NCBI GenBank assembly: GCA_001784175.1
Contig: MFPR01000041.1
Coordinates: forward strand, 1-64,000
Length of the DNA stretch: 64,000 nt
Origin: Candidatus Lindowbacteria bacterium RIFCSPLOWO2_12_FULL_62_27
GTDB taxonomy: Bacteria; Lindowbacteria; 2-12-FULL-62-27
Direction: 5' to 3'
The position numbers and the translations under genes are program-made. Position 1 is the first letter of the stretch; every line of letters starts with the position of its first letter. This document shows positions 1 through 64,000 of the stretch, piece after piece. The notes under the pieces are model-generated. The model was given only the letters and a program-made list of their open reading frames with translations, searched no databases and had not been told where the DNA came from.

Positions 1-1215
1 GAGTCCAAATAAGGCGTATCGGTCCGCCACATCCTGCGTTTGTTTCAGCCGCCGATACGCAACCGTGAGAAATACGGCCAGCATCGCCAGCCATCCCGAT
101 AATCCCAGAATGCCCTGCTCGCACAAAAACTGCATCGGTTCCGAATGCACATAATCGGTGATCGGCCCCATCCCCACGCGCCGGTACCGGTCAGGCCGGA
201 AAAAGGGGAAGGTGACATGCGAAGTTCCCAGGCCCTGGCCGAACCACGGGTCGTCCCAGAGCATCCGGGCCGCGCCCCACCACATGTAGAGCCGGATGAT
301 GTTCGTTCCCTTGTGAACCTGGAAAATCGATTGCAGTGTTTCCAACCGGTGCGCCGACATGACCGCCAGGCCCAGAGAAACGACGACGAGCGCCACCAGC
401 GCCGCGATCGCAACCGTCTTCCACCGCCGGCCCAACCACTCCCTGAGCCGCCCGAACCGGCACTCGAACCATGCCAGCAGGCCAAAAAACACCATCATCC
501 CAAGCCACGCCCCGCGCGTCTCGCCCACCCAGAGGTTGTACAGGCCGAGCAGGGCCGTGATCGCGTATCCGGCCGCGGCCAACGGCCGGCGCGCGCCGAT
601 CGACAGGCAGATCGCGATGGGCGTGGTATAGGTGAGAAAGGACGCGAAAAAATCCTTGTTCCCGAATGTCGCGTGTTTGACGGCATAACCCCACTTTTCC
701 ATGCCCAGACCCTGCATCTGAAGAATGGCGTAGATCGAGGTAATCGGGACCATGGCGACATAGGTGTGAAGCGCGATATCCCAGCGGCGGCGCGTGTTCA
801 CGAAGGTGATGATCAGATAAAAAAACAGGCCGGCGGCCGCGAACCGCACGGCCCACTCCACCGCGTAATACCAAAACTGCCGGGGCGCCGCCATGGCGCC
901 GCCGATCCCGAGCCAGAAAAAAACGAGGATGGCGCCGTTCAACGGCGTCGGCGCCACCCGGAACGTTTCCTTGTCGGAGAAATGTCCGAGCCAGAGAAGG
1001 AAGAGGGTGAAGTTCACGGCCTGAAAGGCGACGTCTTTGAGGATGGCAATTTGTTGGAGCGTGACGAAGACGATCTCGAACAGGATCAAGGCAAAGGAGA
1101 GCCGGGACAGCGATGCGGCGGAACGCGTCAAAAAGAACAAACCCGCAAATACGACAGATCCGGCGACGACCGAAACATGGACCGGCGGGTGGATAAGATG
1201 CTCAAGAATCGCCAT
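1..1215 (-). CDS. O-antigen ligase (Wzy_C)-family membrane protein, paralog of 3759..6239; 3' part lies outside the window
   Basis: Not in the ORF track because it has no stop in the window. ATG at 1215 reads MAILEHLIHPPVHVSVVAGSVVFAG... Nucleotides 1-1215 align closely with 5007-6239, with one 18-bp in-frame difference. Confidence 0.85.
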   Translation of the reverse strand, partial: MAILEHLIHPPVHVSVVAGSVVFAGLFFLTRSAASLSRLSFALILFEIVFVTLQQIAILKDVAFQAVNFTLFLLWLGHFSDKETFRVAPTPLNGAILVFFWLGIGGAMAAPRQFWYYAVEWAVRFAAAGLFFYLIITFVNTRRRWDIALHTYVAMVPITSIYAILQMQGLGMEKWGYAVKHATFGNKDFFASFLTYTTPIAICLSIGARRPLAAAGYAITALLGLYNLWVGETRGAWLGMMVFFGLLAWFECRFGRLREWLGRRWKTVAIAALVALVVVSLGLAVMSAHRLETLQSIFQVHKGTNIIRLYMWWGAARMLWDDPWFGQGLGTSHVTFPFFRPDRYRRVGMGPITDYVHSEPMQFLCEQGILGLSGWLAMLAVFLTVAYRRLKQTQDVADRYALFGL

Positions 1216-3694
1216 GGGCGCGTCTCCGGCTGTACCGTCCCTCGCGAATGATCCGATAGGATGCTTTGGCGGGCGCCGCAAACTGGAAAAAGGCGCTCGC
1301 CGACTCGGGGTCCGACAACTTGTCCGAGGCGACGCCGAGCGCGTAGGCCACAAGAAACCTGTCCAGGGCGGGGTCGCCCGCTCTTTGCATCAGCTTGGTT
1401 CGAACCTGCTGGACCATCTCCGGCGGCGCCTGGCCGCGGCGCAGGCCCACGTTCAGATGTTCGAGGATGCTGATCAGATAGAGCAGGTCCGTGTTTTGTC
1501 GCATGGTGTCGACGATCATTCCCACGGCGTGTTGAGGGATCAGCGGGTCGGCCTCCGCGAATCGGGCGGCCATTTTTGACGTGTACCGCACTTCCTCCCG
1601 GCTCGGCCCGATTTTGCGGTTGACATTGATTCTGTACAGCCAGTAATTCGTGATCGATTCGTCATGCGATTTCAGATTCTCCTCCCACAAGGTCTGATGC
1701 AGGAGGGCGCGCACGTGGGCGTAAATGTCGAATTGCGTCCAGAAGCCGTTCCAGTAACGGTAGTAGTTGCGCATGGAATCATCGAGAACCTGCCACATCA
1801 GAAACTGATTGTGATAACGTCCCCGGGACGTGTCGTTCAGGTAGGCGGTGCAGAACTGGACGACTGGAAGCTGTCCGTCGGCGCTGTTGTTCAGGATCGC
1901 GGCGTATTCCATGTCCAGAAAACTTTGATGCAGGAGGCCGGGCGATTTTGTCTCCTCAAAGAGCTTTTTGCGTGTGTCGCTGATGGCCGGATGGATCTGG
2001 GCGTAATTGGGCGCGATCTGCAGGAGGCGGTCCTGGAACTGAAGGGCCTCCCGATAGCGGCCTTCCAGGAAACAGTAATGTGCCACATTGTAGTACACCT
2101 CGTGATCGTAAGGATTGCACTTGAGAATCTTCAAGGCGCGCTTGTGGGCGGCCGCCATCGTGGACGTCTCGTTTTTCGATGGGATGCGGTTGCCGCGCAG
2201 GATGCGGATTTGTCCATACGCCAGAAGGGATACCCCGGCCAGTCCCAGAGACAGCGCGACGATTTCTTTCGGCGCGCCGAACTTCGCGGTTATCTTGCGC
2301 GCCTCTTTCAGGGCTTGCTTCCTCTCCTTTGGCTCCTCGAACCCCGTCATGTACCGGGTGATGATCGCCATCTGGAACCAGAAGACCACCATGCTGGTCG
2401 TGTATCGCAGATTGATGTTCAGGGAATCGTGAACAATGCCGGCGATGAAGGAGGCGCCAAGGCCGAAAAAGAGATAGCGGTCGGACTGTTCCCGGATCGT
2501 CCCGAGTTTCCGGCAGACCATGTACAGGAATATCACCAACATCGACATCCATGCGGAAAATCCCAGAATCCCCTGCTCGCACAGGATCTGCAATTCCTCC
2601 GAATGAACGAAATCCGTGTTATGCGACAATCCCGCCCTTTGGTAGTTGTCAACACGGAAATATGGAAAGGTCAGATGCGAGGTCCCCATCCCCTGGCCCA
2701 ACAAGGGGCTGTCCCAGACCATCCGGGCGGCGGACCACCACATATGGACGCGCACGAGATTGGTGCCCAGTTGGGTCTGAAAAATGGATTTCAACGTGTC
2801 CAAACGATGCTGGGACATGAACGCCAAAGCAAGCGAAATCCCAAGCGTCCCAGCGAGCAGGCCGATCAGCATCGCCTTCTTTAAGCCGCCCAGCCGGCGG
2901 TTCAGCCGGCCCCACCGGCACTCGAAATAGAACCAGGCGGGAAGGAAGACCATGAGGCCGACCCAGGCGCCGCGGGTTTCACCCACCCAGATGTTGTAGA
3001 GTCCAAGCACGGCGAGAATGCCGTAGAGGGCCGGGCGGACCAGGCCGGTTGATCCGACAGCCATCATGAGGGCCACCGGAGCGGTGTAGGTCAAAAACGA
3101 GGCGAAGATGTCCTTGTTGCCGAACGTCGCGCATCCACGGGCGCCTTCCCATTCAATGAAGTCGTAGCCCTGAAGCTGAAGAACGCCATAAAAGGAACTG
3201 AGACCCATCACTCCCAGAAGCGTCTTGATGGCCTGGTCCCAGCGTTTTCGCGTGTTGACGAAATTGAAGGCCAGAAAAAAGAACAAAACAACCGCCGCCT
3301 GCTTGACGCTCCACTCAAGCGCGCCATACCAAAACCGCCGGGGCGTCCATGCGGCGCACAGCACGCACACCGAGTAGAAAACGAACACGGGGATGTTCAT
3401 GGGACTTGGCGCCAGTTGGGGCGCCGGAGGCGCTGACCCGGCGGTCGCGTGGATGAGCCACATGAGAAAGAGGGTGAAAACGACGAATTGAAACACGACG
3501 GGTTTCAGGATGATTCCGTTTTCAAACATACTGGATACATGGAAGACAACGAACGCGATGAGAAACAGCACCGATGCATGAACCAGGCTGGAGAAGACTC
3601 TGGAGGAGCGCGTGAGGAAGAACAGGCAGAGAAACCCCCCACTCGCCATGAGGATCAAATAGGAAGAGGGCCAGTCCAGGAAATCAGTCCACAT
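1202..3694 (-). CDS. O-antigen ligase/oligosaccharyltransferase-like polytopic membrane protein with C-terminal TPR-like helical domain
   Basis: Many TM segments. Motifs ATFGNKD, ETRGAWVG, R..MWWSA.RM..D.PL.GQGMG, HSE.LQILCEQGILG and HDS are typical of Wzy_C/O-antigen ligase proteins. TPR-like YYNVAH...ALQFQDRLLQIAPNY. Confidence 0.8.
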   Translation of the reverse strand: MWTDFLDWPSSYLILMASGGFLCLFFLTRSSRVFSSLVHASVLFLIAFVVFHVSSMFENGIILKPVVFQFVVFTLFLMWLIHATAGSAPPAPQLAPSPMNIPVFVFYSVCVLCAAWTPRRFWYGALEWSVKQAAVVLFFFLAFNFVNTRKRWDQAIKTLLGVMGLSSFYGVLQLQGYDFIEWEGARGCATFGNKDIFASFLTYTAPVALMMAVGSTGLVRPALYGILAVLGLYNIWVGETRGAWVGLMVFLPAWFYFECRWGRLNRRLGGLKKAMLIGLLAGTLGISLALAFMSQHRLDTLKSIFQTQLGTNLVRVHMWWSAARMVWDSPLLGQGMGTSHLTFPYFRVDNYQRAGLSHNTDFVHSEELQILCEQGILGFSAWMSMLVIFLYMVCRKLGTIREQSDRYLFFGLGASFIAGIVHDSLNINLRYTTSMVVFWFQMAIITRYMTGFEEPKERKQALKEARKITAKFGAPKEIVALSLGLAGVSLLAYGQIRILRGNRIPSKNETSTMAAAHKRALKILKCNPYDHEVYYNVAHYCFLEGRYREALQFQDRLLQIAPNYAQIHPAISDTRKKLFEETKSPGLLHQSFLDMEYAAILNNSADGQLPVVQFCTAYLNDTSRGRYHNQFLMWQVLDDSMRNYYRYWNGFWTQFDIYAHVRALLHQTLWEENLKSHDESITNYWLYRINVNRKIGPSREEVRYTSKMAARFAEADPLIPQHAVGMIVDTMRQNTDLLYLISILEHLNVGLRRGQAPPEMVQQVRTKLMQRAGDPALDRFLVAYALGVASDKLSDPESASAFFQFAAPAKASYRIIREGRYSRRRAHGDS

Positions 3695-3745
3695 CCGATT
3701 GGTGCAACTATAACAGAAATCCGGAGCATTCCAACAATGGGAAAT
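3620..3745. repeat. Duplicated promoter plus 5' coding segment, copy A (homologous to 8641-8765)
   Basis: actataacagaaatccggag(c/a)attccaacaatgggaa and aggatcaaataggaaga occur at both loci, 5020 bp apart. On the minus strand the segment contains TTGGAA-N16-TATAGT with an extended -10 TG. Confidence 0.85.
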
Positions 3746-3758
3746 GAGCGGTCAGAAC

Positions 3759-6239
3759 TCAGTATCCGTACTGGCTGATCCTCCGCAGAATCCGGGCGTG
3801 GGAATCGTCGCCGACGGCACGATTGCGCGCCGTGGCGAAGAAACGGGTGGCCATGTCCCGTTCGTCGGCGCGGTGGGACAGGACGCCCAGCGCGTAATAG
3901 AGGAGGGGCGAATCGATCCGACCCTCGGCCGCCCTGATCAGTTCCTGCCGCATGCCGCGGCAGAGGTTGGCGGGCAGATGTTCGGGGCGCAGGCCTTCGA
4001 GAATGTTGATTAAATAGAGGAGATCGGCCTCCGGATCCTTCAGCACCAAGAGGCCCCCCAGGGCATACCGGAGGACGTGCAACCTCCGGGACGCGAATGC
4101 CGCCGCCATTTTGACGGCATACTGCGCCTCCTGCCACGGCCGGCCGCTGATCCGCACAAACTCGACCCGGAGGTTCCAGTGATCCTGCATGGCCGTTTCG
4201 CCCGCTTGAAGGTAAGTGGCGTATAACGTCTGCAAGTGGAGATCTTCAGGATACCGGCCGACCCCCCATTCCCAGCCGCTCCAGAAGCGCAAGAGGTTGA
4301 AGAAGCCGTCTTCCTGAACGAGCCAGAAGATGAACTGGTTGTGATGGTGTGCGCGCGCGCCGTTCTTCAAGTACGTGCGATACCCCTCAATGACTTTCAT
4401 GTGCGGCTCATGGTCGTTGTTCATGACGGCAAATCCCTCGAATTCCAGATTCGCCGCGTGCAGATACTTCGGCTGATTCGTCGTGAAATACAGGCGCATC
4501 AAGTTTGCGGCAATGACCCGGTGCGTATAGCTGTGATTCGGCGCCAGTTGCATGACCGCTCCAAGGGCCTCCAGCGTCTTGCCCGGCTCATTTATGTCGT
4601 GGTAGGCGCTGGCCAAGGCGTAGGCTGCCGAGGGATTGTAAGGATTCGATTGCAGGGCCGTCTTTCCGAGGGGAATGGACGAAATGGATCGCCCCCGGTC
4701 GGCCATGGCTATTTTGCACGCGCAGTCGCCCTTGAGCACGCGAAACTGGCAGTAGGCCATGAATGCGAACGCGGTTATGGCCGCCGGCAGGATCACAAAG
4801 TGCCGGACGGCCTGATGATGGGCCGGCGAAACGGATTCGGCCCGGCGGCGGATGTCCTGCAGGGTCTGTTTTCGGGTCTCCGGATCGAACCCGATCGCCA
4901 AACGGGTGGCCAGCGCCATCGATCCCCAAAACGCCATCATGCTCGAGGTATAACGCAGATTGATATTCAACGAATCATGAACCACCGCACCCACGAATCC
5001 ACCCACGAGTCCAAATAAGGCGTATCGGTCCGCCACATCCTGCGTTTGTTTCAGCCGCCGATACGCAACCGTGAGAAATACGGCCAGCATCGCCAGCCAT
5101 CCCGAAAATCCCAGAATGCCCTGCTCGCACAAGAATTGCATCGGTTCCGAATGCACATAATCGGTGCTCGGCGCCATCCCGATCCGCCGGTACCGGTCGG
5201 GCCGGAAAAAGGGGAAAGTGACGAACGAGGTTCCCAGCCCTTGGCCGAACCACGGGTTGTCCCAGAGCATCCGGGACGCGCCCCACCACATGTACAGCCG
5301 GATGATGTTCGTTCCCTTGTGAACCTGAAAAATCGATTGCAGCGTTTCCAACCGATGCGCCGACATCACCGCCAGACCCAGAGAAACGACGACGAGCGAT
5401 GCCAGCGCCGCGATCGCAACCGTCTTCCACCGCCGGCCCAACCACTCCCTGAGCCGCCCGAACCGGCACTCGAACCACGCCAGCAGACCCAGAAATACCA
5501 TCATCCCGAGCCACGCCCCGCGCGTCTCGCCCACCCAGAGGTTGTACAGGCCGAGCAACGCCGAGATCGCGTATCCGGCCGCGGCCAACGGCCGGCGCGC
5601 GCCGATCGCCATGCAGAGCGCAATGGGTGTGGTATAGGTGAGAAAGGACGCGAAAAAATCCTTGTTGGCGAATGTCGCGTGTTTGACGGCATAGCCCCAC
5701 TTCTCCATGTCCAGACCCTGCATCTGAAGAATGGCATAGATCGAGGTAATCGGGACCATGGCGACATAGGTGTGAAGCGCGATCGTCCAGCGGCGGCGCG
5801 TGTTCACGAAGGTGACGATCAGATAAAAAAACAGGCCGGCCGCCGCGAACCGCACGGACCACTCCATGGCGTAATACCAAAACTGCCGGGGCGCCGCCAT
5901 GGCGCCGACGATCCCGAGCCAGAAAAAAACGAGGATGGCGCCGTTCAACGGCGTCGGCGTCACCCGGAACGTTTCCTTGTCGGAGAAATGTCCGAGCCAG
6001 AGAAGGAAGAGGGTGAAGTTCACGGCCTGAAAGGCGATGTCTTTGAGGAGGACGGTGTGGTAGAACATGCCGGAGTAGTGGAGTGTGACGAAGACGATCT
6101 CGAACAGGATCAAAGCAAAGGCGAGCCGGGACAGCGACGCGGCGGAACGCGTCAAAAAGAACAAACCCGCAAATACGACAGATCCGGCGACGACCGAAAC
6201 ATGGGACGGCTGGTGGAGAAGATGTTCAAGAATCGCCAT
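3759..6239 (-). CDS. O-antigen ligase-like membrane protein with TPR-like C-terminus
   Basis: Same motif set (ATFANKD, ETRGAWLG, HSEPMQFLCEQGILG, HDSLNINLRY) and a TPR-like region (NPYNPSAAYALASAY). Confidence 0.8.
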   Translation of the reverse strand: MAILEHLLHQPSHVSVVAGSVVFAGLFFLTRSAASLSRLAFALILFEIVFVTLHYSGMFYHTVLLKDIAFQAVNFTLFLLWLGHFSDKETFRVTPTPLNGAILVFFWLGIVGAMAAPRQFWYYAMEWSVRFAAAGLFFYLIVTFVNTRRRWTIALHTYVAMVPITSIYAILQMQGLDMEKWGYAVKHATFANKDFFASFLTYTTPIALCMAIGARRPLAAAGYAISALLGLYNLWVGETRGAWLGMMVFLGLLAWFECRFGRLREWLGRRWKTVAIAALASLVVVSLGLAVMSAHRLETLQSIFQVHKGTNIIRLYMWWGASRMLWDNPWFGQGLGTSFVTFPFFRPDRYRRIGMAPSTDYVHSEPMQFLCEQGILGFSGWLAMLAVFLTVAYRRLKQTQDVADRYALFGLVGGFVGAVVHDSLNINLRYTSSMMAFWGSMALATRLAIGFDPETRKQTLQDIRRRAESVSPAHHQAVRHFVILPAAITAFAFMAYCQFRVLKGDCACKIAMADRGRSISSIPLGKTALQSNPYNPSAAYALASAYHDINEPGKTLEALGAVMQLAPNHSYTHRVIAANLMRLYFTTNQPKYLHAANLEFEGFAVMNNDHEPHMKVIEGYRTYLKNGARAHHHNQFIFWLVQEDGFFNLLRFWSGWEWGVGRYPEDLHLQTLYATYLQAGETAMQDHWNLRVEFVRISGRPWQEAQYAVKMAAAFASRRLHVLRYALGGLLVLKDPEADLLYLINILEGLRPEHLPANLCRGMRQELIRAAEGRIDSPLLYYALGVLSHRADERDMATRFFATARNRAVGDDSHARILRRISQYGY

Positions 6240-8613
6240 TGGCGGGTATCCGGGTTGAACGCTTGAAGACGCTGTTCAGGAACGCGGCGCCGTAAAAAAG
6301 GACGGCTAGAATGCTCAGGAATTTGATCCCGAACACCAGCGAACCGTATTCCGCGACGGCGCCCAGGGTGGAGCCGATCAGGTTGGATCCCATCGCGACC
6401 CCGATCAGAGGCGGGGGCACGGCTCGCAGTTTCAAGGCGAAGATGAAGGCGGCGAAGAAGAACGGCAGGCCTATGAAGAGTCCCGCCACGGCGTGCCGCC
6501 AGATACCCTCCAAGCCCATCAGTTGGTTCGCGTCCAGGAGATACCCCAGGATCAGCGCCGCGAAGATCGATGCGTAGAGCAGGTTCTCGGAAAACGCGGC
6601 GTGGCGGCGGGCGACGCCGTTGGCCAGCAGGATGACGACGAGGATCGCCGTGAACACCACCGTGTTTACGAACCAGGTACTGCCGTACAGCAGCGACATC
6701 TGGGTGACGGACTTCGTTTCCATCAGCAGAAACCCGGCGCCGAGAAACAGAAAGCCCCAGTCGATCTGCCTAATCTGGCCCATGGCCCGGTTGGCCAGCC
6801 ACAAGGCCAGGACGATCATGATGAAGGCCATGTAAAAAAAGACGCCGGGAATGTGGCGGCTCTGCAGATAAATGAAAGGCCAGTCGTCCGACGGCACCGT
6901 CTGTTCGTTCACCGTTCCGTCGCTGACGTCCGCCGGCGGCAGACGGTCCCTGTACTTGAGGAGTCCGTCGCCTGCGGCATACAGGACGCCTTTCATCCAC
7001 ACCTGGTCCTCCGGGAACGCGGATTTGAGCATCTGATCGAACCGGCCGAGGATGAACGGCGACTGGCCCCAGTAGATGATCACCAGCAGGCCGTCCGGCC
7101 TCAGTCGCGCTCGGGCGGCCTGAATCGATTCCCTGGTGTAAATGAAATTGTCGAGCCGAATGCTGGACATGCCGCTGAGGAGGGTGTGCGCGTCCAGCGA
7201 TGCGAACAGGATGTAATCGTATTGCTTTGACGTGGATTGCAGATACGTCCGGGCGTCGTTGATGTGAACGGAGACCCGCGTGTCGGCGTACGGCTGTTGG
7301 GGGTGCAGTTTCCTTCCCAGATCGACGACAACGGGATCGATGTCCACGGCGTCGACGCTTCGGGCCCCGCGCTCCAACGCCACGGCGATGTCGTTGCCCG
7401 GCCCGGACGCCACGATTAGCAGGTCCTTGTCGCGGGGGGAAAAGGTATCGAGCGCCATCAGATTGTGGGAGATCGTCCGGTCCCGGCAGGACCGGTATTC
7501 TGGAAACTGCGAAATGAATTCCGGCGACGTGTTCAACGCGTTGATGTAGTAGACTTCATTGTAGGCCAGCGCATATCCAAACGGGATTTTTCCGTCCCCA
7601 AGTTCCTTGTAGTACTTCTTCCCATAGTCCCTGCCGCAGACAACGTCCAGATACCACGGGACGACCTCGATTTTGTAATAGGGGCTCCATATCGCGCCGG
7701 CGTCGCCCCAGATCACGGCAAACACGGTCAGGATGCACAAGACCAGTTCCATCGCGAACAGCCGCAGCCGGTGAACGGAATACGAGACGAACAGGTATAT
7801 TCCAAGACCGACGGTAAACCAGAACCACGACGGCAGGGAAAGATGGGACAGCGCCGAAAACAGCCACAGGCCGGACAGGCTGCCGGCGATGTTGATGCTG
7901 TACGCCCGGAGCGTCGGCAGCGGTTCCATCCAGCGCGCAATGGCCTGGCCGAACGGGACAAACAGGATGGACTGGACGGCGATCATGCCGGTGATGAACA
8001 CGTAAAACGCCAGGGCCCGCACCGCGAGGTTGCCCGTCCAGGTTTGAAACAGAAACAGAACGGTGGAGCCGGGAATGTCAAGCCGGCCCAGCAGTTTTCC
8101 CGGCGGTGACACCCCGAGAAACGTCACGAGGGCGAAGAGGACGGAAAAATAGGGGAGGAGGGAAATGGACTTGTCTTTCATCAGCATTCCCGCGCCCATG
8201 CCCAGGAAGGCGCAGATCAGCGTCAGGTTCTTGAAATAGGCCAGCGCCCGCATTTCCGATGTCAGCCACCGGATCAGCAATATCTCGAAATACAGCGCCA
8301 GCACGCTCGCCAGAAATACGCCCCACCCCGGGCTGAACAGCGGCGTTGGCCGGTCCGAATCCGCCATGAGATCCGGGAAGCGGCGCAACAGGCACGCCAT
8401 CACCAGCGCCGATACTCCGAGAAGGAACGTTGGCCATGCAAGACGGGAGAGATAATATGGAAACAGAGCCACCCGCTGGCCGGGCGGAGAGGACGAAAAC
8501 AGCTTGTACACCGCATCCTCGGGCGCCGGGTGCAGGCGCCAGAACGCAAAGAGGATGAGACAGAAGGCGGCCATGCTGAAAAGGAGAATGGACAGCGTCT
8601 TCTGGATCTTCAC
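6226..8613 (-). CDS. Membrane-bound spermidine-synthase-like SAM-dependent methyltransferase
   Basis: TM blocks flank a SAM domain (ASGPGNDIAVAL, VDIDP, DARTYL). Family motifs WSPYYKI, SDDWPFIYL and FLGAGFLLMETKS. Start placed at GTG 8613 (VKIQKTLS), coupled to the upstream relic ORF; the ORF track gives 8694. Confidence 0.8.
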   Translation of the reverse strand: MKIQKTLSILLFSMAAFCLILFAFWRLHPAPEDAVYKLFSSSPPGQRVALFPYYLSRLAWPTFLLGVSALVMACLLRRFPDLMADSDRPTPLFSPGWGVFLASVLALYFEILLIRWLTSEMRALAYFKNLTLICAFLGMGAGMLMKDKSISLLPYFSVLFALVTFLGVSPPGKLLGRLDIPGSTVLFLFQTWTGNLAVRALAFYVFITGMIAVQSILFVPFGQAIARWMEPLPTLRAYSINIAGSLSGLWLFSALSHLSLPSWFWFTVGLGIYLFVSYSVHRLRLFAMELVLCILTVFAVIWGDAGAIWSPYYKIEVVPWYLDVVCGRDYGKKYYKELGDGKIPFGYALAYNEVYYINALNTSPEFISQFPEYRSCRDRTISHNLMALDTFSPRDKDLLIVASGPGNDIAVALERGARSVDAVDIDPVVVDLGRKLHPQQPYADTRVSVHINDARTYLQSTSKQYDYILFASLDAHTLLSGMSSIRLDNFIYTRESIQAARARLRPDGLLVIIYWGQSPFILGRFDQMLKSAFPEDQVWMKGVLYAAGDGLLKYRDRLPPADVSDGTVNEQTVPSDDWPFIYLQSRHIPGVFFYMAFIMIVLALWLANRAMGQIRQIDWGFLFLGAGFLLMETKSVTQMSLLYGSTWFVNTVVFTAILVVILLANGVARRHAAFSENLLYASIFAALILGYLLDANQLMGLEGIWRHAVAGLFIGLPFFFAAFIFALKLRAVPPPLIGVAMGSNLIGSTLGAVAEYGSLVFGIKFLSILAVLFYGAAFLNSVFKRSTRIPANGDS

Positions 8614-8714
8614 CCCTTGTACCGCTCTTCGCGGAGGACGAATAGGCAGAGAAACCCCGCCCCCGCCGTCAGGATCAAATAGGAAGACGGCCATTCCAGA
8701 AAATCAGTACTCAC
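8610..8714 (-). pseudogene. 34-aa relic of the 5' end of the 1202..3694 ligase-like gene
   Basis: GTG 8714 reads (M)STDFLEWPSSYLILTAGAGFLCLFVLREERYKG*, against MWTDFLDWPSSYLILMASGGFLCLFFLTRS for the intact gene. Its TGA overlaps the next GTG (GTGA). Confidence 0.75.
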
Positions 8715-8765
8715 GCTACTGCCGTGACTATAACAGAAATCCGGAGAATTCCAACAATGGGAAGT
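8641..8765. repeat. Duplicated promoter plus 5' coding segment, copy B (homologous to 3620-3745)
   Basis: Direct visual alignment with 3620-3745. Confidence 0.85.
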
Positions 8766-8787
8766 GCATGGTCATGGGGAAGCAGTC

Positions 8788-8815
8788 TTGCGCGACCCCC
8801 AAATCCTGCTATGAT
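8788..8815 (+). promoter_or_regulatory. Putative sigma70 promoter TTGCGC-N16-TATGAT (extended -10), ending 8 nt before the rmlC-like ATG
   Basis: Consensus match; no Shine-Dalgarno before the ATG. Confidence 0.5.
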
Positions 8816-8823
8816 GCGCGCCT

Positions 8824-9285
8824 ATGACGATGATTGAGGGCGTTGAGATCAAGGACCTGGTGACGCACAGCGATGAGCGCGGGTTTTTTCGGGAGATGAT
8901 CCGCGTGACGGACGGGTTTTTTTCCGAAGGGTTCGGGCAGGCCAGCCACACGATGACGCACGTGGGGGCGGCCAAGGCATGGCATTATCACAAAAAGCAG
9001 ATCGACTGGTGGTATGTGGTGAGCGGCGTGATCAAGGCGGTCCTGCACGATCTTCGGACGCAGTCGCGCACCCATCGCGTCACCCAGGAAGTTTTCATGG
9101 GCGACGGATATCCGGCTCGCGTGATCAGGATTCCGACGATGGTCGCGCACGGATACAAGGTCCTCGCGGGGCCCATGCACCTCGTGTACGTCACGTCCGG
9201 CGTCTACGATCCCGCCGATGAACTCCGCCTGCCGCACGACGATCCGTCGATTGGATACGATTGGAAAGCTTCGGTCATCAAATAG
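8824..9285 (+). CDS. dTDP-4-dehydrorhamnose 3,5-epimerase family (RmlC-like cupin)
   Basis: IEGV.IKDL..HSDERGFFRE, KAWHYHKKQIDWW, DLR..S.T, IP.MVAHGYK, YDPADE.R. Confidence 0.85.
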   Translation: MTMIEGVEIKDLVTHSDERGFFREMIRVTDGFFSEGFGQASHTMTHVGAAKAWHYHKKQIDWWYVVSGVIKAVLHDLRTQSRTHRVTQEVFMGDGYPARVIRIPTMVAHGYKVLAGPMHLVYVTSGVYDPADELRLPHDDPSIGYDWKASVIK

Positions 9286-10453
9286 GCGGGGGCCGGGTAT
9301 CCTGAACAGAAGAATTTTTGCGATCTGGTTCGCGCTGGCGGCTCTCTCGGCGTACGCCGGCGCCGAGCCTCGCCGGACGGACACGTCTGTCCGCCAGGCC
9401 GTGTCAGTTGTGCTGGTCGTCGATCCGCGTCTGCCAAGCGCGCCCAAGGCGGTGGTGTCGGAGGCGCTTCAGACGGCGTCGAAGTGGATCGAGACCTGGT
9501 ATCGGAAAAGGGTGCGGTTCCGGATCGACCGGACCGAATCGGTCGATTCCTATCTGGCGGAGCCGCTGCGAAAGCTTCCGGTCCTCAACGAGTGGCGCCG
9601 GTTTTCTTATTCGCTCGACGGGACGGACACGGTGATGCGGTTCCTCTCACAGCAGTCGGACGTCCTGCGCGCCCTGCCGATCGACGCGCTGCGATCCTAC
9701 GTGCCGGCTTCAATCCGAAGCCGGATCACGACGCCCGAACAGGCCGCGCTGAACCTTCTGCTGATCTATGATGAAAAATACAGGCTCTGGAAAAGCCTCC
9801 GGACGCCCGCCGGGATGCCTTTTTTCGATACAGCCCTGCCGATGAAGCACAGCTACTGGCACTGGGAGCGGGTCTTTGAAACGGTGTGGCCGGACAGCGT
9901 GACGGACCACCTGATCGTGACGAACGTGATGCTGCTGGACGACGCCCTTTCGGACGCGCCACCCCACAGTCTGTTGCGCGGGGGACTCCTCAACGGATTT
10001 TCGGAGGAGGAATGCCCGCAGGCGATCGTGTCGACGTTTCCGATCTTCACGGATTTCCCGGCGATCTCGGATTTGAGGGATTCCGGGGAATTCACGAAAA
10101 AGGACCGGCTCCTCGCGCTGTCCCACATCATCGCGCACGAGTTCGGCGCGCATGTCGTCGAGGGCCTCCGCGACGTCTACGACCACGAGGCGTGCCTTGC
10201 GGTGCCGACATCGGGCCTCGCCTATCAGACGACGATCCGGCGCCTCTTTCAGGGCAAACCGTGCCGCCGTGGCCACCCGAAGATCAACCGCGCCGTCAAC
10301 CTGGCCAACCGCTACGAGAACCTCGCGCGGCGGTACTTGGAAATCAAAGAATACGGCAAGGCCAAGGCCGCCGTCGAACGCGCCATCGCGATCGACCCAA
10401 AGCGCCCGTTGGTGAAACTCATGCTGAGGCAGATCGAGAAGAAGTTGAAGTAG
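9218..10453 (+). CDS. Exported protein with atypical zincin-like motif and C-terminal TPR; true start uncertain (probably near 9300)
   Basis: Signal-peptide-like NRRIFAIWFALAALSAYAG, IIAHEFGAHVVEGLRD..DH..C and TPR YENLARRYL..KEYGKAKAAVERAIAIDP. Confidence 0.6.
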   Translation: MNSACRTTIRRLDTIGKLRSSNRRGPGILNRRIFAIWFALAALSAYAGAEPRRTDTSVRQAVSVVLVVDPRLPSAPKAVVSEALQTASKWIETWYRKRVRFRIDRTESVDSYLAEPLRKLPVLNEWRRFSYSLDGTDTVMRFLSQQSDVLRALPIDALRSYVPASIRSRITTPEQAALNLLLIYDEKYRLWKSLRTPAGMPFFDTALPMKHSYWHWERVFETVWPDSVTDHLIVTNVMLLDDALSDAPPHSLLRGGLLNGFSEEECPQAIVSTFPIFTDFPAISDLRDSGEFTKKDRLLALSHIIAHEFGAHVVEGLRDVYDHEACLAVPTSGLAYQTTIRRLFQGKPCRRGHPKINRAVNLANRYENLARRYLEIKEYGKAKAAVERAIAIDPKRPLVKLMLRQIEKKLK

Positions 10454-10456
10454 TCG

Positions 10457-11560
10457 TTATTTTTTACCCAAGATGCCGTTCCAGCGGTCCAGATTCTCCT
10501 TTTGATCCTTGAATAATCGTTCCGTCGAGCCTTCGATCGTGACTTTCTGTATCCGGTCGCCTTGGGTGATTTTGTCGACCACGTCCTGGCCCTGGACGAC
10601 GCGGCCGAACACAGAGTGCTTGCCGTCGAGCCAGGGGGTGGCCTTGTGGGTGATGAAGAACTGGCTGCCGTTGGTGCGGGGGCCGGCGTTGGCCATGGAG
10701 AGAATCCCGCGGGTGTTGTGTTTGAGCCTCGGGTGGAATTCGTCCTGAAACTGATAGCCCGGCCCGCCCGCGCCCGTGCCGGTCGGATCGCCGCCCTGGA
10801 CCATGAAGTCCTTGATGACCCGGTGGAATGTGAGCCCGTTGTAGTATCCGCGGAGCGCGAGGTTCGTGAAATTCGTCACCGTGACCGGCGCCTCGTTCGG
10901 ATAGAGCTCCACCGTAATGTCGCCCTGCGTCGTGGACAGCACGGCGATCAAGCCTTCGTAGGGCACGGGACTGGTTTCGGACGAAGCGTCGTTCATAACC
11001 ATGGCTGTATCAATCACGATAGTTTCTTTCGGAAGCTTTTTGAACTCCCCCCCCTTATTTTCCGTCGGGCTCTCCGAAATCTGCGTGACGACATCCCAGC
11101 CCTCCACGACCCGCCCGAAGGCCGAATAACAGGCGGGATGGCCGCCCTGCCAGTTGTCGAGGTAGGCGTTGTCCGCCACGTTGATGAGGAACTGCGCGGT
11201 CGCGCCGCCGGATGATCCGGCGCAGGCCGTCGCGACCGTGCCGGCCGTGTTCTTGAGCGCCTTGCCGGTGTCGGCCGGAAGGTCCAGCCCGGCCGGTTTG
11301 ATCTTGAGGTCGCGGGTGAATCCGCCGGCCTGGATGAGGGCGCCCTTGATCACGCGGTGGAACACGGTGCCGTCGTAGTGCCCGCGCCGGACGAAATCGA
11401 GAAAATTCTTCACGGCCACCGGCATCCGGCCTTCGTCCAACTCCAACAGGATTTCGCCTTTCGACGTGACAAGCTTGACCTGCGGCGTCTCGGCGCCCGC
11501 GGTAGCCGTCAAGATCGTGATGCACAGCCATCCCATCGCAAACAGGTGTGACAGCTTCAT
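10457..11560 (-). CDS. Exported peptidyl-prolyl cis-trans isomerase with two cyclophilin domains
   Basis: Signal peptide, then two copies of Y.G..FHRVIK..Q.GG and QF.I...LD...FGRVV.G. The second domain is canonical ([17 protein letters not shown]...WLDGKH). Confidence 0.92.
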
Positions 11561-11622
11561 GCCCAAAAATATATCACACCTTCTTCTTGACAGGAAACCC
11601 GCCGGCTGGGGAAAATTACCGT

Positions 11623-12291
11623 ATGGCTATTTCATCGACCTTTCTCTTTTCCCTTTCCGGCCTCCAGACCGCCGTGGACCGGCAGGCGGTGACGGCTCAC
11701 AATGTCGCGAACGTGCAGACGGCTGGATTCAAGGCGCATCGCGCGACCCAGGCGGACCTGCGGACGGGCGGGACAAGGATCAACGCGATCGATACGCTTG
11801 CGGCACAGGGGCCGATCCTCCGGACGGGCGGCGTGATGGATCTGGCGGTCGCCGGGGACGGGTTTTTTCAGGTGCGAACCGCGGCCGGCGCCGTTCAGTT
11901 GACGCGCGACGGCAGTTTCAGGCTCGACGGGCAGGGCCGGCTTGCCGACGCTCAGGGGAATCTGCTTGAGCCGCCGATGACCGTGCCCGCCGGGGCGCAG
12001 GCGTTGCAGGTGATGTCGGACGGCCGCGTCGGCGCCGTGATGCCGGACGGGTCGGTCGAGGCGATCGGGCAGATCCAACTCGCGAGGGCGGCCGTCGGCG
12101 CGCCCGCCGTGGGCGCGCCGGGGCAGGCGGGATTCGGCGCCCTGATCCCGGGCGCGCTGGAGGGATCCAATGTTGATCTCGTGAATGAAATGGTCAACCA
12201 GATCGTGGATCACCGCGCATTCGAAGCCAATCTCAAGCCCATCCAAACCGCCGACGAGATGCTCGGCACCGTACTCGATCTCAGGCAATAG
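11623..12291 (+). CDS. Flagellar basal-body rod/hook family protein (FlgF/FlgG-like), orphan
   Basis: [54 protein letters not shown]...[16 protein letters not shown]. Confidence 0.88.
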
Positions 12292-12303
12292 GCTGGCGAA
12301 ACG

Positions 12304-12360
12304 TAACTATTCACCTCCTCTCCCCCCGGAGGGGGGAGAGGATTGAGGTGAGGGGGGTGG
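12304..12360 (+). repeat. Palindromic REP-like element, family 1 (half copy)
   Basis: taactattcacctcctctcccccc..ggggggagaggattgaggtgagggggg, shared with 40117-40240, 44485-44607 and 56277-56398. Confidence 0.85.
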
Positions 12361-14054
12361 CCGGCCGCTCTTCGGTCCTGCTCTGTCTTCTCCTTTTTCT
12401 GATTTCGGCGATCGCGTTCTGGGATGTGTCCCGCTGCGATTTCATCAACTATGACGATTACGATTACGTTATTCAGGTGCCGGAAATCCGAAACGGCCTG
12501 TCGTGGGCCGGCCTCACGTGGTCCTTTAAAACCGGCCTGACCGATTTCAGCCGGAATTTCATGTGGACGCCCGCCGTCTCCGTATCCCATCAGGTCCTGT
12601 TTCATTTCTTCGGGCTGGATCCGCAGCCGCACCATCTGGTCAATGTCGCGATACACGCGCTCAACGCGATCCTCCTGTTTCTCGCGCTCGTGCGCCTGAC
12701 CGGCGCATCCGGTCCAAGCGCCGTTGTCGCCGCCGTGTGGGCGGTCCATCCGCTGCGCGTCGAGTCGGTGGCGTGGGTGGTGGAGCGCAAGGATGTCCTG
12801 AGCGCGTTTTTCTGGAACCTCACGATTCTCGCGTACGCGCGGTATGCCGCGTCGCCCGGCGTCCAGCGGTATCTGATCACGGCGCTGGCGTTTTTCCTGT
12901 GCCTGCTCACAAAACCGGCGGTGGCGCCGTTGCCGCTCGTGCTGTGGCTTCTGGACTTCTGGCCTCTGAACAGGATTCGTTTCCGACCGTTCGACGCGGC
13001 GGCGTGGCGGAAAACATTCATGGAAAAACTGCCGATGCTCGGACTTTCCGTGGGACTCGCGCTCTGGACCGCGTCGCATCTTTCAAAGGAAATCGACAGC
13101 CGCGCCGTCCCCTTCGCGCTTCAAGCGTCGAACGCCGTGATCTCGTATGTTTCGTACATCGGAAAACTCTTTTGGCCGACCGCGCTGGCGGTTTTTTATC
13201 CCTTCCCGGAAACGACGTATCCGGCGTGGCAGATTTTGTCGACGGGGGCTGTTCTTATCGCCATCACCGTGATCTGCCTCAGGTACTCGGGCCGGTTTCC
13301 GTATCTCGCGGTCGGCTGGTTCTGGTACCTCCTCAGCCTTCTTCCGATGATCGGACTCGTCCGGTTCGCGATGGCCGACCGGTATACGTATATTTCCCAC
13401 GTTGGCCTGCTGATGGCCCTGGCGTGGGGTGCCGCCGAACTGTTGTCTCGAAGCCCCCGTATCTGCTGGATCGCGGCGGTCGTGACGGTCGGCTTGCTCC
13501 TCGCGCTGACCCGCGCACAGGTGCGGCACTGGGAAAACAGCGTCACCCTCTTTGAGCAGGCCCTCCGGGTCACGGACCGCAATTTTCTCGCGCATCAGAA
13601 CCTTGGTTCGGCCCTCGCCGAACGCGGCCGGACGGACGAGGCGATCGTTCAGTATCAGGCGTCGCTCCGTATCCGGTCCGACAACGCCGACGTCTACAAC
13701 AATCTCGGAAACGCGCTGGCCCGGACCGGAAAATTGCAGGAAGCGGTCGACCAATACAGCCAGGCGCTGCGGTATCCGACGCGGCATCTGGCGACGGTGT
13801 ACCGGAATCTCGGAACCGCCCTGTACCAACTGGGCCGGCCGGCCGACGCCATGAGGAATCTGGAAGCGGCGCTGAACCTGGAACCGCGCGACGCGCTCAC
13901 CCATTACCTCCTGGGAAACGCGCTGGCCGAACAGGGGAGACTGCGGGACGCGGCGCGCCATTTTTCCGAAGCGGTGCGCCTCAATCCGAACGACGCCGCG
14001 GCCCGGCGGAACTTGGAGCGGGCGCAGGCGATTTTGTCAGAAAAAACTCAGTAA
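12348..14054 (+). CDS. TMTC-like GT-C membrane glycosyltransferase with C-terminal TPR repeats
   Basis: FINYDDYDYV, HHLVNVAIHALN, AVHPLRVESVAWVVERKDVLS, ADRYTY, WENSVTLF, followed by several TPRs. Confidence 0.88.
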   Translation: MRGVAGRSSVLLCLLLFLISAIAFWDVSRCDFINYDDYDYVIQVPEIRNGLSWAGLTWSFKTGLTDFSRNFMWTPAVSVSHQVLFHFFGLDPQPHHLVNVAIHALNAILLFLALVRLTGASGPSAVVAAVWAVHPLRVESVAWVVERKDVLSAFFWNLTILAYARYAASPGVQRYLITALAFFLCLLTKPAVAPLPLVLWLLDFWPLNRIRFRPFDAAAWRKTFMEKLPMLGLSVGLALWTASHLSKEIDSRAVPFALQASNAVISYVSYIGKLFWPTALAVFYPFPETTYPAWQILSTGAVLIAITVICLRYSGRFPYLAVGWFWYLLSLLPMIGLVRFAMADRYTYISHVGLLMALAWGAAELLSRSPRICWIAAVVTVGLLLALTRAQVRHWENSVTLFEQALRVTDRNFLAHQNLGSALAERGRTDEAIVQYQASLRIRSDNADVYNNLGNALARTGKLQEAVDQYSQALRYPTRHLATVYRNLGTALYQLGRPADAMRNLEAALNLEPRDALTHYLLGNALAEQGRLRDAARHFSEAVRLNPNDAAARRNLERAQAILSEKTQ

Positions 14055-15158
14055 CTTCTGAATGACTTCCTCCAATTCGGAGTGCGGGGTCGACGCGCCT
14101 GCGGTCAGGCCGACCGACACGGGCGGGGCGGGCAGCCAGTTTCGCTGTGTGACCGGCCGGGGCTGGTCGGTGGGCAGATAGGTGATGGCGTTGCGGTCGA
14201 AACAATCCGCGCGTTCGATGTGATACACGGGGACGCCGCAGGTCTTGTGCGCGGTGATGGCCAGATTGCGGGTATTGGAGCTGGCATGGCCTCCGACGTC
14301 GATGAAGAGGTCCATGCGTTCCTGCCGGGCCAGCCGCCCGACGGCGTCTTGGCGGTCCTGGGTGGCGGAACAGATGGTTTTCATGGCGTGGAAGTTTCGC
14401 GTGTCCCCGTCGCGGGCTGAAATGGCCTCGCGGAACATCTCGAAAATTTCGAGCGACTCGTTCATGAGCATGGTGGTCTGGTTGGCCATGCCGATCCGGC
14501 GCAGATGAAGGTCGGGGTCGAATCCGGGTGAGTGGGCCCGCGCGAAGGTGTGGAGGATCGACTCGCGTGATTCCTGCCCGCGGAGGAACCGGCAGACCTG
14601 CGCCGCCTCGACGGTGTCGCGGATGATCAGGTAGTGATCGGCGAAGGAACTCGTTGCGATTGATTCCTGATGCTCGACCTTTCCGTGGATCACCGCGGTA
14701 AAGCCGCTTCGGCTGAACTCGGTTACCTCCTCCTCGACGGTCCGCACTTCCGGGCAGGTCGTGTCGACCGAGACGAAGTGCCGGTCGCGGATTTTCTGGA
14801 AAATGTCCTTGCGCGTGCCGAAGGCGGGCACGACCACGACGGCGTCCGGCTCGATCCGGTCGATCTCGTCGGGATCCAGAAACACGGCGCCGCGCTTCTG
14901 AAGCTCCGTGTTGACATGCGGGTTGTGGATGAGGTCGCCGAGGACATAGATTTTTTTGTCCGAGTATTTCTGCAGGGTGTCGTAGACGGCTTCGATCGCG
15001 TAGAGCACGCCGTAACAGAACCCCCAGACGCCGGCCAGCCGCATCGTGAGGCCGTTTTTCTCGATAAGGTGAAACCCCATCCGCACGCCGTTCTCCTCCG
15101 TCCAGTCCCGCCGGGTGGCCTTCTTCAGGATGTCTTTCCGGAGCAGTTCCTGTTTCAT
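14037..15158 (-). CDS. ispH: 4-hydroxy-3-methylbut-2-enyl diphosphate reductase
   Basis: GFCYGV, LIHNPHVN, PAFG, DTTCPEV, HGK..HQE, NQTTML, TICSATQDRQ, GG..SSNT, TAGASTP. Confidence 0.95.
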   Translation of the reverse strand: MKQELLRKDILKKATRRDWTEENGVRMGFHLIEKNGLTMRLAGVWGFCYGVLYAIEAVYDTLQKYSDKKIYVLGDLIHNPHVNTELQKRGAVFLDPDEIDRIEPDAVVVVPAFGTRKDIFQKIRDRHFVSVDTTCPEVRTVEEEVTEFSRSGFTAVIHGKVEHQESIATSSFADHYLIIRDTVEAAQVCRFLRGQESRESILHTFARAHSPGFDPDLHLRRIGMANQTTMLMNESLEIFEMFREAISARDGDTRNFHAMKTICSATQDRQDAVGRLARQERMDLFIDVGGHASSNTRNLAITAHKTCGVPVYHIERADCFDRNAITYLPTDQPRPVTQRNWLPAPPVSVGLTAGASTPHSELEEVIQKLLSFF

Positions 15159-15167
15159 GGTTCGGAA

Positions 15168-15917
15168 CTAGAGCTCGTCGCAGAGTTCCTTGAAGGATTT
15201 CTTGATGCACGTGAAAATCGGCGTGTCCCGCTCGGTGTACGGCCGGGCCTTGCCGGTGCGCAGCTCCATGACGAGGTCGAGGAAATCGCCGGGCTGGTCG
15301 CTCTCGAAGGCCACGACGAACTCCTGATCGTCCAGGCCGTAGGAATACGTGGTGTTGATCCGGACGGTGGGGTATTTGTGCCCGACCTCGATGTGCTCGT
15401 TCATCATCTGCTGCCGGTCCGCCATCGGGAGCTGATACCAGTCATGGGTTTTGACGAAGGGATAAATGAACAGGTATTTCGCTTCGCCTGGCTCGATGGT
15501 GAGCCGCGTGCCTTCCTGGCCCGGGTGGCGATGCTTGTCGACATACATGGATTTTCTGGTCATGGCCAGATACGCGTAGGCCGAATCGAGGTAGGGGCCG
15601 ATCGAGAGTTTGTTGAGCGCGCCGGACATGGTGTTGAAATCATCCATCTGGGCTGATATCCGCCAGAGCAGAAAGTCGGTGTCAGGCCGCGTGCCGACGG
15701 TCGAATAGGTATAGAGCTTGACGCGGCTCGACCAGGTTTGGAGGTACTCCTGAAATTGCCGGATGGCCGTTTCCCGCGCGCGCGCGTCCAGTTTCCGGAA
15801 ATCGGTCTGGACCTTGTAGAACGCGTAGGAAACGAAATGCCGCATCGCCTTTTCCGGTGCGTCGGTCGCGCCGGCCGCGCGGTCAGGCGCGTTTTCGACA
15901 GAGGCCGGTCGGGTCAT
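15168..15917 (-). CDS. Chlorite dismutase family protein, probably coproheme decarboxylase (ChdC/HemQ)
   Basis: YS.VGTR.D.DFLLW, YPFVKT.DWY.L...RQ.MM.EHI.VG.KYP, TTYSYGLDDQEFVVAFE, ELR...R.YT.RDTPIF. Confidence 0.85.
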   Translation of the reverse strand: MTRPASVENAPDRAAGATDAPEKAMRHFVSYAFYKVQTDFRKLDARARETAIRQFQEYLQTWSSRVKLYTYSTVGTRPDTDFLLWRISAQMDDFNTMSGALNKLSIGPYLDSAYAYLAMTRKSMYVDKHRHPGQEGTRLTIEPGEAKYLFIYPFVKTHDWYQLPMADRQQMMNEHIEVGHKYPTVRINTTYSYGLDDQEFVVAFESDQPGDFLDLVMELRTGKARPYTERDTPIFTCIKKSFKELCDEL

Positions 15918-17025
15918 GTTTTTGAAACCAGGCGCGATGGACGCTGGGCACGGGGCAGGGCGGTTTCATGCCGAGCTCGCGTCCGGAAACCAGGACGCGG
16001 GTTGCGCGGATATCAATGCCTGCCTCCCCCGCAGCGGCGTCGATGGCCGTTTTGCGTTCCTTGATCCACTCGAAGGACGGGCCGTGAAGCATGGCGTACA
16101 AACGATATGGAATGTCTTCATAGCGCGTGCGCAGATACGCGTGGGTGACGGCGGCGAATTTGGGAATGAGGGCGCTCAGGCGGTCGACCTGCTCGTCCCG
16201 CACGTCCCACTGGCACATCCCGTTGGCGGAGATGCCGGCGTTGCGGTGGTTGAGGATGACCGAAAACCGCCGCAGGATTTTTTTATTCTGCAAGTCCCGC
16301 ATCCGTATTTCAAAATCGGCAGGGTCCATTCCCGCCGCTCGCGCCCGCAGCGCGTAGGGCTCGTCGGCGCCGCATTCCGGCGATCCTTCGGAGAAGTCGA
16401 CCGGCTCCCAGAGCAATTCGAGACAGCGCTCCTCCGCCTCGCTCAGAATCGATCCCTTTGCATCGGGCTGGACCACCTCGGCGGCTTCGTCCGCCAGATC
16501 CCCCGCTTTTTTTTCGGACGCCGCCGTATGCGCGACCTGGATTTTCAGCATCCGCTCCGCGAACAGGACCCGCACGGCGGCGCCTCCGCAGAGGTCCCGG
16601 AGCCGCTCGGCGGTCGATTCGAGCGACCATTCGGGCGGGACCGCGAGTGTGAACCACACGTTGTAGCCCTTGTCGCCGCGCAGGTAACAGTGGCTGACGC
16701 CCGGGTGGTTCGTGAGGACTTCTGCGGCGCGGTTGACCTGCGCGGAGTCGGCGGCGAGCGCGACGAGCGCGGTGTTGGTTTTCCCGACGAGCTTGCCGGT
16801 TTCAAGAATCCACCGGGAATACCGGACCTGCCCGGCCCTGGTCAAATCCCGTATGCGGTCCCGAACTTCAGCGCCACCCACCGATGTCTTGTATTTTTTT
16901 TGCGCCATGGCCGCGAGTTGGTCCCATGGCTGATGCGAGAACGGCTGGCCGGCCAGCCCGGCCTCGCCGGTTTTGAGGAGGGCGCGATTGATGGGGTCCT
17001 CCATGAGTTTCTGCGCGTCGATCAT
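15883..17025 (-). CDS. Fused siroheme decarboxylase AhbA/AhbB (NirDL/GH-like, two AsnC-type modules)
   Basis: First module HPGVSHCYLR...YNVWFTLAVP. Second module RRFSVILNHR.AG..ANGMCQW...AVTHAYLR...PY.LYAMLHG. Start placed at ATG 17025. Confidence 0.82.
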   Translation of the reverse strand: MIDAQKLMEDPINRALLKTGEAGLAGQPFSHQPWDQLAAMAQKKYKTSVGGAEVRDRIRDLTRAGQVRYSRWILETGKLVGKTNTALVALAADSAQVNRAAEVLTNHPGVSHCYLRGDKGYNVWFTLAVPPEWSLESTAERLRDLCGGAAVRVLFAERMLKIQVAHTAASEKKAGDLADEAAEVVQPDAKGSILSEAEERCLELLWEPVDFSEGSPECGADEPYALRARAAGMDPADFEIRMRDLQNKKILRRFSVILNHRNAGISANGMCQWDVRDEQVDRLSALIPKFAAVTHAYLRTRYEDIPYRLYAMLHGPSFEWIKERKTAIDAAAGEAGIDIRATRVLVSGRELGMKPPCPVPSVHRAWFQKHDPTGLCRKRA

Positions 17026-17039
17026 GCCGGTGGCGGGGC

Positions 17040-18083
17040 TCAAGAAATTTTTGCGGCCGGCGCCGGCGCCGGCTTTGTCTTGGAATCGGACAGCGGCTGA
17101 ACGAGAGAATCCCTTAGGCCTTCGTCCCACAACCGCCGGATCCGGGCCAGATCCTCCTGCGAGAGGGCCGGGAGGTCGGCGGCGGCGCAGAACTCACGGA
17201 TCTGTTCGGAGGACGTAAAATTCGGCAGAACGGTCTTGACGCTCGGCTGGGCCAGGCAGAACTGGATGGCGGCCTGGGAGAGGCGTCGGCCAGCTTCGAG
17301 AAACTCCAGTATCTGAATCGCCGCGATCCCGGCGGCCATCCATTTTTCCTTGCGGTGGCTCCGGTGATCCGATTTCGAAAAATGTTTTTCGGGCGAGTAG
17401 CTCCGGTCGAGAAGCCCGGAGGCATGGGGCACGCGGACGATCAGGCTCTTGTTCTGCTGTTCGGCGGCCGGAAAAAATCCGGAGGAGGGGTCCTGTTCCA
17501 GGAGGCTGTAAATGATTTGAATGGCGTCGATCCCTTCACGATGGAGCGATTCCATGCCCTCGTCAAACCAGCCGATGTCCGGGCCGAGGGCGACACCGCC
17601 GATCCGGATTTTTCCCTGCGCCTTCAACTGATCCAGCGCCTCCAGAACCTCGTCGCTCCGGAGGGCGTCCATGCGTGGATTATGGAGCTGGTAGATGTCG
17701 ATATAGTCGGCGCCCAGCCGGCGCAGGCTCTCCTCGCAGGCGCGGCGGATGAAGGGCGCGGAAAAATCCTGCGGCAATTCGCTGTGCCCGCCGCGCTCCC
17801 CGGCGTGGGTGTAAATGTCGTAGCCGAACTTTGTGGCGATGACGAGCCGGTCGCGCGGCACGCCGCTTTTCCAGAACGCGTCGGCCAGCATCGTCTCGCC
17901 TAAACCGTTCCCGTAGACGTCGGCGGTGTCATAAAACGTGACGCCCGCGTCCAGGGCTTCCCGCAAAAGCCGGATTCCGGTCTGCGCGTCTTTGACGCCC
18001 CACCAGGTCGTGGCAACCGACCATACGCCAAATCCGATTTCCGAAACGGCCGTGCGACCGTCACTCAAAAATCGATACCGCAT
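17040..18083 (-). CDS. Aldo/keto reductase
   Basis: VSEIGFG.W, YDTADVYG.G, IATKFG, SLRRLGADYIDIYQLHNP, QIIYSLLEQ. Confidence 0.92.
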   Translation of the reverse strand: MRYRFLSDGRTAVSEIGFGVWSVATTWWGVKDAQTGIRLLREALDAGVTFYDTADVYGNGLGETMLADAFWKSGVPRDRLVIATKFGYDIYTHAGERGGHSELPQDFSAPFIRRACEESLRRLGADYIDIYQLHNPRMDALRSDEVLEALDQLKAQGKIRIGGVALGPDIGWFDEGMESLHREGIDAIQIIYSLLEQDPSSGFFPAAEQQNKSLIVRVPHASGLLDRSYSPEKHFSKSDHRSHRKEKWMAAGIAAIQILEFLEAGRRLSQAAIQFCLAQPSVKTVLPNFTSSEQIREFCAAADLPALSQEDLARIRRLWDEGLRDSLVQPLSDSKTKPAPAPAAKIS

Positions 18084-18089
18084 AAAATC

Positions 18090-18118
18090 AGTGTATCCTT
18101 AACGGAGTCTTGCGGCAA
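18090..18118 (-). promoter_or_regulatory. Putative sigma70 promoter TTGCCG-N17-TACACT, ending 6 nt before the aldo/keto reductase ATG (leaderless)
   Basis: Consensus match with 17-bp spacer; no Shine-Dalgarno. Confidence 0.6.
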
Positions 18119-19640
18119 GTGATTCCACCTGCGCGCAGGCAGTTTCCAGAGATTCCTCGGCTGCCTCGACAGGTTCGATGCCGCGTTTTTTGGCGTGTTT
18201 GGCCCACAGAGCGTCGAGGAGGCGCCGGACGGACCGAGGGGGTTGGTACGTCAGGAGGTGCCATCCGGCGGACAGAATCGCGATCGCGAGGATGGCGGTG
18301 ACCGCCGGGAGGATGAATTCGACCGGCAGGAAGAAGTCCGGGTCGAGGGCGACGATCAGAAGGGCCAGCGCGGTGAAGCCTGCGTACAGCAGGCCCCGCC
18401 AAAAATGCCCGGGGGAGGACGGCCGCAGCGCCGCCAGGCGGCTCAATGCCAGATCGACGCGGACGTCGCGTTCGACGGCGCGGATCTGTTTGAGGCGATC
18501 CGCCGCTTTGTCACAGGCCTCCGTCCAGTTTCGGACGAGGGCGTCGAACTCCTGTCCCGAGGAGAACCACGAGCCCTGGGTTGAGAGAATGCTTCCGACG
18601 GCTGCCATTTCCATCACCATTTTCTGGAGCGTTTCCAGATGGCCGGGCCGGCCGGCGGCCGGGAGTGAATCCTTGACTTTTCCGGCGCATTCATACGAAG
18701 CAATGCTCAACGCTCGTGAGACGCCGCCGGCCAGACGGTCCCGGCATTCACTCGAAAGCCGCGCGGCTTCCTGAAGACAGGCCCTCGCCGTCACCGTCCG
18801 GTTCCGGTCTTGGTGGTCCAGCGGCCGGTCCCATCGGACGGCGATGGGAAGCAGCGCGAGCGGCAGGTCCATTTCCGTGCACTGCGTTCTCAGGCAGGCG
18901 ACTCCCTTCAAGTACCACGCCTCGGCGTTGCGGCTGTCCAGGTTGAGAATCCGGTCGCACTTATCGATCGCGGCCGCCGGATCATTCCCGCGGAGGTCCA
19001 CCCGGGCGCGGTTCAGAAGCGAGGCGGCCAGAAGCGCGGCGTCCTGCGGATCGGACGAGAGGGCCGTGTCCGGCAAATTGATTTCGAGCGGATACGAAGC
19101 CGCGATTTGCTCGAGTGTCTGCCTGAGGGTTTTCACGCAGTGAACCTTGATGCGCGCCATGTGGATCTCCGATTCGCCGCCGTCGCCCGGGATGACCAGC
19201 TCGGAAAACGCGCCGGCCGACGGCGCGTTCAGGAATTGGAGCTTCAGTTTCATGCCGTCGCGGTCAATCGGCAGCACCCGCCCGTCCTGGGCGAGATCGC
19301 CGGTGCAAAGGACGTGGCCGAGCGGAATCTGGCAATAATAGGACGCCATGGCCAGCGCGGCCGCCAGCGTCAGCGACCGGCCTTCAATGTAGACGTTCGA
19401 TTTTGTCGTGACGCGTTGCCAATCGATAGCGTAGAAACCGCTGCGGGTGGGCAGGGGGGTTTGGAGGACCGCGGCCAGCGCGGCCCGGGCGTCATTGAAG
19501 GCGGCCATGCACGAGTCGCTCCAGGCCGTGGTTTCTCTCGCGCCCGGATCGAAACGCAGGTAAATGATATCGCCCTTATGGGTCTCCTCGTTCACCACCA
19601 GGACGCCCAGGATCCCGTGTTGTCCCGCGACTCCGCTCAT
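18099..19640 (-). CDS. Lon-type (S16) Ser-Lys protease domain + TPR + two TM helices; no AAA+ domain
   Basis: IEGRSLTLAAALA (Ser89) ... CTGDL..DGRVLPI...MKLK (Lys131/133) matches Lon dyad spacing. TPR AAAIDKCDRILNLDSRNAEAWYLKGVA. C-terminal hydrophobic hairpin. Shine-Dalgarno GAGGAGG upstream. Confidence 0.72.
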   Translation of the reverse strand: MSGVAGQHGILGVLVVNEETHKGDIIYLRFDPGARETTAWSDSCMAAFNDARAALAAVLQTPLPTRSGFYAIDWQRVTTKSNVYIEGRSLTLAAALAMASYYCQIPLGHVLCTGDLAQDGRVLPIDRDGMKLKLQFLNAPSAGAFSELVIPGDGGESEIHMARIKVHCVKTLRQTLEQIAASYPLEINLPDTALSSDPQDAALLAASLLNRARVDLRGNDPAAAIDKCDRILNLDSRNAEAWYLKGVACLRTQCTEMDLPLALLPIAVRWDRPLDHQDRNRTVTARACLQEAARLSSECRDRLAGGVSRALSIASYECAGKVKDSLPAAGRPGHLETLQKMVMEMAAVGSILSTQGSWFSSGQEFDALVRNWTEACDKAADRLKQIRAVERDVRVDLALSRLAALRPSSPGHFWRGLLYAGFTALALLIVALDPDFFLPVEFILPAVTAILAIAILSAGWHLLTYQPPRSVRRLLDALWAKHAKKRGIEPVEAAEESLETACAQVESLAARLR

Positions 19641-20784
19641 GGGCCCACCTCCTCAAAGACGGTGTGCCGAACCGGTCAATGGCACTGCGTATATTGTCCC
19701 AAGCCGGATGGTCGCTGTCGAGCCGCACGACATGTTTGAATTCCTCTTCAAGAATGACTCTGAGGATCGGGTCCCGTTCCACCGAAATCGCATTGAGGAG
19801 TTCCCCGACGCCGACGCCGGCGCGGTCGAACTGGTCGGCCATGTCGCAAAAGGCGTCGATCTCGGCCGTCGATGCAGTCCCGGGCACCGGATAAAAATCG
19901 ACTGCGACGCGGCGGGCGCCCCTCTCGAAGATGCCCTGAAATTGATGCGCGTTCTGGATGTCTGTTTCAAAGCGCCAGAGGAGAATACTCCCGTGTTGCG
20001 TCGCCTCGGCGGGGATTACATGAGACCGATCGTCATAAAACACAGCTCGCACCGGCTCCTCTTCCGACCAGGCGCCGATCGCCAGAGACCCGTCCAGATA
20101 TTCAATGGTGGCGATCCTCAATCCCTTGTCGACTTCCATCGCCCGATATCCCGCAATCCGCCCGGCCGACGTGTCCAGGGTTTTTGCGGCAAGAATCAGC
20201 ATCTGGGGATCCGCCGTCGAAGACCGGCGGACGGGCGCAACCGGAAAGGCGATCCCCTTGTCCTCGAGGTGAACCCGAATGAGATTACGGTCGTCGGCCC
20301 GGCGCACCCGGCGCTCGTCGTTCTCCTTCAACATCGACGGCCCGATCCGGTGGGGAGGCACGCGGCCGGCGTAGACGGCCTCACGGCCCTGCCGATCGAG
20401 ACACACGATCTCGTCCATCAACGCGCCGGACAATTCGAAAACGAAAACCCCCAGCCGCGTCCGGCTCAGGGAGAATTTTGCCCACAGTTGAACGGCGAAA
20501 TCCGCGCCGAGTCCTGTTTCCGCCGCGCCGACGCAGAAATCATCCGAGGCGGCGGCGGAGAGATCAAATGAAAGCGGCGCCGCGACCGCATCGACGCCCG
20601 CATCGTTGCCGCCACGCGTCTCCAGCAGGATCACATGAAGGGGCGGCAGGTCAAAGACCAGGTGCGCGGGCTTTTGAAGGCGCCAAATCTGCCCGGCGGC
20701 CGGCTGCGGTTGGAAAGGCGATGGAGCATTCGCCGGGCGTTGGCCGCGGATTCGATTGAACCAATCATGATGGATGCCGGTCAT
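19576..20784 (-). CDS. Hypothetical protein with N-terminal GQIWRL motif (PemK/MazF-like fold suspected); candidate anti-sigma factor or protease target
   Basis: Strong Shine-Dalgarno (AAGAGGAGG) 19 bp after the sigma gene. AGQIWRL...VILLE...VAAPLS pattern. Function inferred only from context. Confidence 0.55.
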   Translation of the reverse strand: MTGIHHDWFNRIRGQRPANAPSPFQPQPAAGQIWRLQKPAHLVFDLPPLHVILLETRGGNDAGVDAVAAPLSFDLSAAASDDFCVGAAETGLGADFAVQLWAKFSLSRTRLGVFVFELSGALMDEIVCLDRQGREAVYAGRVPPHRIGPSMLKENDERRVRRADDRNLIRVHLEDKGIAFPVAPVRRSSTADPQMLILAAKTLDTSAGRIAGYRAMEVDKGLRIATIEYLDGSLAIGAWSEEEPVRAVFYDDRSHVIPAEATQHGSILLWRFETDIQNAHQFQGIFERGARRVAVDFYPVPGTASTAEIDAFCDMADQFDRAGVGVGELLNAISVERDPILRVILEEEFKHVVRLDSDHPAWDNIRSAIDRFGTPSLRRWAHERSRGTTRDPGRPGGERGDP

Positions 20785-20802
20785 GGCCGCCTCCTCTTTT
20801 TT

Positions 20803-21810
20803 CTACCTATTAGTTTCAAACGGATACTTCCCGGTGTTTTCCAATTCCACCGTGCAAATTCGGGCGAGGCGGCCGATGACCTGCTCGATCTCCCCAAGGG
20901 AGGAATTCGGCGGATGGGCGGCCCGGACGCTGATCGCGATGTGGGTCAGAACGTTCTGGGCGGATGTCGGCGATGACCATCCGGCTCGCCTTGCGATTTC
21001 GGCCAATCCAACGCCGGCGGATCGGAGGGCGAGGACCGCCCTTTCCGTCGGGGTCAGATTCTTTGCGATCTGCTCGGCCATGAGTTTTGATTCGACGTCC
21101 ATGTCCGGCAAAGCGGCCGGGTCCGTTTCCGGACTCCGCCCTCCCTCCGCGCCGGGGGCGTCGGCGCTCACGATCTTCAGGCGCGCCAGGGGCATGCACC
21201 ATTTTAGAATATGAATGACATCCCGGACGGCGAGATGGAGCGGCCCGAACGTGAGGAAGAGGTCCGACAGCCAGACCGTCAGGTCCCGCCGGTCGGGAAG
21301 GTATTCGCCGCGCCTGAGAGGGGACCGGGAGGCCGTTTCGAGCGAAATTTCTTCGAGGCGCAGATCGCCCGGATGTTCCGGCGGCGTCTCCCGCCATTTC
21401 TCATGCGTGAACATATCCGCCGCGCCCGAGCCGGCGGGCCCGCGCGCGGATCGGACGAACGGCGCGTCCGAAAGGATCTTCACCAGAATCTTGAACAATT
21501 TGTATTCCTCCTCCGACCGGCGCCGATCGATCAGAATCTGGTGGACGACGGTCTTCAGAAGGCTGACGAGCAGCCGCCCGGGCGAAGGGCTGCCGGCGAT
21601 TTCGACGTGTCCGCGCGTAAAGACCCGCTCGAGCGCCTCGGCGGTGAGATCTTCAAACTCGATCCCCTGGTAATACTCTGTCGGATATTTCCGCATGACC
21701 AATCCGCGAACGCGCTCCTGGACGATTTCCCAGAAACGCCGTTCTTCTTCCGGGGTTGCTTTTCCCTGGAAACAGCGCTCAAAGAGGGAGTCCAACGGTC
21801 CGGTCTCCAT
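20803..21810 (-). CDS. Divergent ECF-like sigma70 factor with long insertion between regions 2 and 4
   Basis: Region-2-like RFWEIVQERVRGLV...FEDLTAEALERV...LKTVVHQILIDRRR. Region-4 HTH LTPTERAVLALRSAGVGLAEIARRAGWSSPTSAQN. Start placed at ATG 21810. Confidence 0.7.
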   Translation of the reverse strand: METGPLDSLFERCFQGKATPEEERRFWEIVQERVRGLVMRKYPTEYYQGIEFEDLTAEALERVFTRGHVEIAGSPSPGRLLVSLLKTVVHQILIDRRRSEEEYKLFKILVKILSDAPFVRSARGPAGSGAADMFTHEKWRETPPEHPGDLRLEEISLETASRSPLRRGEYLPDRRDLTVWLSDLFLTFGPLHLAVRDVIHILKWCMPLARLKIVSADAPGAEGGRSPETDPAALPDMDVESKLMAEQIAKNLTPTERAVLALRSAGVGLAEIARRAGWSSPTSAQNVLTHIAISVRAAHPPNSSLGEIEQVIGRLARICTVELENTGKYPFETNR

Positions 21811-21816
21811 GCGAGC

Positions 21817-21846
21817 ACGGTAACTGGCGGAACGAGGCTTTCGCAA
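21817..21846 (-). promoter_or_regulatory. Putative sigma70 promoter TTGCGA-N18-TACCGT, ending 6 nt before the sigma-factor ATG
   Basis: TAnnnT -10 at the same distance from the ATG as in other genes in this window. Confidence 0.45.
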
Positions 21847-21985
21847 TCCCAAGTCATTTCAGCCGCTTGGAGGAATTCGACGGCCGGCGGACTGCAAAAT
21901 GCGGCCAACCCTGCGTTCAAGTTGGGTGAAGGGGCCGTAGTGAGGCCGAAGTTCTTTGGCAATGGAATTAAAGGAGGCAGGGGCG

Positions 21986-22171
21986 GTGAAAACACGCGGG
22001 TTGAACGCATGCCGGGGGCAGGGAATGGTGGAGTATCTGCTGGTTCTCGCGGTAGTGATCGGAACCACCGTCGCAGCCATGAGCGCCATCTCCGAATCGG
22101 CTTCCACGGTCATCCGCGCGCTGGTCACCCACATTCAACAGGTGACCGGCGTCGAAGCCCCGGCGAATTAG
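21986..22171 (+). CDS. flp: Flp family type IVb pilin 1
   Basis: RGQGMVEYLLVLAVVIG (G|xxxxEY prepilin motif). AAGGAGG Shine-Dalgarno before GTG 21986. Confidence 0.85.
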   Translation: MKTRGLNACRGQGMVEYLLVLAVVIGTTVAAMSAISESASTVIRALVTHIQQVTGVEAPAN

Positions 22172-22207
22172 ACGGCCCGAGGCGCCTGTGGAAAGGAGGA
22201 CTGTGGA

Positions 22208-22390
22208 ATGAACGCGAACAAGCAGATTTTGGAGAAAGGCCAGGGATTGGTGGAGTACCTGCTGATCGTCGCGGTGGTGGTGGCCCTCGTGGTCGCCGCC
22301 GGCAAGGTGTACTTCGACTCGACGAGCGGCGCGACGACCACCATCACGGGAAAAATCAGCAGCTCGGCGGCGAATCCGGTCGGCCCTTGA
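22208..22390 (+). CDS. flp: Flp family type IVb pilin 2
   Basis: KGQGLVEYLLIVAVVVALVV; AAAGGAGG Shine-Dalgarno. Confidence 0.88.
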   Translation: MNANKQILEKGQGLVEYLLIVAVVVALVVAAGKVYFDSTSGATTTITGKISSSAANPVGP

Positions 22391-22477
22391 CGGCCGGCGG
22401 ACGGATGGATCCGGGTTCGGCATTCGCGCGGGATCGCGAATGCCGGACCCGGGGTTCTTTCACAACAGAAGATTGAA

Positions 22478-22933
22478 ATGGATGTGATTCACATGATGAT
22501 TCGAAACACAATTCCATCTTCTCGCCGCCCTCCGCAGCAGGGCCAGGCATTGGCGGAGACCATGCTGATGGTGCCGTTCTTCATCCTCCTCATGATGCTC
22601 CTGGCCGAATTCGGCGTCTACTTCTACAGGAGCAATCTTCTGGAGGACACGGCCCAGCAGGTGGCCCGGATGGCGGCCCGGAACGCGACGCTGTCCGATA
22701 TCCAGAATTATTCGAATGAAAAATTGTATACCCTGCAGCCGCAACTGGCGGTCCTGAACGCGCTGAATGAGCCCGTCGATGCGTGGTCGTCCGACCAGAC
22801 GCTTCAAATCAAACTCACCGCGACGGTCCAGCCGGTCATGCCGATCTCGGCATTGAACATATTTTCGCCCGGGACCGATTTCTTTCCGGCGGCGTTTACG
22901 CTCGAATCCAAGAAACAGGTTTACGTGGAGTGA
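22478..22933 (+). CDS. tadE: TadE-family pseudopilin
   Basis: QQGQALAETMLMVPFFILLM...EFG.YFY...L..TA...ARMAA. Start may be a few codons downstream. Confidence 0.85.
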   Translation: MDVIHMMIRNTIPSSRRPPQQGQALAETMLMVPFFILLMMLLAEFGVYFYRSNLLEDTAQQVARMAARNATLSDIQNYSNEKLYTLQPQLAVLNALNEPVDAWSSDQTLQIKLTATVQPVMPISALNIFSPGTDFFPAAFTLESKKQVYVE

Positions 22934-22938
22934 GGGGC

Positions 22939-23817
22939 ATGCGGCGCCATTACAAGCCGAACGGTGCGCAGGGCAGCATGCTGCTTTCATTTCTCCTGAG
23001 TATGGGCGCCGTCACTGTCGTCTTCGGGTCCATCATCGAGTCCTCGCTCCTCCTGCACGCCCGAACCCGCATGTTCAATGACGCGCAAAACGCGGTCGTG
23101 GCGGCCGCCGATCTCTATTTTTCCGGAGTCGAGGATCCGGAAACACTCCAGGCGGCGGTCCGGGATCAGTATTGCGTGACGACGTTTCTGGATGCCGGCG
23201 CGACCCGCCTCGATTTCAGCCGGATCGCCGACCACCTCCTGATCCTCCACTCGGCAAAACCGGTCCCCTTTCTGTTCCTGCCGGATAGGGTGGTTCTGAA
23301 CGTTTCCATGGCGGCGGTGATTCCCCAGGTCGTCTATGGCCTGAGCGGCCTCGTGCCCTTCGCGGTCGTGGCGCCGGAGGGTGGGTTCGTGTACGGCGAG
23401 CTCTACACGCTCAAATTCGGCGGAGGTGACGGCCAAACCGGAAATTATGGCGCCCTCGCGCTGGATGGCAGTGGCGCCTCGAACTATCTCGATAAATTGG
23501 AGTTCGGGTATGACCAGGTCGTCCGCGTCGGGGACGTCCTGACCACGGAACCGGGAAACATGAAAGGCCCGACGGATGAGGGGATTTCCTATCGCCTGGA
23601 TCAGGGGAACGACGTCATCTTCGTGGTCGTGACAGATCAGCTTCCCAACGGCCGGGGCGAGATCGTCGTCCGGGGATTCGCGGCATTTCGCGTCCAGTCG
23701 GCCACCGCCCGGGGCGACGTGACCGGAGACTTCATCGAGTACCGGACCTCCGGGGAGGCCGGGCCGGGCGCGAACGATTACGGGCTCTACACGCGGTCCC
23801 GACTGGTGTTCTTTTAG
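22939..23817 (+). CDS. tadG: TadG-like pilus assembly protein
   Basis: QGSMLL + TM + ...RTRMFNDAQNAVVAAA; C-terminal GNYGALALDGSGA...TEPGNM.GP domain typical of Tad-associated proteins. Confidence 0.7.
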   Translation: MRRHYKPNGAQGSMLLSFLLSMGAVTVVFGSIIESSLLLHARTRMFNDAQNAVVAAADLYFSGVEDPETLQAAVRDQYCVTTFLDAGATRLDFSRIADHLLILHSAKPVPFLFLPDRVVLNVSMAAVIPQVVYGLSGLVPFAVVAPEGGFVYGELYTLKFGGGDGQTGNYGALALDGSGASNYLDKLEFGYDQVVRVGDVLTTEPGNMKGPTDEGISYRLDQGNDVIFVVVTDQLPNGRGEIVVRGFAAFRVQSATARGDVTGDFIEYRTSGEAGPGANDYGLYTRSRLVFF

Positions 23818-23818
23818 C

Positions 23819-25045
23819 ATGACCGCGCTCCTCTTCCTCCTGGCGTGGGCCGCCGCCGGATACGGCGAGATGTCCCAGATCAAAGTCGCCGTCGGGGAAT
23901 TCAAGACGGTCACCGCGGCCGACCGGATCGTCCGGATCGCCGTCGCGGCGCCGGACATCGCCGACTACACCGTCATCTCCAAGCGGGAGGTGCTGATCAA
24001 CGGCAAGTCGATCGGGCGGACCAGCATGAAAGTCTGGACGCCCGACGACCAGGTCACGTATCTCGTCGATGTCATCGATCTCAAGCAGGCCAGGCTGGAA
24101 AGCGTGATCGACAACCCGTCGCTGGTCGAAAAAATTCGAAAGGTCATCGGCCATCCGGACGTCCAGGTGACCAGCGCCGGCCGCGGCGTCATTTTGAGCG
24201 GAAGCGTCGGGACGGAGGCAGAGAAGCAGAGTACGGAGAAAATCCTCCGGGCCTTCCTGCCCGACCCGGACCAGGACGTCACCAACATCCTGGAAGTTCG
24301 AAGGAAACCCCGCCAGGTCCGGATGAAGGTCCGGATCATGGAGATCTCCGAAAACGCGGGCAAATCCCAGGGCATCGACTGGGGTAGTTTCAGAAACTCG
24401 GCGGACCCGACCGTGTTTCGCGACCGGGACCTGCACGATCAGTATTCGCTGACCGGCGCGTTTGCTTCGGGCCTGCCGCCCCGGGTGGCGCTGCCGTTCA
24501 AAAAGAGCCGTGCCTTTTCGATGGTCGATCCCTTCATGATGCAGATCAACTTCCTGATCGACAGCGGCGTCATCCGGATCCTGTCCGAGCCCGAAATCGT
24601 GGCGCTGTCGGGCGCCCGGTCCGACGTTCTGATCGGCGGCCAGGTTCCCGTCCCGCTGATGACATCGACGCAGATTTCCGTCAGTTGGAAGGACTACGGG
24701 ATCAAGATGTCGCTGGAGCCCAATATCGACATCGACAGCCAGGTGACCGCGAAGATCTATACGGAGGTCAGTACCCTCGACTATACCAATGCCGTGACCG
24801 TCTCCGGATTCTCCATTCCGGCCCTGAAGGTCACCCAGGCCACGAGCGAGATCCAGGTGAAACCCGGCCAGACGATCTTCTTAAGCGGTCTCAAACGCGA
24901 AATCAACACCAAATCCGAAAAGGGGTTCCCGGGTCTGTCAGGAATCCCGGTCGTGGGGAATGCCTTCGGGACCCGGAACAAAAAAACGGACAAGGTGGAG
25001 CTGGTCATCAGCGTCACGCCGTATATCGTCGATGAGGTCCCCTGA
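23819..25045 (+). CDS. cpaC: Tad secretin RcpA/CpaC
   Basis: RIAVAAPDIADY.V...EVLINGK..GRT, a BON-like segment, QV.MKVRIME, LSEPEIVALSG....LIGGQVPVP, WKDYGIK, PGLSGIPVVG..F, ELVISVTP. Confidence 0.92.
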   Translation: MTALLFLLAWAAAGYGEMSQIKVAVGEFKTVTAADRIVRIAVAAPDIADYTVISKREVLINGKSIGRTSMKVWTPDDQVTYLVDVIDLKQARLESVIDNPSLVEKIRKVIGHPDVQVTSAGRGVILSGSVGTEAEKQSTEKILRAFLPDPDQDVTNILEVRRKPRQVRMKVRIMEISENAGKSQGIDWGSFRNSADPTVFRDRDLHDQYSLTGAFASGLPPRVALPFKKSRAFSMVDPFMMQINFLIDSGVIRILSEPEIVALSGARSDVLIGGQVPVPLMTSTQISVSWKDYGIKMSLEPNIDIDSQVTAKIYTEVSTLDYTNAVTVSGFSIPALKVTQATSEIQVKPGQTIFLSGLKREINTKSEKGFPGLSGIPVVGNAFGTRNKKTDKVELVISVTPYIVDEVP

Positions 25046-25046
25046 C

Positions 25047-26252
25047 ATGACGGACAAACATACGGTTCTCTTCATCGGGCGCGGTCAGACGTACGACGAC
25101 TTGAAATTGTATCTCCAAAATTTGAAAGAGATCGAACTGCATCACGAGGACGTGGCGGCGGTGGAGGAAATGAAAAACGGCCATTCGGATATCCTGATGA
25201 TCGAATACGCCAAAAACCACGAGAACACGTGCGGCCTTCTCGAGGAACTCTGCGCGCGGTATCCCGACTGCATTCTGCTGCTCATGGCGCCTCAGAAACC
25301 GGGACCGGAGCAATTGATGCAGTACATGAAATGTGGCGTCCGCGACATCGTCACCCCGGACGACAATCTGGAGGCGTTTCTGCAAAAGGCCGTCGCGCTG
25401 ATCCACCGGCGGTCGGAGGCGGGCCGGCCCGGCGCCGGCCGGCTCGGCCGGGTCCTGTGTTTTTTCAGCTCGAAAGGCGGCGTCGGGAAGACGTTTCTGG
25501 CGGTGTCCGCCGGTCGTGTGCTGGGCCAAAGCCCCGAGCGCCGGACCGTTCTGGTGGACTTCGATCTTCAGTTCGGCGACATGGACCTTTACCTGGACGC
25601 GAACAGTCCCAGGACGATCGGAGAATTGTTCGAGGAGGTCCGGAACAACGGCGACCGGCTGTCCGATTTTATTTTGGACAGCCACGTCCATCCGGTCACG
25701 CCCACCTTGCACCTTCTGTCCGCGCCGCTGTCGCCGGAAAAGGCGGAATCTATTCAGAGCGGGTCGGTCGTCCAGTTGATCAAGGCATTGAAGAAACGGT
25801 ATGACTTCGTCGTCCTCGACGCCGGCGGCGTCCTGAACGACATCGCCCTGGCGGCCTTCGACAAGGCGGACCGCATATTTCTCGTGGTCAACGGCGAGAT
25901 CGCGTCCATCAAAAACGCCGGGCAGACCTTTCAACTGCTGAAAAAACTGAATTATGACGAAACCAGGATCGACTTTGTCGTCAATGCGGTTTCGGAAACA
26001 TTTCCGCTGGACGAGGGAACGTTGATGAAGATCCTGACGCGCAAGCCCGTCGCGCGGATCCCGGCGTCGGCGCGCGTCCGGGAGTCGATCAACCAGGGGT
26101 ACAACCTCGTCCTGAAAAAGCCGGAGGACCCGGCCGTCCGGGGCATTCGGGAATTCTGCGGAAAAATCGCCGCGGATTTCAACGTCCGGCTGGATCTCCG
26201 GGACCGGCCGTCCGGATTTTGGGGCCGGCTCTTCAAGGCCGGAGCGGCCTGA
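25047..26252 (+). CDS. cpaE: CpaE/TadZ (receiver-like domain + MinD/ParA ATPase)
   Basis: Deviant Walker A SSKGGVGKT, LVDFDLQFGD, YDFVVLD. Confidence 0.9.
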   Translation: MTDKHTVLFIGRGQTYDDLKLYLQNLKEIELHHEDVAAVEEMKNGHSDILMIEYAKNHENTCGLLEELCARYPDCILLLMAPQKPGPEQLMQYMKCGVRDIVTPDDNLEAFLQKAVALIHRRSEAGRPGAGRLGRVLCFFSSKGGVGKTFLAVSAGRVLGQSPERRTVLVDFDLQFGDMDLYLDANSPRTIGELFEEVRNNGDRLSDFILDSHVHPVTPTLHLLSAPLSPEKAESIQSGSVVQLIKALKKRYDFVVLDAGGVLNDIALAAFDKADRIFLVVNGEIASIKNAGQTFQLLKKLNYDETRIDFVVNAVSETFPLDEGTLMKILTRKPVARIPASARVRESINQGYNLVLKKPEDPAVRGIREFCGKIAADFNVRLDLRDRPSGFWGRLFKAGAA

Positions 26253-26267
26253 GAGGGCGGCGCGACC

Positions 26268-27602
26268 ATGTCCCTGTTGACACGCCTCGATGGGGGGCGC
26301 ACGGTGGCCGAGGAACCCGTTTCCGTATCCCCCCAACCCGAGGATCAATTCAGGACGGATCTGCATCATTGGCTCGTCGACAAATTCAAGAAAGAGCGGC
26401 CGGCGGGTGGGAGGACGAACGATCGCGAATTCATGCGGCGGAAAATCACGGCGGAAATCAAGGCCCATCTCGAACAGCATCGAAAGAATTTCACGCCCGG
26501 ACAGGTCGGCGTTCTGGTCGAGGACATGGTGAACGAAATGGCGGGCTTGAGCATCCTCGAGCCTCTCCTGAACGACGAGGAAATTTCAGAAATCATGGTG
26601 AATGGCCCTGACCGGATCTACGTCGAAAAGAGGGGCAAACTGATGAAAAGCGACTGCCGGTTCCGCGGCGAAGAACACCTCCGGCATGTCATCGACCGGA
26701 TCGTCATGCCGCTGGGCCGGCGCATTGACGAGACCTCGCCCATGGTTGACGCGCGGCTGCCGGACGGCTCCCGCGTGAACGCCGTCATTCCGCCGCTGGC
26801 GCTGAACGGGTCCTCGCTCACCATCCGGAAATTCTCAAAACGGAAACTGGATATCGAGGACTTGATACGTTTCGGCACCCTCAGCGCGAAAATCGCGAAA
26901 TTTCTCAACTACTGCGTGAAAGGCAGACTCAACATCGTGGTGTCCGGCGGCACCGGATCCGGCAAGACGACGACCCTGAACGTTCTTTCCTCCTTCATCC
27001 CGCATGACGAGCGGATCGTCACCATCGAGGACGCAGCGGAATTGAAGCTCCTTCAGGAGCACGTCGTGTCGCTCGAAACCCGCCCGGCCCCCCACGCCGA
27101 GGGCGTGCCGGTGACCATCCGGGACCTGGTGCGAAACGCCCTCCGCATGAGGCCGGACCGCATCGTGATCGGGGAATGCCGCGGCGGCGAGGCCCTCGAC
27201 ATGCTGCAGGCCATGAACACCGGGCATGACGGATCCCTCACCACGGCACACGCCAATTCGCCGCGAGACATGCTGGCCCGGCTTGAGACGATGGTCCTCA
27301 TGGCGGGCATGGATCTGCCGGTGCAGGCCATCCGGGCGCAGATCGCCGGTGCCGTCGACCTGATCATCCAGCAGAGCCGCCTTCGGGACGGGAGCCGAAA
27401 AATCACCCGGGTCACCGAGGTCCAGGGCATGGAAAACGACAAGATCATCCTGCAGGACCTCTTCGAATTTTCGCAGACAGGGGTGGACGGGAGCGGCCGG
27501 GTCCTTGGATCGTTCGAGAGCATGGAACTCATCCCCAAATTCCTCGGGAAAATCGAACGGGAAGGGGTCAAGATTGATTATGACATATTCAAGCGTGAGT
27601 AG
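26268..27602 (+). CDS. cpaF: Tad pilus assembly ATPase TadA/CpaF
   Basis: ISEIMVNGP, PMVDARLPDGSRVNAVIPPLAL, SGGTGSGKTT, LRMRPDRIVIGECRGGEALDMLQAMNTGHDG. Confidence 0.96.
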   Translation: MSLLTRLDGGRTVAEEPVSVSPQPEDQFRTDLHHWLVDKFKKERPAGGRTNDREFMRRKITAEIKAHLEQHRKNFTPGQVGVLVEDMVNEMAGLSILEPLLNDEEISEIMVNGPDRIYVEKRGKLMKSDCRFRGEEHLRHVIDRIVMPLGRRIDETSPMVDARLPDGSRVNAVIPPLALNGSSLTIRKFSKRKLDIEDLIRFGTLSAKIAKFLNYCVKGRLNIVVSGGTGSGKTTTLNVLSSFIPHDERIVTIEDAAELKLLQEHVVSLETRPAPHAEGVPVTIRDLVRNALRMRPDRIVIGECRGGEALDMLQAMNTGHDGSLTTAHANSPRDMLARLETMVLMAGMDLPVQAIRAQIAGAVDLIIQQSRLRDGSRKITRVTEVQGMENDKIILQDLFEFSQTGVDGSGRVLGSFESMELIPKFLGKIEREGVKIDYDIFKRE

Positions 27603-28428
27603 ACGTACACTTTTCGTCGCGTTCGCCATCAGCTTATTGATGGCGCTGGTGGCGTACGCCTATGTCAAAAAGAGCGGGACCGGCATCCTGGGTGGCGAGG
27701 ATTCGACCGGTCTTATGTCCGTCCTTGTGGCCGCTGAAGACATTTCGGAGCGCCGGGTTGTGTCTGGAAAAATGTTTGTCTCACGCCCGATCTCCGCCGC
27801 GCTGTTCTCGGAAGGCATGGTCGCCAGGCTCGACCCGGCGGCGACGTATTATGCCCGCCATCCGATGATCCGGGGCGAGATTCTGTACGAGAGCCGGCTT
27901 GGGAACGCCGCCGAGGAGCCGGAACTGTCGTACATGGTCGACCGGGACCAGGGGGTGATCACGCTGGGGGTCACGGACGTGACCGGCATTTCCGGCCTCC
28001 TCAAGCCCGGGGACTACGTGGACGTGTACGCGACGTATTCCAGGGATCAACTGGCGGGTCAGGAAAAGCAGGACCGGACGGAGTCGATCACGCGGCGGAT
28101 CGTCTCCGGCTGCAAGGTGGTGGCGACAGGCCGGGAGGTTCTGTCGCCGGTCAAGGGCGGATCGAGGCCGGAGGCGGATCGGTTCGACCGCAAACGCGAA
28201 ATGGACAGTCTGAAACGGGTGACCCTGGCCGTCAGCGATACGGACATGGAGAAAATCATCTACGCCTATACCAACGGCAAGATCCATCTTGCGTTGAAAT
28301 CGGATGAGGAACAAACTCCGACGGGCCGGCACGGGTACAGCAACCACGATCTCCAGAACGAACTCTTTACCACCATCGAATGCATCCGGGCGGACAGGAC
28401 GGAATGGGTCCGCGTCGATGACCGCTGA
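27580..28428 (+). CDS. cpaB: Flp pilus assembly protein CpaB/RcpC (SAF domain)
   Basis: N-terminal TM, VLVAAEDI, GISGLLKPGDYVDV, VTLAV...GKIHLALK. Start is ATG 27580 or GTG 27595. Confidence 0.88.
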   Translation: MTYSSVSRRTLFVAFAISLLMALVAYAYVKKSGTGILGGEDSTGLMSVLVAAEDISERRVVSGKMFVSRPISAALFSEGMVARLDPAATYYARHPMIRGEILYESRLGNAAEEPELSYMVDRDQGVITLGVTDVTGISGLLKPGDYVDVYATYSRDQLAGQEKQDRTESITRRIVSGCKVVATGREVLSPVKGGSRPEADRFDRKREMDSLKRVTLAVSDTDMEKIIYAYTNGKIHLALKSDEEQTPTGRHGYSNHDLQNELFTTIECIRADRTEWVRVDDR

Positions 28429-29389
28429 CGCCGTGTCCGGCCTGACGTTTATCTTCGTCGAAGCGTCGCTCATTTCAGCCGGCTGGCTCCTCCTCCGGCG
28501 TCGAGGATCGCGCTCTCTGAAACGCTTGGGGAGGTATTTCGTCATTCCCTCCGGGCGCGGGGTCAGCGCCATCGGCGCCGGCAAACCAAGCGTCTATCAG
28601 GCGATGGACACCCGGATGGAGCGGGTGCCCGTCCTGAGGTCGCTCTTCAATTACATCGAACAGCAGCTTGCGATGGCCAATCTCCCGCTGAAAACGTCTG
28701 AGTTTTTGACGGCGATTCTGATCCTGATGATCGCCGCCCTCGTCCTGCAGATCTTTCTGGCCGGCGGATACACCGCCCAAAGCCCGGTTATCCTTGTGGG
28801 TGTCCCCGTGATGTCCTTCGGGTTTCTCAAATGGCGCATCCGGATCCGCATGGGCAGGATCAGAAAACAGTTGAAGCTCGCCATTTCTCTTCTGGCCAAT
28901 CACCTCAAATCCGGAAACAGCTTCGTCCAGGCCCTGCGTCAGGTGACCGACGACCTGGATGAGCCGCTGAAGGGCGAGTTTGAACTCTTGCTGAACGAAA
29001 ACCGGCTCGGCATTTCCATGGAGGACGCGCTCAACAGCATGGTCAGGCGCGTCCCCTGCAAGGAACTGCGGACGCTGGTCCAGGGCGTGATGCTCCAGCA
29101 CGAGACCGGCAGCAACCTCGTCTACATCCTGAAAACCATTCACCAGACCCTCCAGGACCGGGACGATCTTCGCAACAAAATCAGTGTCCTCACCGTCCAG
29201 GGAAAACTGTCCGGCGTGGTCTGCGTCGCCATCCCGTTTCTGCTCTTCTGGCTCATGCACAAGACCCAGCCGGGATACGCCGATGTGATGGTTCATACAG
29301 AGACCGGCCGTCGCCTTCTCATGCTCTGCGGGATGCTCATCCTGGTGGGTTCTTTTTTCATCCTCAGGGTTGTGAGGTTCAAATACTGA
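28418..29389 (+). CDS. tadB: TadB inner-membrane platform protein (T2SS-F family)
   Basis: QL..AISLLANHLKSGNSF.QAL, EPLKGEF, QHETGSNLVYIL, LTVQGKLSG. Confidence 0.9.
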   Translation: MTADAVSGLTFIFVEASLISAGWLLLRRRGSRSLKRLGRYFVIPSGRGVSAIGAGKPSVYQAMDTRMERVPVLRSLFNYIEQQLAMANLPLKTSEFLTAILILMIAALVLQIFLAGGYTAQSPVILVGVPVMSFGFLKWRIRIRMGRIRKQLKLAISLLANHLKSGNSFVQALRQVTDDLDEPLKGEFELLLNENRLGISMEDALNSMVRRVPCKELRTLVQGVMLQHETGSNLVYILKTIHQTLQDRDDLRNKISVLTVQGKLSGVVCVAIPFLLFWLMHKTQPGYADVMVHTETGRRLLMLCGMLILVGSFFILRVVRFKY

Positions 29390-29390
29390 C

Positions 29391-30329
29391 ATGGCCTTCG
29401 CGGCGGCGTCCTGGGTTTTCGTGATCGTCTTTTTCGGCGTCACGCTCCTGAGCGTATTCGAGGACCGGCAGAGTCTCAATGTCCTCGCGCGATTCAGGCG
29501 ATACATGACCCTCCGGATGGGACCGCCGGATCGACCGCGGTTCCATCGGACATTCCACCAGAGAATGATCCGGCCGGTTCTCGACCGAGTGCGGGCGTTG
29601 ATCAATACGCAAATCTCCGAATCGCTGCGCCGGACGATCCAGATGAAACTCCTCAACGCGGGCTGCGCCCTCCGGGTCACGCCGGAGGAATACCTGATGA
29701 ACGCGGCCGGCCGGATCGCGGGCCTGGGGGCGGCGGCCGCGGCCGTTCAGTATTCTCTGGGATTCGCCGTGGAGCGGATCCTGTTCAATTCGGTTCTGGT
29801 CGCGGCCTTGGGGGCCGCGCTGACGGTCCTGCTGCTCGATTCGAAAATCCGCCGCAGGATTTTCACGATCGAGCGCGAGCTGCCCGAGCTTCTGGATTAC
29901 ATCCAGGTGGCCGTCGAGGCGGGGCTGAGCGTGGACGTCGCGGTGGAGCGCATCGTTCGGGAGCAATCGAAAAGCATCATGGCCGGTGAATTCAGGATCT
30001 ATCTGAACGCCGTCGCCATGGGCCTGCCCCGGATGGACGCCCTGCATGAGCTGAACCACCGGACCCGGTCCCGATACGTGAAGAATTTCACGGACGGCAT
30101 CGTCCAGTCCGTCAAAACAGGGATTCCGACCGGGAACATCCTCCAGATCGTCCGGCGGGACATCTATGACGACATCCGGACCAGGGCTGAAAAAAAGGCG
30201 TATCGGGCGCCCGTCCTCATGATGATCCCGATGATCCTGTTCATTTTTCCGATCGTCTTCATCATCACGCTGGCGCCCACGCTCATGAAACTGATGAGTG
30301 GCGTGGGAACGCTGGGAGTGGAGTTTTAG
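29391..30329 (+). CDS. tadC: TadC inner-membrane platform protein
   Basis: IERELPELLDYI.VAVEAGLS, G.PR.DAL, AEKKA..APVLMMIPMILFIFP. Confidence 0.9.
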   Translation: MAFAAASWVFVIVFFGVTLLSVFEDRQSLNVLARFRRYMTLRMGPPDRPRFHRTFHQRMIRPVLDRVRALINTQISESLRRTIQMKLLNAGCALRVTPEEYLMNAAGRIAGLGAAAAAVQYSLGFAVERILFNSVLVAALGAALTVLLLDSKIRRRIFTIERELPELLDYIQVAVEAGLSVDVAVERIVREQSKSIMAGEFRIYLNAVAMGLPRMDALHELNHRTRSRYVKNFTDGIVQSVKTGIPTGNILQIVRRDIYDDIRTRAEKKAYRAPVLMMIPMILFIFPIVFIITLAPTLMKLMSGVGTLGVEF

Positions 30330-30332
30330 CGC

Positions 30333-30695
30333 ATGGCCGGATTCTTTGAGCGTCTGATGGGGCTGATGTTTAAACCGTCCCTCGGGCCGAACGAAGGACT
30401 ATGGCTGAGGCGCTGCCGGGCCATTCACACATTCTTCATGCGTTTCGATATCGACGTGATCTTCCTGAACCGGGACCTGCGCGTCGTGAAGCTGTGTGAG
30501 GGTGTTCCTCCCAACCGGCTGGGCCCTTTCTGTTTCGCCGCTGACTCCGTTCTGGAATGCCGCGCCGGTTTCATCGCCCGAAACGGGATCGCTCTCGGAA
30601 ATGTGCTGGTGTTCAGGAGAGGCGGATCAGCAGTGCTGTCGCGTCGGCGACCCTCGCGCCTGTGGCTGTCCGGCAGGCGGACTCGGCGCGGATGA
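30333..30695 (+). CDS. DUF192-family protein
   Basis: FFERLMGLMF, GLWL..C.AIHTFFMRFDIDVIFL, VLE..AG. Confidence 0.8.
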   Translation: MAGFFERLMGLMFKPSLGPNEGLWLRRCRAIHTFFMRFDIDVIFLNRDLRVVKLCEGVPPNRLGPFCFAADSVLECRAGFIARNGIALGNVLVFRRGGSAVLSRRRPSRLWLSGRRTRRG

Positions 30696-31014
30696 ATTTG
30701 GATCGGACCTCAATCAGGCGGCCGGTGATGGTCAGCGGCTGGTCGGTATCGACCGGTTCGCGGTAGCGGATGGTCATTTCGCCCGTGACGGCCGGCATGT
30801 CCAGAAGATAGGCGACATTCACCATCGATTCGTCCATGATCGCCGAAAGAATTCCGCCGTGCAGCCGGTTCTTCCAGCCCTGAAACCGGCGGTCCGGCCG
30901 GAAGACGGCCGAGATTTGGCGGGTGGTCAGGTCCACGTCGAAACTGAGCTTCAGGCCGATGGGATTGGCCCGGCCGCAGACGAAACAGTGGTCGTCGTCG
31001 CGGAGGTCCGTCAT
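30613..31014 (-). CDS. PaaI-family hotdog thioesterase
   Basis: CFVCGRANPIGLKL, QGW...LHGGILSAIMDESM. Confidence 0.88.
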   Translation of the reverse strand: MTDLRDDDHCFVCGRANPIGLKLSFDVDLTTRQISAVFRPDRRFQGWKNRLHGGILSAIMDESMVNVAYLLDMPAVTGEMTIRYREPVDTDQPLTITGRLIEVRSKFIRAESACRTATGARVADATALLIRLS

Positions 31015-32363
31015 GCGGTCATCGTCTCCAGGAGTTCCGCCGCGATCCGGCCGGCGGCGCCTTGCAGGGAATCGAACGCCTCCCTCGCCTGCCGGCCCAT
31101 TCGCTCGGCGCGATCGCGGTCGAACAGAATCGGCGCCGCGGCGCCCGCAAACGCCTCCTTCGACGTCACCCGGAGGGCGCCCCTGTCCGCCAGGGCCTCC
31201 TCCGCGTCCCGGAAGTTCTCCATGTGCGGGCCGAACAGGATCGGCCGGCCGAAGGCGGCGGGCTCGAAAATGTTGTGGCCGCCGACAGGCACGAGGCTTC
31301 CGCCGACGAAAACGACGGAGGCGCGCGGAAAAAATACGCGGGTCAATTCGCCGATCGTGTCGATCAAGAGAACATCAGACGCTCCGGCGACCGCCGGCCA
31401 GGCGGTATCCACGTCGCCGGGGGACGGCCGAATCATGCTGCGAAGGATCGGCCTGAACCCATGCGCTTCTATCCGCGCCCGGACCTCTTTGGCGCGTTCG
31501 GGATGGCGGGGCGCGAGGGCCAATCGAAACGATCGGCCCTGAGATTTCCAGGCCTTCGCCGCCTCGAGCATCACCTCCTCCTCGCCCGGATGGGTGCTCG
31601 CGGCCAGGAGGAGCGGCGGCGCGTCGGGGTCGATCCGGACCGGGCCGGACCCGGCCGCGCCGGCGCCCGCGCGCCGCTCATTCAGGACCATCGCGTCGAT
31701 TTTCAAGTTTCCGCCGACATGAACCCGGTCCGTCGGCGCGCCCAGGGCGAGGATCCGGTCGGCATCGAGTTTGGATTGCATCCAAAGCCGGGAGAATCTG
31801 GACAGAAGCGGTTTCAGAAAAAATTTCACAAGCGCGTAGCGCGGAAATGACCGGTCGGATATCCGGCCATTCGCCAAAAACAATCGCACTCCATTCCGGC
31901 TTGCGCGTTCGATCAGGCAGGGCCAAAGTTCGGTGTCGATCAAAACCAGGGCCGCCGGCCGGATCTCTCTGAGACGCCGCGCGACGGCCCATGGCAGGTC
32001 CAGCGGGAACATCAGCGGTCCCTCGACGGCGTCGTCCGGCGCCAGCGCCCGCCCGGCAAGCTCCAAGCCCGTGCGGGTGGTGACGGAGAGGGTCACGCCC
32101 CGCGACGGATCCATGGTTCGAATCGCGTGAATCAGCGGCTGGGCCGCGAGAACCTCGCCGACGGAAACGGCGTGGACCCAGATAGAACCTGAGATTTTAG
32201 ATTTTTGATTTTTGATTTTTGATTTTGGAAATTGGATTCCGGTGATGCCCAGGCGTTCCGGGATTGTGCCGAGTTCCCGTTTTTTCCACGCGCGCCAGAG
32301 CCAGTAGGGCGATGAAACCACAAGGCCCATGAGAAACAGGATGCGATAACCGAACGACAACAT
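31011..32363 (-). CDS. waaA: 3-deoxy-D-manno-octulosonate (Kdo) transferase
   Basis: IWVHAVSVGEV, TELWP, NGRISDRS, GNLK.D, AASTHPGEE, APRHPER, DTIGEL, GGSLVPVGGHNIFEPA, GPHMENF. Start placed at ATG 32363. Confidence 0.93.
   Translation of the reverse strand: MLSFGYRILFLMGLVVSSPYWLWRAWKKRELGTIPERLGITGIQFPKSKIKNQKSKISGSIWVHAVSVGEVLAAQPLIHAIRTMDPSRGVTLSVTTRTGLELAGRALAPDDAVEGPLMFPLDLPWAVARRLREIRPAALVLIDTELWPCLIERASRNGVRLFLANGRISDRSFPRYALVKFFLKPLLSRFSRLWMQSKLDADRILALGAPTDRVHVGGNLKIDAMVLNERRAGAGAAGSGPVRIDPDAPPLLLAASTHPGEEEVMLEAAKAWKSQGRSFRLALAPRHPERAKEVRARIEAHGFRPILRSMIRPSPGDVDTAWPAVAGASDVLLIDTIGELTRVFFPRASVVFVGGSLVPVGGHNIFEPAAFGRPILFGPHMENFRDAEEALADRGALRVTSKEAFAGAAAPILFDRDRAERMGRQAREAFDSLQGAAGRIAAELLETMTA
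32191..32237. repeat. Heptamer tandem repeat (GATTTTT/GATTTTG)n inside waaA
   Basis: Encodes IQFPKSKIKNQKSKIS. Confidence 0.85.
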
Positions 32364-32389
32364 CCTCAGTTCGAAAGGCCCGGGACGGC

Positions 32390-33310
32390 TTACCGTCGAG
32401 TTCGAAAAATGTTTCGCGGGGCGTGCGCGGTGCGCGCCGCCGCCCGGCGGCGCGCCGGCGATACCGGCTGGACATTCCTCAGAATCTGCGTGAGAGACGC
32501 GCGCCCGGACCGCCGGGACGTGCCGTTGCCCTGCAGAAACCACTCGCCCAGATCGTAGGGTTCGTCGAGCGTGCCGTGCCAGTCCGAACCGCCGGTGATC
32601 AGGAGGCGCCGGCGCCGGCAAAATTCAATCAGGGAGGATTGAAGCGCCTGCGAATGCCTGGGATGAAGGACCTCGATCGCGTCCAATCCGGCGTCCACGA
32701 GTTTCTCTCTGAGCCGCGCGCCTCCCGTGGAAAAAACTGGGTGGGCCAGCGAAACGAACCCGCCGGCTTCGTGCACGACCTGCACGGCCTCGGCGGGTGT
32801 GACCGTTTCGTACGGCACGTACGCTGGCTTGCCCCGCCGCAGGTATCGCTTGAAGGCCGATTCGACGTCGGGCACAAGTCCGGCCGCGACCAGCGCCTGC
32901 GCGATATGAACCCGGCCGGGCGCCGACGTTTTTTCGGTGTGGATGAGGGCCGGCGCGATCCGGACTCCGAGGTCATGGAGCCGGCGGAGGATCGCGCGGA
33001 ACCGTTTTTCGCGAAGCTGCCGCTGGTAGTCGATGAGGTGGCGGAGCATGGGGGCGTCGGGGGAAAAATCGTAGCCGAGAAGGTGGATGTCCTGGTCTTC
33101 GTGCCGGGTGGAAATTTCGATGCCCGGCATGAGCCGCACGCCGTTCTGTTTGGCGGCGCGCTGTCCCCGCTCCCAGGAATCGACGTTGTCGTGCTCCGTC
33201 AGCGCGATGGTGGTCAGCCCCGCCAGCGCGGCGCGCGCCACCAGGACCTCGACGGGCGCCGCTCCGTCAGACGCGTCGGTGTGGAGATGGAGATCGATGC
33301 GCTGGACCAT
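32390..33310 (-). CDS. PHP-domain metal-dependent phosphoesterase (YciV/TrpH-like)
   Basis: IDLHLHTDASDG, ALTEHD, PGIEIS, IHLLGY, GRVHIA, LAHP, TGGSDWHG. ATG 33310 overlaps the upstream TAA. Confidence 0.92.
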   Translation of the reverse strand: MVQRIDLHLHTDASDGAAPVEVLVARAALAGLTTIALTEHDNVDSWERGQRAAKQNGVRLMPGIEISTRHEDQDIHLLGYDFSPDAPMLRHLIDYQRQLREKRFRAILRRLHDLGVRIAPALIHTEKTSAPGRVHIAQALVAAGLVPDVESAFKRYLRRGKPAYVPYETVTPAEAVQVVHEAGGFVSLAHPVFSTGGARLREKLVDAGLDAIEVLHPRHSQALQSSLIEFCRRRRLLITGGSDWHGTLDEPYDLGEWFLQGNGTSRRSGRASLTQILRNVQPVSPARRRAAARTAHAPRNIFRTRR

Positions 33311-35271
33311 TACTGGTATTTCCTCGCCACGTCCCGGTTGTAATAGGCCTCCAGATTCTCCGGATTCAGTTTCACCGCCTCCGCGAACGACTCGTAGGCC
33401 TTTTGCATGACGCCCTTCTTGAAATAGTAGGTGCCGAGAAGCGTGTAGGCTTCGCTCGATTTTGGATTGAACTCGATGCTCTTCTTGAGCGCGGCGAAAC
33501 ACTCGTCCAGGTTGCCCATCTGGAAATAGGTGCGCGCCATGTTGTAGAAAAGCGCCGAGTCCCGGAGGAGGATCCCGGCGGCCCTGTTGTAAGCTTCCAG
33601 GGCCGGCGGATAATCGCCCTTTTCGTGATAGAGGTTGCCGATTCCCTTGTGCACCGCCCCGTGGACCTCCGAGTCGGCGCTCGAGTCCAGGAGCCGGCGG
33701 TATTCGGACAGGGCCGTGGTCCAGAGTCTTTGCCGGTAGGCGGTGTGGGCCATCATGAACCGCGGGAACGGTTCGTTCGGCCGGAGTTCCGCGGCGAGTT
33801 TGTACGCCTCGAACGCCTTGCCGAGATGCTCGGCGTCGTTGAGGGTTTCCGCGAGGGACAAAACGAAGGTGTAATTGCCGGGCTCACGGTCGACGGCAAA
33901 CGATATTTCCTTGACGGCATCCTCCAGTTTTTTCGCGCGCCGGAGCGTGCGGGCGAGATTGTAATAGAGGTACGGCGCCTTGTTGAGATGGATGGCCTCG
34001 CGGAAGAGGAATTCGGCGCCGGCAAGGTTCCCCGAATCGTCAAAGACCGACGCCAGGCCCGACAGCGCGTCCGCCTTGAGCTGTCCCGGCGTTTCTTCGC
34101 GGCTGACTTCCGTGAGGACGCGGTTGAAAAATGCGTGGGCCTCCGCGAGGTTGCCGACACGATGGTAGAGATGCCCCAGCATGTAATTGAGGCGCTTGTG
34201 CCCGGGGATCCGGTCGTGCAGGGGCCGGATCAGGGTCAGGGCCTCCTGGTATTGCCCCAGGTCCGAGTGGAGCGTGACGGCGTTGAAGTACGCGTCGAGA
34301 TTGTCTGGGTCCATTTCGATGACGCGCTTGAAGGCCGCCAGGCCCTCCTCTTTTTTTCCGGATTTCTCCAGCACGACGCCCAGATTGAAGGTGGCGTCCA
34401 CGTCCTTGCTGGAAATCGCCAGGGCCGACCGGTAGTCGGCCGCCGCCTCCTCCCAGCGCGATTTCGCCTCGTGCGCCATGGCGCGGTTGAAGAGCGCGAG
34501 GTAGCGGAGGTAGGGGTCCGGCGCGGAGGCTTGAACGAGGGAGAAGTGCTCGATGGCCTGCACGTGGTTGCCGCTGTGAAGAAACGCCAATCCGAGATTG
34601 AGCCGCACTTCGGGGTCCTCCCGGAGCCTGAGCGATTCGTTGAACGACTGGATGGCCTCCGGGAATCTTCCCAACGTCGCGTGAATCTCGCCGAGTCCGG
34701 CGTGACTGGCCGCGAAATCCGGTTTCTCCCGGATGGCCATCTGAAACGACAATTGCGCCTTGTCGAACTCGCGCATGTGCAGGTACACGATGCCCAGGTT
34801 GTGATAGCCGTCCGGGAAGCTGCGATGGAAGGTGAGGGCGCGCTGCAGATAGGCGACGGCCTGTGCGTACCGGCCCTCGCCGTCCAGGATATGGGCGAGG
34901 TTGCTGTAGGCGATCGACAGAAGCTGCGTGTCGGCCGTGAGGCTGACGGCCCTTGTCAGTCTGTCCCTCGCCGCGTCGGCCTGGCCCGTCCGGAAATCGG
35001 ATTCGGCCTGGCGGATCAGCGTCTCGGCTTCGGCGCGCTGTTCGGCCACGCCCTGGCGGATTTCCGGAATGTCGGCGGATTCGACCGCCACTCTGGCCGG
35101 CTCCGGCGTCAGGATGGGCTGGGCGGGCGGAGTTTCCAGGACGAGTCCCACTTTTCGTTCCATGAGATAGGGCCGGAACTTGACGGCCCAGACGGTCATC
35201 CCCACGACCAGAAGCAGCGTCAGGCCGGCGGAAATCCATACCTGCTTTTGGCGGGCCAGAAACCCGACCAT
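33310..35271 (-). CDS. Membrane-anchored multi-TPR protein
   Basis: One TM (VWISAGLTLLLVVGMTVWAV) followed by more than 12 TPR repeats. Start uncertain. Confidence 0.85.
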   Translation of the reverse strand: MVGFLARQKQVWISAGLTLLLVVGMTVWAVKFRPYLMERKVGLVLETPPAQPILTPEPARVAVESADIPEIRQGVAEQRAEAETLIRQAESDFRTGQADAARDRLTRAVSLTADTQLLSIAYSNLAHILDGEGRYAQAVAYLQRALTFHRSFPDGYHNLGIVYLHMREFDKAQLSFQMAIREKPDFAASHAGLGEIHATLGRFPEAIQSFNESLRLREDPEVRLNLGLAFLHSGNHVQAIEHFSLVQASAPDPYLRYLALFNRAMAHEAKSRWEEAAADYRSALAISSKDVDATFNLGVVLEKSGKKEEGLAAFKRVIEMDPDNLDAYFNAVTLHSDLGQYQEALTLIRPLHDRIPGHKRLNYMLGHLYHRVGNLAEAHAFFNRVLTEVSREETPGQLKADALSGLASVFDDSGNLAGAEFLFREAIHLNKAPYLYYNLARTLRRAKKLEDAVKEISFAVDREPGNYTFVLSLAETLNDAEHLGKAFEAYKLAAELRPNEPFPRFMMAHTAYRQRLWTTALSEYRRLLDSSADSEVHGAVHKGIGNLYHEKGDYPPALEAYNRAAGILLRDSALFYNMARTYFQMGNLDECFAALKKSIEFNPKSSEAYTLLGTYYFKKGVMQKAYESFAEAVKLNPENLEAYYNRDVARKYQ

Positions 35272-35314
35272 TCGCCGGAAAACTCCCGGTGCGCCCTCCG
35301 CGGGCGCCTGGCCC

Positions 35315-35758
35315 TCAAGAAGCGGGCTTTTTCTTTTTATAAATCGCGTCCAGAACGCCATTGACGAATTTCTCCGAATTCTTTGTCCCGAATTCCTTCG
35401 ACAGCCGGATCGCCTCGTCGATCGCAACGATCGGCGGAACGCCCAGGTTCCCCTCCAGCTCCGTCAGGCCCACCCTCAGGATGCACCGCTCCACCGGCGT
35501 GACCCGCTCCAGCGTCCAGGAAGAAAGCACCGATTGGATGGCGCTGTCGGTCGATTCGGTGGACGAGAGCGTTTCAAGCAATTTGCGCGCGTAGGATTCG
35601 ATCTCCTTGTCGGCCGGTTCGTTTTGCAGGAGGGTTTCGAGTTCGGCGGCCGCGCCGGCCTCCCCGCCTTTCAACTCCGCCGCGTAAAGGGCCTGAACCG
35701 CGAGCGCGCGGGCCGAATGCCGTTTGGGCGCGGTCGAGCCGCGCCGGTCCTCAGGCGT
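35315..35758 (-). CDS. nusB: Transcription antitermination factor NusB (apparent non-canonical ACG start)
   Basis: KRHSARALAVQALY...W.LER...VERCILR...P.VAIDEAI.LSKEFG...S.KFVNGVLD. The conserved N-terminus lies upstream of the first canonical start (TTG 35674). Confidence 0.9.
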   Translation of the reverse strand, partial: TPEDRRGSTAPKRHSARALAVQALYAAELKGGEAGAAAELETLLQNEPADKEIESYARKLLETLSSTESTDSAIQSVLSSWTLERVTPVERCILRVGLTELEGNLGVPPIVAIDEAIRLSKEFGTKNSEKFVNGVLDAIYKKKKPAS

Positions 35759-35768
35759 GTCGCCCCTC

Positions 35769-36338
35769 TCAGGAATGGGCCGCGACGGGCTGGGCCAAGC
35801 CCGGATGGGCGGTCCGGCGGTAGGTGGCGATGAGTTTGATCAGCGCGTCCGCCGCCTCCGAACCGAGATTTCCAAGTTTCCCGCCGGCCCGGTCCTGCGC
35901 CTGCTTGCGATTGTCCACGGCGAGGATGCCGAAGGTCACGGCAACGTCTCCCGCCGCCGACAGCCGCCCGACGCCCTCCCGGACCTGCTGTACGACCAGA
36001 TCGTAGTGCTCGGTCTGGCCGCGGATGACACAGCCGATCGCCATCAGGCCGTCGTACCGGCGGCTTCTGGCCAGCCGGGTCAGAAGTCCCGAAATTTCAA
36101 ATGCGCCCGGAACGTCGAATCTCTCCATTTGCGCGCCGGCTTTTTGAAATACCGCCGCCGCTCCCTCCGACAGCTTGTCGGTGATGTCCGAGTGGAACTT
36201 GGACACGACCACCGCCACCTTGGTGCCCCAAACTTCCGCCGGCGACTTCGCGGCGGGCGGCAATGGCGCCGGCCGCTTCGCGGCGCGCGGCGTGGCAGCA
36301 GGCGCCGCCGGTTTTTTCCGAGCGTTTTCCTGTCTCAC
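35769..36338 (-). CDS. ribH: 6,7-dimethyl-8-ribityllumazine synthase
   Basis: VVSKFHSDIT..L..GA, VPGAFEI, IGCVIRGQTEHYDLV, RAGGKLGNLG.EAA. Confidence 0.95.
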   Translation of the reverse strand: MRQENARKKPAAPAATPRAAKRPAPLPPAAKSPAEVWGTKVAVVVSKFHSDITDKLSEGAAAVFQKAGAQMERFDVPGAFEISGLLTRLARSRRYDGLMAIGCVIRGQTEHYDLVVQQVREGVGRLSAAGDVAVTFGILAVDNRKQAQDRAGGKLGNLGSEAADALIKLIATYRRTAHPGLAQPVAAHS

Positions 36339-36353
36339 GTTGTTTTCCTCCTT

Positions 36354-37580
36354 TTAAATCTGATCGTCGAGTTGAATGAGATGCCCCAGCTTTTCCTTCT
36401 TGGTGCGCAAATAGTCCAGATTATTTTCCGTCGGCGTCGTCTGGATCGGCACCTGCTCGACGATCTCAAGACCGTAGCCTTTGAGTCCAACCACCTTCTT
36501 CGGATTGTTCGTCAACAGCCGGATGGTCGAAAGTCCGAGATCCACGAGGATCTGGGCGCCGACGCCGTAATCCCGGAGGTCCGCCGCAAATCCGAGTTTG
36601 CGGTTCGCCTCCACCGTGTCGAGTCCCTGGTCCTGCAGCGCATAGGCGCGGATCTTGTTCGCAAGGCCGATGCCACGGCCTTCCTGGCGGATGTACAGCA
36701 CGACCCCGGCGCCGGCGGCCTCGACTGCGGTCATGGCCGCGGACAACTGGTCTCCGCAGTCGCATCGCTCGGAGCCGAAGACGTCACCGGTCAGGCACTC
36801 GGAATGGACCCGCACGAGGACGTTCGATTTGCCGCGCACGTCGCCCTTCACGACCGCCAGATGCTCCTTGCCCTCGATGTCGTCTTTGTACAATTTCAGG
36901 CTGAACTGCCCGTGTCGGGTCGGAAAATTCGCCTCCGACTGAAGATGCACCAGTTTCTCCGTCCGCGCACGAAACGCGATGAGGTCCCGGATCGCGATGA
37001 TCCGCAGGTCATGTTTTTTCGCGAAGACCGCCAGGTCCGGCAGGCGCGCCATCGTGCCGTCGTCTTTCATGATCTCGCAAATGACGCCGGCCGGGGCGCT
37101 CCCGGCCAGCCGCGCCAGATCGATCGCCGCCTCCGTGTGGCCCGCACGCTTGAGGACCCCGCCCGGCTCCGCGCGCAATGGAAAAATGTGGCCCGGCCGG
37201 ATGAAATCGGATTCGCTGCTGGAAAGGTCCGCGAGTTTCCGGATGGTCCCGGCGCGGTCATGCGCCGAGATGCCGGTGGTCGTGCCGGCCCGGGCGTCAA
37301 CCGAAATCGTGAAGGCGGTCCGGAGGCGGTCCCGCTCGGGGCTGTCCTGCGGCAGAAGGTCAAGCCCGAGTTCATGGCACCGCTTGGCGGTTAACGGCGC
37401 GCAGACCAGTCCCCGGCCGTGGGTGGCCATGAACGCCACAGCTTCCGGCGTGACCTTGTCCGCCGCCATCACGAGGTCGCCCTCATTCTCCCGGTCCTCG
37501 TCGTCGACGACGATCACCATGAGTCCCGCTCGAATGTCGGCGATCGCCTTTTCGATCGTGGACAAAATATTCTGGTCCAT
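36354..37580 (-). CDS. ribBA: Bifunctional DHBP synthase / GTP cyclohydrolase II
   Basis: [54 protein letters not shown]. Confidence 0.97.
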
Positions 37581-37591
37581 ATCTCTTTTCC

Positions 37592-38173
37592 TTACTTTCG
37601 TGTTGTTCGTGCACCTAGCGTATATCTAGCAAGGACATCGACTTCCAGATTTACACGAGCGCCCGGTTTCAATACCCTGAAATTCGTACGCCGAAGCGTT
37701 TCCGGAATCAGGGCAAAGGTAGCGTCTTTACCATACCGGGAGGCGATCGTCAAGCTGACGCCGTTGACGGCGATCGAGCCCTTTTCGGCGATGTATCGGC
37801 ACAGCCGGGCGGGCGCCCGGATGGTCAGAATCCCCGGAACGGGCCGGGTCACGCGAACGATCCCGACTCCGTCCACATGGCCCAGCACCGGATGGCCGTG
37901 GATCCGGTCGCTCAGGCGCATCGGCAGCTCGAGGTTCACCGGCCGGCCGGGCCGCAGCCACCGGAAGGTCGTCCGCCGGATGGTTTCGGGCGACAGGTCC
38001 ACGCTGAACGTCTGCCGGGTCCGCCGGGTGACGGTCAGGCACACGCCGTCGACGGCGATCGAGTCGCCGGGCCGAAGCCGCCATGCGAGTTGGGGCGAAA
38101 AAACCCGCAAGCGGCCGCGCGAAAGATCGAGATACACGATGACGCCCTGATGCCGGATGATCCCGCAGAACAT
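37592..38173 (-). CDS. ribE: Riboflavin synthase (alpha chain)
   Basis: [51 protein letters not shown]. Confidence 0.93.
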
Positions 38174-38182
38174 GGGGCTATC

Positions 38183-39220
38183 TTACATTGGAGAAAATCT
38201 TAAAAGTATGTCTTTCCCGAATTTTTTTTCGCCGGTCAGCCGCCAGTTCTTTCCCCCCTTTACAAGGGGGGATAAAGGGGGGTCGATGTGCCTTTCACCG
38301 AACGCGCCGAGACCGCCGTGCCCGATGACTTTGGGGGATGCAAACAGGAGAATCTCATCCACAAGGCCGGCCTTGAGGAAGGACCGCGCAGTTTGGGCGC
38401 CGCCTTCGACCAGGAGATGCACGATGCCGCGCTGGGCCAGCCGCCGAACCAGCCGGTCCGGCGAGTCGGACATCACCCACGCGGGAGCGTGTCCATCACG
38501 GAATATCCGCAGATCGCGCCGAACCTGGCCCCGGCCGCTGAGCACGATGCGCGCCGCCGTCCGGCGCCGTCCGGTGGCGAAGGGGCTTCGGATGGTCAGG
38601 CGAGGGTTGTCGATTTCCGCAGTGCGCCGTCCAACAAGAATGGCATCGACGCGGCTGCGGATTCTCTGTACCTCCGCGCGCGATTCCGGGCCTGTGATCC
38701 ACGAAGGCCGGCCCCGCCGATGGGTGATTTTGCCGTCCGTGCTGACGGCAAGTTTGAGCGTCACATAACATCGGCCTGCTTGATGGAACGTCCGGTACGG
38801 CGCATAAAATGAATGCACCCGCGGATCGTCCAGCACTTGGACCCGGACGCCGGCCCGCCGGAGTCTCCGAACGCCGCGCCCGGACACGATGGCATGCGGA
38901 TCGAGCGTCCCGACCAGGACGCGTCGGAGGCCGGCCTGCAGAATCGCCCGCGTGCAGGGTGGCGTCTTGCCGAAATGATCGCACGGCTCCAGCGTGACGG
39001 CCATCGTCGCGCCTCTCAACGGCGCGCCACGCCTCTCTGCATCCCGCAACGCTTCAACCTCCGCATGCGGCCCGCCGAATCGCCGGTGATGCCCCCGCGC
39101 GACCACACGGCCCTTCCGGACAATCACCGCGCCCACGGCCGGGTTGGGTGATGTGTCTCCCAACCCTTTCGCCGCCTCCCGCAGCGCGGCGGCCATCCAC
39201 TTTGTTTCCCCTCGATTCAT
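38183..39220 (-). CDS. ribD: Riboflavin biosynthesis deaminase/reductase
   Basis: PNPAVGAVIV, HAEVEAL, TLEPCDHFGKTPPC, WITG, DAILVG, LLVEGG. Confidence 0.95.
   Translation of the reverse strand: MNRGETKWMAAALREAAKGLGDTSPNPAVGAVIVRKGRVVARGHHRRFGGPHAEVEALRDAERRGAPLRGATMAVTLEPCDHFGKTPPCTRAILQAGLRRVLVGTLDPHAIVSGRGVRRLRRAGVRVQVLDDPRVHSFYAPYRTFHQAGRCYVTLKLAVSTDGKITHRRGRPSWITGPESRAEVQRIRSRVDAILVGRRTAEIDNPRLTIRSPFATGRRRTAARIVLSGRGQVRRDLRIFRDGHAPAWVMSDSPDRLVRRLAQRGIVHLLVEGGAQTARSFLKAGLVDEILLFASPKVIGHGGLGAFGERHIDPPLSPLVKGGKNWRLTGEKKFGKDILLRFSPM
38252..38282. repeat. Palindromic repeat family 2 (CCCCCCTT-N4-AAGGGGG...AGGGGGG) inside ribD
   Basis: Encodes PPLSPLVKGG; related copies at 47667, 48449 and 51044. 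Confidence 0.75.
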
Positions 39221-40101
39221 CCTCCGATCAGGCCTTCAACAAACGCATCTGCGTCAAACGGCGACAGGGCGTCAAGCGTCTCGCCGGTGCCGGCCCATTT
39301 GACCGGGACGTTCGGGAGTTGCTCGCCGATGCTGACGAGAAACCCGGCCTTGGCGGACGCGTCGAGTTTGGTGACGATGAGACCGGTGAGATGGAGCGCG
39401 TCATGAAAGGCTTTGGCCTGCGCGAGCGCGTTCTGGCCCGCGGTCCCGTCCAGGACCAGGAGCCGTTCCGCCAGGGAAGACGGCGCGCATTTATCGCAGC
39501 TTTTCGACATCTTGGCCAGTTCCTCGATGAGCGAGGTTTTCGTGTGGAGCCGGCCCGCGGTGTCGACGATGACGAGGTCGGCGCCGCGGATTTCTTTGTC
39601 CGAAAGCGCGTCGAAAATGACCGCGGACGGATGCGCGCCTTCCTGCATCGCAAACACGGGGACGCCCGCGCGCCCGGCCCAGATCTGCAACTGCTCGATG
39701 GCCGCGGCGCGGAACGTGTCGGCGGCGACGAGCGCCGCGCGTTTGCCTTCGGATTTGTACCGCGCGGCCAGCTTGGCCGCGGTGGTGGTTTTGCCGGACC
39801 CGTTGGTTCCGAGGAGAAACCAGACGGTCGGCGGGACCGGCGAAAATTGCGGGAGGCCGTTCATGAGAAACCGGCTTCGGAGAATCTCCTTGAGCGCCGC
39901 CTGCACGTCTTCCGGCGAGGCCGGTTTTCGCCCGCGGATTTCTTCGATGACGGCTGCGGCGGTCGAGGGCCCGGCATCCGCGAGGATCAGCCGGTCCTCC
40001 AGCTCAACGAGAATTTCTTCGGGAACCTTGGACCGGAACGCCCCGGAGATCACATCCTTCGTCTTCGCCAGCGCCCGGCGGAAAAAGCCTTTGATGTCCA
40101 T
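39217..40101 (-). CDS. ftsY: Signal recognition particle receptor FtsY
   Basis: GTNGSGKTTTAAKLA, AADTFRAAAIEQL, DTAGRLHTK, DGTAGQNA, TKLD. Start placed at ATG 40101; the ORF-track extension is repeat-derived. Confidence 0.93.
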   Translation of the reverse strand: MDIKGFFRRALAKTKDVISGAFRSKVPEEILVELEDRLILADAGPSTAAAVIEEIRGRKPASPEDVQAALKEILRSRFLMNGLPQFSPVPPTVWFLLGTNGSGKTTTAAKLAARYKSEGKRAALVAADTFRAAAIEQLQIWAGRAGVPVFAMQEGAHPSAVIFDALSDKEIRGADLVIVDTAGRLHTKTSLIEELAKMSKSCDKCAPSSLAERLLVLDGTAGQNALAQAKAFHDALHLTGLIVTKLDASAKAGFLVSIGEQLPNVPVKWAGTGETLDALSPFDADAFVEGLIGG

Positions 40102-40116
40102 CAGACGCAACTGGTG

Positions 40117-40240
40117 TCCCCCTCTCCCGCCTCTGGCGGGAGAGGGTTGGGGTGAGGGTGGCACGATGTGGTCGTCGCCGGCCGCGCCCCCCTCACCTCA
40201 ATCCTCTCCCCCCTGCGGGGGGAGAGGAGGTGAATAGTTA
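40117..40240 (-). repeat. Palindromic REP-like element, family 1 (full two-hairpin copy, reverse orientation)
   Basis: ccctctcccgc..gcgggagaggg and cctctccccc..gggggagagg hairpins. Confidence 0.9.
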
Positions 40241-40243
40241 CCA

Positions 40244-40861
40244 TCAGACGCTTTGCAGAAAGGATGTGAGCATCGCCCGGCCGGCGGCTTGGCTTTTTTC
40301 GGGATGGAACTGCACGGCGAAAATGTTCTCCGACTGGACGGCGCACGCGAACGCCCCGCCATACTCGCAGGTCGCGACGACCGCCGAAGAATCCGCCGGC
40401 GCCGGATAGTAGCTGTGGACGAAATAAAAAAACGGCGGAACGCCCTGCCCGCCCTGCGCCTTAAGCGCGGCGTTCGGCCTGATTGGCTGAACTTCGTTCC
40501 AGCCCATGTGGGGAACGATGAGATCGCCGCGAAATCGGACGACCCGGCCCCGCAGCCAGCCAAGACCCCGGACGCCGGGCGCTTCCTCGCTTTCCTCCAT
40601 CAGAATCTGGCAGCCGATGCAGATGCCGAGGTATGGGATTTTCTCGACGAGGACTTTTTTCCGCAGCACTTCCTCAAACCCGCGCCGCCGTATCTGATCC
40701 ATCGCCTGCCCGAAGTGCCCCTGCCCCGGCACGACGATCACGTCCGGCCGGCCCAACTCCGCGCCGGCCCGCACCTGCGTCACGCGCGCGCCGGCGGCCT
40801 CGAGTGCCTTCTCGACACTGCGCAGATTGGAGGCGCCGTAGTCAATCAGGGCCGCCTGCAT
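40244..40861 (-). CDS. hisH: Imidazole glycerol phosphate synthase glutaminase subunit
   Basis: IDYGASNLRSV, PGQG.F, GICIGCQ, PHMGWN, YFVHSY, QFHPEKS. Confidence 0.96.
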   Translation of the reverse strand: MQAALIDYGASNLRSVEKALEAAGARVTQVRAGAELGRPDVIVVPGQGHFGQAMDQIRRRGFEEVLRKKVLVEKIPYLGICIGCQILMEESEEAPGVRGLGWLRGRVVRFRGDLIVPHMGWNEVQPIRPNAALKAQGGQGVPPFFYFVHSYYPAPADSSAVVATCEYGGAFACAVQSENIFAVQFHPEKSQAAGRAMLTSFLQSV

Positions 40862-40867
40862 GAAACT

Positions 40868-41509
40868 CTAGAGAACGCCTTTGGTCGAGGGAACTCCGGA
40901 CACGCGCGGGTCGTAGGACGCGGCAAGCCGCAGCGCCCGCGCGGCGGCCTTGAACAGCGCCTCAATGCCGTGGTGGGCGTTCTGGCCCCGCCGAAGATAC
41001 AGGTGGAGCGTCGTTTCGGAGCTGGTCGAAAAGGCTTCGAAAAATTCGTGCACCAGCGACACGGGGAAATCTCCGATCCGCTCGTCCGACGCGGCGCCGC
41101 TCCGGGACGCGCCGAATTGCACTTCGTACACCAGCACCGGCCGGCCGGAAAGATCCACGACGCATTCGGCCAGCGCCTCGTCCATCGGAATGACCGCCGA
41201 CCCGAATCGCGTGATGCCCGCCTTGTCGCCCAGGGCCTGCTTGAAGGCCTGGCCCATCACGAGGCCGATGTCCTCGACCGTGTGGTGAAAGTCGACGCGC
41301 AGGTCGCCGGCGGCGTGAATCTTGAGATTGAAGAGGCCGTGCTTGGTAAACGTTTCCAGCATGTGATCGAGAAATCCCATGCCGGTGTCGACGGCGTAGT
41401 TTCCCGTCCCATCGATCGCCAGGGCGACCTTGATCGACGTCTCCTTGGTTTTGCGCTCCAGCGCAGCCTGCCGGACGGGCCGTCGCACGATTTTGATCAC
41501 GGGTGGCAT
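40868..41509 (-). CDS. hisB: Imidazoleglycerol-phosphate dehydratase
   Basis: RKTKET, FLDHML, GDL.VD.HHTVED, PMDEAL, N.HH..EA.FKA, PSTKGVL. Confidence 0.96.
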   Translation of the reverse strand: MPPVIKIVRRPVRQAALERKTKETSIKVALAIDGTGNYAVDTGMGFLDHMLETFTKHGLFNLKIHAAGDLRVDFHHTVEDIGLVMGQAFKQALGDKAGITRFGSAVIPMDEALAECVVDLSGRPVLVYEVQFGASRSGAASDERIGDFPVSLVHEFFEAFSTSSETTLHLYLRRGQNAHHGIEALFKAAARALRLAASYDPRVSGVPSTKGVL

Positions 41510-42582
41510 CCACGTTCCTCCAATTCGCCGAGGGCTTTGGCCAGCCGCCGCATTTCGGCCGGCCGGCCGACGGTGATCCGGACAAACGACCGTAACTTGG
41601 TCTCCGAAAACGTCTTGATCAGTATACCGCGCGCGCGGAGAAATTCAAAAAGTTTTTTGGCGGCCGAACAGCGCACCAGAACAAAATTGGCGTCCGTCCG
41701 GCAGGCCGCGAGGCTCGGGGCGTCGGAACACCATCCGGCCAGCCGCCGCAGGAGGGCTTGGCGCTCAGACAGGATCGTCCGGATGTTTTTCCGGATCGCG
41801 CCGGATTCCGACAGCGTCGTCAGCGCCAGTGCCTGGCCCAGGCCCGACAGATTGTAGGGCAGCCGGACGACGTGCAGAAACCGCGTGAGGCGCGGGCACG
41901 CGATCGCCAGGCCCACGCGACCGAGCGCGATGCCGAGGGCTTTGGAAAACGTGCGAAGGATCACGAGATTGGGAAAGCGGCGGAGGAGCGGGAGAAAAGT
42001 TTTCCCGGAAAAATCGACGTAGGCCTCGTCCACCACCACGACGCCTTGTGCCCGGCGGCAGATGTCGATCAGAATTTCCCTGGAAAAACAATTGGCCGTC
42101 GGGTTGTTCGGATAGGCGAAAAACCACAGCGCCGCCCCGCGAAGCAGTTTGGGATTCCGGAAAGCGTCTGTCAGGTCGAAGGATTCGTTCAACGGCAGTT
42201 GGACGACCCGCGCGCCGCGGATTCGGGCCAGCCGCTCGTACATGACGAACGTCGGGTCCGGAACGACCACCTGGCCGCCGCGCGGTACGAATGCGTCGAT
42301 CAGACAGCCGATCAGCTCGTCCGAGCCGCTGCCCGCCACGATCCAGTCCGCCGGCACGCCCAGCCGCCGCCCCACGGCCCGCCGAAGCTCCGTGGAGGGG
42401 CCGTCGGGATAGCGGTTGAAGACGAGGCGCCGGATCCGGCCCAGAAATTTTTGCCGCACGCGCTCCGGCAGGTCGAAGGGGCTTTCGTTGGCGTCCAGTG
42501 AAATGACGCGCCCGCCGCCCAACCGGGGCGGCGGCAGGTAAGGCGCCATGCCGCGGACGTTCGGGTTGATTCGGATGTCTAT
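41497..42582 (-). CDS. hisC: Histidinol-phosphate aminotransferase (start uncertain: ATA 42582 or ATG 42549)
   Basis: LDANESP, NRYPD, GSGSDELI, PNNPTAN, DEAYVDF, RTFSKA, R.TVG. Confidence 0.92.
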   Translation of the reverse strand: MDIRINPNVRGMAPYLPPPRLGGGRVISLDANESPFDLPERVRQKFLGRIRRLVFNRYPDGPSTELRRAVGRRLGVPADWIVAGSGSDELIGCLIDAFVPRGGQVVVPDPTFVMYERLARIRGARVVQLPLNESFDLTDAFRNPKLLRGAALWFFAYPNNPTANCFSREILIDICRRAQGVVVVDEAYVDFSGKTFLPLLRRFPNLVILRTFSKALGIALGRVGLAIACPRLTRFLHVVRLPYNLSGLGQALALTTLSESGAIRKNIRTILSERQALLRRLAGWCSDAPSLAACRTDANFVLVRCSAAKKLFEFLRARGILIKTFSETKLRSFVRITVGRPAEMRRLAKALGELEERGCHP

Positions 42583-43805
42583 TTCTCCGCCCTCAGCCGC
42601 AGCGACCGCGAGTGGTGCGGAAGGCCCTCCCACTCGGCCAGGATCGAGCCGAGGCGCGCCAGTTCCCCGTCCGGGTCCCGCACCTGCAGGATGGAGCTGC
42701 GGCGGCAAAAGGATTCGATCGACAGCGGCGAAAAAAACCGCGCGGTGCCGGCGGTCGGAAGCGTGTGGTTTGGGCCTGCGATGTAGTCGCCGTAGGCGAC
42801 GCAGGAGGTCCCGAGGAAAATCGCGCCGGCCGGGCCGACCGCGGACAGAAGTTTTTCAGGCTCGGACACGCAGAGCGCGAGGTGTTCCGGCGCCAGTTCC
42901 GCGGCGACGGCGGCGCAGGATTCGAGGGATTTCATGATGACGATGTAAATCTGCCGGCGGATTTCCTCGTCCGACTTGTCGATCCGTTTCTTGACCTGCC
43001 CGCCGAGTTTGGGGCTGGTCGTGAGCAGAAGCGACAGGCTGTCCGGGCCGTGCTCGGCCTGGGCCAGGAGGTCCTCCGTGACGAAGTCCGCCGAGACGGA
43101 ATTGTCCGCGATCACCGCCAGCTCCGACGGTCCCGCCAGCATGTCGATCCCGACGTCTCCGTAGAGCAGCCGTTTGGCCGCCGTGACATATACGTTGCCG
43201 GGGCCGAAAATCTTGTCGACCTGCGGGACACTGCGCGTGCCGTAGGCGAAGGCCGCCATCGACTGGGCGCCGCCCATTTTGAAGACGGCCGTCACGCCCG
43301 TCAGCCGCGCGGCCTCGGCTAGGATCGCCGGGATCCGGCCGTCCGGCCTCGGCGGCGTGGCGACGTACCGTTCCGGAACGCCGGCAACCTTGGCGGGCAC
43401 GGCCAGCATGAGGAGCGTTGACAAAAGCGGCGCTTTTCCGCCCGGCACGTACAACCCCACGCGCTCGATGGGCGCGACGCGCTCGGCGTAGAGGCCGGTG
43501 GCGTCCACGCGTGGGGCGGCGCGCATTTTTTGGGATTCGTAGAATTTCTGCAGGCGGTCGATCACCGTTTCCAGGATCAGCCGTTCCTGCGTGCTGATCG
43601 AGGCTCGCGCGGATTCGAATTCGTCGTCCGTCACCCGCAGCGTCTTCAAACTCGCAATGTCCCACCGCTCCGTGTAGCGCAGCACGGCCGCGTCGCCCTC
43701 CTTGCGCACGCGGCTCAGGATGATCCGCACGGCCCGCTCGGCCAGCCGGGCCCGGCGGCGGAATTCTTCGCGGCGGCGGAAAAACGCGCCGAGCGTCACG
43801 TTCAT
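42579..43805 (-). CDS. hisD: Histidinol dehydrogenase
   Basis: VGLYVPGG, GGAQ..AA.AYGT, IFGPGN.YV.AAK, IDMLAGPSE, AQAEH, APEHL, GDY.AGPNHTLPT. ATG 43805 overlaps the hisG TGA. Confidence 0.96.
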   Translation of the reverse strand: MNVTLGAFFRRREEFRRRARLAERAVRIILSRVRKEGDAAVLRYTERWDIASLKTLRVTDDEFESARASISTQERLILETVIDRLQKFYESQKMRAAPRVDATGLYAERVAPIERVGLYVPGGKAPLLSTLLMLAVPAKVAGVPERYVATPPRPDGRIPAILAEAARLTGVTAVFKMGGAQSMAAFAYGTRSVPQVDKIFGPGNVYVTAAKRLLYGDVGIDMLAGPSELAVIADNSVSADFVTEDLLAQAEHGPDSLSLLLTTSPKLGGQVKKRIDKSDEEIRRQIYIVIMKSLESCAAVAAELAPEHLALCVSEPEKLLSAVGPAGAIFLGTSCVAYGDYIAGPNHTLPTAGTARFFSPLSIESFCRRSSILQVRDPDGELARLGSILAEWEGLPHHSRSLRLRAEK

Positions 43806-44431
43806 GGGGCGGGGGGAAGAACCGATTGGAGCGACGAGATCATGCCCTCGATGGCGGACTTGTTCATCTTCAAGCTCACCCGGTTCACGACCAGAAGTCC
43901 CGTCGACTGCAGAATCTCCTCCAGAATGACCAGGCCGTTCGCGCGCAGCGTCTCGCCCGTCGATACGAGGTCGACCACGGCGTCCGCAAGCATCGCCTGC
44001 GGCGCCAGCTCCACCGAGCCGTAGAGCTTGATGACCGAACAGGCGCGGCCCTTGCCCATGAAAAAGGAGCGGGTGACGTTCGGATATTTCGTCGCCACCC
44101 GGATCGTGCCGTTTTTGGCCATGACCGACGCGTCCTTCGCGGCGAGCACCAGCCGGCAAAATCCGATGCGGAGGTCCAGAAGCTGGTACAGGTCCGAGCC
44201 CTGCTCCAGCAGAACATCCCGGCCGACGATGCCTACGTCGGCGGCGCCCTGCGAGACGTACGTCGGCACGTCCTGCGCGCGCACGGCCAGAAACGCCCGA
44301 CTGTGCTTCTCGTCCGACACGTGCAGCTTGCGGGACTGCCGGATCTCCTCGGGCACGGGGAGGCCCGCGCGGTCGTAGAGACCGATGGCTTCGTCAAAGA
44401 GTTTCCCTTTCGCCAGCGCAATCCGAATCAT
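43802..44431 (-). CDS. hisG: ATP phosphoribosyltransferase, short form
   Basis: IALAKGKL, DVPTYV..G.AD.GIVG.DVL.E, VATKYPN, GSVELAP, D.V.TG.TLRANGL; 209 aa. Confidence 0.95.
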   Translation of the reverse strand: MIRIALAKGKLFDEAIGLYDRAGLPVPEEIRQSRKLHVSDEKHSRAFLAVRAQDVPTYVSQGAADVGIVGRDVLLEQGSDLYQLLDLRIGFCRLVLAAKDASVMAKNGTIRVATKYPNVTRSFFMGKGRACSVIKLYGSVELAPQAMLADAVVDLVSTGETLRANGLVILEEILQSTGLLVVNRVSLKMNKSAIEGMISSLQSVLPPAP

Positions 44432-44484
44432 GGGTCGACCCTAGCTTATCCGGGACAAAGGCTCAATTCGCAACTGTTCACCTC

Positions 44485-44607
44485 CAACTGTTCACCTCCT
44501 CTCCCCCCGCAGGGGGGAGAGGATTGAGGTGAGGGGGGTGGATTGGCGGCGTCAGGGGCCTGCCACCCTCACCCCAACCCTCTCCCGCCTCTGGCGGGAG
44601 AGGGGGA
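44485..44607 (+). repeat. Palindromic REP-like element, family 1 (full copy), preceded by a 14-bp tandem duplication of its left end
   Basis: caactgttcacctc at both 44471-44484 and 44485-44498; two hairpins; contains the agmatinase stop codon. Confidence 0.9.
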
Positions 44608-45453
44608 GTTCCTGGAGGAGGCTTCCGACAACGCCACCAGTCGGACCAGCGCGCGGGCGGCGGTGGCGGCGGCGCAGGACGGGCCGGCCGGCGGGCAGAG
44701 CTCAACCACGTCGCCGGCCAGGACGGTCCGGCTGCGGGCCAGGTGCGTCAGGATGTCCGAAAATTCTCCCCACGAGATTCCGCCGGGCTCCGGGTTCGTG
44801 GCGGCCGGCATGAGGCCGAGGTCGAAGACGTCGACATCGATGGAGAGGTAGATGTTTTTTCGAATCCCGGCCAGCATCCGCTTCCACCGGCCCTTTCGGA
44901 CATCGTCCGCGAAAATCAACCGGGCGCCGGCCCGGCGGTGCTCCGGCAGAAGGCTACGGAGGCCGATGACGGTCGTGTCGATGCCCATTTCGACGACCCG
45001 GCGGGTGGAGCAGGCGTGACTCCAGAGGCTGCCGTTGTGGACTTTTCTCAGATCGCTGTGCGCGTCAAATACGACGACTGAAAAATCTTTTTTCCCGCGC
45101 GCCCCGGCCAGCGCCTCCACGAGCGGTGCCAGCACGCTGTGTTCGCCGCCGATGCCGATCGGCACGGCGCCCTGCCGGTGGGCGAGTGCGGCCGCCGCGC
45201 GGACCCGGTCCAGGTATGCGCGCTGCCTTTCGCCACGTTTCGGGACGAGCGGCGGCGCCGTGCGATATCGCAGCCGCTGCAGGTCGACGTCCAGAAGCTC
45301 ATCGTATGATTCAACACACTGCGATGCATCCAGGATGGCCTTCGGCGCAAGCCGGCTGCCGGGCCGGGTCGATCCGGCGTCGTAGGGCAGAGGGATCAGG
45401 ACATAGCGGGGACGATGTGAGGGCCGGATATCCAGAAAATGAGGAAGGCTCAA
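44569..45453 (-). CDS. speB: Agmatinase (ureohydrolase family)
   Basis: GGEHSV, FDAHSDLR, SHAC, YLSIDVDVFD, PEPGG, DVVEL.P. Confidence 0.88.
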   Translation of the reverse strand: MSLPHFLDIRPSHRPRYVLIPLPYDAGSTRPGSRLAPKAILDASQCVESYDELLDVDLQRLRYRTAPPLVPKRGERQRAYLDRVRAAAALAHRQGAVPIGIGGEHSVLAPLVEALAGARGKKDFSVVVFDAHSDLRKVHNGSLWSHACSTRRVVEMGIDTTVIGLRSLLPEHRRAGARLIFADDVRKGRWKRMLAGIRKNIYLSIDVDVFDLGLMPAATNPEPGGISWGEFSDILTHLARSRTVLAGDVVELCPPAGPSCAAATAARALVRLVALSEASSRNSPSPARGGRGLG

Positions 45454-45457
45454 CTAC

Positions 45458-46021
45458 TCACGGAATCAAAATGGCGGCGGCCAGGACCGTGGTCCACCAG
45501 CCCTGCCGGTCGCCCTCGGCGGCGGCGGCGATGCTCATGGTCCGGACCATTTTGGGGCTCCGGTCTTTCGGGCTGATCCTCCAGGCGAATCCGTCGCCCG
45601 TTCGGGGCTTTCTGTACTGGATCTCCTTCTCGCCCAGGACCGTCGCGAGCATGTTCGCCGCCAGAACCTCGGCATAGTGCCCGGCCTCCTTGGCGGTCTG
45701 TCCGAAGGAGTGGTGCTCGGACAGATACCCGTACTGGGTCGGGTCCTTGGGGATGGCCAGCCCGTTGGCGGCGGCGATGAGCCGGCCGGGCTCCTGGGTC
45801 TCGCTCTTGCTGAGCACTACATGGATGATCTGGCCCTCCCGCAGCATCGGCAGGCCCTTTTCCCGGGTGAGCAGATGACAGTGCGGGGGAAAGATGCTGG
45901 ACACACAGATGATGTTGAATGGCCCGATCCCGGCGTTGCGCAGGGCGCCTTCGAAACTGGCGAGTTTCTCGCGGTGAACGCCGACGCCCTTGGTCAGAAA
46001 TATTTTCGTGGGTACGTACAT
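45458..46021 (-). CDS. Pyruvoyl-dependent arginine decarboxylase
   Basis: VP.KIFLTKGVG.H.EKL.SFE.ALR.AGI..FN...VSSIFPP, YGYLSEHH, WTTVLAAA. Confidence 0.93.
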   Translation of the reverse strand: MYVPTKIFLTKGVGVHREKLASFEGALRNAGIGPFNIICVSSIFPPHCHLLTREKGLPMLREGQIIHVVLSKSETQEPGRLIAAANGLAIPKDPTQYGYLSEHHSFGQTAKEAGHYAEVLAANMLATVLGEKEIQYRKPRTGDGFAWRISPKDRSPKMVRTMSIAAAAEGDRQGWWTTVLAAAILIP

Positions 46022-46037
46022 GTTCGTCTCCTTGATT

Positions 46038-46439
46038 CTACATCAATTCGGATAGCGGCACATTGATCCGCTCCACGGTGAACTTCAACGTGTGCCTCGT
46101 GGTTTTGGGCTTGAATACTTTGTCGGACAGCCCCATGTCAATGACTTCCTGCTTGGTGATCCCGGGCAGGCCCGATTCGGGCCGGGCCACGACTGTGATG
46201 AGGGACTCGTCGAAATAGTCGATCAACAGGACGGGGACCTTTTTTGCGCCAAGACGCATCAGCGTATTGTACCGGTGATGCCCGTCGAGGATCACGCGCG
46301 TTTTTTCGTCCACGACGACCGGAATGTCGACGCATTGCTCGCGGGTGATGATCTCGGTCACGCGCGCCAGCCGCTCAGGGATCACCTGCTCGTGCTCGTG
46401 GAGGCTGCCGAGGGGGACGATCTCTATTCTGTATGTCAA
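46038..46439 (-). CDS. ParB/Srx-fold small protein (SerK/SbnI-like motifs)
   Basis: L.EHEQV, PVVVD....ILDGHHR, V..IDY, ITKQEVI...KPKTTRH. Confidence 0.7.
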   Translation of the reverse strand: MTYRIEIVPLGSLHEHEQVIPERLARVTEIITREQCVDIPVVVDEKTRVILDGHHRYNTLMRLGAKKVPVLLIDYFDESLITVVARPESGLPGITKQEVIDMGLSDKVFKPKTTRHTLKFTVERINVPLSELM

Positions 46440-47611
46440 TCGATGGCTTTGGTGGCGAGCCGGTAGTAGGCGAGGGCGGTTTCGAGGTCGCCCGATTCCT
46501 CCCAGTATTCGCCGAGCCGGAAATAGAATTCGTACAGATGGGGACTGCCGCTCTTTTCGATCGCCGCTTTCAGGCCCGTCAGATAGTCCATCGCTGCCTT
46601 CACGCCCTTCATCCGCCGCATGTCGGCGGCCCGGCCGAGCGCCGATTTCACCGCATCGTTTTCGGATTGGAGATTTTGGATTTTGGATTTTGGATTTTGG
46701 ATTTCAGGCTGAACCTTAGAGTGAACTTCGGAGGAAACATGGCCGGAGGACTGGGCGGACAGGAAATCCTGCACGGACCGGCGGCCGATGACGTTGCCGT
46801 TCGACGGATCGATCTGATAGGCGTATTCGTCGGAAAGAACATGGAACCCGTTCGGCGACAGGTAGGGCGTGCCCGCGATCGGGAAGGTCGTCTTCACCTT
46901 GCCGGCGGGGTCGATCACCGCCGCCTCGCGCCTCAAGGCGTCATAGCCCATCCGAAGACCACCGGGGAGTTCGTAGTAGAAGGTGTAGGAGGGCGGGACA
47001 TTGGGGACGTTGGTCGACGGAGGCTCGATGCGGGGCGCGGGCTGCGGGATGCTTGAGACCGGAGGCTCGATCCTCTGCGGGGCCGCCTCCGGCCGGGGGC
47101 CTGTGGCCTCCCGGGCCGTAACGCCGGACATGTTCGACAACGCGGAAAACACAGCCTGGAATTCGGAGTCGACGACTTCGAATCGCGATTCGGGCGAACT
47201 CATGACCAGAACGTAAATGTCGCCGTCGAGGACGAAGTCGTAGGAACGGATTTTGAAGGGCAGTTCGCCGTAGGCGCCCAGTTTTGTGTAGAGTCCGCCG
47301 CTCGTGGGCCCGAAGCGGGGATCATAGCGGGTATCGGCGGTGATGGGCATCCAGCCGAGGTCGGCGCGCAGGCCGGAGAGGAATTGGTCGGCCGACATCG
47401 CGCCGGGCTTGTATCGCCACATCGACAGGGTGGCCGTCCGGTCTTGGGCCAGATTGGCCTTGATCAGCTCCGGCCCCGGCTCCTCCACCACGGTCCACCT
47501 GTCGGACAGATTGACGACCAGCGGCCCGCGCACGAAGTCCCGCGCGTCCGCATCTCCACCGGCCATGAGCAACAGGCAACAGGCCATTCCCGCCAACACC
47601 CTGCTAAACAT
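46436..47611 (-). CDS. Hypothetical exported protein with Pro-rich linker and C-terminal TPR-like helix pair
   Basis: Signal-peptide-like N-terminus, RIEPP twice, a heptamer-derived insert. Start uncertain; the ORF-track start 47701 lies in a repeat. Confidence 0.6.
   Translation of the reverse strand: MFSRVLAGMACCLLLMAGGDADARDFVRGPLVVNLSDRWTVVEEPGPELIKANLAQDRTATLSMWRYKPGAMSADQFLSGLRADLGWMPITADTRYDPRFGPTSGGLYTKLGAYGELPFKIRSYDFVLDGDIYVLVMSSPESRFEVVDSEFQAVFSALSNMSGVTAREATGPRPEAAPQRIEPPVSSIPQPAPRIEPPSTNVPNVPPSYTFYYELPGGLRMGYDALRREAAVIDPAGKVKTTFPIAGTPYLSPNGFHVLSDEYAYQIDPSNGNVIGRRSVQDFLSAQSSGHVSSEVHSKVQPEIQNPKSKIQNLQSENDAVKSALGRAADMRRMKGVKAAMDYLTGLKAAIEKSGSPHLYEFYFRLGEYWEESGDLETALAYYRLATKAID
46665..46705. 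repeat. Heptamer tandem repeat (GATTTTG)n in coding sequence
   Basis: Encodes IQNPKSKIQNLQS. Confidence 0.85.
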
Positions 47612-47666
47612 TGATTGTGATATAAACATAGAGGCCAGCCCGTGAAAAGAGGAAACTATCCCTTCC

Positions 47667-47698
47667 TCCCCCCTTGAAAAGGGGGGATTGAGGGGGGT
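47667..47698. repeat. Palindromic repeat family 2, downstream of Uma2 copy 1
   Basis: ccccccttgaaaaggggggattgaggggggt, same as at 48449-48480. Confidence 0.85.
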
Positions 47699-47726
47699 CA
47701 CCGTCTTTCACTGACCTCTTTCCGAC

Positions 47727-48284
47727 TCAGCGTTTGAAGAAATCCGAAGTATCCGGGGAAAAATCCGGCAAGAGCGGGGACTTCAGTTTTTCGCCGGGAG
47801 TGAAAATCTTGTGTGTGTCGAAGGCGGATTTGCCGACGACGCAGACCTCGGCCGTTTTGGCGAAAGGATCGACGATCCAGTATTCCCGGACGCCGTATTT
47901 GTAATATACCCGGCGTTTGATGACGCGGTCCTTTTCGCCGCTCGATGGCGAAATCACCTCGACGACGAGGTCGGGCGGGCCGACAATGCCGCGGTCTTCG
48001 ATCACGGCCTCTCGTTCCTGTGCCACAAATAGAATGTCGGGCACAAGGACGTTGATATTTGACAGGATCACATCCGTGGGACCGAACAGGACACGCCCCA
48101 GGCGCCTTTCTTGAACATACGGATCGAGCAATCTGAAGACGTTTGAGCATACGATCTGATGCAACGTTCTTGGAGAGGGTGTCATTTCCAGATCTCCTTC
48201 GATGAGCTCATACCGCTGGTCTTCGGGGGTGAGCAGATAATCCTCGTAGGTCAAATCCATCGGACGTCTGATGGCCTGTTCCAT
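47727..48284 (-). CDS. Uma2/DUF820 family PD-(D/E)xK endonuclease, copy 1
   Basis: TYEDY...RYELIEG, P...HQ, VPDILFV, PDLVVEVISPS, K...Y..YGVREYWIVDP; AGGAGG Shine-Dalgarno. Confidence 0.92.
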   Translation of the reverse strand: MEQAIRRPMDLTYEDYLLTPEDQRYELIEGDLEMTPSPRTLHQIVCSNVFRLLDPYVQERRLGRVLFGPTDVILSNINVLVPDILFVAQEREAVIEDRGIVGPPDLVVEVISPSSGEKDRVIKRRVYYKYGVREYWIVDPFAKTAEVCVVGKSAFDTHKIFTPGEKLKSPLLPDFSPDTSDFFKR

Positions 48285-48448
48285 GCGTCTTCCTCCTGAC
48301 AATCAGATTACCACATTCGCATCCCTCTCTCCAGAACAGGCATTATATCCTGCTGGTTTCAAAATAGATAGAGAACAACTTAACAACTTACGGTCTGGCG
48401 CCGGCGAGGCGCCGGCGAGGCGGCGCCGGTGAGTCTATTATCCCTTCA

Positions 48449-48480
48449 TCCCCCCTTGAAAAGGGGGGATTGAGGGGGGT
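48449..48480. repeat. Palindromic repeat family 2, downstream of Uma2 copy 2
   Basis: Same sequence as 47667-47698. Confidence 0.85.
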
Positions 48481-48517
48481 TACCGTCTTTCACTTCTTTC
48501 ACTGCCCCCTTTCCAAC

Positions 48518-49075
48518 TCATCGTTTGAAGAAATCCGAGACGGCGGGCGAAAAATCCGGCAGGAGCGGTGACCGGAGGCGTTCGTCGGCCGCGAAGATTT
48601 TGTGGGTGTCGAATCCCTGCGGGCCGACGACGCAGACCTCGGCCGTTTTGGCGAAAGGATCGACGATCCAGTATTCCCGGACGCCATATTTGTAATATAC
48701 CCGGCGTTTGATGACGCGGTCCTTTTCGCCGCTCGATGGCGAAATCACTTCGACGACGAGGTCCGGCGGCCCGACGATCCCGCGGTCTTCGACGATACCC
48801 TCCCGATCGCGAGCCACGAACAGGATGTCGGGGACAAGAACGTTGATGTTCGAGAGGATGACGTCCGTCGGGCCGAGATAGACGCGGCCGAGGTTTTTGG
48901 TTTTGATGTGACTCAGCAGCAATTCGTTGATGTTTTGAATCGTTTCCTGATGTCTGGTCCTTGGGGACGGGGTCATTTCCAGATCTCCTTCGATGAGCTC
49001 ATACCGCTGGTCTTCGGGGGTGAGCAGATAATCCTCGTAGGTTAAATCCATAGGACGTCTGATGGCCTGTTCCAT
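48518..49075 (-). CDS. Uma2/DUF820 family endonuclease, copy 2
   Basis: Near-identical to copy 1 over long stretches; AAAGGAGG Shine-Dalgarno and TGnTATAAT upstream. Confidence 0.92.
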   Translation of the reverse strand: MEQAIRRPMDLTYEDYLLTPEDQRYELIEGDLEMTPSPRTRHQETIQNINELLLSHIKTKNLGRVYLGPTDVILSNINVLVPDILFVARDREGIVEDRGIVGPPDLVVEVISPSSGEKDRVIKRRVYYKYGVREYWIVDPFAKTAEVCVVGPQGFDTHKIFAADERLRSPLLPDFSPAVSDFFKR

Positions 49076-49125
49076 GATCTCGCCTCCTTTGAATGAAATT
49101 ATATCACACTCCGACCCCTCCGGGA

Positions 49126-49161
49126 CAAAAAAAACCCGTCCGCCGGAGAGGCGGACGGGTG
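49126..49161 (-). terminator. Rho-independent terminator of the porin gene
   Basis: acccgtccgcc...ggcggacgggt hairpin followed by a T-run on the minus strand. Confidence 0.85.
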
Positions 49162-49189
49162 TTAAGTGCGAATCTAAGCTCGGATCAGA

Positions 49190-50482
49190 TTAGAACGACA
49201 CGCCGACGGACACGGTCAGTGCATCCGCGTCGCCGTTGACGGTGTCGACCGTGTTGGTCCCCTGCGAGAGGGCTGAACCATCCTCGTCGAAGGACGACCA
49301 CTCGGCCTTGACCATCGCGTTGTCCGCCAGCTTGTAACCGGCTGCGATCGTCCACAAGCTGGGCTCGCCCAGATTGTTGGAGTTCACGTAGTCCGGATCG
49401 ATCTGATTATAGCGGACCGCCACGTAGGAATTGTCGTCGAAGTTGTACCGACCCTGGGCGCCGAAGTAATCATACTCGCGGTTGTTGTTCCCGTTCGAGG
49501 TATCGGCATCGATGTTGCCCCAGAAGGCCAAGACATAACCCTGGCCGTAGTCGTACTTGCCGGCAAACTCCCAGACGTCGCGGTTGTAGCCGCCGGTCGC
49601 CCTGTTATTGTAGACCAGACCCGACAGGTTGCCGTTCATCGTGCCGCCAGGCGCCGTTCTGTTAATGTTGTTCTCCAAGAAGGCGCTTCCGATGTTCAGC
49701 GGATCCATATCGCCGTCCTGCCGCTGATCGCTGGTGTACCAGCTCGCCTGCAGCGTCAGGTTCTCCTGCAGACCGACCTCGGCGCGAATGGCCCACGCTA
49801 GATCGTCGTTGCTCTTGTTGTACTGGTGGGGCCCTGCAACTCCATCATTGGCCACACCCGCACCCGCGGGGTTACCATCGGTAACATCGCCGCCATTCAG
49901 GAGCGCAACCTCCCACGACAGCGGTGTGCTGGTCTGGCCCATGTCGAATGAACCCGACAGAGCAATTCCTTCGTCACCGCCGTTAATGTCCAGCAGGCTG
50001 TTGGTAACGAAGTCGTTCTTCATGTCATCCCCGTTGTTGGTGCGCATGCCGTACTCGTATCCGAAGGGGATGTCAATCGTTCCTACCTTGAGATCAAAGC
50101 CGCTTCCGAGCACATCCTTGACCGTCAGATAGGCGCGGAGCATTTCGACCGATTCACCCAAGCTGCCGTTGGTGCCGGCGCCGGGAAGGGCTGCACCGGT
50201 ACCGCCACGACCACCGCGCTGATTCTCGCTCGACCAGTCGTTGGCCGCCCAGAATTTGGCGGTCACGGAGATTTTGTCCGAGACGTCGCCGTTGACATAG
50301 AGATTGACCCGAGGGTCATTGAAATTGAGATCCTCATCTTGTGCGCCCGAGGTCGAGTCAAAATCGACGTCCTGCGCGCTGACGAGGGCTGCACCCGTAA
50401 TTTCGATCTTCGCTTCCGACAGTGTCGGGAGGGCGAAGACAAAAGCCACGAGAGCTGTGAATACAAGAAGACCTTTGTTCAT
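49190..50482 (-). CDS. Outer-membrane beta-barrel porin
   Basis: Signal peptide (..LSEA|K), amphipathic strands, LKVGTIDIPFG.E, C-terminal VSVGVSF BAM signal. Shine-Dalgarno AAGGGGGAG before ATG 50482. Confidence 0.85.
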   Translation of the reverse strand: MNKGLLVFTALVAFVFALPTLSEAKIEITGAALVSAQDVDFDSTSGAQDEDLNFNDPRVNLYVNGDVSDKISVTAKFWAANDWSSENQRGGRGGTGAALPGAGTNGSLGESVEMLRAYLTVKDVLGSGFDLKVGTIDIPFGYEYGMRTNNGDDMKNDFVTNSLLDINGGDEGIALSGSFDMGQTSTPLSWEVALLNGGDVTDGNPAGAGVANDGVAGPHQYNKSNDDLAWAIRAEVGLQENLTLQASWYTSDQRQDGDMDPLNIGSAFLENNINRTAPGGTMNGNLSGLVYNNRATGGYNRDVWEFAGKYDYGQGYVLAFWGNIDADTSNGNNNREYDYFGAQGRYNFDDNSYVAVRYNQIDPDYVNSNNLGEPSLWTIAAGYKLADNAMVKAEWSSFDEDGSALSQGTNTVDTVNGDADALTVSVGVSF

Positions 50483-50802
50483 GGAGTGAACTCCCCCTTT
50501 GCCGTTAAGGTCCAAAGTTTTCTAGCTTTCGAATCCGTGTCTATCACCAGTTTCGCGTTTGCTGCTACACTTGTGAGTCCTGTGCCGCCAAGCGGCGCCG
50601 AACCCCCTAAGGCCCTACTTCCGGGTTCATCCCAACCCCGGACCCATACCTCCCACCCCTCCCACCACAGCGCCTCGGGTCCGGCCCAATGGTTGTCTTG
50701 GACCGCCTGAAACGCTTCCACACACAGTAAAACAAGTTCACATGCTCACATCTATTCACCTGAGAAACAGCTCTCCAAACCGCCTCCACCCCGTGGCCGT
50801 AC

Positions 50803-50811
50803 TTATCCACA
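50803..50811 (+). promoter_or_regulatory. Perfect DnaA box TTATCCACA with degenerate same-orientation boxes to its left
   Basis: Exact consensus 9-mer in a long intergenic region. Confidence 0.5.
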
Positions 50812-50841
50812 GCGTTTTAGGCCGCTTGAAGATATTAGGGT

Positions 50842-50869
50842 AGTGTACCAAGATAAAAACGAATGTCAA
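50842..50869 (-). promoter_or_regulatory. Strong sigma70 promoter TTGACA-N16-TACACT (extended -10) facing the porin gene
   Basis: Near-consensus hexamers with an AT-rich UP-like tract upstream. Confidence 0.7.
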
Positions 50870-52083
50870 GCAAAATTTTTAAAATATTTGACCAGGCGGT
50901 CCAAGCCCCTTTCGATGTCCTTTTCGGACACGGCGTAGGAGAGGCGCAGGCAGGTGGGGGCGCCGAAGCCCACGCCGGAGACGACGGCGACCAGGCAGTC
51001 GGACAACAACGACAGGGACAGGTCGTCGGAGTTGCGGAAGGGAACCCCCCCCTGCCCCCCCTTGGTAAGGGGGGGTGTGGAGAGATAGGCGGACAAATCA
51101 GGGAAAACATAGAAGGCGCCCTCCGGTTTGGGGCAAACTACACCCCGGATGCCGGACAATAGAGATAAAATCAGGTCCCGGCGCTTTCGGAAGGCTTCCA
51201 CCATCGGCGTGACGTCCTGATCGCCCCGCCGGAGGGCCTCCAAGGCGGCCGCCTGGGCGATGGAGGTCGGGTTGGAGGTTTCGTGGCTCTGGATGCGGCC
51301 CATGGCGTCGATGATCTCTTTGGGGCCGGCCGCGTAGCCTATCCGCCAGCCGGTCATGGCGTAGGATTTGGATACACCGTTTACGGTGACGGTCCTATTA
51401 TATATGGAGAGGCCGAAGGCTGCGGGGCTGGCATGGGGAAGGCCGTAGATCAGTTTTTCGTAGATTTCGTCGGAAACGATCAGCATCCCGGCCTTGTCGG
51501 CGATCTCGGCCAGCTTCCGGAGATGGTCGGGCGGGTAGACGGCGCCGGTTGGGTTGGAAGGAGAGTTCAGGACCAAAACCTTTGTGAATTGTGAATTGTG
51601 ATTTGTGATTTGCGATTGCAACTTTTCCGGTGAAAGCAGAAACCCTTCCTGAGGAGTCGTTTCGATAAAGGCCGGGATGCCGCCCGCCAGTTTGACCTGT
51701 TCCGGGTAGCTCACCCAGTAGGGCGTCGGGATCAAGACCCGGTCGCCCGGGTCGAGGACGGCCTGGAAGAAGGTGTAGAGGACGTGTTTGGCGCCGCAGC
51801 CGATGATGACCTGGTCGGGGGCGTAGTCGAGGCCGTTGTCGCGCTTTAATTTTTCGCAGACGGCCTTGCGAAGCTCGACCGTGCCGGAGGCAGGCGTGTA
51901 TTTCGTCTGTCCCTTGCGGATGGCCGCGATCCCGGCCTCCTTGATGGGATCCGGCGTGTCAAAGTCAGGCTCGCCGGCCGTAAAAGAAACGAGGTCCTTG
52001 CCCTCGGCCTTGAGCGCCTTGGCGCGTGCGTCCATCGCAAGCGTTGGGGAGCCGGCGCAGGAACGGGCGCGCGCGGAAATCAC
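50866..52083 (-). CDS. aspC: Aspartate aminotransferase (class I PLP enzyme)
   Basis: GEPDFDTP, TKYT, GAKH, PYWVSYPE, NSPSNPTG, SDEIYE, NGVSKSYAMTGWRIGY, PEGAFY.FP, RLSYA. Confidence 0.93.
   Translation of the reverse strand: MISARARSCAGSPTLAMDARAKALKAEGKDLVSFTAGEPDFDTPDPIKEAGIAAIRKGQTKYTPASGTVELRKAVCEKLKRDNGLDYAPDQVIIGCGAKHVLYTFFQAVLDPGDRVLIPTPYWVSYPEQVKLAGGIPAFIETTPQEGFLLSPEKLQSQITNHNSQFTKVLVLNSPSNPTGAVYPPDHLRKLAEIADKAGMLIVSDEIYEKLIYGLPHASPAAFGLSIYNRTVTVNGVSKSYAMTGWRIGYAAGPKEIIDAMGRIQSHETSNPTSIAQAAALEALRRGDQDVTPMVEAFRKRRDLILSLLSGIRGVVCPKPEGAFYVFPDLSAYLSTPPLTKGGQGGVPFRNSDDLSLSLLSDCLVAVVSGVGFGAPTCLRLSYAVSEKDIERGLDRLVKYFKNFA
51044..51076. repeat. Palindromic repeat family 2 inside aspC
   Basis: Encodes PPLTKGGQGGV. 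Confidence 0.75.
51583..51620. repeat. Heptamer tandem repeat (GTGAATT/GTGATTT)n inside aspC
   Basis: Encodes LQSQITNHNSQFT. Confidence 0.8.
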
Positions 52084-52084
52084 A

Positions 52085-53059
52085 TCAAAATCCGGTGAGC
52101 AGAATTCCGGCGAAGGACCCCACGGTGGAGTTGTCCTTGAACTGGTCGACGGCCGAGCCGACTTTCTGGACGACGCGTTTGGTTTCGACGTAGAGCGCGT
52201 CGTCGTTGACGAGCTTGCCGAGCGTTCCCTGGCCCTTGTCGATCTTGGTGACGATGCTTTTGAGACCGGCCGTCGTTTCCTTCAAGCTGGTGCCGAGGTC
52301 GGCCCAGCCCTGGATGGCGTCGCCGATTTTGGTTTCGTTCTGCGCGACGATGGCGTCGAAGCGCTTGGAGGCCGCGTTCATATTTTTGGCGAAGTCCAGC
52401 GCCTGATTGTAGAGCTGGTCGTCCTTGAAGAGTTTCCCGACGGTCCCGCGGCCGGCGGCGGCCTCATCGGAGATTTTTTTCAGGTTGCCGAACGTTCCCT
52501 TCATGGCCGGGCCCATTTCGCCGAAGGTGTTGATGAAATCGGATATTCCATCCTTGTTTTTTTCCATGATGTCGCCGAGGTTGCCGAGGACGCGCTCCTG
52601 GTTCTTGTTGAGGTTGCGCACGAGAACCTGGACGTCGTCGGCGATGAGGTTGGCCTTGTGGACGATCTCGTCGAAATCGGACGTGCCGATGGACCGGATC
52701 TCGCCGCCGGATTTGACAGGCGTCGCGCCCGGGCTGCCAAACTCGATCGAGACGTACCGCCCCCCCATCAGGCTGTCCATGCGGACGGCCGCCCGGGCGT
52801 CCTCCTTGATGGATACGCCGCGCTCGATGCCCATCGCGACCACGACGTCCTGGTCCGCGACCTGAATAGATTTCACCTGGCCGACCTTGACCCCGCCGAC
52901 GGTGACGGGATCGCCGACAGAGAGGCCGTTGACGGCCGGGAACCGGCACAGGACCTCGGATTTTCCGCCGAGCGTGATGTGTTCCGCCTGGAGGGTCAGA
53001 ACGAGGAGGACAACGAGAGCGAGAATGAAAAACAGGCCGACTTTTTGTTCTGCAGTCAT
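52085..53059 (-). CDS. mlaD: MCE/MlaD-family protein with long helical extension
   Basis: KVGLF + TM, F..VNGL.VG.PV.VGGVKVG.V, LMGGRYV.I, GT.GKL..DD.LY repeats. Confidence 0.88.
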   Translation of the reverse strand: MTAEQKVGLFFILALVVLLVLTLQAEHITLGGKSEVLCRFPAVNGLSVGDPVTVGGVKVGQVKSIQVADQDVVVAMGIERGVSIKEDARAAVRMDSLMGGRYVSIEFGSPGATPVKSGGEIRSIGTSDFDEIVHKANLIADDVQVLVRNLNKNQERVLGNLGDIMEKNKDGISDFINTFGEMGPAMKGTFGNLKKISDEAAAGRGTVGKLFKDDQLYNQALDFAKNMNAASKRFDAIVAQNETKIGDAIQGWADLGTSLKETTAGLKSIVTKIDKGQGTLGKLVNDDALYVETKRVVQKVGSAVDQFKDNSTVGSFAGILLTGF

Positions 53060-53072
53060 GGCACGACTCCTA

Positions 53073-53813
53073 TCATTTTTTCCCGCGCTGTGTAAAGCGC
53101 CGGACGACCGGATTGTCGCTGCGGCGGCACTCGTCGGGCGTGCCGACGAAATGGAAGCGGCCTTCGTGGAGCATCGCGACGCGGTCGGCGAGCAGGAAGG
53201 CGCTGTCGAGGTCGTGGGTGACGATGAGGGAGGTGACGCCGATGTTACGCTTGAGTTCGAGGATGAGTCCGTCGACGCCCTCGGCGAGGATCGGGTCGAG
53301 GCCGACGGTCGGCTCGTCGTACAGGATGAGCTTCGGCTCGATCGCCAGCACGCGCGCGATCGCGACGCGTTTTTTCATTCCACCGGAAAGTTCGGCCGGC
53401 AGTTTCGACTCGGCGCCGTCAAGCCCGACGAGCGCGAGTTTTTCCTTGCAGCGCCGGACGATCTGGTCTTCCGGCATTTTGTGGCGCTCGCGAAGCGGGA
53501 GGGCGACGTTGTCGAGCGCGCTCAGCGAATTGAGGAGCGCGGATCCCTGGAAGACCATGCCGACATTTTCGCGGAGCACGTTGAGGTCGCGTTCGGCCAT
53601 GGCCGTGACTTCCGCGTCGCCCAGAAAAATCCGCCCGGAGGCCGGCCGCAGAAGGCCGATGAGATTTTTGAGCAGAACGCTCTTGCCGACGCCCGACGGC
53701 CCGATGATCACGAAGATTTCGCCTTCACGGACCTCCATGTCCAGCCCGTTGAGGACGCGCAGTCCGTTGAAATGGACGTGGAGGGCTTCGACGCGGATGA
53801 GGGGGGGCTTCAT
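53073..53813 (-). CDS. mlaF: MlaF-family ABC ATPase
   Basis: GPSGVGKS, FQGSALLNSL, ELSGGMKKRVAIAR, YDEPTVGLDP, VTHD. Confidence 0.92.
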   Translation of the reverse strand: MKPPLIRVEALHVHFNGLRVLNGLDMEVREGEIFVIIGPSGVGKSVLLKNLIGLLRPASGRIFLGDAEVTAMAERDLNVLRENVGMVFQGSALLNSLSALDNVALPLRERHKMPEDQIVRRCKEKLALVGLDGAESKLPAELSGGMKKRVAIARVLAIEPKLILYDEPTVGLDPILAEGVDGLILELKRNIGVTSLIVTHDLDSAFLLADRVAMLHEGRFHFVGTPDECRRSDNPVVRRFTQRGKK

Positions 53814-54584
53814 TCAATCAAAGTAGATGAGGAATCGCGTGATGAAATAGTCGCAGATCAGAATCGCGATCAGGGACGCCACCACCGCTCGCGTGGTGGC
53901 GCGGCCGACGCCGTCGGCGCCGCCGGAGGACGAAAGGCCCGCGCGGCAGGAGATCGCGCCGATCAGAAACCCGAACACGGTGCCTTTGACCACGCCGTTG
54001 AAGATTTCCTTGAAATTGACATTGGCGTACAGATTGTCCCAGTACGCGTGATACGAAATGCCGATGTAGGATTTGGCGATCAGCGCGCCGCCGCACATGC
54101 CGACCGCGTCGGCCAAGATCACGAGGAGCGGCAGGGCGATCAGGCACGCGAGAACCCGGGGGACCGCCAGAAACTCGACGGGATTGATGCCGAAGGACCG
54201 CAGGGCGTCGACTTCCTCGGACACGACCATCGTGCCGAGCGCGGTGGCCATCGCGGCGCCGGCGCGGGCGGCGAGGATGATGGCGGTGATGACCGGCCCG
54301 AGTTCCTTGACGATGGACAGGCCGACGAGCGCTCCGACCTTTTCCTCGATGCCGTATTTTTGGAGCTGATAGCCGGACTGGAGCGCGAGGACCATGCCGA
54401 CGAAAAACGAGAGGACCACGGTGATCGGGACGGTTTCGGCGCCGACAAACGAGACCTGGTCGACAAGCTGCCGCGGATGGCGCCGGAGTTTCGGCAGGAG
54501 GGCCACCGACTGGCCTCCGAGTTTGAGAATCTCGCCGGTCTGGCCGAACAACCCGAGCGCGAACCGGCCGGTGGCGGTCAGCAT
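53814..54584 (-). CDS. mlaE: MlaE-family ABC permease
   Basis: GMVLALQ, KELGPVITAI..A.R.G, LGTM.VSEEVDAL, GADGVGRATT.AVV. Confidence 0.93.
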   Translation of the reverse strand: MLTATGRFALGLFGQTGEILKLGGQSVALLPKLRRHPRQLVDQVSFVGAETVPITVVLSFFVGMVLALQSGYQLQKYGIEEKVGALVGLSIVKELGPVITAIILAARAGAAMATALGTMVVSEEVDALRSFGINPVEFLAVPRVLACLIALPLLVILADAVGMCGGALIAKSYIGISYHAYWDNLYANVNFKEIFNGVVKGTVFGFLIGAISCRAGLSSSGGADGVGRATTRAVVASLIAILICDYFITRFLIYFD

Positions 54585-54603
54585 GGGTGCGGGATACGGC
54601 GGC

Positions 54604-56220
54604 TCATCTGGCGGGATGCTGGATGCTGGATAAAACCGTCCCGGAAGACGATTCCTTCGGCAGGGTGCCGCGGTTGAGGATGTGGATGGCCGACAGGACC
54701 GTGTATTTCTGCACGCCGGAGGCGTCGCGGTGGAGCGTGAAGACCGGGCCGATGGTCAGTGCCACTTCCTCACCGTCTTTTCGCCAGTCGACCAGATTCC
54801 ACAAAAGCGACAGCCGGCTTTCCTCGCCCTGGCGCGCGTAATCGACCACGCGCCACAGGGGGCTGTAGACCTCCTGGATCGCCGGAAACTGCGCCTCAAA
54901 GGCCCCGAGAAGATTGGGAAACGAGACGGCCTTGACGCCGGTCAGAGAGTCCTCCTGGAATGAAACGATCGGCCACACGAAAACCTGGCGCTGCCGGTAG
55001 CCGTGGCGGTCCTCGTGGCGGCCGTATACCCAGAGCGGAAAGAACCTGTGATAGAGCCGGCGGCTGTCCGGCCGCGTCGACCGTTCGTACTTGCCCAAGG
55101 TCCAGAGATAGAAAGACGAAATATCCTCCGAGACGGCGCCGGCGGGGCTGACCTGGGTTTTCTTTCGAAAGCCGGCGATCGGCCAGACCTTGAACCCGGT
55201 TTGACTGCCGGTGGTCCGGGAAAAAACCGGCCAGAGGTAATCCCTGGTTTCAAACTGCTCCTTTATATATTTGGTGTTTATATAAAGAGGCCACATTTTG
55301 AACGATCGTTCCAAGTCCGGCGTGACGCGTTTTCCGTAAAATGGAAAGAGGGACTGCGCGTGCCTGCGGCCCTCCAGGATGTCCCAGTACACCGGCAGGC
55401 CCGCGACGATGTCTTTGCCCAAGGCGGTGTCGGCGCTGAGATTCTTCGTGAAATTGAAAACGGGCCACGCCAGAAACCGCGACACATACTGGCCCTCCTT
55501 GACGGTCTGGCCGTAGATGGGCCACAGCTTGACGGTGCGGTATCCGCCGCCGGACCCGACGGTGAAGATGGGCCAGAGGAACTGGTGTTTGACGAACCCG
55601 CCTTTTTCGATCCGCGTGTACAGCGGCCAGAACGCGAAGGACACGCGGTCGTTGCCGAATGCGCCGTAGAGATTGCCGTAGATCGGGAACACGGCCGAAT
55701 AGTCGCGCGTGCTTTTGAACGGGATCGGATAGGACACGTTTCCGGCGGTGCCGGACATATAAATTGGAAACAGCGCCATGTGATGTTGCGGGCCATCCTC
55801 TTTGCGATGATAGACCGGATAAAACGACGTGAACTTGCGCCGCATGCCGTCCTCCGCGGTCCACTCCCGATGGGTCACGATGGGAAAGATGTTGAAGGAC
55901 CGCTCGGTGGGCGTGCGGGTGGCGCGGCCGATCGGCGGGAGGAAATCGACGGTGGTGATCTCGCCATCGGTTTTTTCGGTGACCGACGTGATCAGCGGCC
56001 GGATCGTGCGCCGTTCGCTTTCCGGGCGGAGGGCGCGCGTAAACAGCGGCGCGGCCGCGTGATTGTACTGCCGGCCGCCCGACAGGCTTTCGATGACGCT
56101 GAGCGGCCAGAGATTCGTAATGCGCATGGTCGGCGCCACTTCGGCAAACGCGTAGATCACGCCGCACGCGAGTGAGAACCCCGCCAGGATGTAAACCGCC
56201 AGCCGCGCCCGCAGCTTCAT
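54604..56220 (-). CDS. Hypothetical exported/outer-membrane protein with repeated (F/L/W)P(I/F/L)(Y/F) motifs, first gene of the mla operon
   Basis: Signal-like N-terminus, about 20 FP/WP-centred beta-hairpin-like repeats, 19 bp from mlaE. Confidence 0.65.
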   Translation of the reverse strand: MKLRARLAVYILAGFSLACGVIYAFAEVAPTMRITNLWPLSVIESLSGGRQYNHAAAPLFTRALRPESERRTIRPLITSVTEKTDGEITTVDFLPPIGRATRTPTERSFNIFPIVTHREWTAEDGMRRKFTSFYPVYHRKEDGPQHHMALFPIYMSGTAGNVSYPIPFKSTRDYSAVFPIYGNLYGAFGNDRVSFAFWPLYTRIEKGGFVKHQFLWPIFTVGSGGGYRTVKLWPIYGQTVKEGQYVSRFLAWPVFNFTKNLSADTALGKDIVAGLPVYWDILEGRRHAQSLFPFYGKRVTPDLERSFKMWPLYINTKYIKEQFETRDYLWPVFSRTTGSQTGFKVWPIAGFRKKTQVSPAGAVSEDISSFYLWTLGKYERSTRPDSRRLYHRFFPLWVYGRHEDRHGYRQRQVFVWPIVSFQEDSLTGVKAVSFPNLLGAFEAQFPAIQEVYSPLWRVVDYARQGEESRLSLLWNLVDWRKDGEEVALTIGPVFTLHRDASGVQKYTVLSAIHILNRGTLPKESSSGTVLSSIQHPAR

Positions 56221-56228
56221 AGAATCAA

Positions 56229-56257
56229 ATAGTAGCGAATGCGGGGCGGGTCGTCAA
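56229..56257 (-). promoter_or_regulatory. Putative sigma70 promoter TTGACG-N17-TACTAT, ending 8 nt before ATG 56220
   Basis: Near-consensus; no Shine-Dalgarno. Confidence 0.65.
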
Positions 56258-56276
56258 GGATTGGGCGGAAAACATA

Positions 56277-56398
56277 TAACTATTCACCTCCTCTCCCCCC
56301 GCAGGGGGGAGAGGATTGAGGTGAGGGGGGTGGATGGCGGCGACAGGGGACTGCCACCCTCACCCCAACCCTCTCCCGCCACGGGCGGGAGAGGGGGA
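56277..56398 (+). repeat. Palindromic REP-like element, family 1 (full copy)
   Basis: Near-identical to 44485-44607. Confidence 0.9.
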
Positions 56399-56417
56399 TA
56401 CAGTTTCGAATAGTTTC

Positions 56418-57314
56418 TCATTCGAGGCGCAACAGGAACGGCAATAGCGGCAGCGATACCGCGGTCGAAATCACGACGGCGGCGGCCGCCTGATCGGGTT
56501 CCGCGCCGTATCGTTCCGCGAGGACATAACTGAAAACGGCGGCCGGAAGCGCGGAGGCGATCAGAACCACCTGGCGGGGCAGGCCGGTGAGAGACAGGAG
56601 GGTGACGGCCGCATATCCGCAGGCGATCCCGCCGGCGAAACGCAGGATCAGGATCAGCGCCAGATTTTTCAGCGAGCGGGGGTCGGTCACGAGCCGCGTC
56701 GGAGTTTCGGCCAGCCGAAGACCGAGCGCCACCAGCGCGAGCGGCGGGGTGGCGGACCCGAGGAAATGGATGGGACGGAGGACGGATTCGGGGACGGACA
56801 CATGGGCGAGTTTCAGAGCGCCGGCGGCCAGGATGGCGCACACGAGGGGCTCGCGAATGACGAGCTTGAATGTTCCCTGGGCCGAGAGGCCGCGTTCGCC
56901 GGCGATCCAGATTCCGAGCGTGAACATGAAGAGCGACTGGACCTGGTCGTAGACCACCACATGGCCGACGGCCTCCGGGCCGAAGGCGAGGTCCATAAGG
57001 GGAATGCCGAGAAAGCCGGAGTTCATGAAGATGACGGGCAGCGCGAACACGCGGACCGGCGCGCCGAACGCGGGCCGCGCGATGAAGCAAAGCGCGGTGA
57101 GGAGCAGGATGACGACCGCCGCGGCCGCGCTCGTGACCGCCATGTCGGCCAGCGAGATGCCTGCGGTCAGGAGCGCGTCGAACACGAGCGCGGGCATGAA
57201 GAGGTCGCAGACGGCCGCCACCCAAAGGTCGGGTTTCCAGTTCCGCCACCGGCCGAAGACGAATCCGGCCAGGATGCAGGCGAAGATCGGCGCGAGGATG
57301 TGCGACAGATTCAT
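56418..57314 (-). CDS. AEC (auxin efflux carrier/malate permease) family transporter
   Basis: P.LVF, F.NSGFLGIP, P.ALVALG, ALP.A...Y.LAERY, ST..S; about 10 TM. Confidence 0.88.
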   Translation of the reverse strand: MNLSHILAPIFACILAGFVFGRWRNWKPDLWVAAVCDLFMPALVFDALLTAGISLADMAVTSAAAAVVILLLTALCFIARPAFGAPVRVFALPVIFMNSGFLGIPLMDLAFGPEAVGHVVVYDQVQSLFMFTLGIWIAGERGLSAQGTFKLVIREPLVCAILAAGALKLAHVSVPESVLRPIHFLGSATPPLALVALGLRLAETPTRLVTDPRSLKNLALILILRFAGGIACGYAAVTLLSLTGLPRQVVLIASALPAAVFSYVLAERYGAEPDQAAAAVVISTAVSLPLLPFLLRLE

Positions 57315-57415
57315 GAAGCGGTATGTATCACGGAACGCGGGATTTGACAGCGAAGCCCGGAAATTTTTCCAACCCTTGCGGACGCGCCGGCCGTGTGCTA
57401 GGAAAAAGGAGATCG

Positions 57416-58702
57416 ATGGCGACGCTTCATGAGCGGTTGGCGGAAAACATCCCGGGGCTTCGCAAGGAACTCCAGGGGATCATCAAACAGCACGGAGCGA
57501 GAAAACTTTCGGAGGTCACGGTCGAGCAGGCCTGTGCGGGCCTCCGGAGCGTCCATAGCCTGTTGTGCGACACGTCCGAAGTGGACCCGAACCGCGGCCT
57601 GCTCGTCCGGGGCACGCCGATCTCGGAGCTGACCAATCGCCTTCCCGAAGAAATTTTCTATTTCCTTCTGACTGGCGACATCCCGGACGCCGACGCGCTC
57701 AAGTCTCTTCAGAACGATCTCCGCAAGCGCGCCGACGTGCCGGACCGTGTCTGGACCGTGGTCAACGCGGTGGCCGAGGAGGCGCACCCGATGCGGATGA
57801 CGAGCATCGCGACGCTGAGCCTCGGAACAGAATCGGTGTTCCGGCGGCGATACGATGAGGGGATGAAGAAGGAGGAGTACTGGGAAGCCGCCTTGGAGGA
57901 CGCGCTGACGCTTCTGGCGCGCCTGCCGCAGATTGCGGCGGCCATCTACCGGCGCCGGTACAAGCTGGGCCGGCGCATCCCCTCGGACCCTAAACTGGAC
58001 TGGGCCGCCGACTATGCGCAGATGCTGGGCGTGCCGGACCCGAAAGGCGAGTTCGCCCGGCTCATGCGGCTCTACATGACCCTGCACTGCGACCACGAAG
58101 GCGGCAACGCGAGCGCGTTCACGAGCCATGTGGTTTCCTCGACGCTGTCCGATCCCTACTACGCCGTGAGCGCCGGCTTCAACGCGCTGGCGGGGCCGCT
58201 GCACGGGCTGGCGAACCAGGAATGTCTGGAATTCGTGCTTGGGATTCATAAAAAATTCAAAGGCGCGCCGACGGAGGACGAATACCGGGACTACTGCTGG
58301 GATGTTCTGAACAGCGGCCGCGTGATTCCTGGCTACGGCCATGCCGTCCTGCGCGTGACCGACCCGCGGTTCACGGCGTTTCATCAATTCGGCAAGCTGG
58401 TCTGCCCGAACGACGAGGTGTTCCGGATCGTGGACATGGGCTACAAGGTCATTCCGGAGGTTCTGAAGAAACAGGGCAAGGCGAAGAACACCTGGCCGAA
58501 CGTTGACGCCGGGTCGGGCGCGCTCTTGTATCATTTTGGCGTGACCCAGGCGACGTACTACACGGTATTCTTCGCCGTGTCCCGCGCCCTCGGGCTTCTG
58601 GCGCAGCTCGTGTTGGACCGCGCGATGCTCATCCCGCTGACGCGCCCGAAATCGTTCCCGACCGCGTGGCTCAAGACCTTCATCAATCAATCCGATGTAT
58701 GA
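57416..58702 (+). CDS. gltA: Citrate (Si)-synthase, eukaryotic-like type
   Basis: [73 protein letters not shown] Shine-Dalgarno before ATG 57416. Confidence 0.93.
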
Positions 58703-59945
58703 CAAACTGACACCGCCGGCCGACGGCACACCGATCACCATCGGCCGCGGCGGAAAATTGCACGTGCCCGACCGGCCGGTCATTCCGATGATCGACGGCG
58801 ACGGGATCGGCCCCGACATTTCCCGGGCCACGCGCCGCGTGATCGACGCGGCGGTGGAGAAGTATTCGGGCGGGGCGAAAAAAATCGTCTGGTTTCCCGT
58901 CTTTGCCGGCGAAACCGCGATCGCGAAGTACAACGACTTCCTTCCGAAAGACACGCTGACCGCGATCAAGACCTACATCGTGGCCCTGAAAGGCCCCCTG
59001 ACCACGCCGATCGGCGGCGGGTTTCGCAGCCTGAACGTGGCGCTTCGGCAGGAACTCGATCTCTACGCATGCGTCCGGCCCGTCCGGTATTTCCGGGGGG
59101 TCGGCTCGCCGGTGAAAAAGCCTCAACTGATGGACATGGTGATTTACCGGGAGAACACGGAGGATGTCTACGCCGGCGTCGAGTGGGAGAAGGGGACGCC
59201 GGAGGCGGCCAAGATCATCGAATTTCTGAAAACACACATGGGCGTCGGCAAAAAGGTCCGGGACGACGCCGGGATCGGGATCAAGCCCATCAGCGAAACC
59301 GGCACCAAGCGGCTGGTCCGGCACGCCATCCGGTATGCGATCAAGCACAAGCGCCGGCGCGTCACGCTGGTGCACAAGGGCAACATCATGAAATACACCG
59401 AGGGCGCCTTCCGGCTGTGGGGCTACGAGGTGGCGAAGGATGAATTCGGAGAAGCGGTGGTGACGGAGGAGGAAGTGCAGAAAAATTTCGGCGGGACGCC
59501 GCCGAAGGGGAAGATCGTCATCAATGACCGGATCGCCGACAGCATGTTCCAGCAGATCCTCCTTCGGCCGGACGAATATGACATCCTTGCCACGCCCAAC
59601 CTGAACGGCGATTACCTCTCGGACGCCTGCGCCGCCACCGTCGGAGGATTGGGGATGGCGCCGGGCGCCAACATGGGCGACGTCTTCGCGGTCTTCGAAG
59701 CGACGCACGGCACGGCGCCAAAATACGCGAACCTCGACAAGGTCAACCCCGGATCGCTCCTCTTGTCCGGCGTGATGATGCTGGAGTATCTGGGCTGGCT
59801 GAAACCGGCGAAGGCGATCGTGAAGGGCCTGCAGGGCGCGATCAAGTCGAAGCGCGTGACCTACGATCTGGCGCGCCAGATGAAGCGCGCGACGGAAGTG
59901 AAGACATCGGAATTCGCCGAAGAAATCGTGAGGCATCTTCCATGA
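58695..59945 (+). CDS. icd: NADP-dependent isocitrate dehydrogenase
   Basis: [69 protein letters not shown]. Confidence 0.97.
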
Positions 59946-60886
59946 CATTGCGCCGGCGAAAAATCACAGTGGTGGGCGCGGGAAACGTGGGGGCGTCGGC
60001 CGCGCTGTATCTGGCCGAGCGGGAACTCGGGGATGTCGCGCTGGTCGACGTGGTCGAGGGGATTCCGGAGGGCAAAGGCCTTGACCTTTTGCAATACGGG
60101 CCGGTCGGCCGCTTCGACAGCCGGGTGACCGGCTCGCAGGACAGCCGGTTGATGGAAGGCTCGGACGTCGTGGTCGTGACGGCGGGCGTGGCGCGCAAGC
60201 CGGGCATGACGCGGCTCGATCTTCTCCAGACCAACGCGCGGATCATCCAGTCAGTGGCGAAAAACATCCAGGCGCATGCGCCGGACGCGATCGTGATCGT
60301 GATCACGAATCCGCTCGACGTCATGACTTATCTTCTTTGGAAACTTACCGGATTTCCCGCCCATCGCGTCGTCGGCCAGGCGGGCGTTCTGGACGGCGCG
60401 CGGTTTTCGGCCTTCATCGCGCAGGAACTCGACGTGTCGGTCGAGGACATCTCGACGCTGGTTTTGGGCGGACACGGGGACGACATGGTCCCGCTGGTCC
60501 GCTACACGACGGTGTCCGGCATTCCGCTGGCGGACCTTCTGCCGGCCGACCGGATCACCGCGCTGGTCGACCGCGCGCGAAACGGCGGCGCGGAGATCGT
60601 GAAATTGCTGAAGACCGGCAGCGCCTACTACGCGCCGGCCGCTTCGGGCGTGCAGATGGTCGAAGCGGTGGTGAAGGACAAGAAGCGCATCCTGGCCTGT
60701 TCGGCGCACCTGAGCGGCCAGTACGGCCTGTCGGACGTCTACATCGGCGTGCCGGTCGTGCTGGGCGGCGGGGGCGTCGAGAAGATCATCGAACTCAAGC
60801 TGACCGACGCCGAGCGGGCGGCGCTGCACAATTCCGCCAAAATCTACAAAGAGGCCATCGCGGACGCGCTCAAAGTGGTTGCATGA
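59942..60886 (+). CDS. mdh: Malate dehydrogenase (LDH-like)
   Basis: [52 protein letters not shown]. Confidence 0.96.
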
Positions 60887-61881
60887 GACTCGGCCGCGAT
60901 TTCACCAATCTCCTCGAGTACGAGTATCTCTCGCCGGAGGACCGCGAGGCGTTTCTGGCCGGGAAGCTCACCGTGTCGGATATGGACGCGACGGTTCAGA
61001 TCAAGGTCAAGGCGGACATCGCGCGCCAGTGCCAAGTCGCGGCCGAAACCGGGCTTCAGCACGTCGAACTCGACGGCGGCATCCCCAACCCGTATCTGTC
61101 CCTGACGCGGGAGGACCTCCGAAAAGCGCGTGTGGCCGCGGAGAAACACGAGATCACGCTCTCGATGCACCTGCCCTACACGTTCGTCTCCGCCGCCACG
61201 TGCGGATTTCAGGAGGAGGACCGTCGAACGGCCGTGGACTATCTGAAACGCTATCTGGACGTCGCCGCGGAGTTGGGATGCCGGTTCACCGTCATGCATC
61301 CGGGACAGATTCCATTCTATCAGGCGGTCGGCCGCTATCTGGAAATATCCAACCGCGCGCTCGTCGCGACCTTGACGGAACTGGGTGAGCACTCCGACAA
61401 AAAAAACATGCCGCTTCACATGGAAAACAACACCTTCTGGGACGGCCGGCTCTACACGGCGGACGAGTGCCTGCCGATCTTCGAGGAGGTGCGGCGCCGC
61501 GGAGTGAACCTGAAATTCTGTTTCGACCTGGCGCACGAATTCACCGGATTCAAGACGCTGGCTGAGATTCCCGAAACTCCGGAGGAACGGTACCGGATCG
61601 TTCCGAACGATCTGTACCTTGGAATCCAGATCGGAGATTTCATTCCGGAAGGCCGCCTGTTTCACCCGCCGATGCACCGGCTTTGCGGCCGGCTCAAACG
61701 CGAGCATCTCGTGCGCATGTTCCGGATCTTTCGCGAGAAAGGCGTGCAGTACGTGGTGATCGAGAGCGCCGTGCGCGAACGGGAGGACCTGATCCATGCG
61801 TTCGAGCTTCAGGCCGAGGAGGCGCGGTTCGTGCGGGACGTGTTCAATGAAGCGATGGCGCCTCAAGCCACCCTTCGGTAA
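60883..61881 (+). CDS. Sugar phosphate isomerase/epimerase / AP-endonuclease-2 TIM-barrel protein
   Basis: SMHLPY, VMHPG, MEN, FDLAHE, VIES. ATG 60883 overlaps the mdh TGA. Confidence 0.75.
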   Translation: MRLGRDFTNLLEYEYLSPEDREAFLAGKLTVSDMDATVQIKVKADIARQCQVAAETGLQHVELDGGIPNPYLSLTREDLRKARVAAEKHEITLSMHLPYTFVSAATCGFQEEDRRTAVDYLKRYLDVAAELGCRFTVMHPGQIPFYQAVGRYLEISNRALVATLTELGEHSDKKNMPLHMENNTFWDGRLYTADECLPIFEEVRRRGVNLKFCFDLAHEFTGFKTLAEIPETPEERYRIVPNDLYLGIQIGDFIPEGRLFHPPMHRLCGRLKREHLVRMFRIFREKGVQYVVIESAVREREDLIHAFELQAEEARFVRDVFNEAMAPQATLR

Positions 61882-61890
61882 TTTCAAATC

Positions 61891-62265
61891 ATGATTCGCA
61901 AGGTTCTCAAATGGTCGTGTGTGGGTCTTTTGGCCATCCTCGCGGCCGGGATCGCCTATCTGGCCGTCCAGCCCGACCCCGGACCGTACCTGGTGGCGCT
62001 GCGGTCCGACACGCCGGAGCAGGCGGGGCGGGCGCTGGATGCGATTTTGGCCGCCGAAGTCGACACGCCGTCCGGGTCGATCCAGTATGACGGCGCGACC
62101 TTCCCGCCCGTCTCGACGGAGGACCTCGCGATGCTGGGCCTGAGGTTCTACCGGAAGGCGACCGGCCAGGCGCGGGAGCCGATGAAGGGGGACACGTCGA
62201 CATGGATGGATTATTCCGAGCGTGTTCGGCGCGCCGTGATCGTGCGGAGGCGGCCATCACGGTAG
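61891..62265 (+). CDS. Hypothetical membrane-anchored/exported protein
   Basis: N-terminal K/R plus hydrophobic stretch; fills the gap in the operon. Confidence 0.55.
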   Translation: MIRKVLKWSCVGLLAILAAGIAYLAVQPDPGPYLVALRSDTPEQAGRALDAILAAEVDTPSGSIQYDGATFPPVSTEDLAMLGLRFYRKATGQAREPMKGDTSTWMDYSERVRRAVIVRRRPSR

Positions 62266-62281
62266 GCGGGGCGGTTCAACC

Positions 62282-64000
62282 GTGTCCATTCTGATTTTTC
62301 TCTGGCACATGCACCAGCCGGAATATGCGGACCCCAACACGGGCGAATTCGTTCTTCCGTGGACCCGGCTTCACGCGGTGAAGGACTACGACGAGTTCGC
62401 CGACGTTCTGGCGGACCACCCCGGTATCCGGTCGACCGTCAACCTGACGCCGGTTCTCTGCGGGCAGATCGAGTCGATCGCGGCCGGCGTGAAGGACGTG
62501 TACCAGATTTTGTCCGAGAAGCCGGCCTCGTATCTGACGCAGATCGAGCGCGAGTTCATCCTGTCGAATTTTTTCAAGGCGAATTTCGAAACGATGATCC
62601 GGCCCTACGAGCGGTACTCGGAACTCTATTTCGAACGAGGCCGCAACGCCACGCCCGCGCATATCCACGAGGCCGCAAAGACGTTCGGCGTCCAGAAACT
62701 GCGGGACCTGCAAGTCTGGGCGAACCTGGCATGGAGCGGCGTGAGGAACCGGCAGAAAGAGCCGGTGATCCGGGAGCTGATCGCCAAGGGCCGGCATTAC
62801 ACGGACGAGGAAAAAGAGACGCTCATGGACGTTCACCGGCGCATCTGCTCCGGCGTGCTGGCCAAGTACCGGCGGCTCCAGGAGGCGGGGATCATCGAAA
62901 TTTCCACCACGCCCTACTATCACCCGATCCTGCCGATCCTCCTCGACATGAAAGATGCGCAGATCGCGCATCCGGGCCTGGCGCTTCCCCGTCAGACGCG
63001 GCCCTTCGCCGACGACGCGCGGTGGCAGGTCGAGTCGGCACTCGCGTACGCCGAACGGACCTTCGGCCGGCGGCCCGCGGGCATGTGGCCGTCGGAAGGA
63101 TCGGTTTCTGAAAAGACGTGTGATCTTCTGGCCTCGTGCGGTGTGCGGTGGTCGGCGACGGACGAACGGATTCTGGAAAAGAGTCTCAACGGAGCGGCGG
63201 TCTCCTCCTCGCCGCCGGCGCTCGCGCGTCCCTATGTGTTCGAAACGGCGCACGGCCCGATCCGGCTGTTTTTCCGGAACCACGATCTTTCGGATCGGAT
63301 CGGGTTCACGTACGGCGCCATGCCGGTGGAGGACGCGGTCTCCGATTTTGTCGCGCGCGTCGAGTCGGCCGGCGGCGGCGCGGGCGCGGACACGGCGGTC
63401 AGCGTGATCCTGGACGGCGAGAACGCCTGGGAATATTTCCGGGGCGGCAGTTGCCAGCCTTTTTTGAGCGCGCTATTCACCCGGCTGAAACAATCGGGCA
63501 TCGTCACCCGGACGTGCGGCGACTGCGCGTCTTCCGATCAGCCGGCGGCCGAGCCTCTGCCGCGTCTTTCGCCGGGTTCGTGGATCAACGGGAATTTCAA
63601 CATCTGGATCGGCCATCCGGAGGACAACGCCGGCTGGGACGCGGTACAGACCGTGCGAATCGCGGTCGACCGCATGCCGGCGGGCGCCGCGAGGGACCGC
63701 GCGATGAAACTTCTGAGGATCGCGGAAGGCAGCGACTGGTACTGGTGGTTCGGAGACGATCACAGTTCGGAGGACGATCCGATGTTCGACCGGCTCTTTC
63801 GGGACAACCTGATCGCCGCGTGCCGCCTGGCGGGCGCCACCGTCCCTCCGGAACTGATGGCGCCGATCAAGCGGGCGCAGATGGTAACGGAAGCCAAACC
63901 GGCGACGGAACCGTTCACGCCGGCCATCGACGGAATGATCCGTCCCTTCTACGAATGGCTCGGCGCGGGCCGCGTGGATATCAGTTACATCGCCGGCGCG
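62282..64000 (+). CDS. Glycoside hydrolase family 57 (amylopullulanase/alpha-amylase-like), truncated by window end
   Basis: Not in the ORF track because it has no stop. GTG 62282 reads IFLWHMHQPEY, PWTRLHAVKDY, EISTTPYYHPILP, GMWPSEGSVS, ILDGENAWEYF, GSWINGNF.IWIG, AEGSDWYWWFG. Confidence 0.92.
   Translation, partial: MSILIFLWHMHQPEYADPNTGEFVLPWTRLHAVKDYDEFADVLADHPGIRSTVNLTPVLCGQIESIAAGVKDVYQILSEKPASYLTQIEREFILSNFFKANFETMIRPYERYSELYFERGRNATPAHIHEAAKTFGVQKLRDLQVWANLAWSGVRNRQKEPVIRELIAKGRHYTDEEKETLMDVHRRICSGVLAKYRRLQEAGIIEISTTPYYHPILPILLDMKDAQIAHPGLALPRQTRPFADDARWQVESALAYAERTFGRRPAGMWPSEGSVSEKTCDLLASCGVRWSATDERILEKSLNGAAVSSSPPALARPYVFETAHGPIRLFFRNHDLSDRIGFTYGAMPVEDAVSDFVARVESAGGGAGADTAVSVILDGENAWEYFRGGSCQPFLSALFTRLKQSGIVTRTCGDCASSDQPAAEPLPRLSPGSWINGNFNIWIGHPEDNAGWDAVQTVRIAVDRMPAGAARDRAMKLLRIAEGSDWYWWFGDDHSSEDDPMFDRLFRDNLIAACRLAGATVPPELMAPIKRAQMVTEAKPATEPFTPAIDGMIRPFYEWLGAGRVDISYIAGA

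What the first reader, a model, noticed from the sequence alone, without database searches (positions are those of the whole stretch)
18099..21846. CRISPR-free CalpS/CalpT/CalpL-like triad: ECF sigma, MazF-fold-like partner and membrane-anchored TPR-Lon protease
Seen: three tightly linked co-oriented genes. The first is a divergent ECF-like sigma factor. The second is a 402-aa unknown with an N-terminal GQIWRL motif resembling the PemK/MazF first strand. The third is an AAA-less Lon domain (Ser89...Lys131/133, spacing like the Lon Ser-Lys dyad) fused to TPR and two TM helices. Established: in the type III CRISPR CalpL-CalpT-CalpS cascade, a SAVED-Lon protease cleaves a MazF-fold anti-sigma and releases an ECF sigma. 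Inference: this is the same effector logic with the nucleotide sensor replaced by a TPR/membrane sensor and no cas genes in the window, i.e. a possibly undescribed proteolytic signalling or defence system.
Basis: partly seen in the sequence, partly recalled or inferred. Interest (0 to 1): 0.9.

Follow-up and report, generated by a model that had tools for sequence, protein, structure and literature searches.

The report
CRISPR-free Lon protease, MazF-fold, sigma-like switch
Three tightly packed genes encode a membrane-anchored Lon-type protease, a protein with the fold of the MazF toxin and a sigma-factor-like DNA-binding protein, which most likely form a protease-triggered gene switch like the CRISPR-linked CalpL/CalpT/CalpS alarm, but with a different sensor and no CRISPR link.

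Summary
Three co-oriented minus-strand genes (18-nt gap, 65-nt overlap) encode three proteins.

- **Sigma-like protein.** Its C-terminus matches sigma region 4 (hhalign 93%, E 3e-7). Region 2 is only hinted at.
- **402-aa middle protein.** Its N-terminal domain has the MazF/PemK fold (hhalign vs PemK 97%, E 1e-10; AF2 pLDDT 84; top structural match MazF-mt1, Z 12.3).
- **ATPase-less Lon-type protease.** Ser89 and Lys133 align with the Lon catalytic dyad (profile vs PDB LonB, E 1e-8). It also has a weakly TPR-like region and a C-terminal two-helix membrane hairpin.

The module recurs in all four genomes of its small lineage, with extra copies in this genome. Three loci in unrelated genomes keep the sigma-like and MazF-like genes. 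There the protease is fused to a STAND NTPase, a UvrD helicase-nuclease or RNase HIII. One relative fuses the MazF-like domain directly to the Lon domain.

The best reading is a protease-gated sigma/anti-sigma-like switch that works like CalpL/T/S. It is not a member of that system, because SAVED, DUF2080 and CRISPR linkage are missing. The trigger, the targets and a defence role are not shown.

Earlier notes of this scan describe similar CRISPR-free modules on other DNA. Four literature searches found no paper on them.

The parts
20803..21852 (-). Gene 1: sigma-like protein (349 aa from TTG 21852; probably 335 aa from ATG 21810)
   Evidence: ORF; the 335-aa form is on record. NCBIfam sigma70-ECF E 4.8e-6, 26.3 bits, under the 42.9 cut-off, spanning residues 37-300. 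BLASTP to the sigma-like gene of L104: E 1e-11, 27% identity over 327 aa. That L104 protein passes Pfam Sigma70_r4 (31.2 bits, cut-off 24.1).
20908..21099 (-). Sigma region-4-like helix-turn-helix (residues about 252-315 of the 349-aa form)
   Evidence: hhalign of a 5-sequence family alignment against 27 ECF sigmas: probability 93.1%, E 3.3e-7, query 238-301 of the 335-aa form against ECF positions 148-211.
19576..20784 (-). Gene 2: 402-aa MazF-fold protein, candidate anti-sigma adaptor and protease substrate
   Evidence: ORF. No Pfam, NCBIfam or PADLOC family. Homologues in the same gene order in G002 and G003.
20365..20712 (-). MazF/PemK-fold core (residues about 25-140; GQIW motif at residues 31-34); a conserved helical extension runs to about residue 175
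   Evidence: hhalign against a 30-sequence PemK alignment: 97.0%, E 1e-10, 102 columns. AF2 model pLDDT 83.6, pTM 0.78. Foldseek top hits are MazF toxins, best E 5.1e-6. VIA second look: 6kyt_E Z 12.3, rmsd 3.5, 109 aligned.
20179..20193 (-). LAAKT motif (residues 198-202) in the interdomain linker: candidate cleavage or degron site (inference)
   Evidence: A [LM]AA[KQT]T motif follows the MazF-like domain in 5 of 5 Lon-linked members of the lineage. CCaCalpT is cut within LAAA and exposes an LAA degron (paper passages). The stretch just upstream (residues 185-191) has pLDDT under 50; residues 193-199, which overlap the motif, are modelled as a short helix at only about pLDDT 58.
19624..20163 (-). 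C-terminal half of gene 2 (residues 208-387): beta-sandwich followed by a helical bundle, function unknown
   Evidence: AF2 of the full protein: these blocks have pLDDT about 60-90. VIA wide search gave only generic Ig-like and CBM matches, Z up to 8.9.
18099..19640 (-). Gene 3: 513-aa ATPase-less Lon-type protease with a helical/TPR-like region and a membrane hairpin
   Evidence: ORF. Only 4 close relatives among 5.8 billion proteins. Homologues in 4 of 41 genomes searched, all in family f1.
19086..19640 (-). Lon (S16) proteolytic domain, residues 1-185
   Evidence: Family profile against PDB sequences: 1xhk (M. jannaschii LonB protease domain) E 9.9e-9, followed by many Lon entries. Weak single-sequence hits to LonB (E 0.073) and PADLOC CRISPR-Lon (E 0.037).
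19374..19376 (-). Ser89 codon (TCG), candidate catalytic serine
   Evidence: Invariant in 7 of 7 aligned family members. Aligned with the Ser of the GDSAT/GPSAG motif of LonB and Lon in the printed HMMER alignments. Codon checked.
19242..19244 (-). Lys133 codon (AAG), candidate catalytic lysine
   Evidence: Aligned with the Lys of the E-K-I/L motif of LonB. A K followed by L or I is kept at this spot in the relatives (read by eye). Codon checked.
18885..19025 (-). TPR-like stretch (residues 206-252), weak
   Evidence: Pfam TPR_16 E 0.0064 and TPR_2 E 0.011, both under their cut-offs.
18246..18401 (-). Two hydrophobic helices (residues about 414-465) forming a membrane hairpin, followed by a basic conserved tail (LWAKHAKKRGIE)
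   Evidence: Kyte-Doolittle windows above 1.6. The short acidic loop DPDFFLPVE and the basic flanks suggest that both ends are cytoplasmic (inference from the positive-inside rule). The tail motif is shared with G003 and the G001 remnant.

Best explanation
The operon encodes a protease-gated transcription switch.

**Resting state (inferred).** The MazF-fold protein holds the sigma-like protein inactive, as CalpT holds CalpS.

**Trigger (unknown).** A signal is read by the helical/TPR-like region of the protease, or by its position at the membrane. It activates the ATPase-less Lon-type Ser89-Lys133 protease.

**Cleavage (inferred).** The protease cuts the MazF-fold protein in the flexible linker between its two halves. 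My candidate site is at LAA|KT, residues 198-202. That cut would expose an ssrA-like LAA end, so housekeeping proteases could then finish the job.

**Output (inferred).** The freed sigma-like protein changes transcription of targets that are not known.

**What is shown:** the three folds or domains, the conserved catalytic dyad, the conserved gene order, and the swapping of protease and sensor domains among relatives.

**What is inferred:** binding, cleavage, the site, release, the targets and the biological role.

For the role, I lean towards a stress or phage alarm (about 0.35) over control of the neighbouring Flp/Tad pilus genes (about 0.15).
For: **Domains**
- MazF fold of gene 2: hhalign 97.0%, E 1e-10 against PemK; AF2 pLDDT 83.6; Foldseek gave 60 matches at E<=0.001, led by MazF; VIA Z 12.3, with the top 50 entries all MazF or CcdB.
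- Lon dyad of gene 3: profile against LonB structures E 9.9e-9, with Ser89 and Lys133 on the catalytic positions.
- Sigma region 4 of gene 1: hhalign 93.1%, E 3.3e-7. Its homologues in L103 and L104 pass Pfam sigma-4 cut-offs.

**Linkage**
- I examined 12 loci that hold the MazF-like 'GQIW' domain: window, G000:C30, C28, C35, G001:C84, G002:C92, G003:C133, G097:C53, G401:C209, G135:C49, L103 and L104.
- 10 of the 12 have a sigma-like gene directly upstream. Two of those, C28 and C35, rest on weak matches only.
- 8 of the 12 have a protease domain in the next gene or fused: 7 Lon-like and 1 Peptidase_M78.
- G401 sits on a stretch too short to judge. G135 is a different context.

**Rosetta-stone fusion**
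- In G001:C84 the MazF-like domain and the Lon domain are one 519-aa protein.

**Modular sensors on the protease**
- TPR/TM in this window, STAND NTPase in G097, UvrD plus PD-(D/E)XK in L103, RNase HII/HIII in L104.
- One relative of the MazF-like protein is itself fused to TPR-CHAT.

**Anti-sigma link**
- 16 of 95 relatives of the MazF-like domain carry an N-terminal zf-HC2 anti-sigma zinc finger.

**Linker motif**
- A [LM]AA[KQT]T motif follows the domain in 5 of 5 Lon-linked lineage members. A similar P-LAA stretch is seen in the alignment of 10 distant relatives (by eye). CCaCalpT is cut in LAAA to expose an LAA degron.

**Predicted complex of the sigma-like and MazF-fold proteins: weak support**
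- Median ipSAE 0.44 (runs 0.42, 0.61, 0.44); best of 3 controls 0.00.
- The mark was reached by 58 of 80 solved complexes and 2 of 110 mismatched pairs.
- At 0.60 or under it was reached by only 7 of those 80 solved complexes and by both mismatches that passed.
- The runs agree in at least 28% of contacts, and the partner's pLDDT is at least 66.
Against: - **Sigma region 2 is not shown.** Local hhalign finds region 4 only. The second sub-family of upstream proteins (G003, C30, G001:C84) shows no significant ECF similarity: probability 3%, and 21% for all eight sequences together. TIGR02937 matched only 1 of 5 family members, under its cut-off. A six-frame search of the genome with TIGR02937 did not list this gene at E<=0.01. 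Gene 1 could therefore be a sigma-4-type transcription factor rather than a true sigma.
- **The complex prediction is only weak support.**
- **CalpT's protease-docking domain is missing.** The window's middle protein has no DUF2080 (no Pfam hit at E<=1), and its C-terminal half matches only generic Ig-like folds.
- **No sensor is identified.** The periplasmic loop is 9 residues, and the TPR signal is below threshold.
- **The neighbourhood is not a defence island.** The neighbours are an aldo/keto-reductase-like gene and Flp/Tad pilus genes (annotated by eye).
- **Two of the genome's four sigma-like/MazF-like pairs have no adjacent protease.** The protease is therefore not obligatory for the pair.
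- **There is no experimental or expression evidence.**
Confidence: 0.55

Rival explanations
1. Same switch, ordinary role. The module is a housekeeping sigma/anti-sigma-type regulator that tunes the adjacent Flp/Tad pilus operon or an envelope response. On this view it has nothing to do with phage defence.
For: Flp-like pilin genes and tad genes lie next to the triad in two genera, in two different arrangements. In the window they are divergent from gene 1. In G003 they lie downstream on the same strand. The pilin and tad identities are by eye only. The protease is membrane-anchored. The genome holds four paralogous sigma-like/MazF-like pairs, as expanded signalling families do. No defence gene is evident beside the window copy.
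Against: Relatives carry domains typical of conflict systems on the protease: STAND NTPase, UvrD plus PD-(D/E)XK nuclease, and RNase HIII, with a PemK-like gene in the same operon. The distribution is patchy: 6 of 401 genomes. A decayed copy in G001 sits between toxin-antitoxin-like genes (by eye; PemK confirmed). No shared promoter motif was looked for or found.
Confidence: 0.15
2. Toxin release. The MazF-fold domain is itself the effector, an RNase kept silent in the full-length protein or by the sigma-like HTH protein acting as antitoxin. The Lon-type protease frees it to stop growth (abortive infection).
For: The fold and the profile match real MazF toxins. In the wider family the column matching MazF's catalytic arginine holds R in 60 of 100 sequences, and the Ser/Thr column holds S in 83 and T in 3 of 100. 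The roles of these residues in MazF are recalled, not tested. A bona fide PemK gene even scored against the domain profile (G002:C22, E 4.5e-7).
Against: The window protein has Pro-Pro-Leu where the arginine should be. Only 1 of 5 Lon-linked lineage members keeps it (by eye). The nearly invariant residues of the family (G31, Q32, W34, D82, W101, L111, G148, D156, R158) are not the MazF catalytic ones. The family also has a conserved extra helical extension. CCaCalpT and its fragments were not toxic in E. coli (paper passage).
Confidence: 0.1
3. The three genes are neighbours without a shared mechanism. For example, the Lon-like domain may be an inactive scaffold, or a general quality-control protease at the membrane.
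For: No experiment links them. The complex prediction gives only weak support. Two paralogous pairs lack a protease.
Against: The gene order is conserved across unrelated genomes. A MazF-like/Lon fusion exists. The coding regions overlap. The Ser and Lys are conserved.
Confidence: 0.07

Closest known systems
CalpL-CalpT-CalpS of type III CRISPR-Cas (SAVED-Lon protease, MazF-like anti-sigma, ECF-like sigma). Read as passages of bioRxiv 10.1101/2024.05.08.593097 and 10.1101/2023.06.23.546230. The original Nature 2023 paper is recalled only and was not read.
   Same: Three partners with the same three folds: a Lon-type Ser-Lys protease without an AAA+ module, a MazF-fold middle protein, and a sigma-4-bearing ECF-like protein. 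There is an alanine-rich LAA motif in a linker after the MazF-like domain, where CCaCalpT is cut.
   Different: No SAVED domain and no cA4 sensor. No DUF2080 domain on the middle protein; it has a beta-sandwich plus helical bundle instead. No cas genes beside the module. The protease carries a TPR-like region and a membrane hairpin. Sequence similarity to PADLOC's CRISPR-Lon model is negligible (E 0.037). The gene order is sigma, MazF-like, protease.
Craspase module of type III-E: TPR-CHAT (Csx29) cleaving Csx30 to free CASP-sigma (passages)
   Same: A protease with TPR repeats cleaves an inhibitor and frees a sigma factor. One relative of the window's MazF-like domain is fused to TPR-CHAT (P0053, CHAT E 1.7e-40).
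   Different: The protease there is a CHAT cysteine protease rather than Lon. Csx30 was not compared with the MazF-fold protein here. Activation there is by the gRAMP-RNA complex.
Classical ECF sigma / zinc anti-sigma (ZAS, zf-HC2) pairs released by regulated proteolysis, such as RseA or RsiV (my own knowledge; RsiV paper seen in a search listing only)
   Same: A sigma is held by an anti-sigma and freed by proteolysis. 16 of 95 relatives of the MazF-like domain carry a zf-HC2 finger, as do the G097 protein (by eye) and the L103 protein (Pfam 23.1 bits, cut-off 22.2).
   Different: The window protein has no zf-HC2. The protease is a dedicated Lon-type enzyme encoded in the operon, not site-1/site-2 membrane proteases. 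The anti-sigma-like protein is soluble and MazF-fold.
MazF/PemK toxins of type II toxin-antitoxin systems (PF02452)
   Same: The fold, over the whole PemK domain.
   Different: The catalytic arginine is absent in the window protein. The protein is three times longer. It has an added conserved helical extension (G.PI....DPR..FQ) and a C-terminal two-domain half. There is no MazE-like partner.
ATPase-less or LonB-type Lon proteolytic domains (for example 1xhk, 1z0e, 8dvh)
   Same: The S16 fold signature, with Ser and Lys in register.
   Different: No AAA+ module. The serine motif is G-R-S-L rather than G-D/P-S-A. The domain is fused to a TPR-like region and a membrane hairpin.

Membership tests
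CalpL (SAVED-Lon protease) | Lon-type proteolytic domain with a Ser-Lys dyad | tested here: met
   Profile against LonB structures E 9.9e-9; Ser89 and Lys133 are in register.
CalpL (SAVED-Lon protease) | C-terminal SAVED domain that binds cA4 | tested here: not met
   No SAVED family for the 513-aa protein at E<=1 in Pfam or PADLOC. The C-terminal part is TPR-like plus two membrane helices. The genome-wide SAVED search was uninformative because its control rang nowhere.
CalpL (SAVED-Lon protease) | Encoded beside a type III CRISPR-Cas locus | tested here: not met
   The genome's two Cas1 matches are on contigs C6 and C4, not on C41. No Cmr2 match. Csm1 was not searched, and the whole window was not scanned for cas genes.
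CalpT (anti-sigma) | N-terminal MazF-like domain | tested here: met
CalpT (anti-sigma) | C-terminal DUF2080 domain that docks on the protease | tested here: not met
   No Pfam family at E<=1. The C-terminal model is a beta-sandwich plus helices with only generic matches. Those structure searches cannot exclude a distant likeness.
CalpT (anti-sigma) | Cleaved by the partner protease in an Ala-rich linker, exposing a degron | not testable with these tools
   Only a conserved LAAKT-type motif in the linker is seen.
CalpT (anti-sigma) | Binds the sigma partner | tested here: inconclusive
   Predicted complex gave weak support: 0.44 against best control 0.00.
ECF sigma factor (CalpS-like; TIGR02937, Sigma70_r2 plus Sigma70_r4) | Region 4 helix-turn-helix | tested here: met
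   hhalign 93.1%, E 3.3e-7. Homologues L103 and L104 pass Pfam cut-offs. The window protein alone stays under the cut-offs.
ECF sigma factor (CalpS-like; TIGR02937, Sigma70_r2 plus Sigma70_r4) | Region 2 (core binding, -10 recognition) | tested here: inconclusive
   The TIGR02937 alignment spans residues 37-300, but at 26.3 bits, under the 42.9 cut-off. hhalign for the N-terminal part gave E 0.058, and none. ESM Atlas leads: clusters with Sigma70_r2 on 19-27% of members (score 0.90), and a SigL-family model at TM 0.52 over 95 residues.
ECF sigma factor (CalpS-like; TIGR02937, Sigma70_r2 plus Sigma70_r4) | Binds RNA polymerase core | not testable with these tools
   No computation was run.
PemK/MazF toxin (PF02452) | Passes the family model | tested here: not met
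   No Pfam hit for the window protein. 1 of 95 relatives matched, at E 0.0033.
PemK/MazF toxin (PF02452) | Catalytic arginine and Ser/Thr (roles recalled) | tested here: not met
   The window has P48/L49 at the arginine column; Ser72 is kept.
Zinc anti-sigma (ZAS, zf-HC2) | N-terminal H/C-x-C-x2-C zinc finger | tested here: not met
   No zf-HC2 in the window protein. It is present in 16 of 95 relatives.
Canonical Lon (LonA/LonB) | AAA+ ATPase module | tested here: not met
   No AAA family. The Lon domain starts at residue 1.

The most novel reading that the evidence does not exclude
The window copy is one member of a large, unnamed and phylogenetically scattered class of protease-gated transcription switches. 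The class is built on a MazF-fold adaptor, the 'GQIW domain', with 264 representatives at E<=0.001 among 1.84 billion proteins.

In this class, interchangeable proteases (Lon-type, M78, CHAT) are fused to interchangeable sensors (membrane/TPR, STAND NTPase, UvrD helicase-nuclease, RNase HIII). The CRISPR-linked CalpL/T/S would then be only one branch.

In this organism the membrane-anchored version, sitting beside the Flp/Tad pilus genes, would act as an alarm for an attack or damage at the envelope.
Probability: 0.35. Interest if true: 0.8.

Novelty: new variant of a known kind. Interest (0 to 1): 0.65.

Why it matters
CalpL/T/S showed that bacteria can turn an infection signal into a transcription programme by cutting an anti-sigma factor. 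It is known only as a CRISPR accessory that senses cA4. This locus and its relatives suggest that the same output stage (Lon-type protease, MazF-fold adaptor, sigma-like protein) is a portable cassette wired to quite different inputs.

If that holds, three things follow:
- The known repertoire of protease-based signalling in bacteria would widen.
- A function would be assigned to a widespread domain that has no family name.
- A simple system would be available (three genes, one catalytic serine, a candidate cut site) for testing how ATPase-less Lon domains are switched on.

The targets of such sigma-like proteins are unknown even for CalpS. A CRISPR-free, self-contained version could make that question easier to address.

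Tried and rejected
- **PDB sequence searches.** Profiles of the sigma-like family and of the middle protein gave nothing useful: 3 chance-level rows and 0 rows.
- **First AF2 model of the full middle protein.** With a 5-sequence alignment the N-terminal half failed (pLDDT about 30). I repeated it on residues 1-200 with 95 sequences.
- **VIA wide search on the full model.** Only generic Ig-like and CBM folds for residues 210-300, Z<=8.9.
- **Word-based homologue searches.** These found almost nothing: 1, 2 and 4 proteins.
- **The search for related loci with the 95-sequence alignment.** It returned an error because no stretch was conserved enough. A narrower 10-sequence alignment gave 2 loci.
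- **Phylum of G097.** It holds only 4 genomes, 2 with the domain, so no wider count was possible.
- **hhalign of the second sigma-like sub-family, and of all eight upstream proteins together, against ECF.** Not significant.
- **Genome-wide SAVED search.** Uninformative, because its control rang nowhere.
- **ECF-like hit near Cas1 on contig C6.** I followed it up. That region holds a methyltransferase and a HerA-like gene, with no Calp-like genes among the 10 ORFs scanned.
- **Promoter and terminator scan of 17900-22300.** 1 promoter-like site against 0.7 expected, and 7 terminator-like sites against 4.7 expected. Nothing usable.
- **Sequencing runs.** No RNA holder is listed, so nothing can be said on expression.
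- **Supplements.** Supplementary files of the CalpL/T/S papers are closed. Any neighbourhood tables there that list CRISPR-free homologues could bear on the novelty claim.

Full report
**What is there**

On the minus strand of the window lie three ORFs: 20803-21852 (349 aa), 19576-20784 (402 aa) and 18099-19640 (513 aa). The first and second are 18 nt apart. The second and third overlap by 65 nt. Strong AGGAGG-type ribosome sites precede the second and third. A database record starts the first protein at the ATG at 21810, giving 335 aa. Downstream on the same strand is an aldo/keto-reductase-like gene. Upstream, and divergent, are two small Flp-pilin-like genes and a tad-type pilus operon (these identities are by eye).

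**Gene 3, the protease**

Single-sequence scans gave only faint hits: LonB E 0.073, PADLOC CRISPR-Lon E 0.037, and TPR families under their cut-offs.

I aligned seven relatives and searched that profile against the sequences of solved structures. This gave the M. jannaschii LonB proteolytic domain at E 9.9e-9, followed by several dozen Lon entries. In the printed alignments the family's G-R-S motif sits on Lon's G-D/P-S motif, and a K-L/I sits on Lon's catalytic E-K-I/L. Ser89 is invariant. The conserved lysine is Lys133, not Lys131.

There is no AAA+ module. Two hydrophobic helices at about 414-465 are joined by a nine-residue acidic loop and followed by a basic, conserved tail. By the positive-inside rule this is a hairpin anchor with both ends in the cytoplasm, which is an inference. 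The protein therefore has essentially no periplasmic sensor. It is rare: four close relatives among 5.8 billion clustered proteins.

**Gene 2, the middle protein**

It matches no curated family. A word-based search found one relative.

A full HMMER search of 1.84 billion representatives with a five-sequence profile found 264 proteins at E<=0.001. Only about eight of them match full length. The rest share the N-terminal 140-150 residues. Nearly invariant positions are G31, Q32, W34, D82, W101, L111, G148, D156 and R158.

Three tests agree that this domain has the MazF/PemK fold:
- **Profile-profile comparison.** A 95-sequence domain alignment against 30 PemK sequences taken from genomes gave probability 97.0%, E 1e-10, over 102 columns that cover the whole PemK domain.
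- **Structure prediction.** An AlphaFold2 model of residues 1-200 with the 95-sequence alignment reached pLDDT 83.6 and pTM 0.78.
- **Fold search.** Foldseek's best matches were MazF toxins (best E 5.1e-6; 60 matches at E<=0.001). A second look gave MazF-mt1 at Z 12.3, rmsd 3.5, 109 residues, with all 50 listed entries being MazF or CcdB.

The window protein lacks the arginine that many relatives have at the column of MazF's catalytic arginine (R in 60 of 100; the window has Pro-Pro-Leu). It keeps the serine. The catalytic roles of these residues are recalled, not tested.

Among 95 relatives, 16 carry an N-terminal zf-HC2 anti-sigma zinc finger, 3 carry an HTH_3 domain, and 1 matches PemK itself. 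Among ten scanned earlier, one is fused to TPR-CHAT and one weakly to Peptidase_M78.

The C-terminal half (residues 208-387) is predicted as a beta-sandwich plus helical bundle, with only generic structural matches.

**Gene 1, the sigma-like protein**

The window protein hits NCBIfam sigma70-ECF at E 4.8e-6. That is under the cut-off, and the alignment stretches over residues 37-300, which implies a long insert. Homologues are very few in the word-based search.

Homologues were found through the neighbourhoods of distant MazF-like genes: L104 (BLASTP E 1e-11, 27% identity over 327 aa), then L103 and L097. L104 passes Pfam Sigma70_r4 (31.2 bits against 24.1). L103 passes Sigma70_r4_2 (27.1 against 25.7). 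L097 is just under (23.4 against 24.1).

A five-sequence family alignment against 27 ECF sigmas gave 93.1%, E 3.3e-7, but only for region 4.

Region 2 is not established:
- hhalign gave E 0.058.
- ESM Atlas gave leads only.
- A six-frame genome search with TIGR02937 did not list this gene.
- The upstream proteins of G003, G000:C30 and G001:C84 form a second, more divergent sub-family with no significant ECF signal.

**Conservation and modularity**

The protease was found in 4 of 41 genomes searched. All four are the members of the window's small family; the next relatives are only 'same domain'.
- G002 and G003 keep the order sigma-like, MazF-like, Lon-like.
- In G002 the Lon protein is short and a separate membrane ORF follows.
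- In G003 the flp and tadE-like genes follow on the same strand.
- G001 has a frameshifted remnant of the protease between toxin-antitoxin-like genes.

The window's genome has a second full module on contig C30, with two Lon-like genes. G001 has one in which the MazF-like domain and the Lon domain are fused in a single 519-aa protein, followed by a DEAD-box helicase gene.

A profile search of 401 genomes found the domain in 6: the four family members plus G097 and G135. It also found two more copies in the window's genome. In those two copies the MazF-like domain is fused to long TPR arrays behind a sigma-like gene, and no protease is adjacent.

Three loci in unrelated genomes keep the pair and vary the third gene:
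- **G097** (a 'same domain' relative only, in another small phylum): sigma-like gene, then a zinc-finger-like MazF-like gene, then a 1535-aa protein with an N-terminal Lon-like domain (Lon_C E 0.033) and a STAND NTPase (NPHP3_N E 3.3e-9).
- **L103:** the third gene is Peptidase_M78 fused to a UvrD helicase and a PD-(D/E)XK nuclease.
- **L104:** the third gene is Lon_C (24.2 bits against 21.1) fused to RNase HII/HIII, with a PemK-like gene in front and a TPR/cold-shock gene behind.

Of the 12 domain-bearing loci examined, 10 have the sigma-like gene upstream (two on weak evidence) and 8 have a protease next door or fused. One locus was too short to judge, and one (G135) is a different context.

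**How it probably works**

The anatomy matches the published CalpL/T/S logic. In the passages I read, a Lon-type protease (dyad S152/K193 or S154/K195) cleaves the MazF-like/DUF2080 protein CalpT in an alanine-rich LAAA motif. This exposes an LAA degron, so that cellular proteases remove the fragment that holds the ECF-like CalpS.

Here a [LM]AA[KQT]T motif lies in the linker after the MazF-like domain in all five Lon-linked members of the lineage; in the window it is LAAKT at residues 198-202. The stretch just upstream of it (residues 185-191) is modelled at pLDDT under 50, and the motif itself falls in a short, low-confidence helix. A similar P-LAA stretch appears in distant relatives (by eye). 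That this motif is the cut site is my inference.

A predicted complex of the sigma-like and middle proteins gave weak support. The median score was 0.44, against a best control of 0.00. In the tool's calibration, passes at 0.60 or below are more often wrong than right unless the pairing was likely beforehand.

What activates the protease is unknown. The TPR-like region and the membrane location are the only candidates.

**Comparison and novelty**

The module works like CalpL/T/S but is not a member of it. SAVED, DUF2080 and CRISPR linkage were tested and not met. The genome's Cas1 genes lie on other contigs.

Four literature searches returned only the CalpL/T/S, SAVED-CHAT and Craspase papers. 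None describes CRISPR-free Lon/MazF-like/sigma cassettes. Supplements were closed, and subscription papers are not covered.

Earlier notes of this scan describe comparable CRISPR-free modules in other genomes, with helicase, NLR-like, RNase HIII, CHAT or membrane sensors. These are unchecked AI notes. My independent finds of L097, L103, L104 and P0053 agree with them.

I rate this a new variant of a known kind. It is interesting mainly as part of a broader, unnamed class.

**Limits**

There is no expression or biochemical evidence; no RNA run holds the stretch. Sigma region 2, the binding, the cleavage, the targets and the biological role all remain inferences.

Noticed in passing
G000:C30 (L013 3669-8894), G000:C28 (L099 5867-9610), G000:C35 (L100 5745-9413): The same genome holds three more sigma-like/MazF-like pairs. 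One has two Lon-like genes (one Lon-only, one Lon plus a membrane helix plus an unknown C-domain). Two have the MazF-like domain fused to long TPR arrays and no adjacent protease.
   Followed up: partly
L100 3062-5626 (-); by eye also L100 145-2943, L013 11227-12441, L014 1207-3147: Proteins with an FHIPEP (FlhA-type) C-terminal domain recur beside these modules. One of them is fused to a ClpX-like AAA+ ATPase (Pfam FHIPEP E 1.7e-48, AAA_2 E 1.4e-16). The others were recognised by eye only. Their link to the switch is unexplained.
   Followed up: partly
window 21956-22171 (+), 22208-22390 (+), 22478-26252 (+); L010 4969-5984 (-): Flp-pilin-like genes and a tad-type pilus operon lie next to the triad both in the window (divergent) and in G003 (downstream, same strand). 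Identities are by eye. A regulatory link was not tested.
   Followed up: no
L011 (G001:C76) 6585-8833: A frameshifted, internally deleted copy of the Lon/TPR/TM gene keeps the Lon domain and the conserved C-terminal tail but lacks the TPR and membrane parts. It sits between a PemK-like gene (confirmed at E 2e-8) and a RES/Xre-like pair (by eye). No sigma-like or MazF-like gene is beside it.
   Followed up: partly
L098 (G135:C49) 3979-7513: A short 155-aa protein has a partial GQIW-type domain and ends in a Gly-Gly leader-like motif (LEDVAGG). It lies in a cluster of small genes with the same motif, reminiscent of Nif11/NHLP-type peptide precursors (by eye).
   Followed up: no
L104 5490-5933 (+): A 147-aa PemK-like gene (Pfam PemK_toxin 22.2 bits, just under the 23.1 cut-off) overlaps the start of the sigma-like gene in the Lon/RNase HIII cassette. 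This makes it a four- or five-gene operon with two MazF-fold proteins.
   Followed up: no
G000:C30:161351-161557 (L054): A short frame with a sigma region-4-like match (TIGR02937 positions 105-165, E 1e-4) lies about 100 bp upstream of the sigma-like gene of the C30 module.
   Followed up: no
G000:C6 (L101 6922-13457): A defence-island-like stretch with a type II methyltransferase and a HerA-like ATPase lies a few kb from a Cas1 gene whose open frame is 581 aa.
   Followed up: partly
window 18102-18245 (residues 466-513 of the protease): The cytoplasmic tail after the membrane hairpin carries a conserved basic motif (LW-x-K-H/Y-x-K/R-K-R-G-I/F-E). It is shared with G003 and even with the decayed G001 copy. 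Its function is unknown.
   Followed up: no
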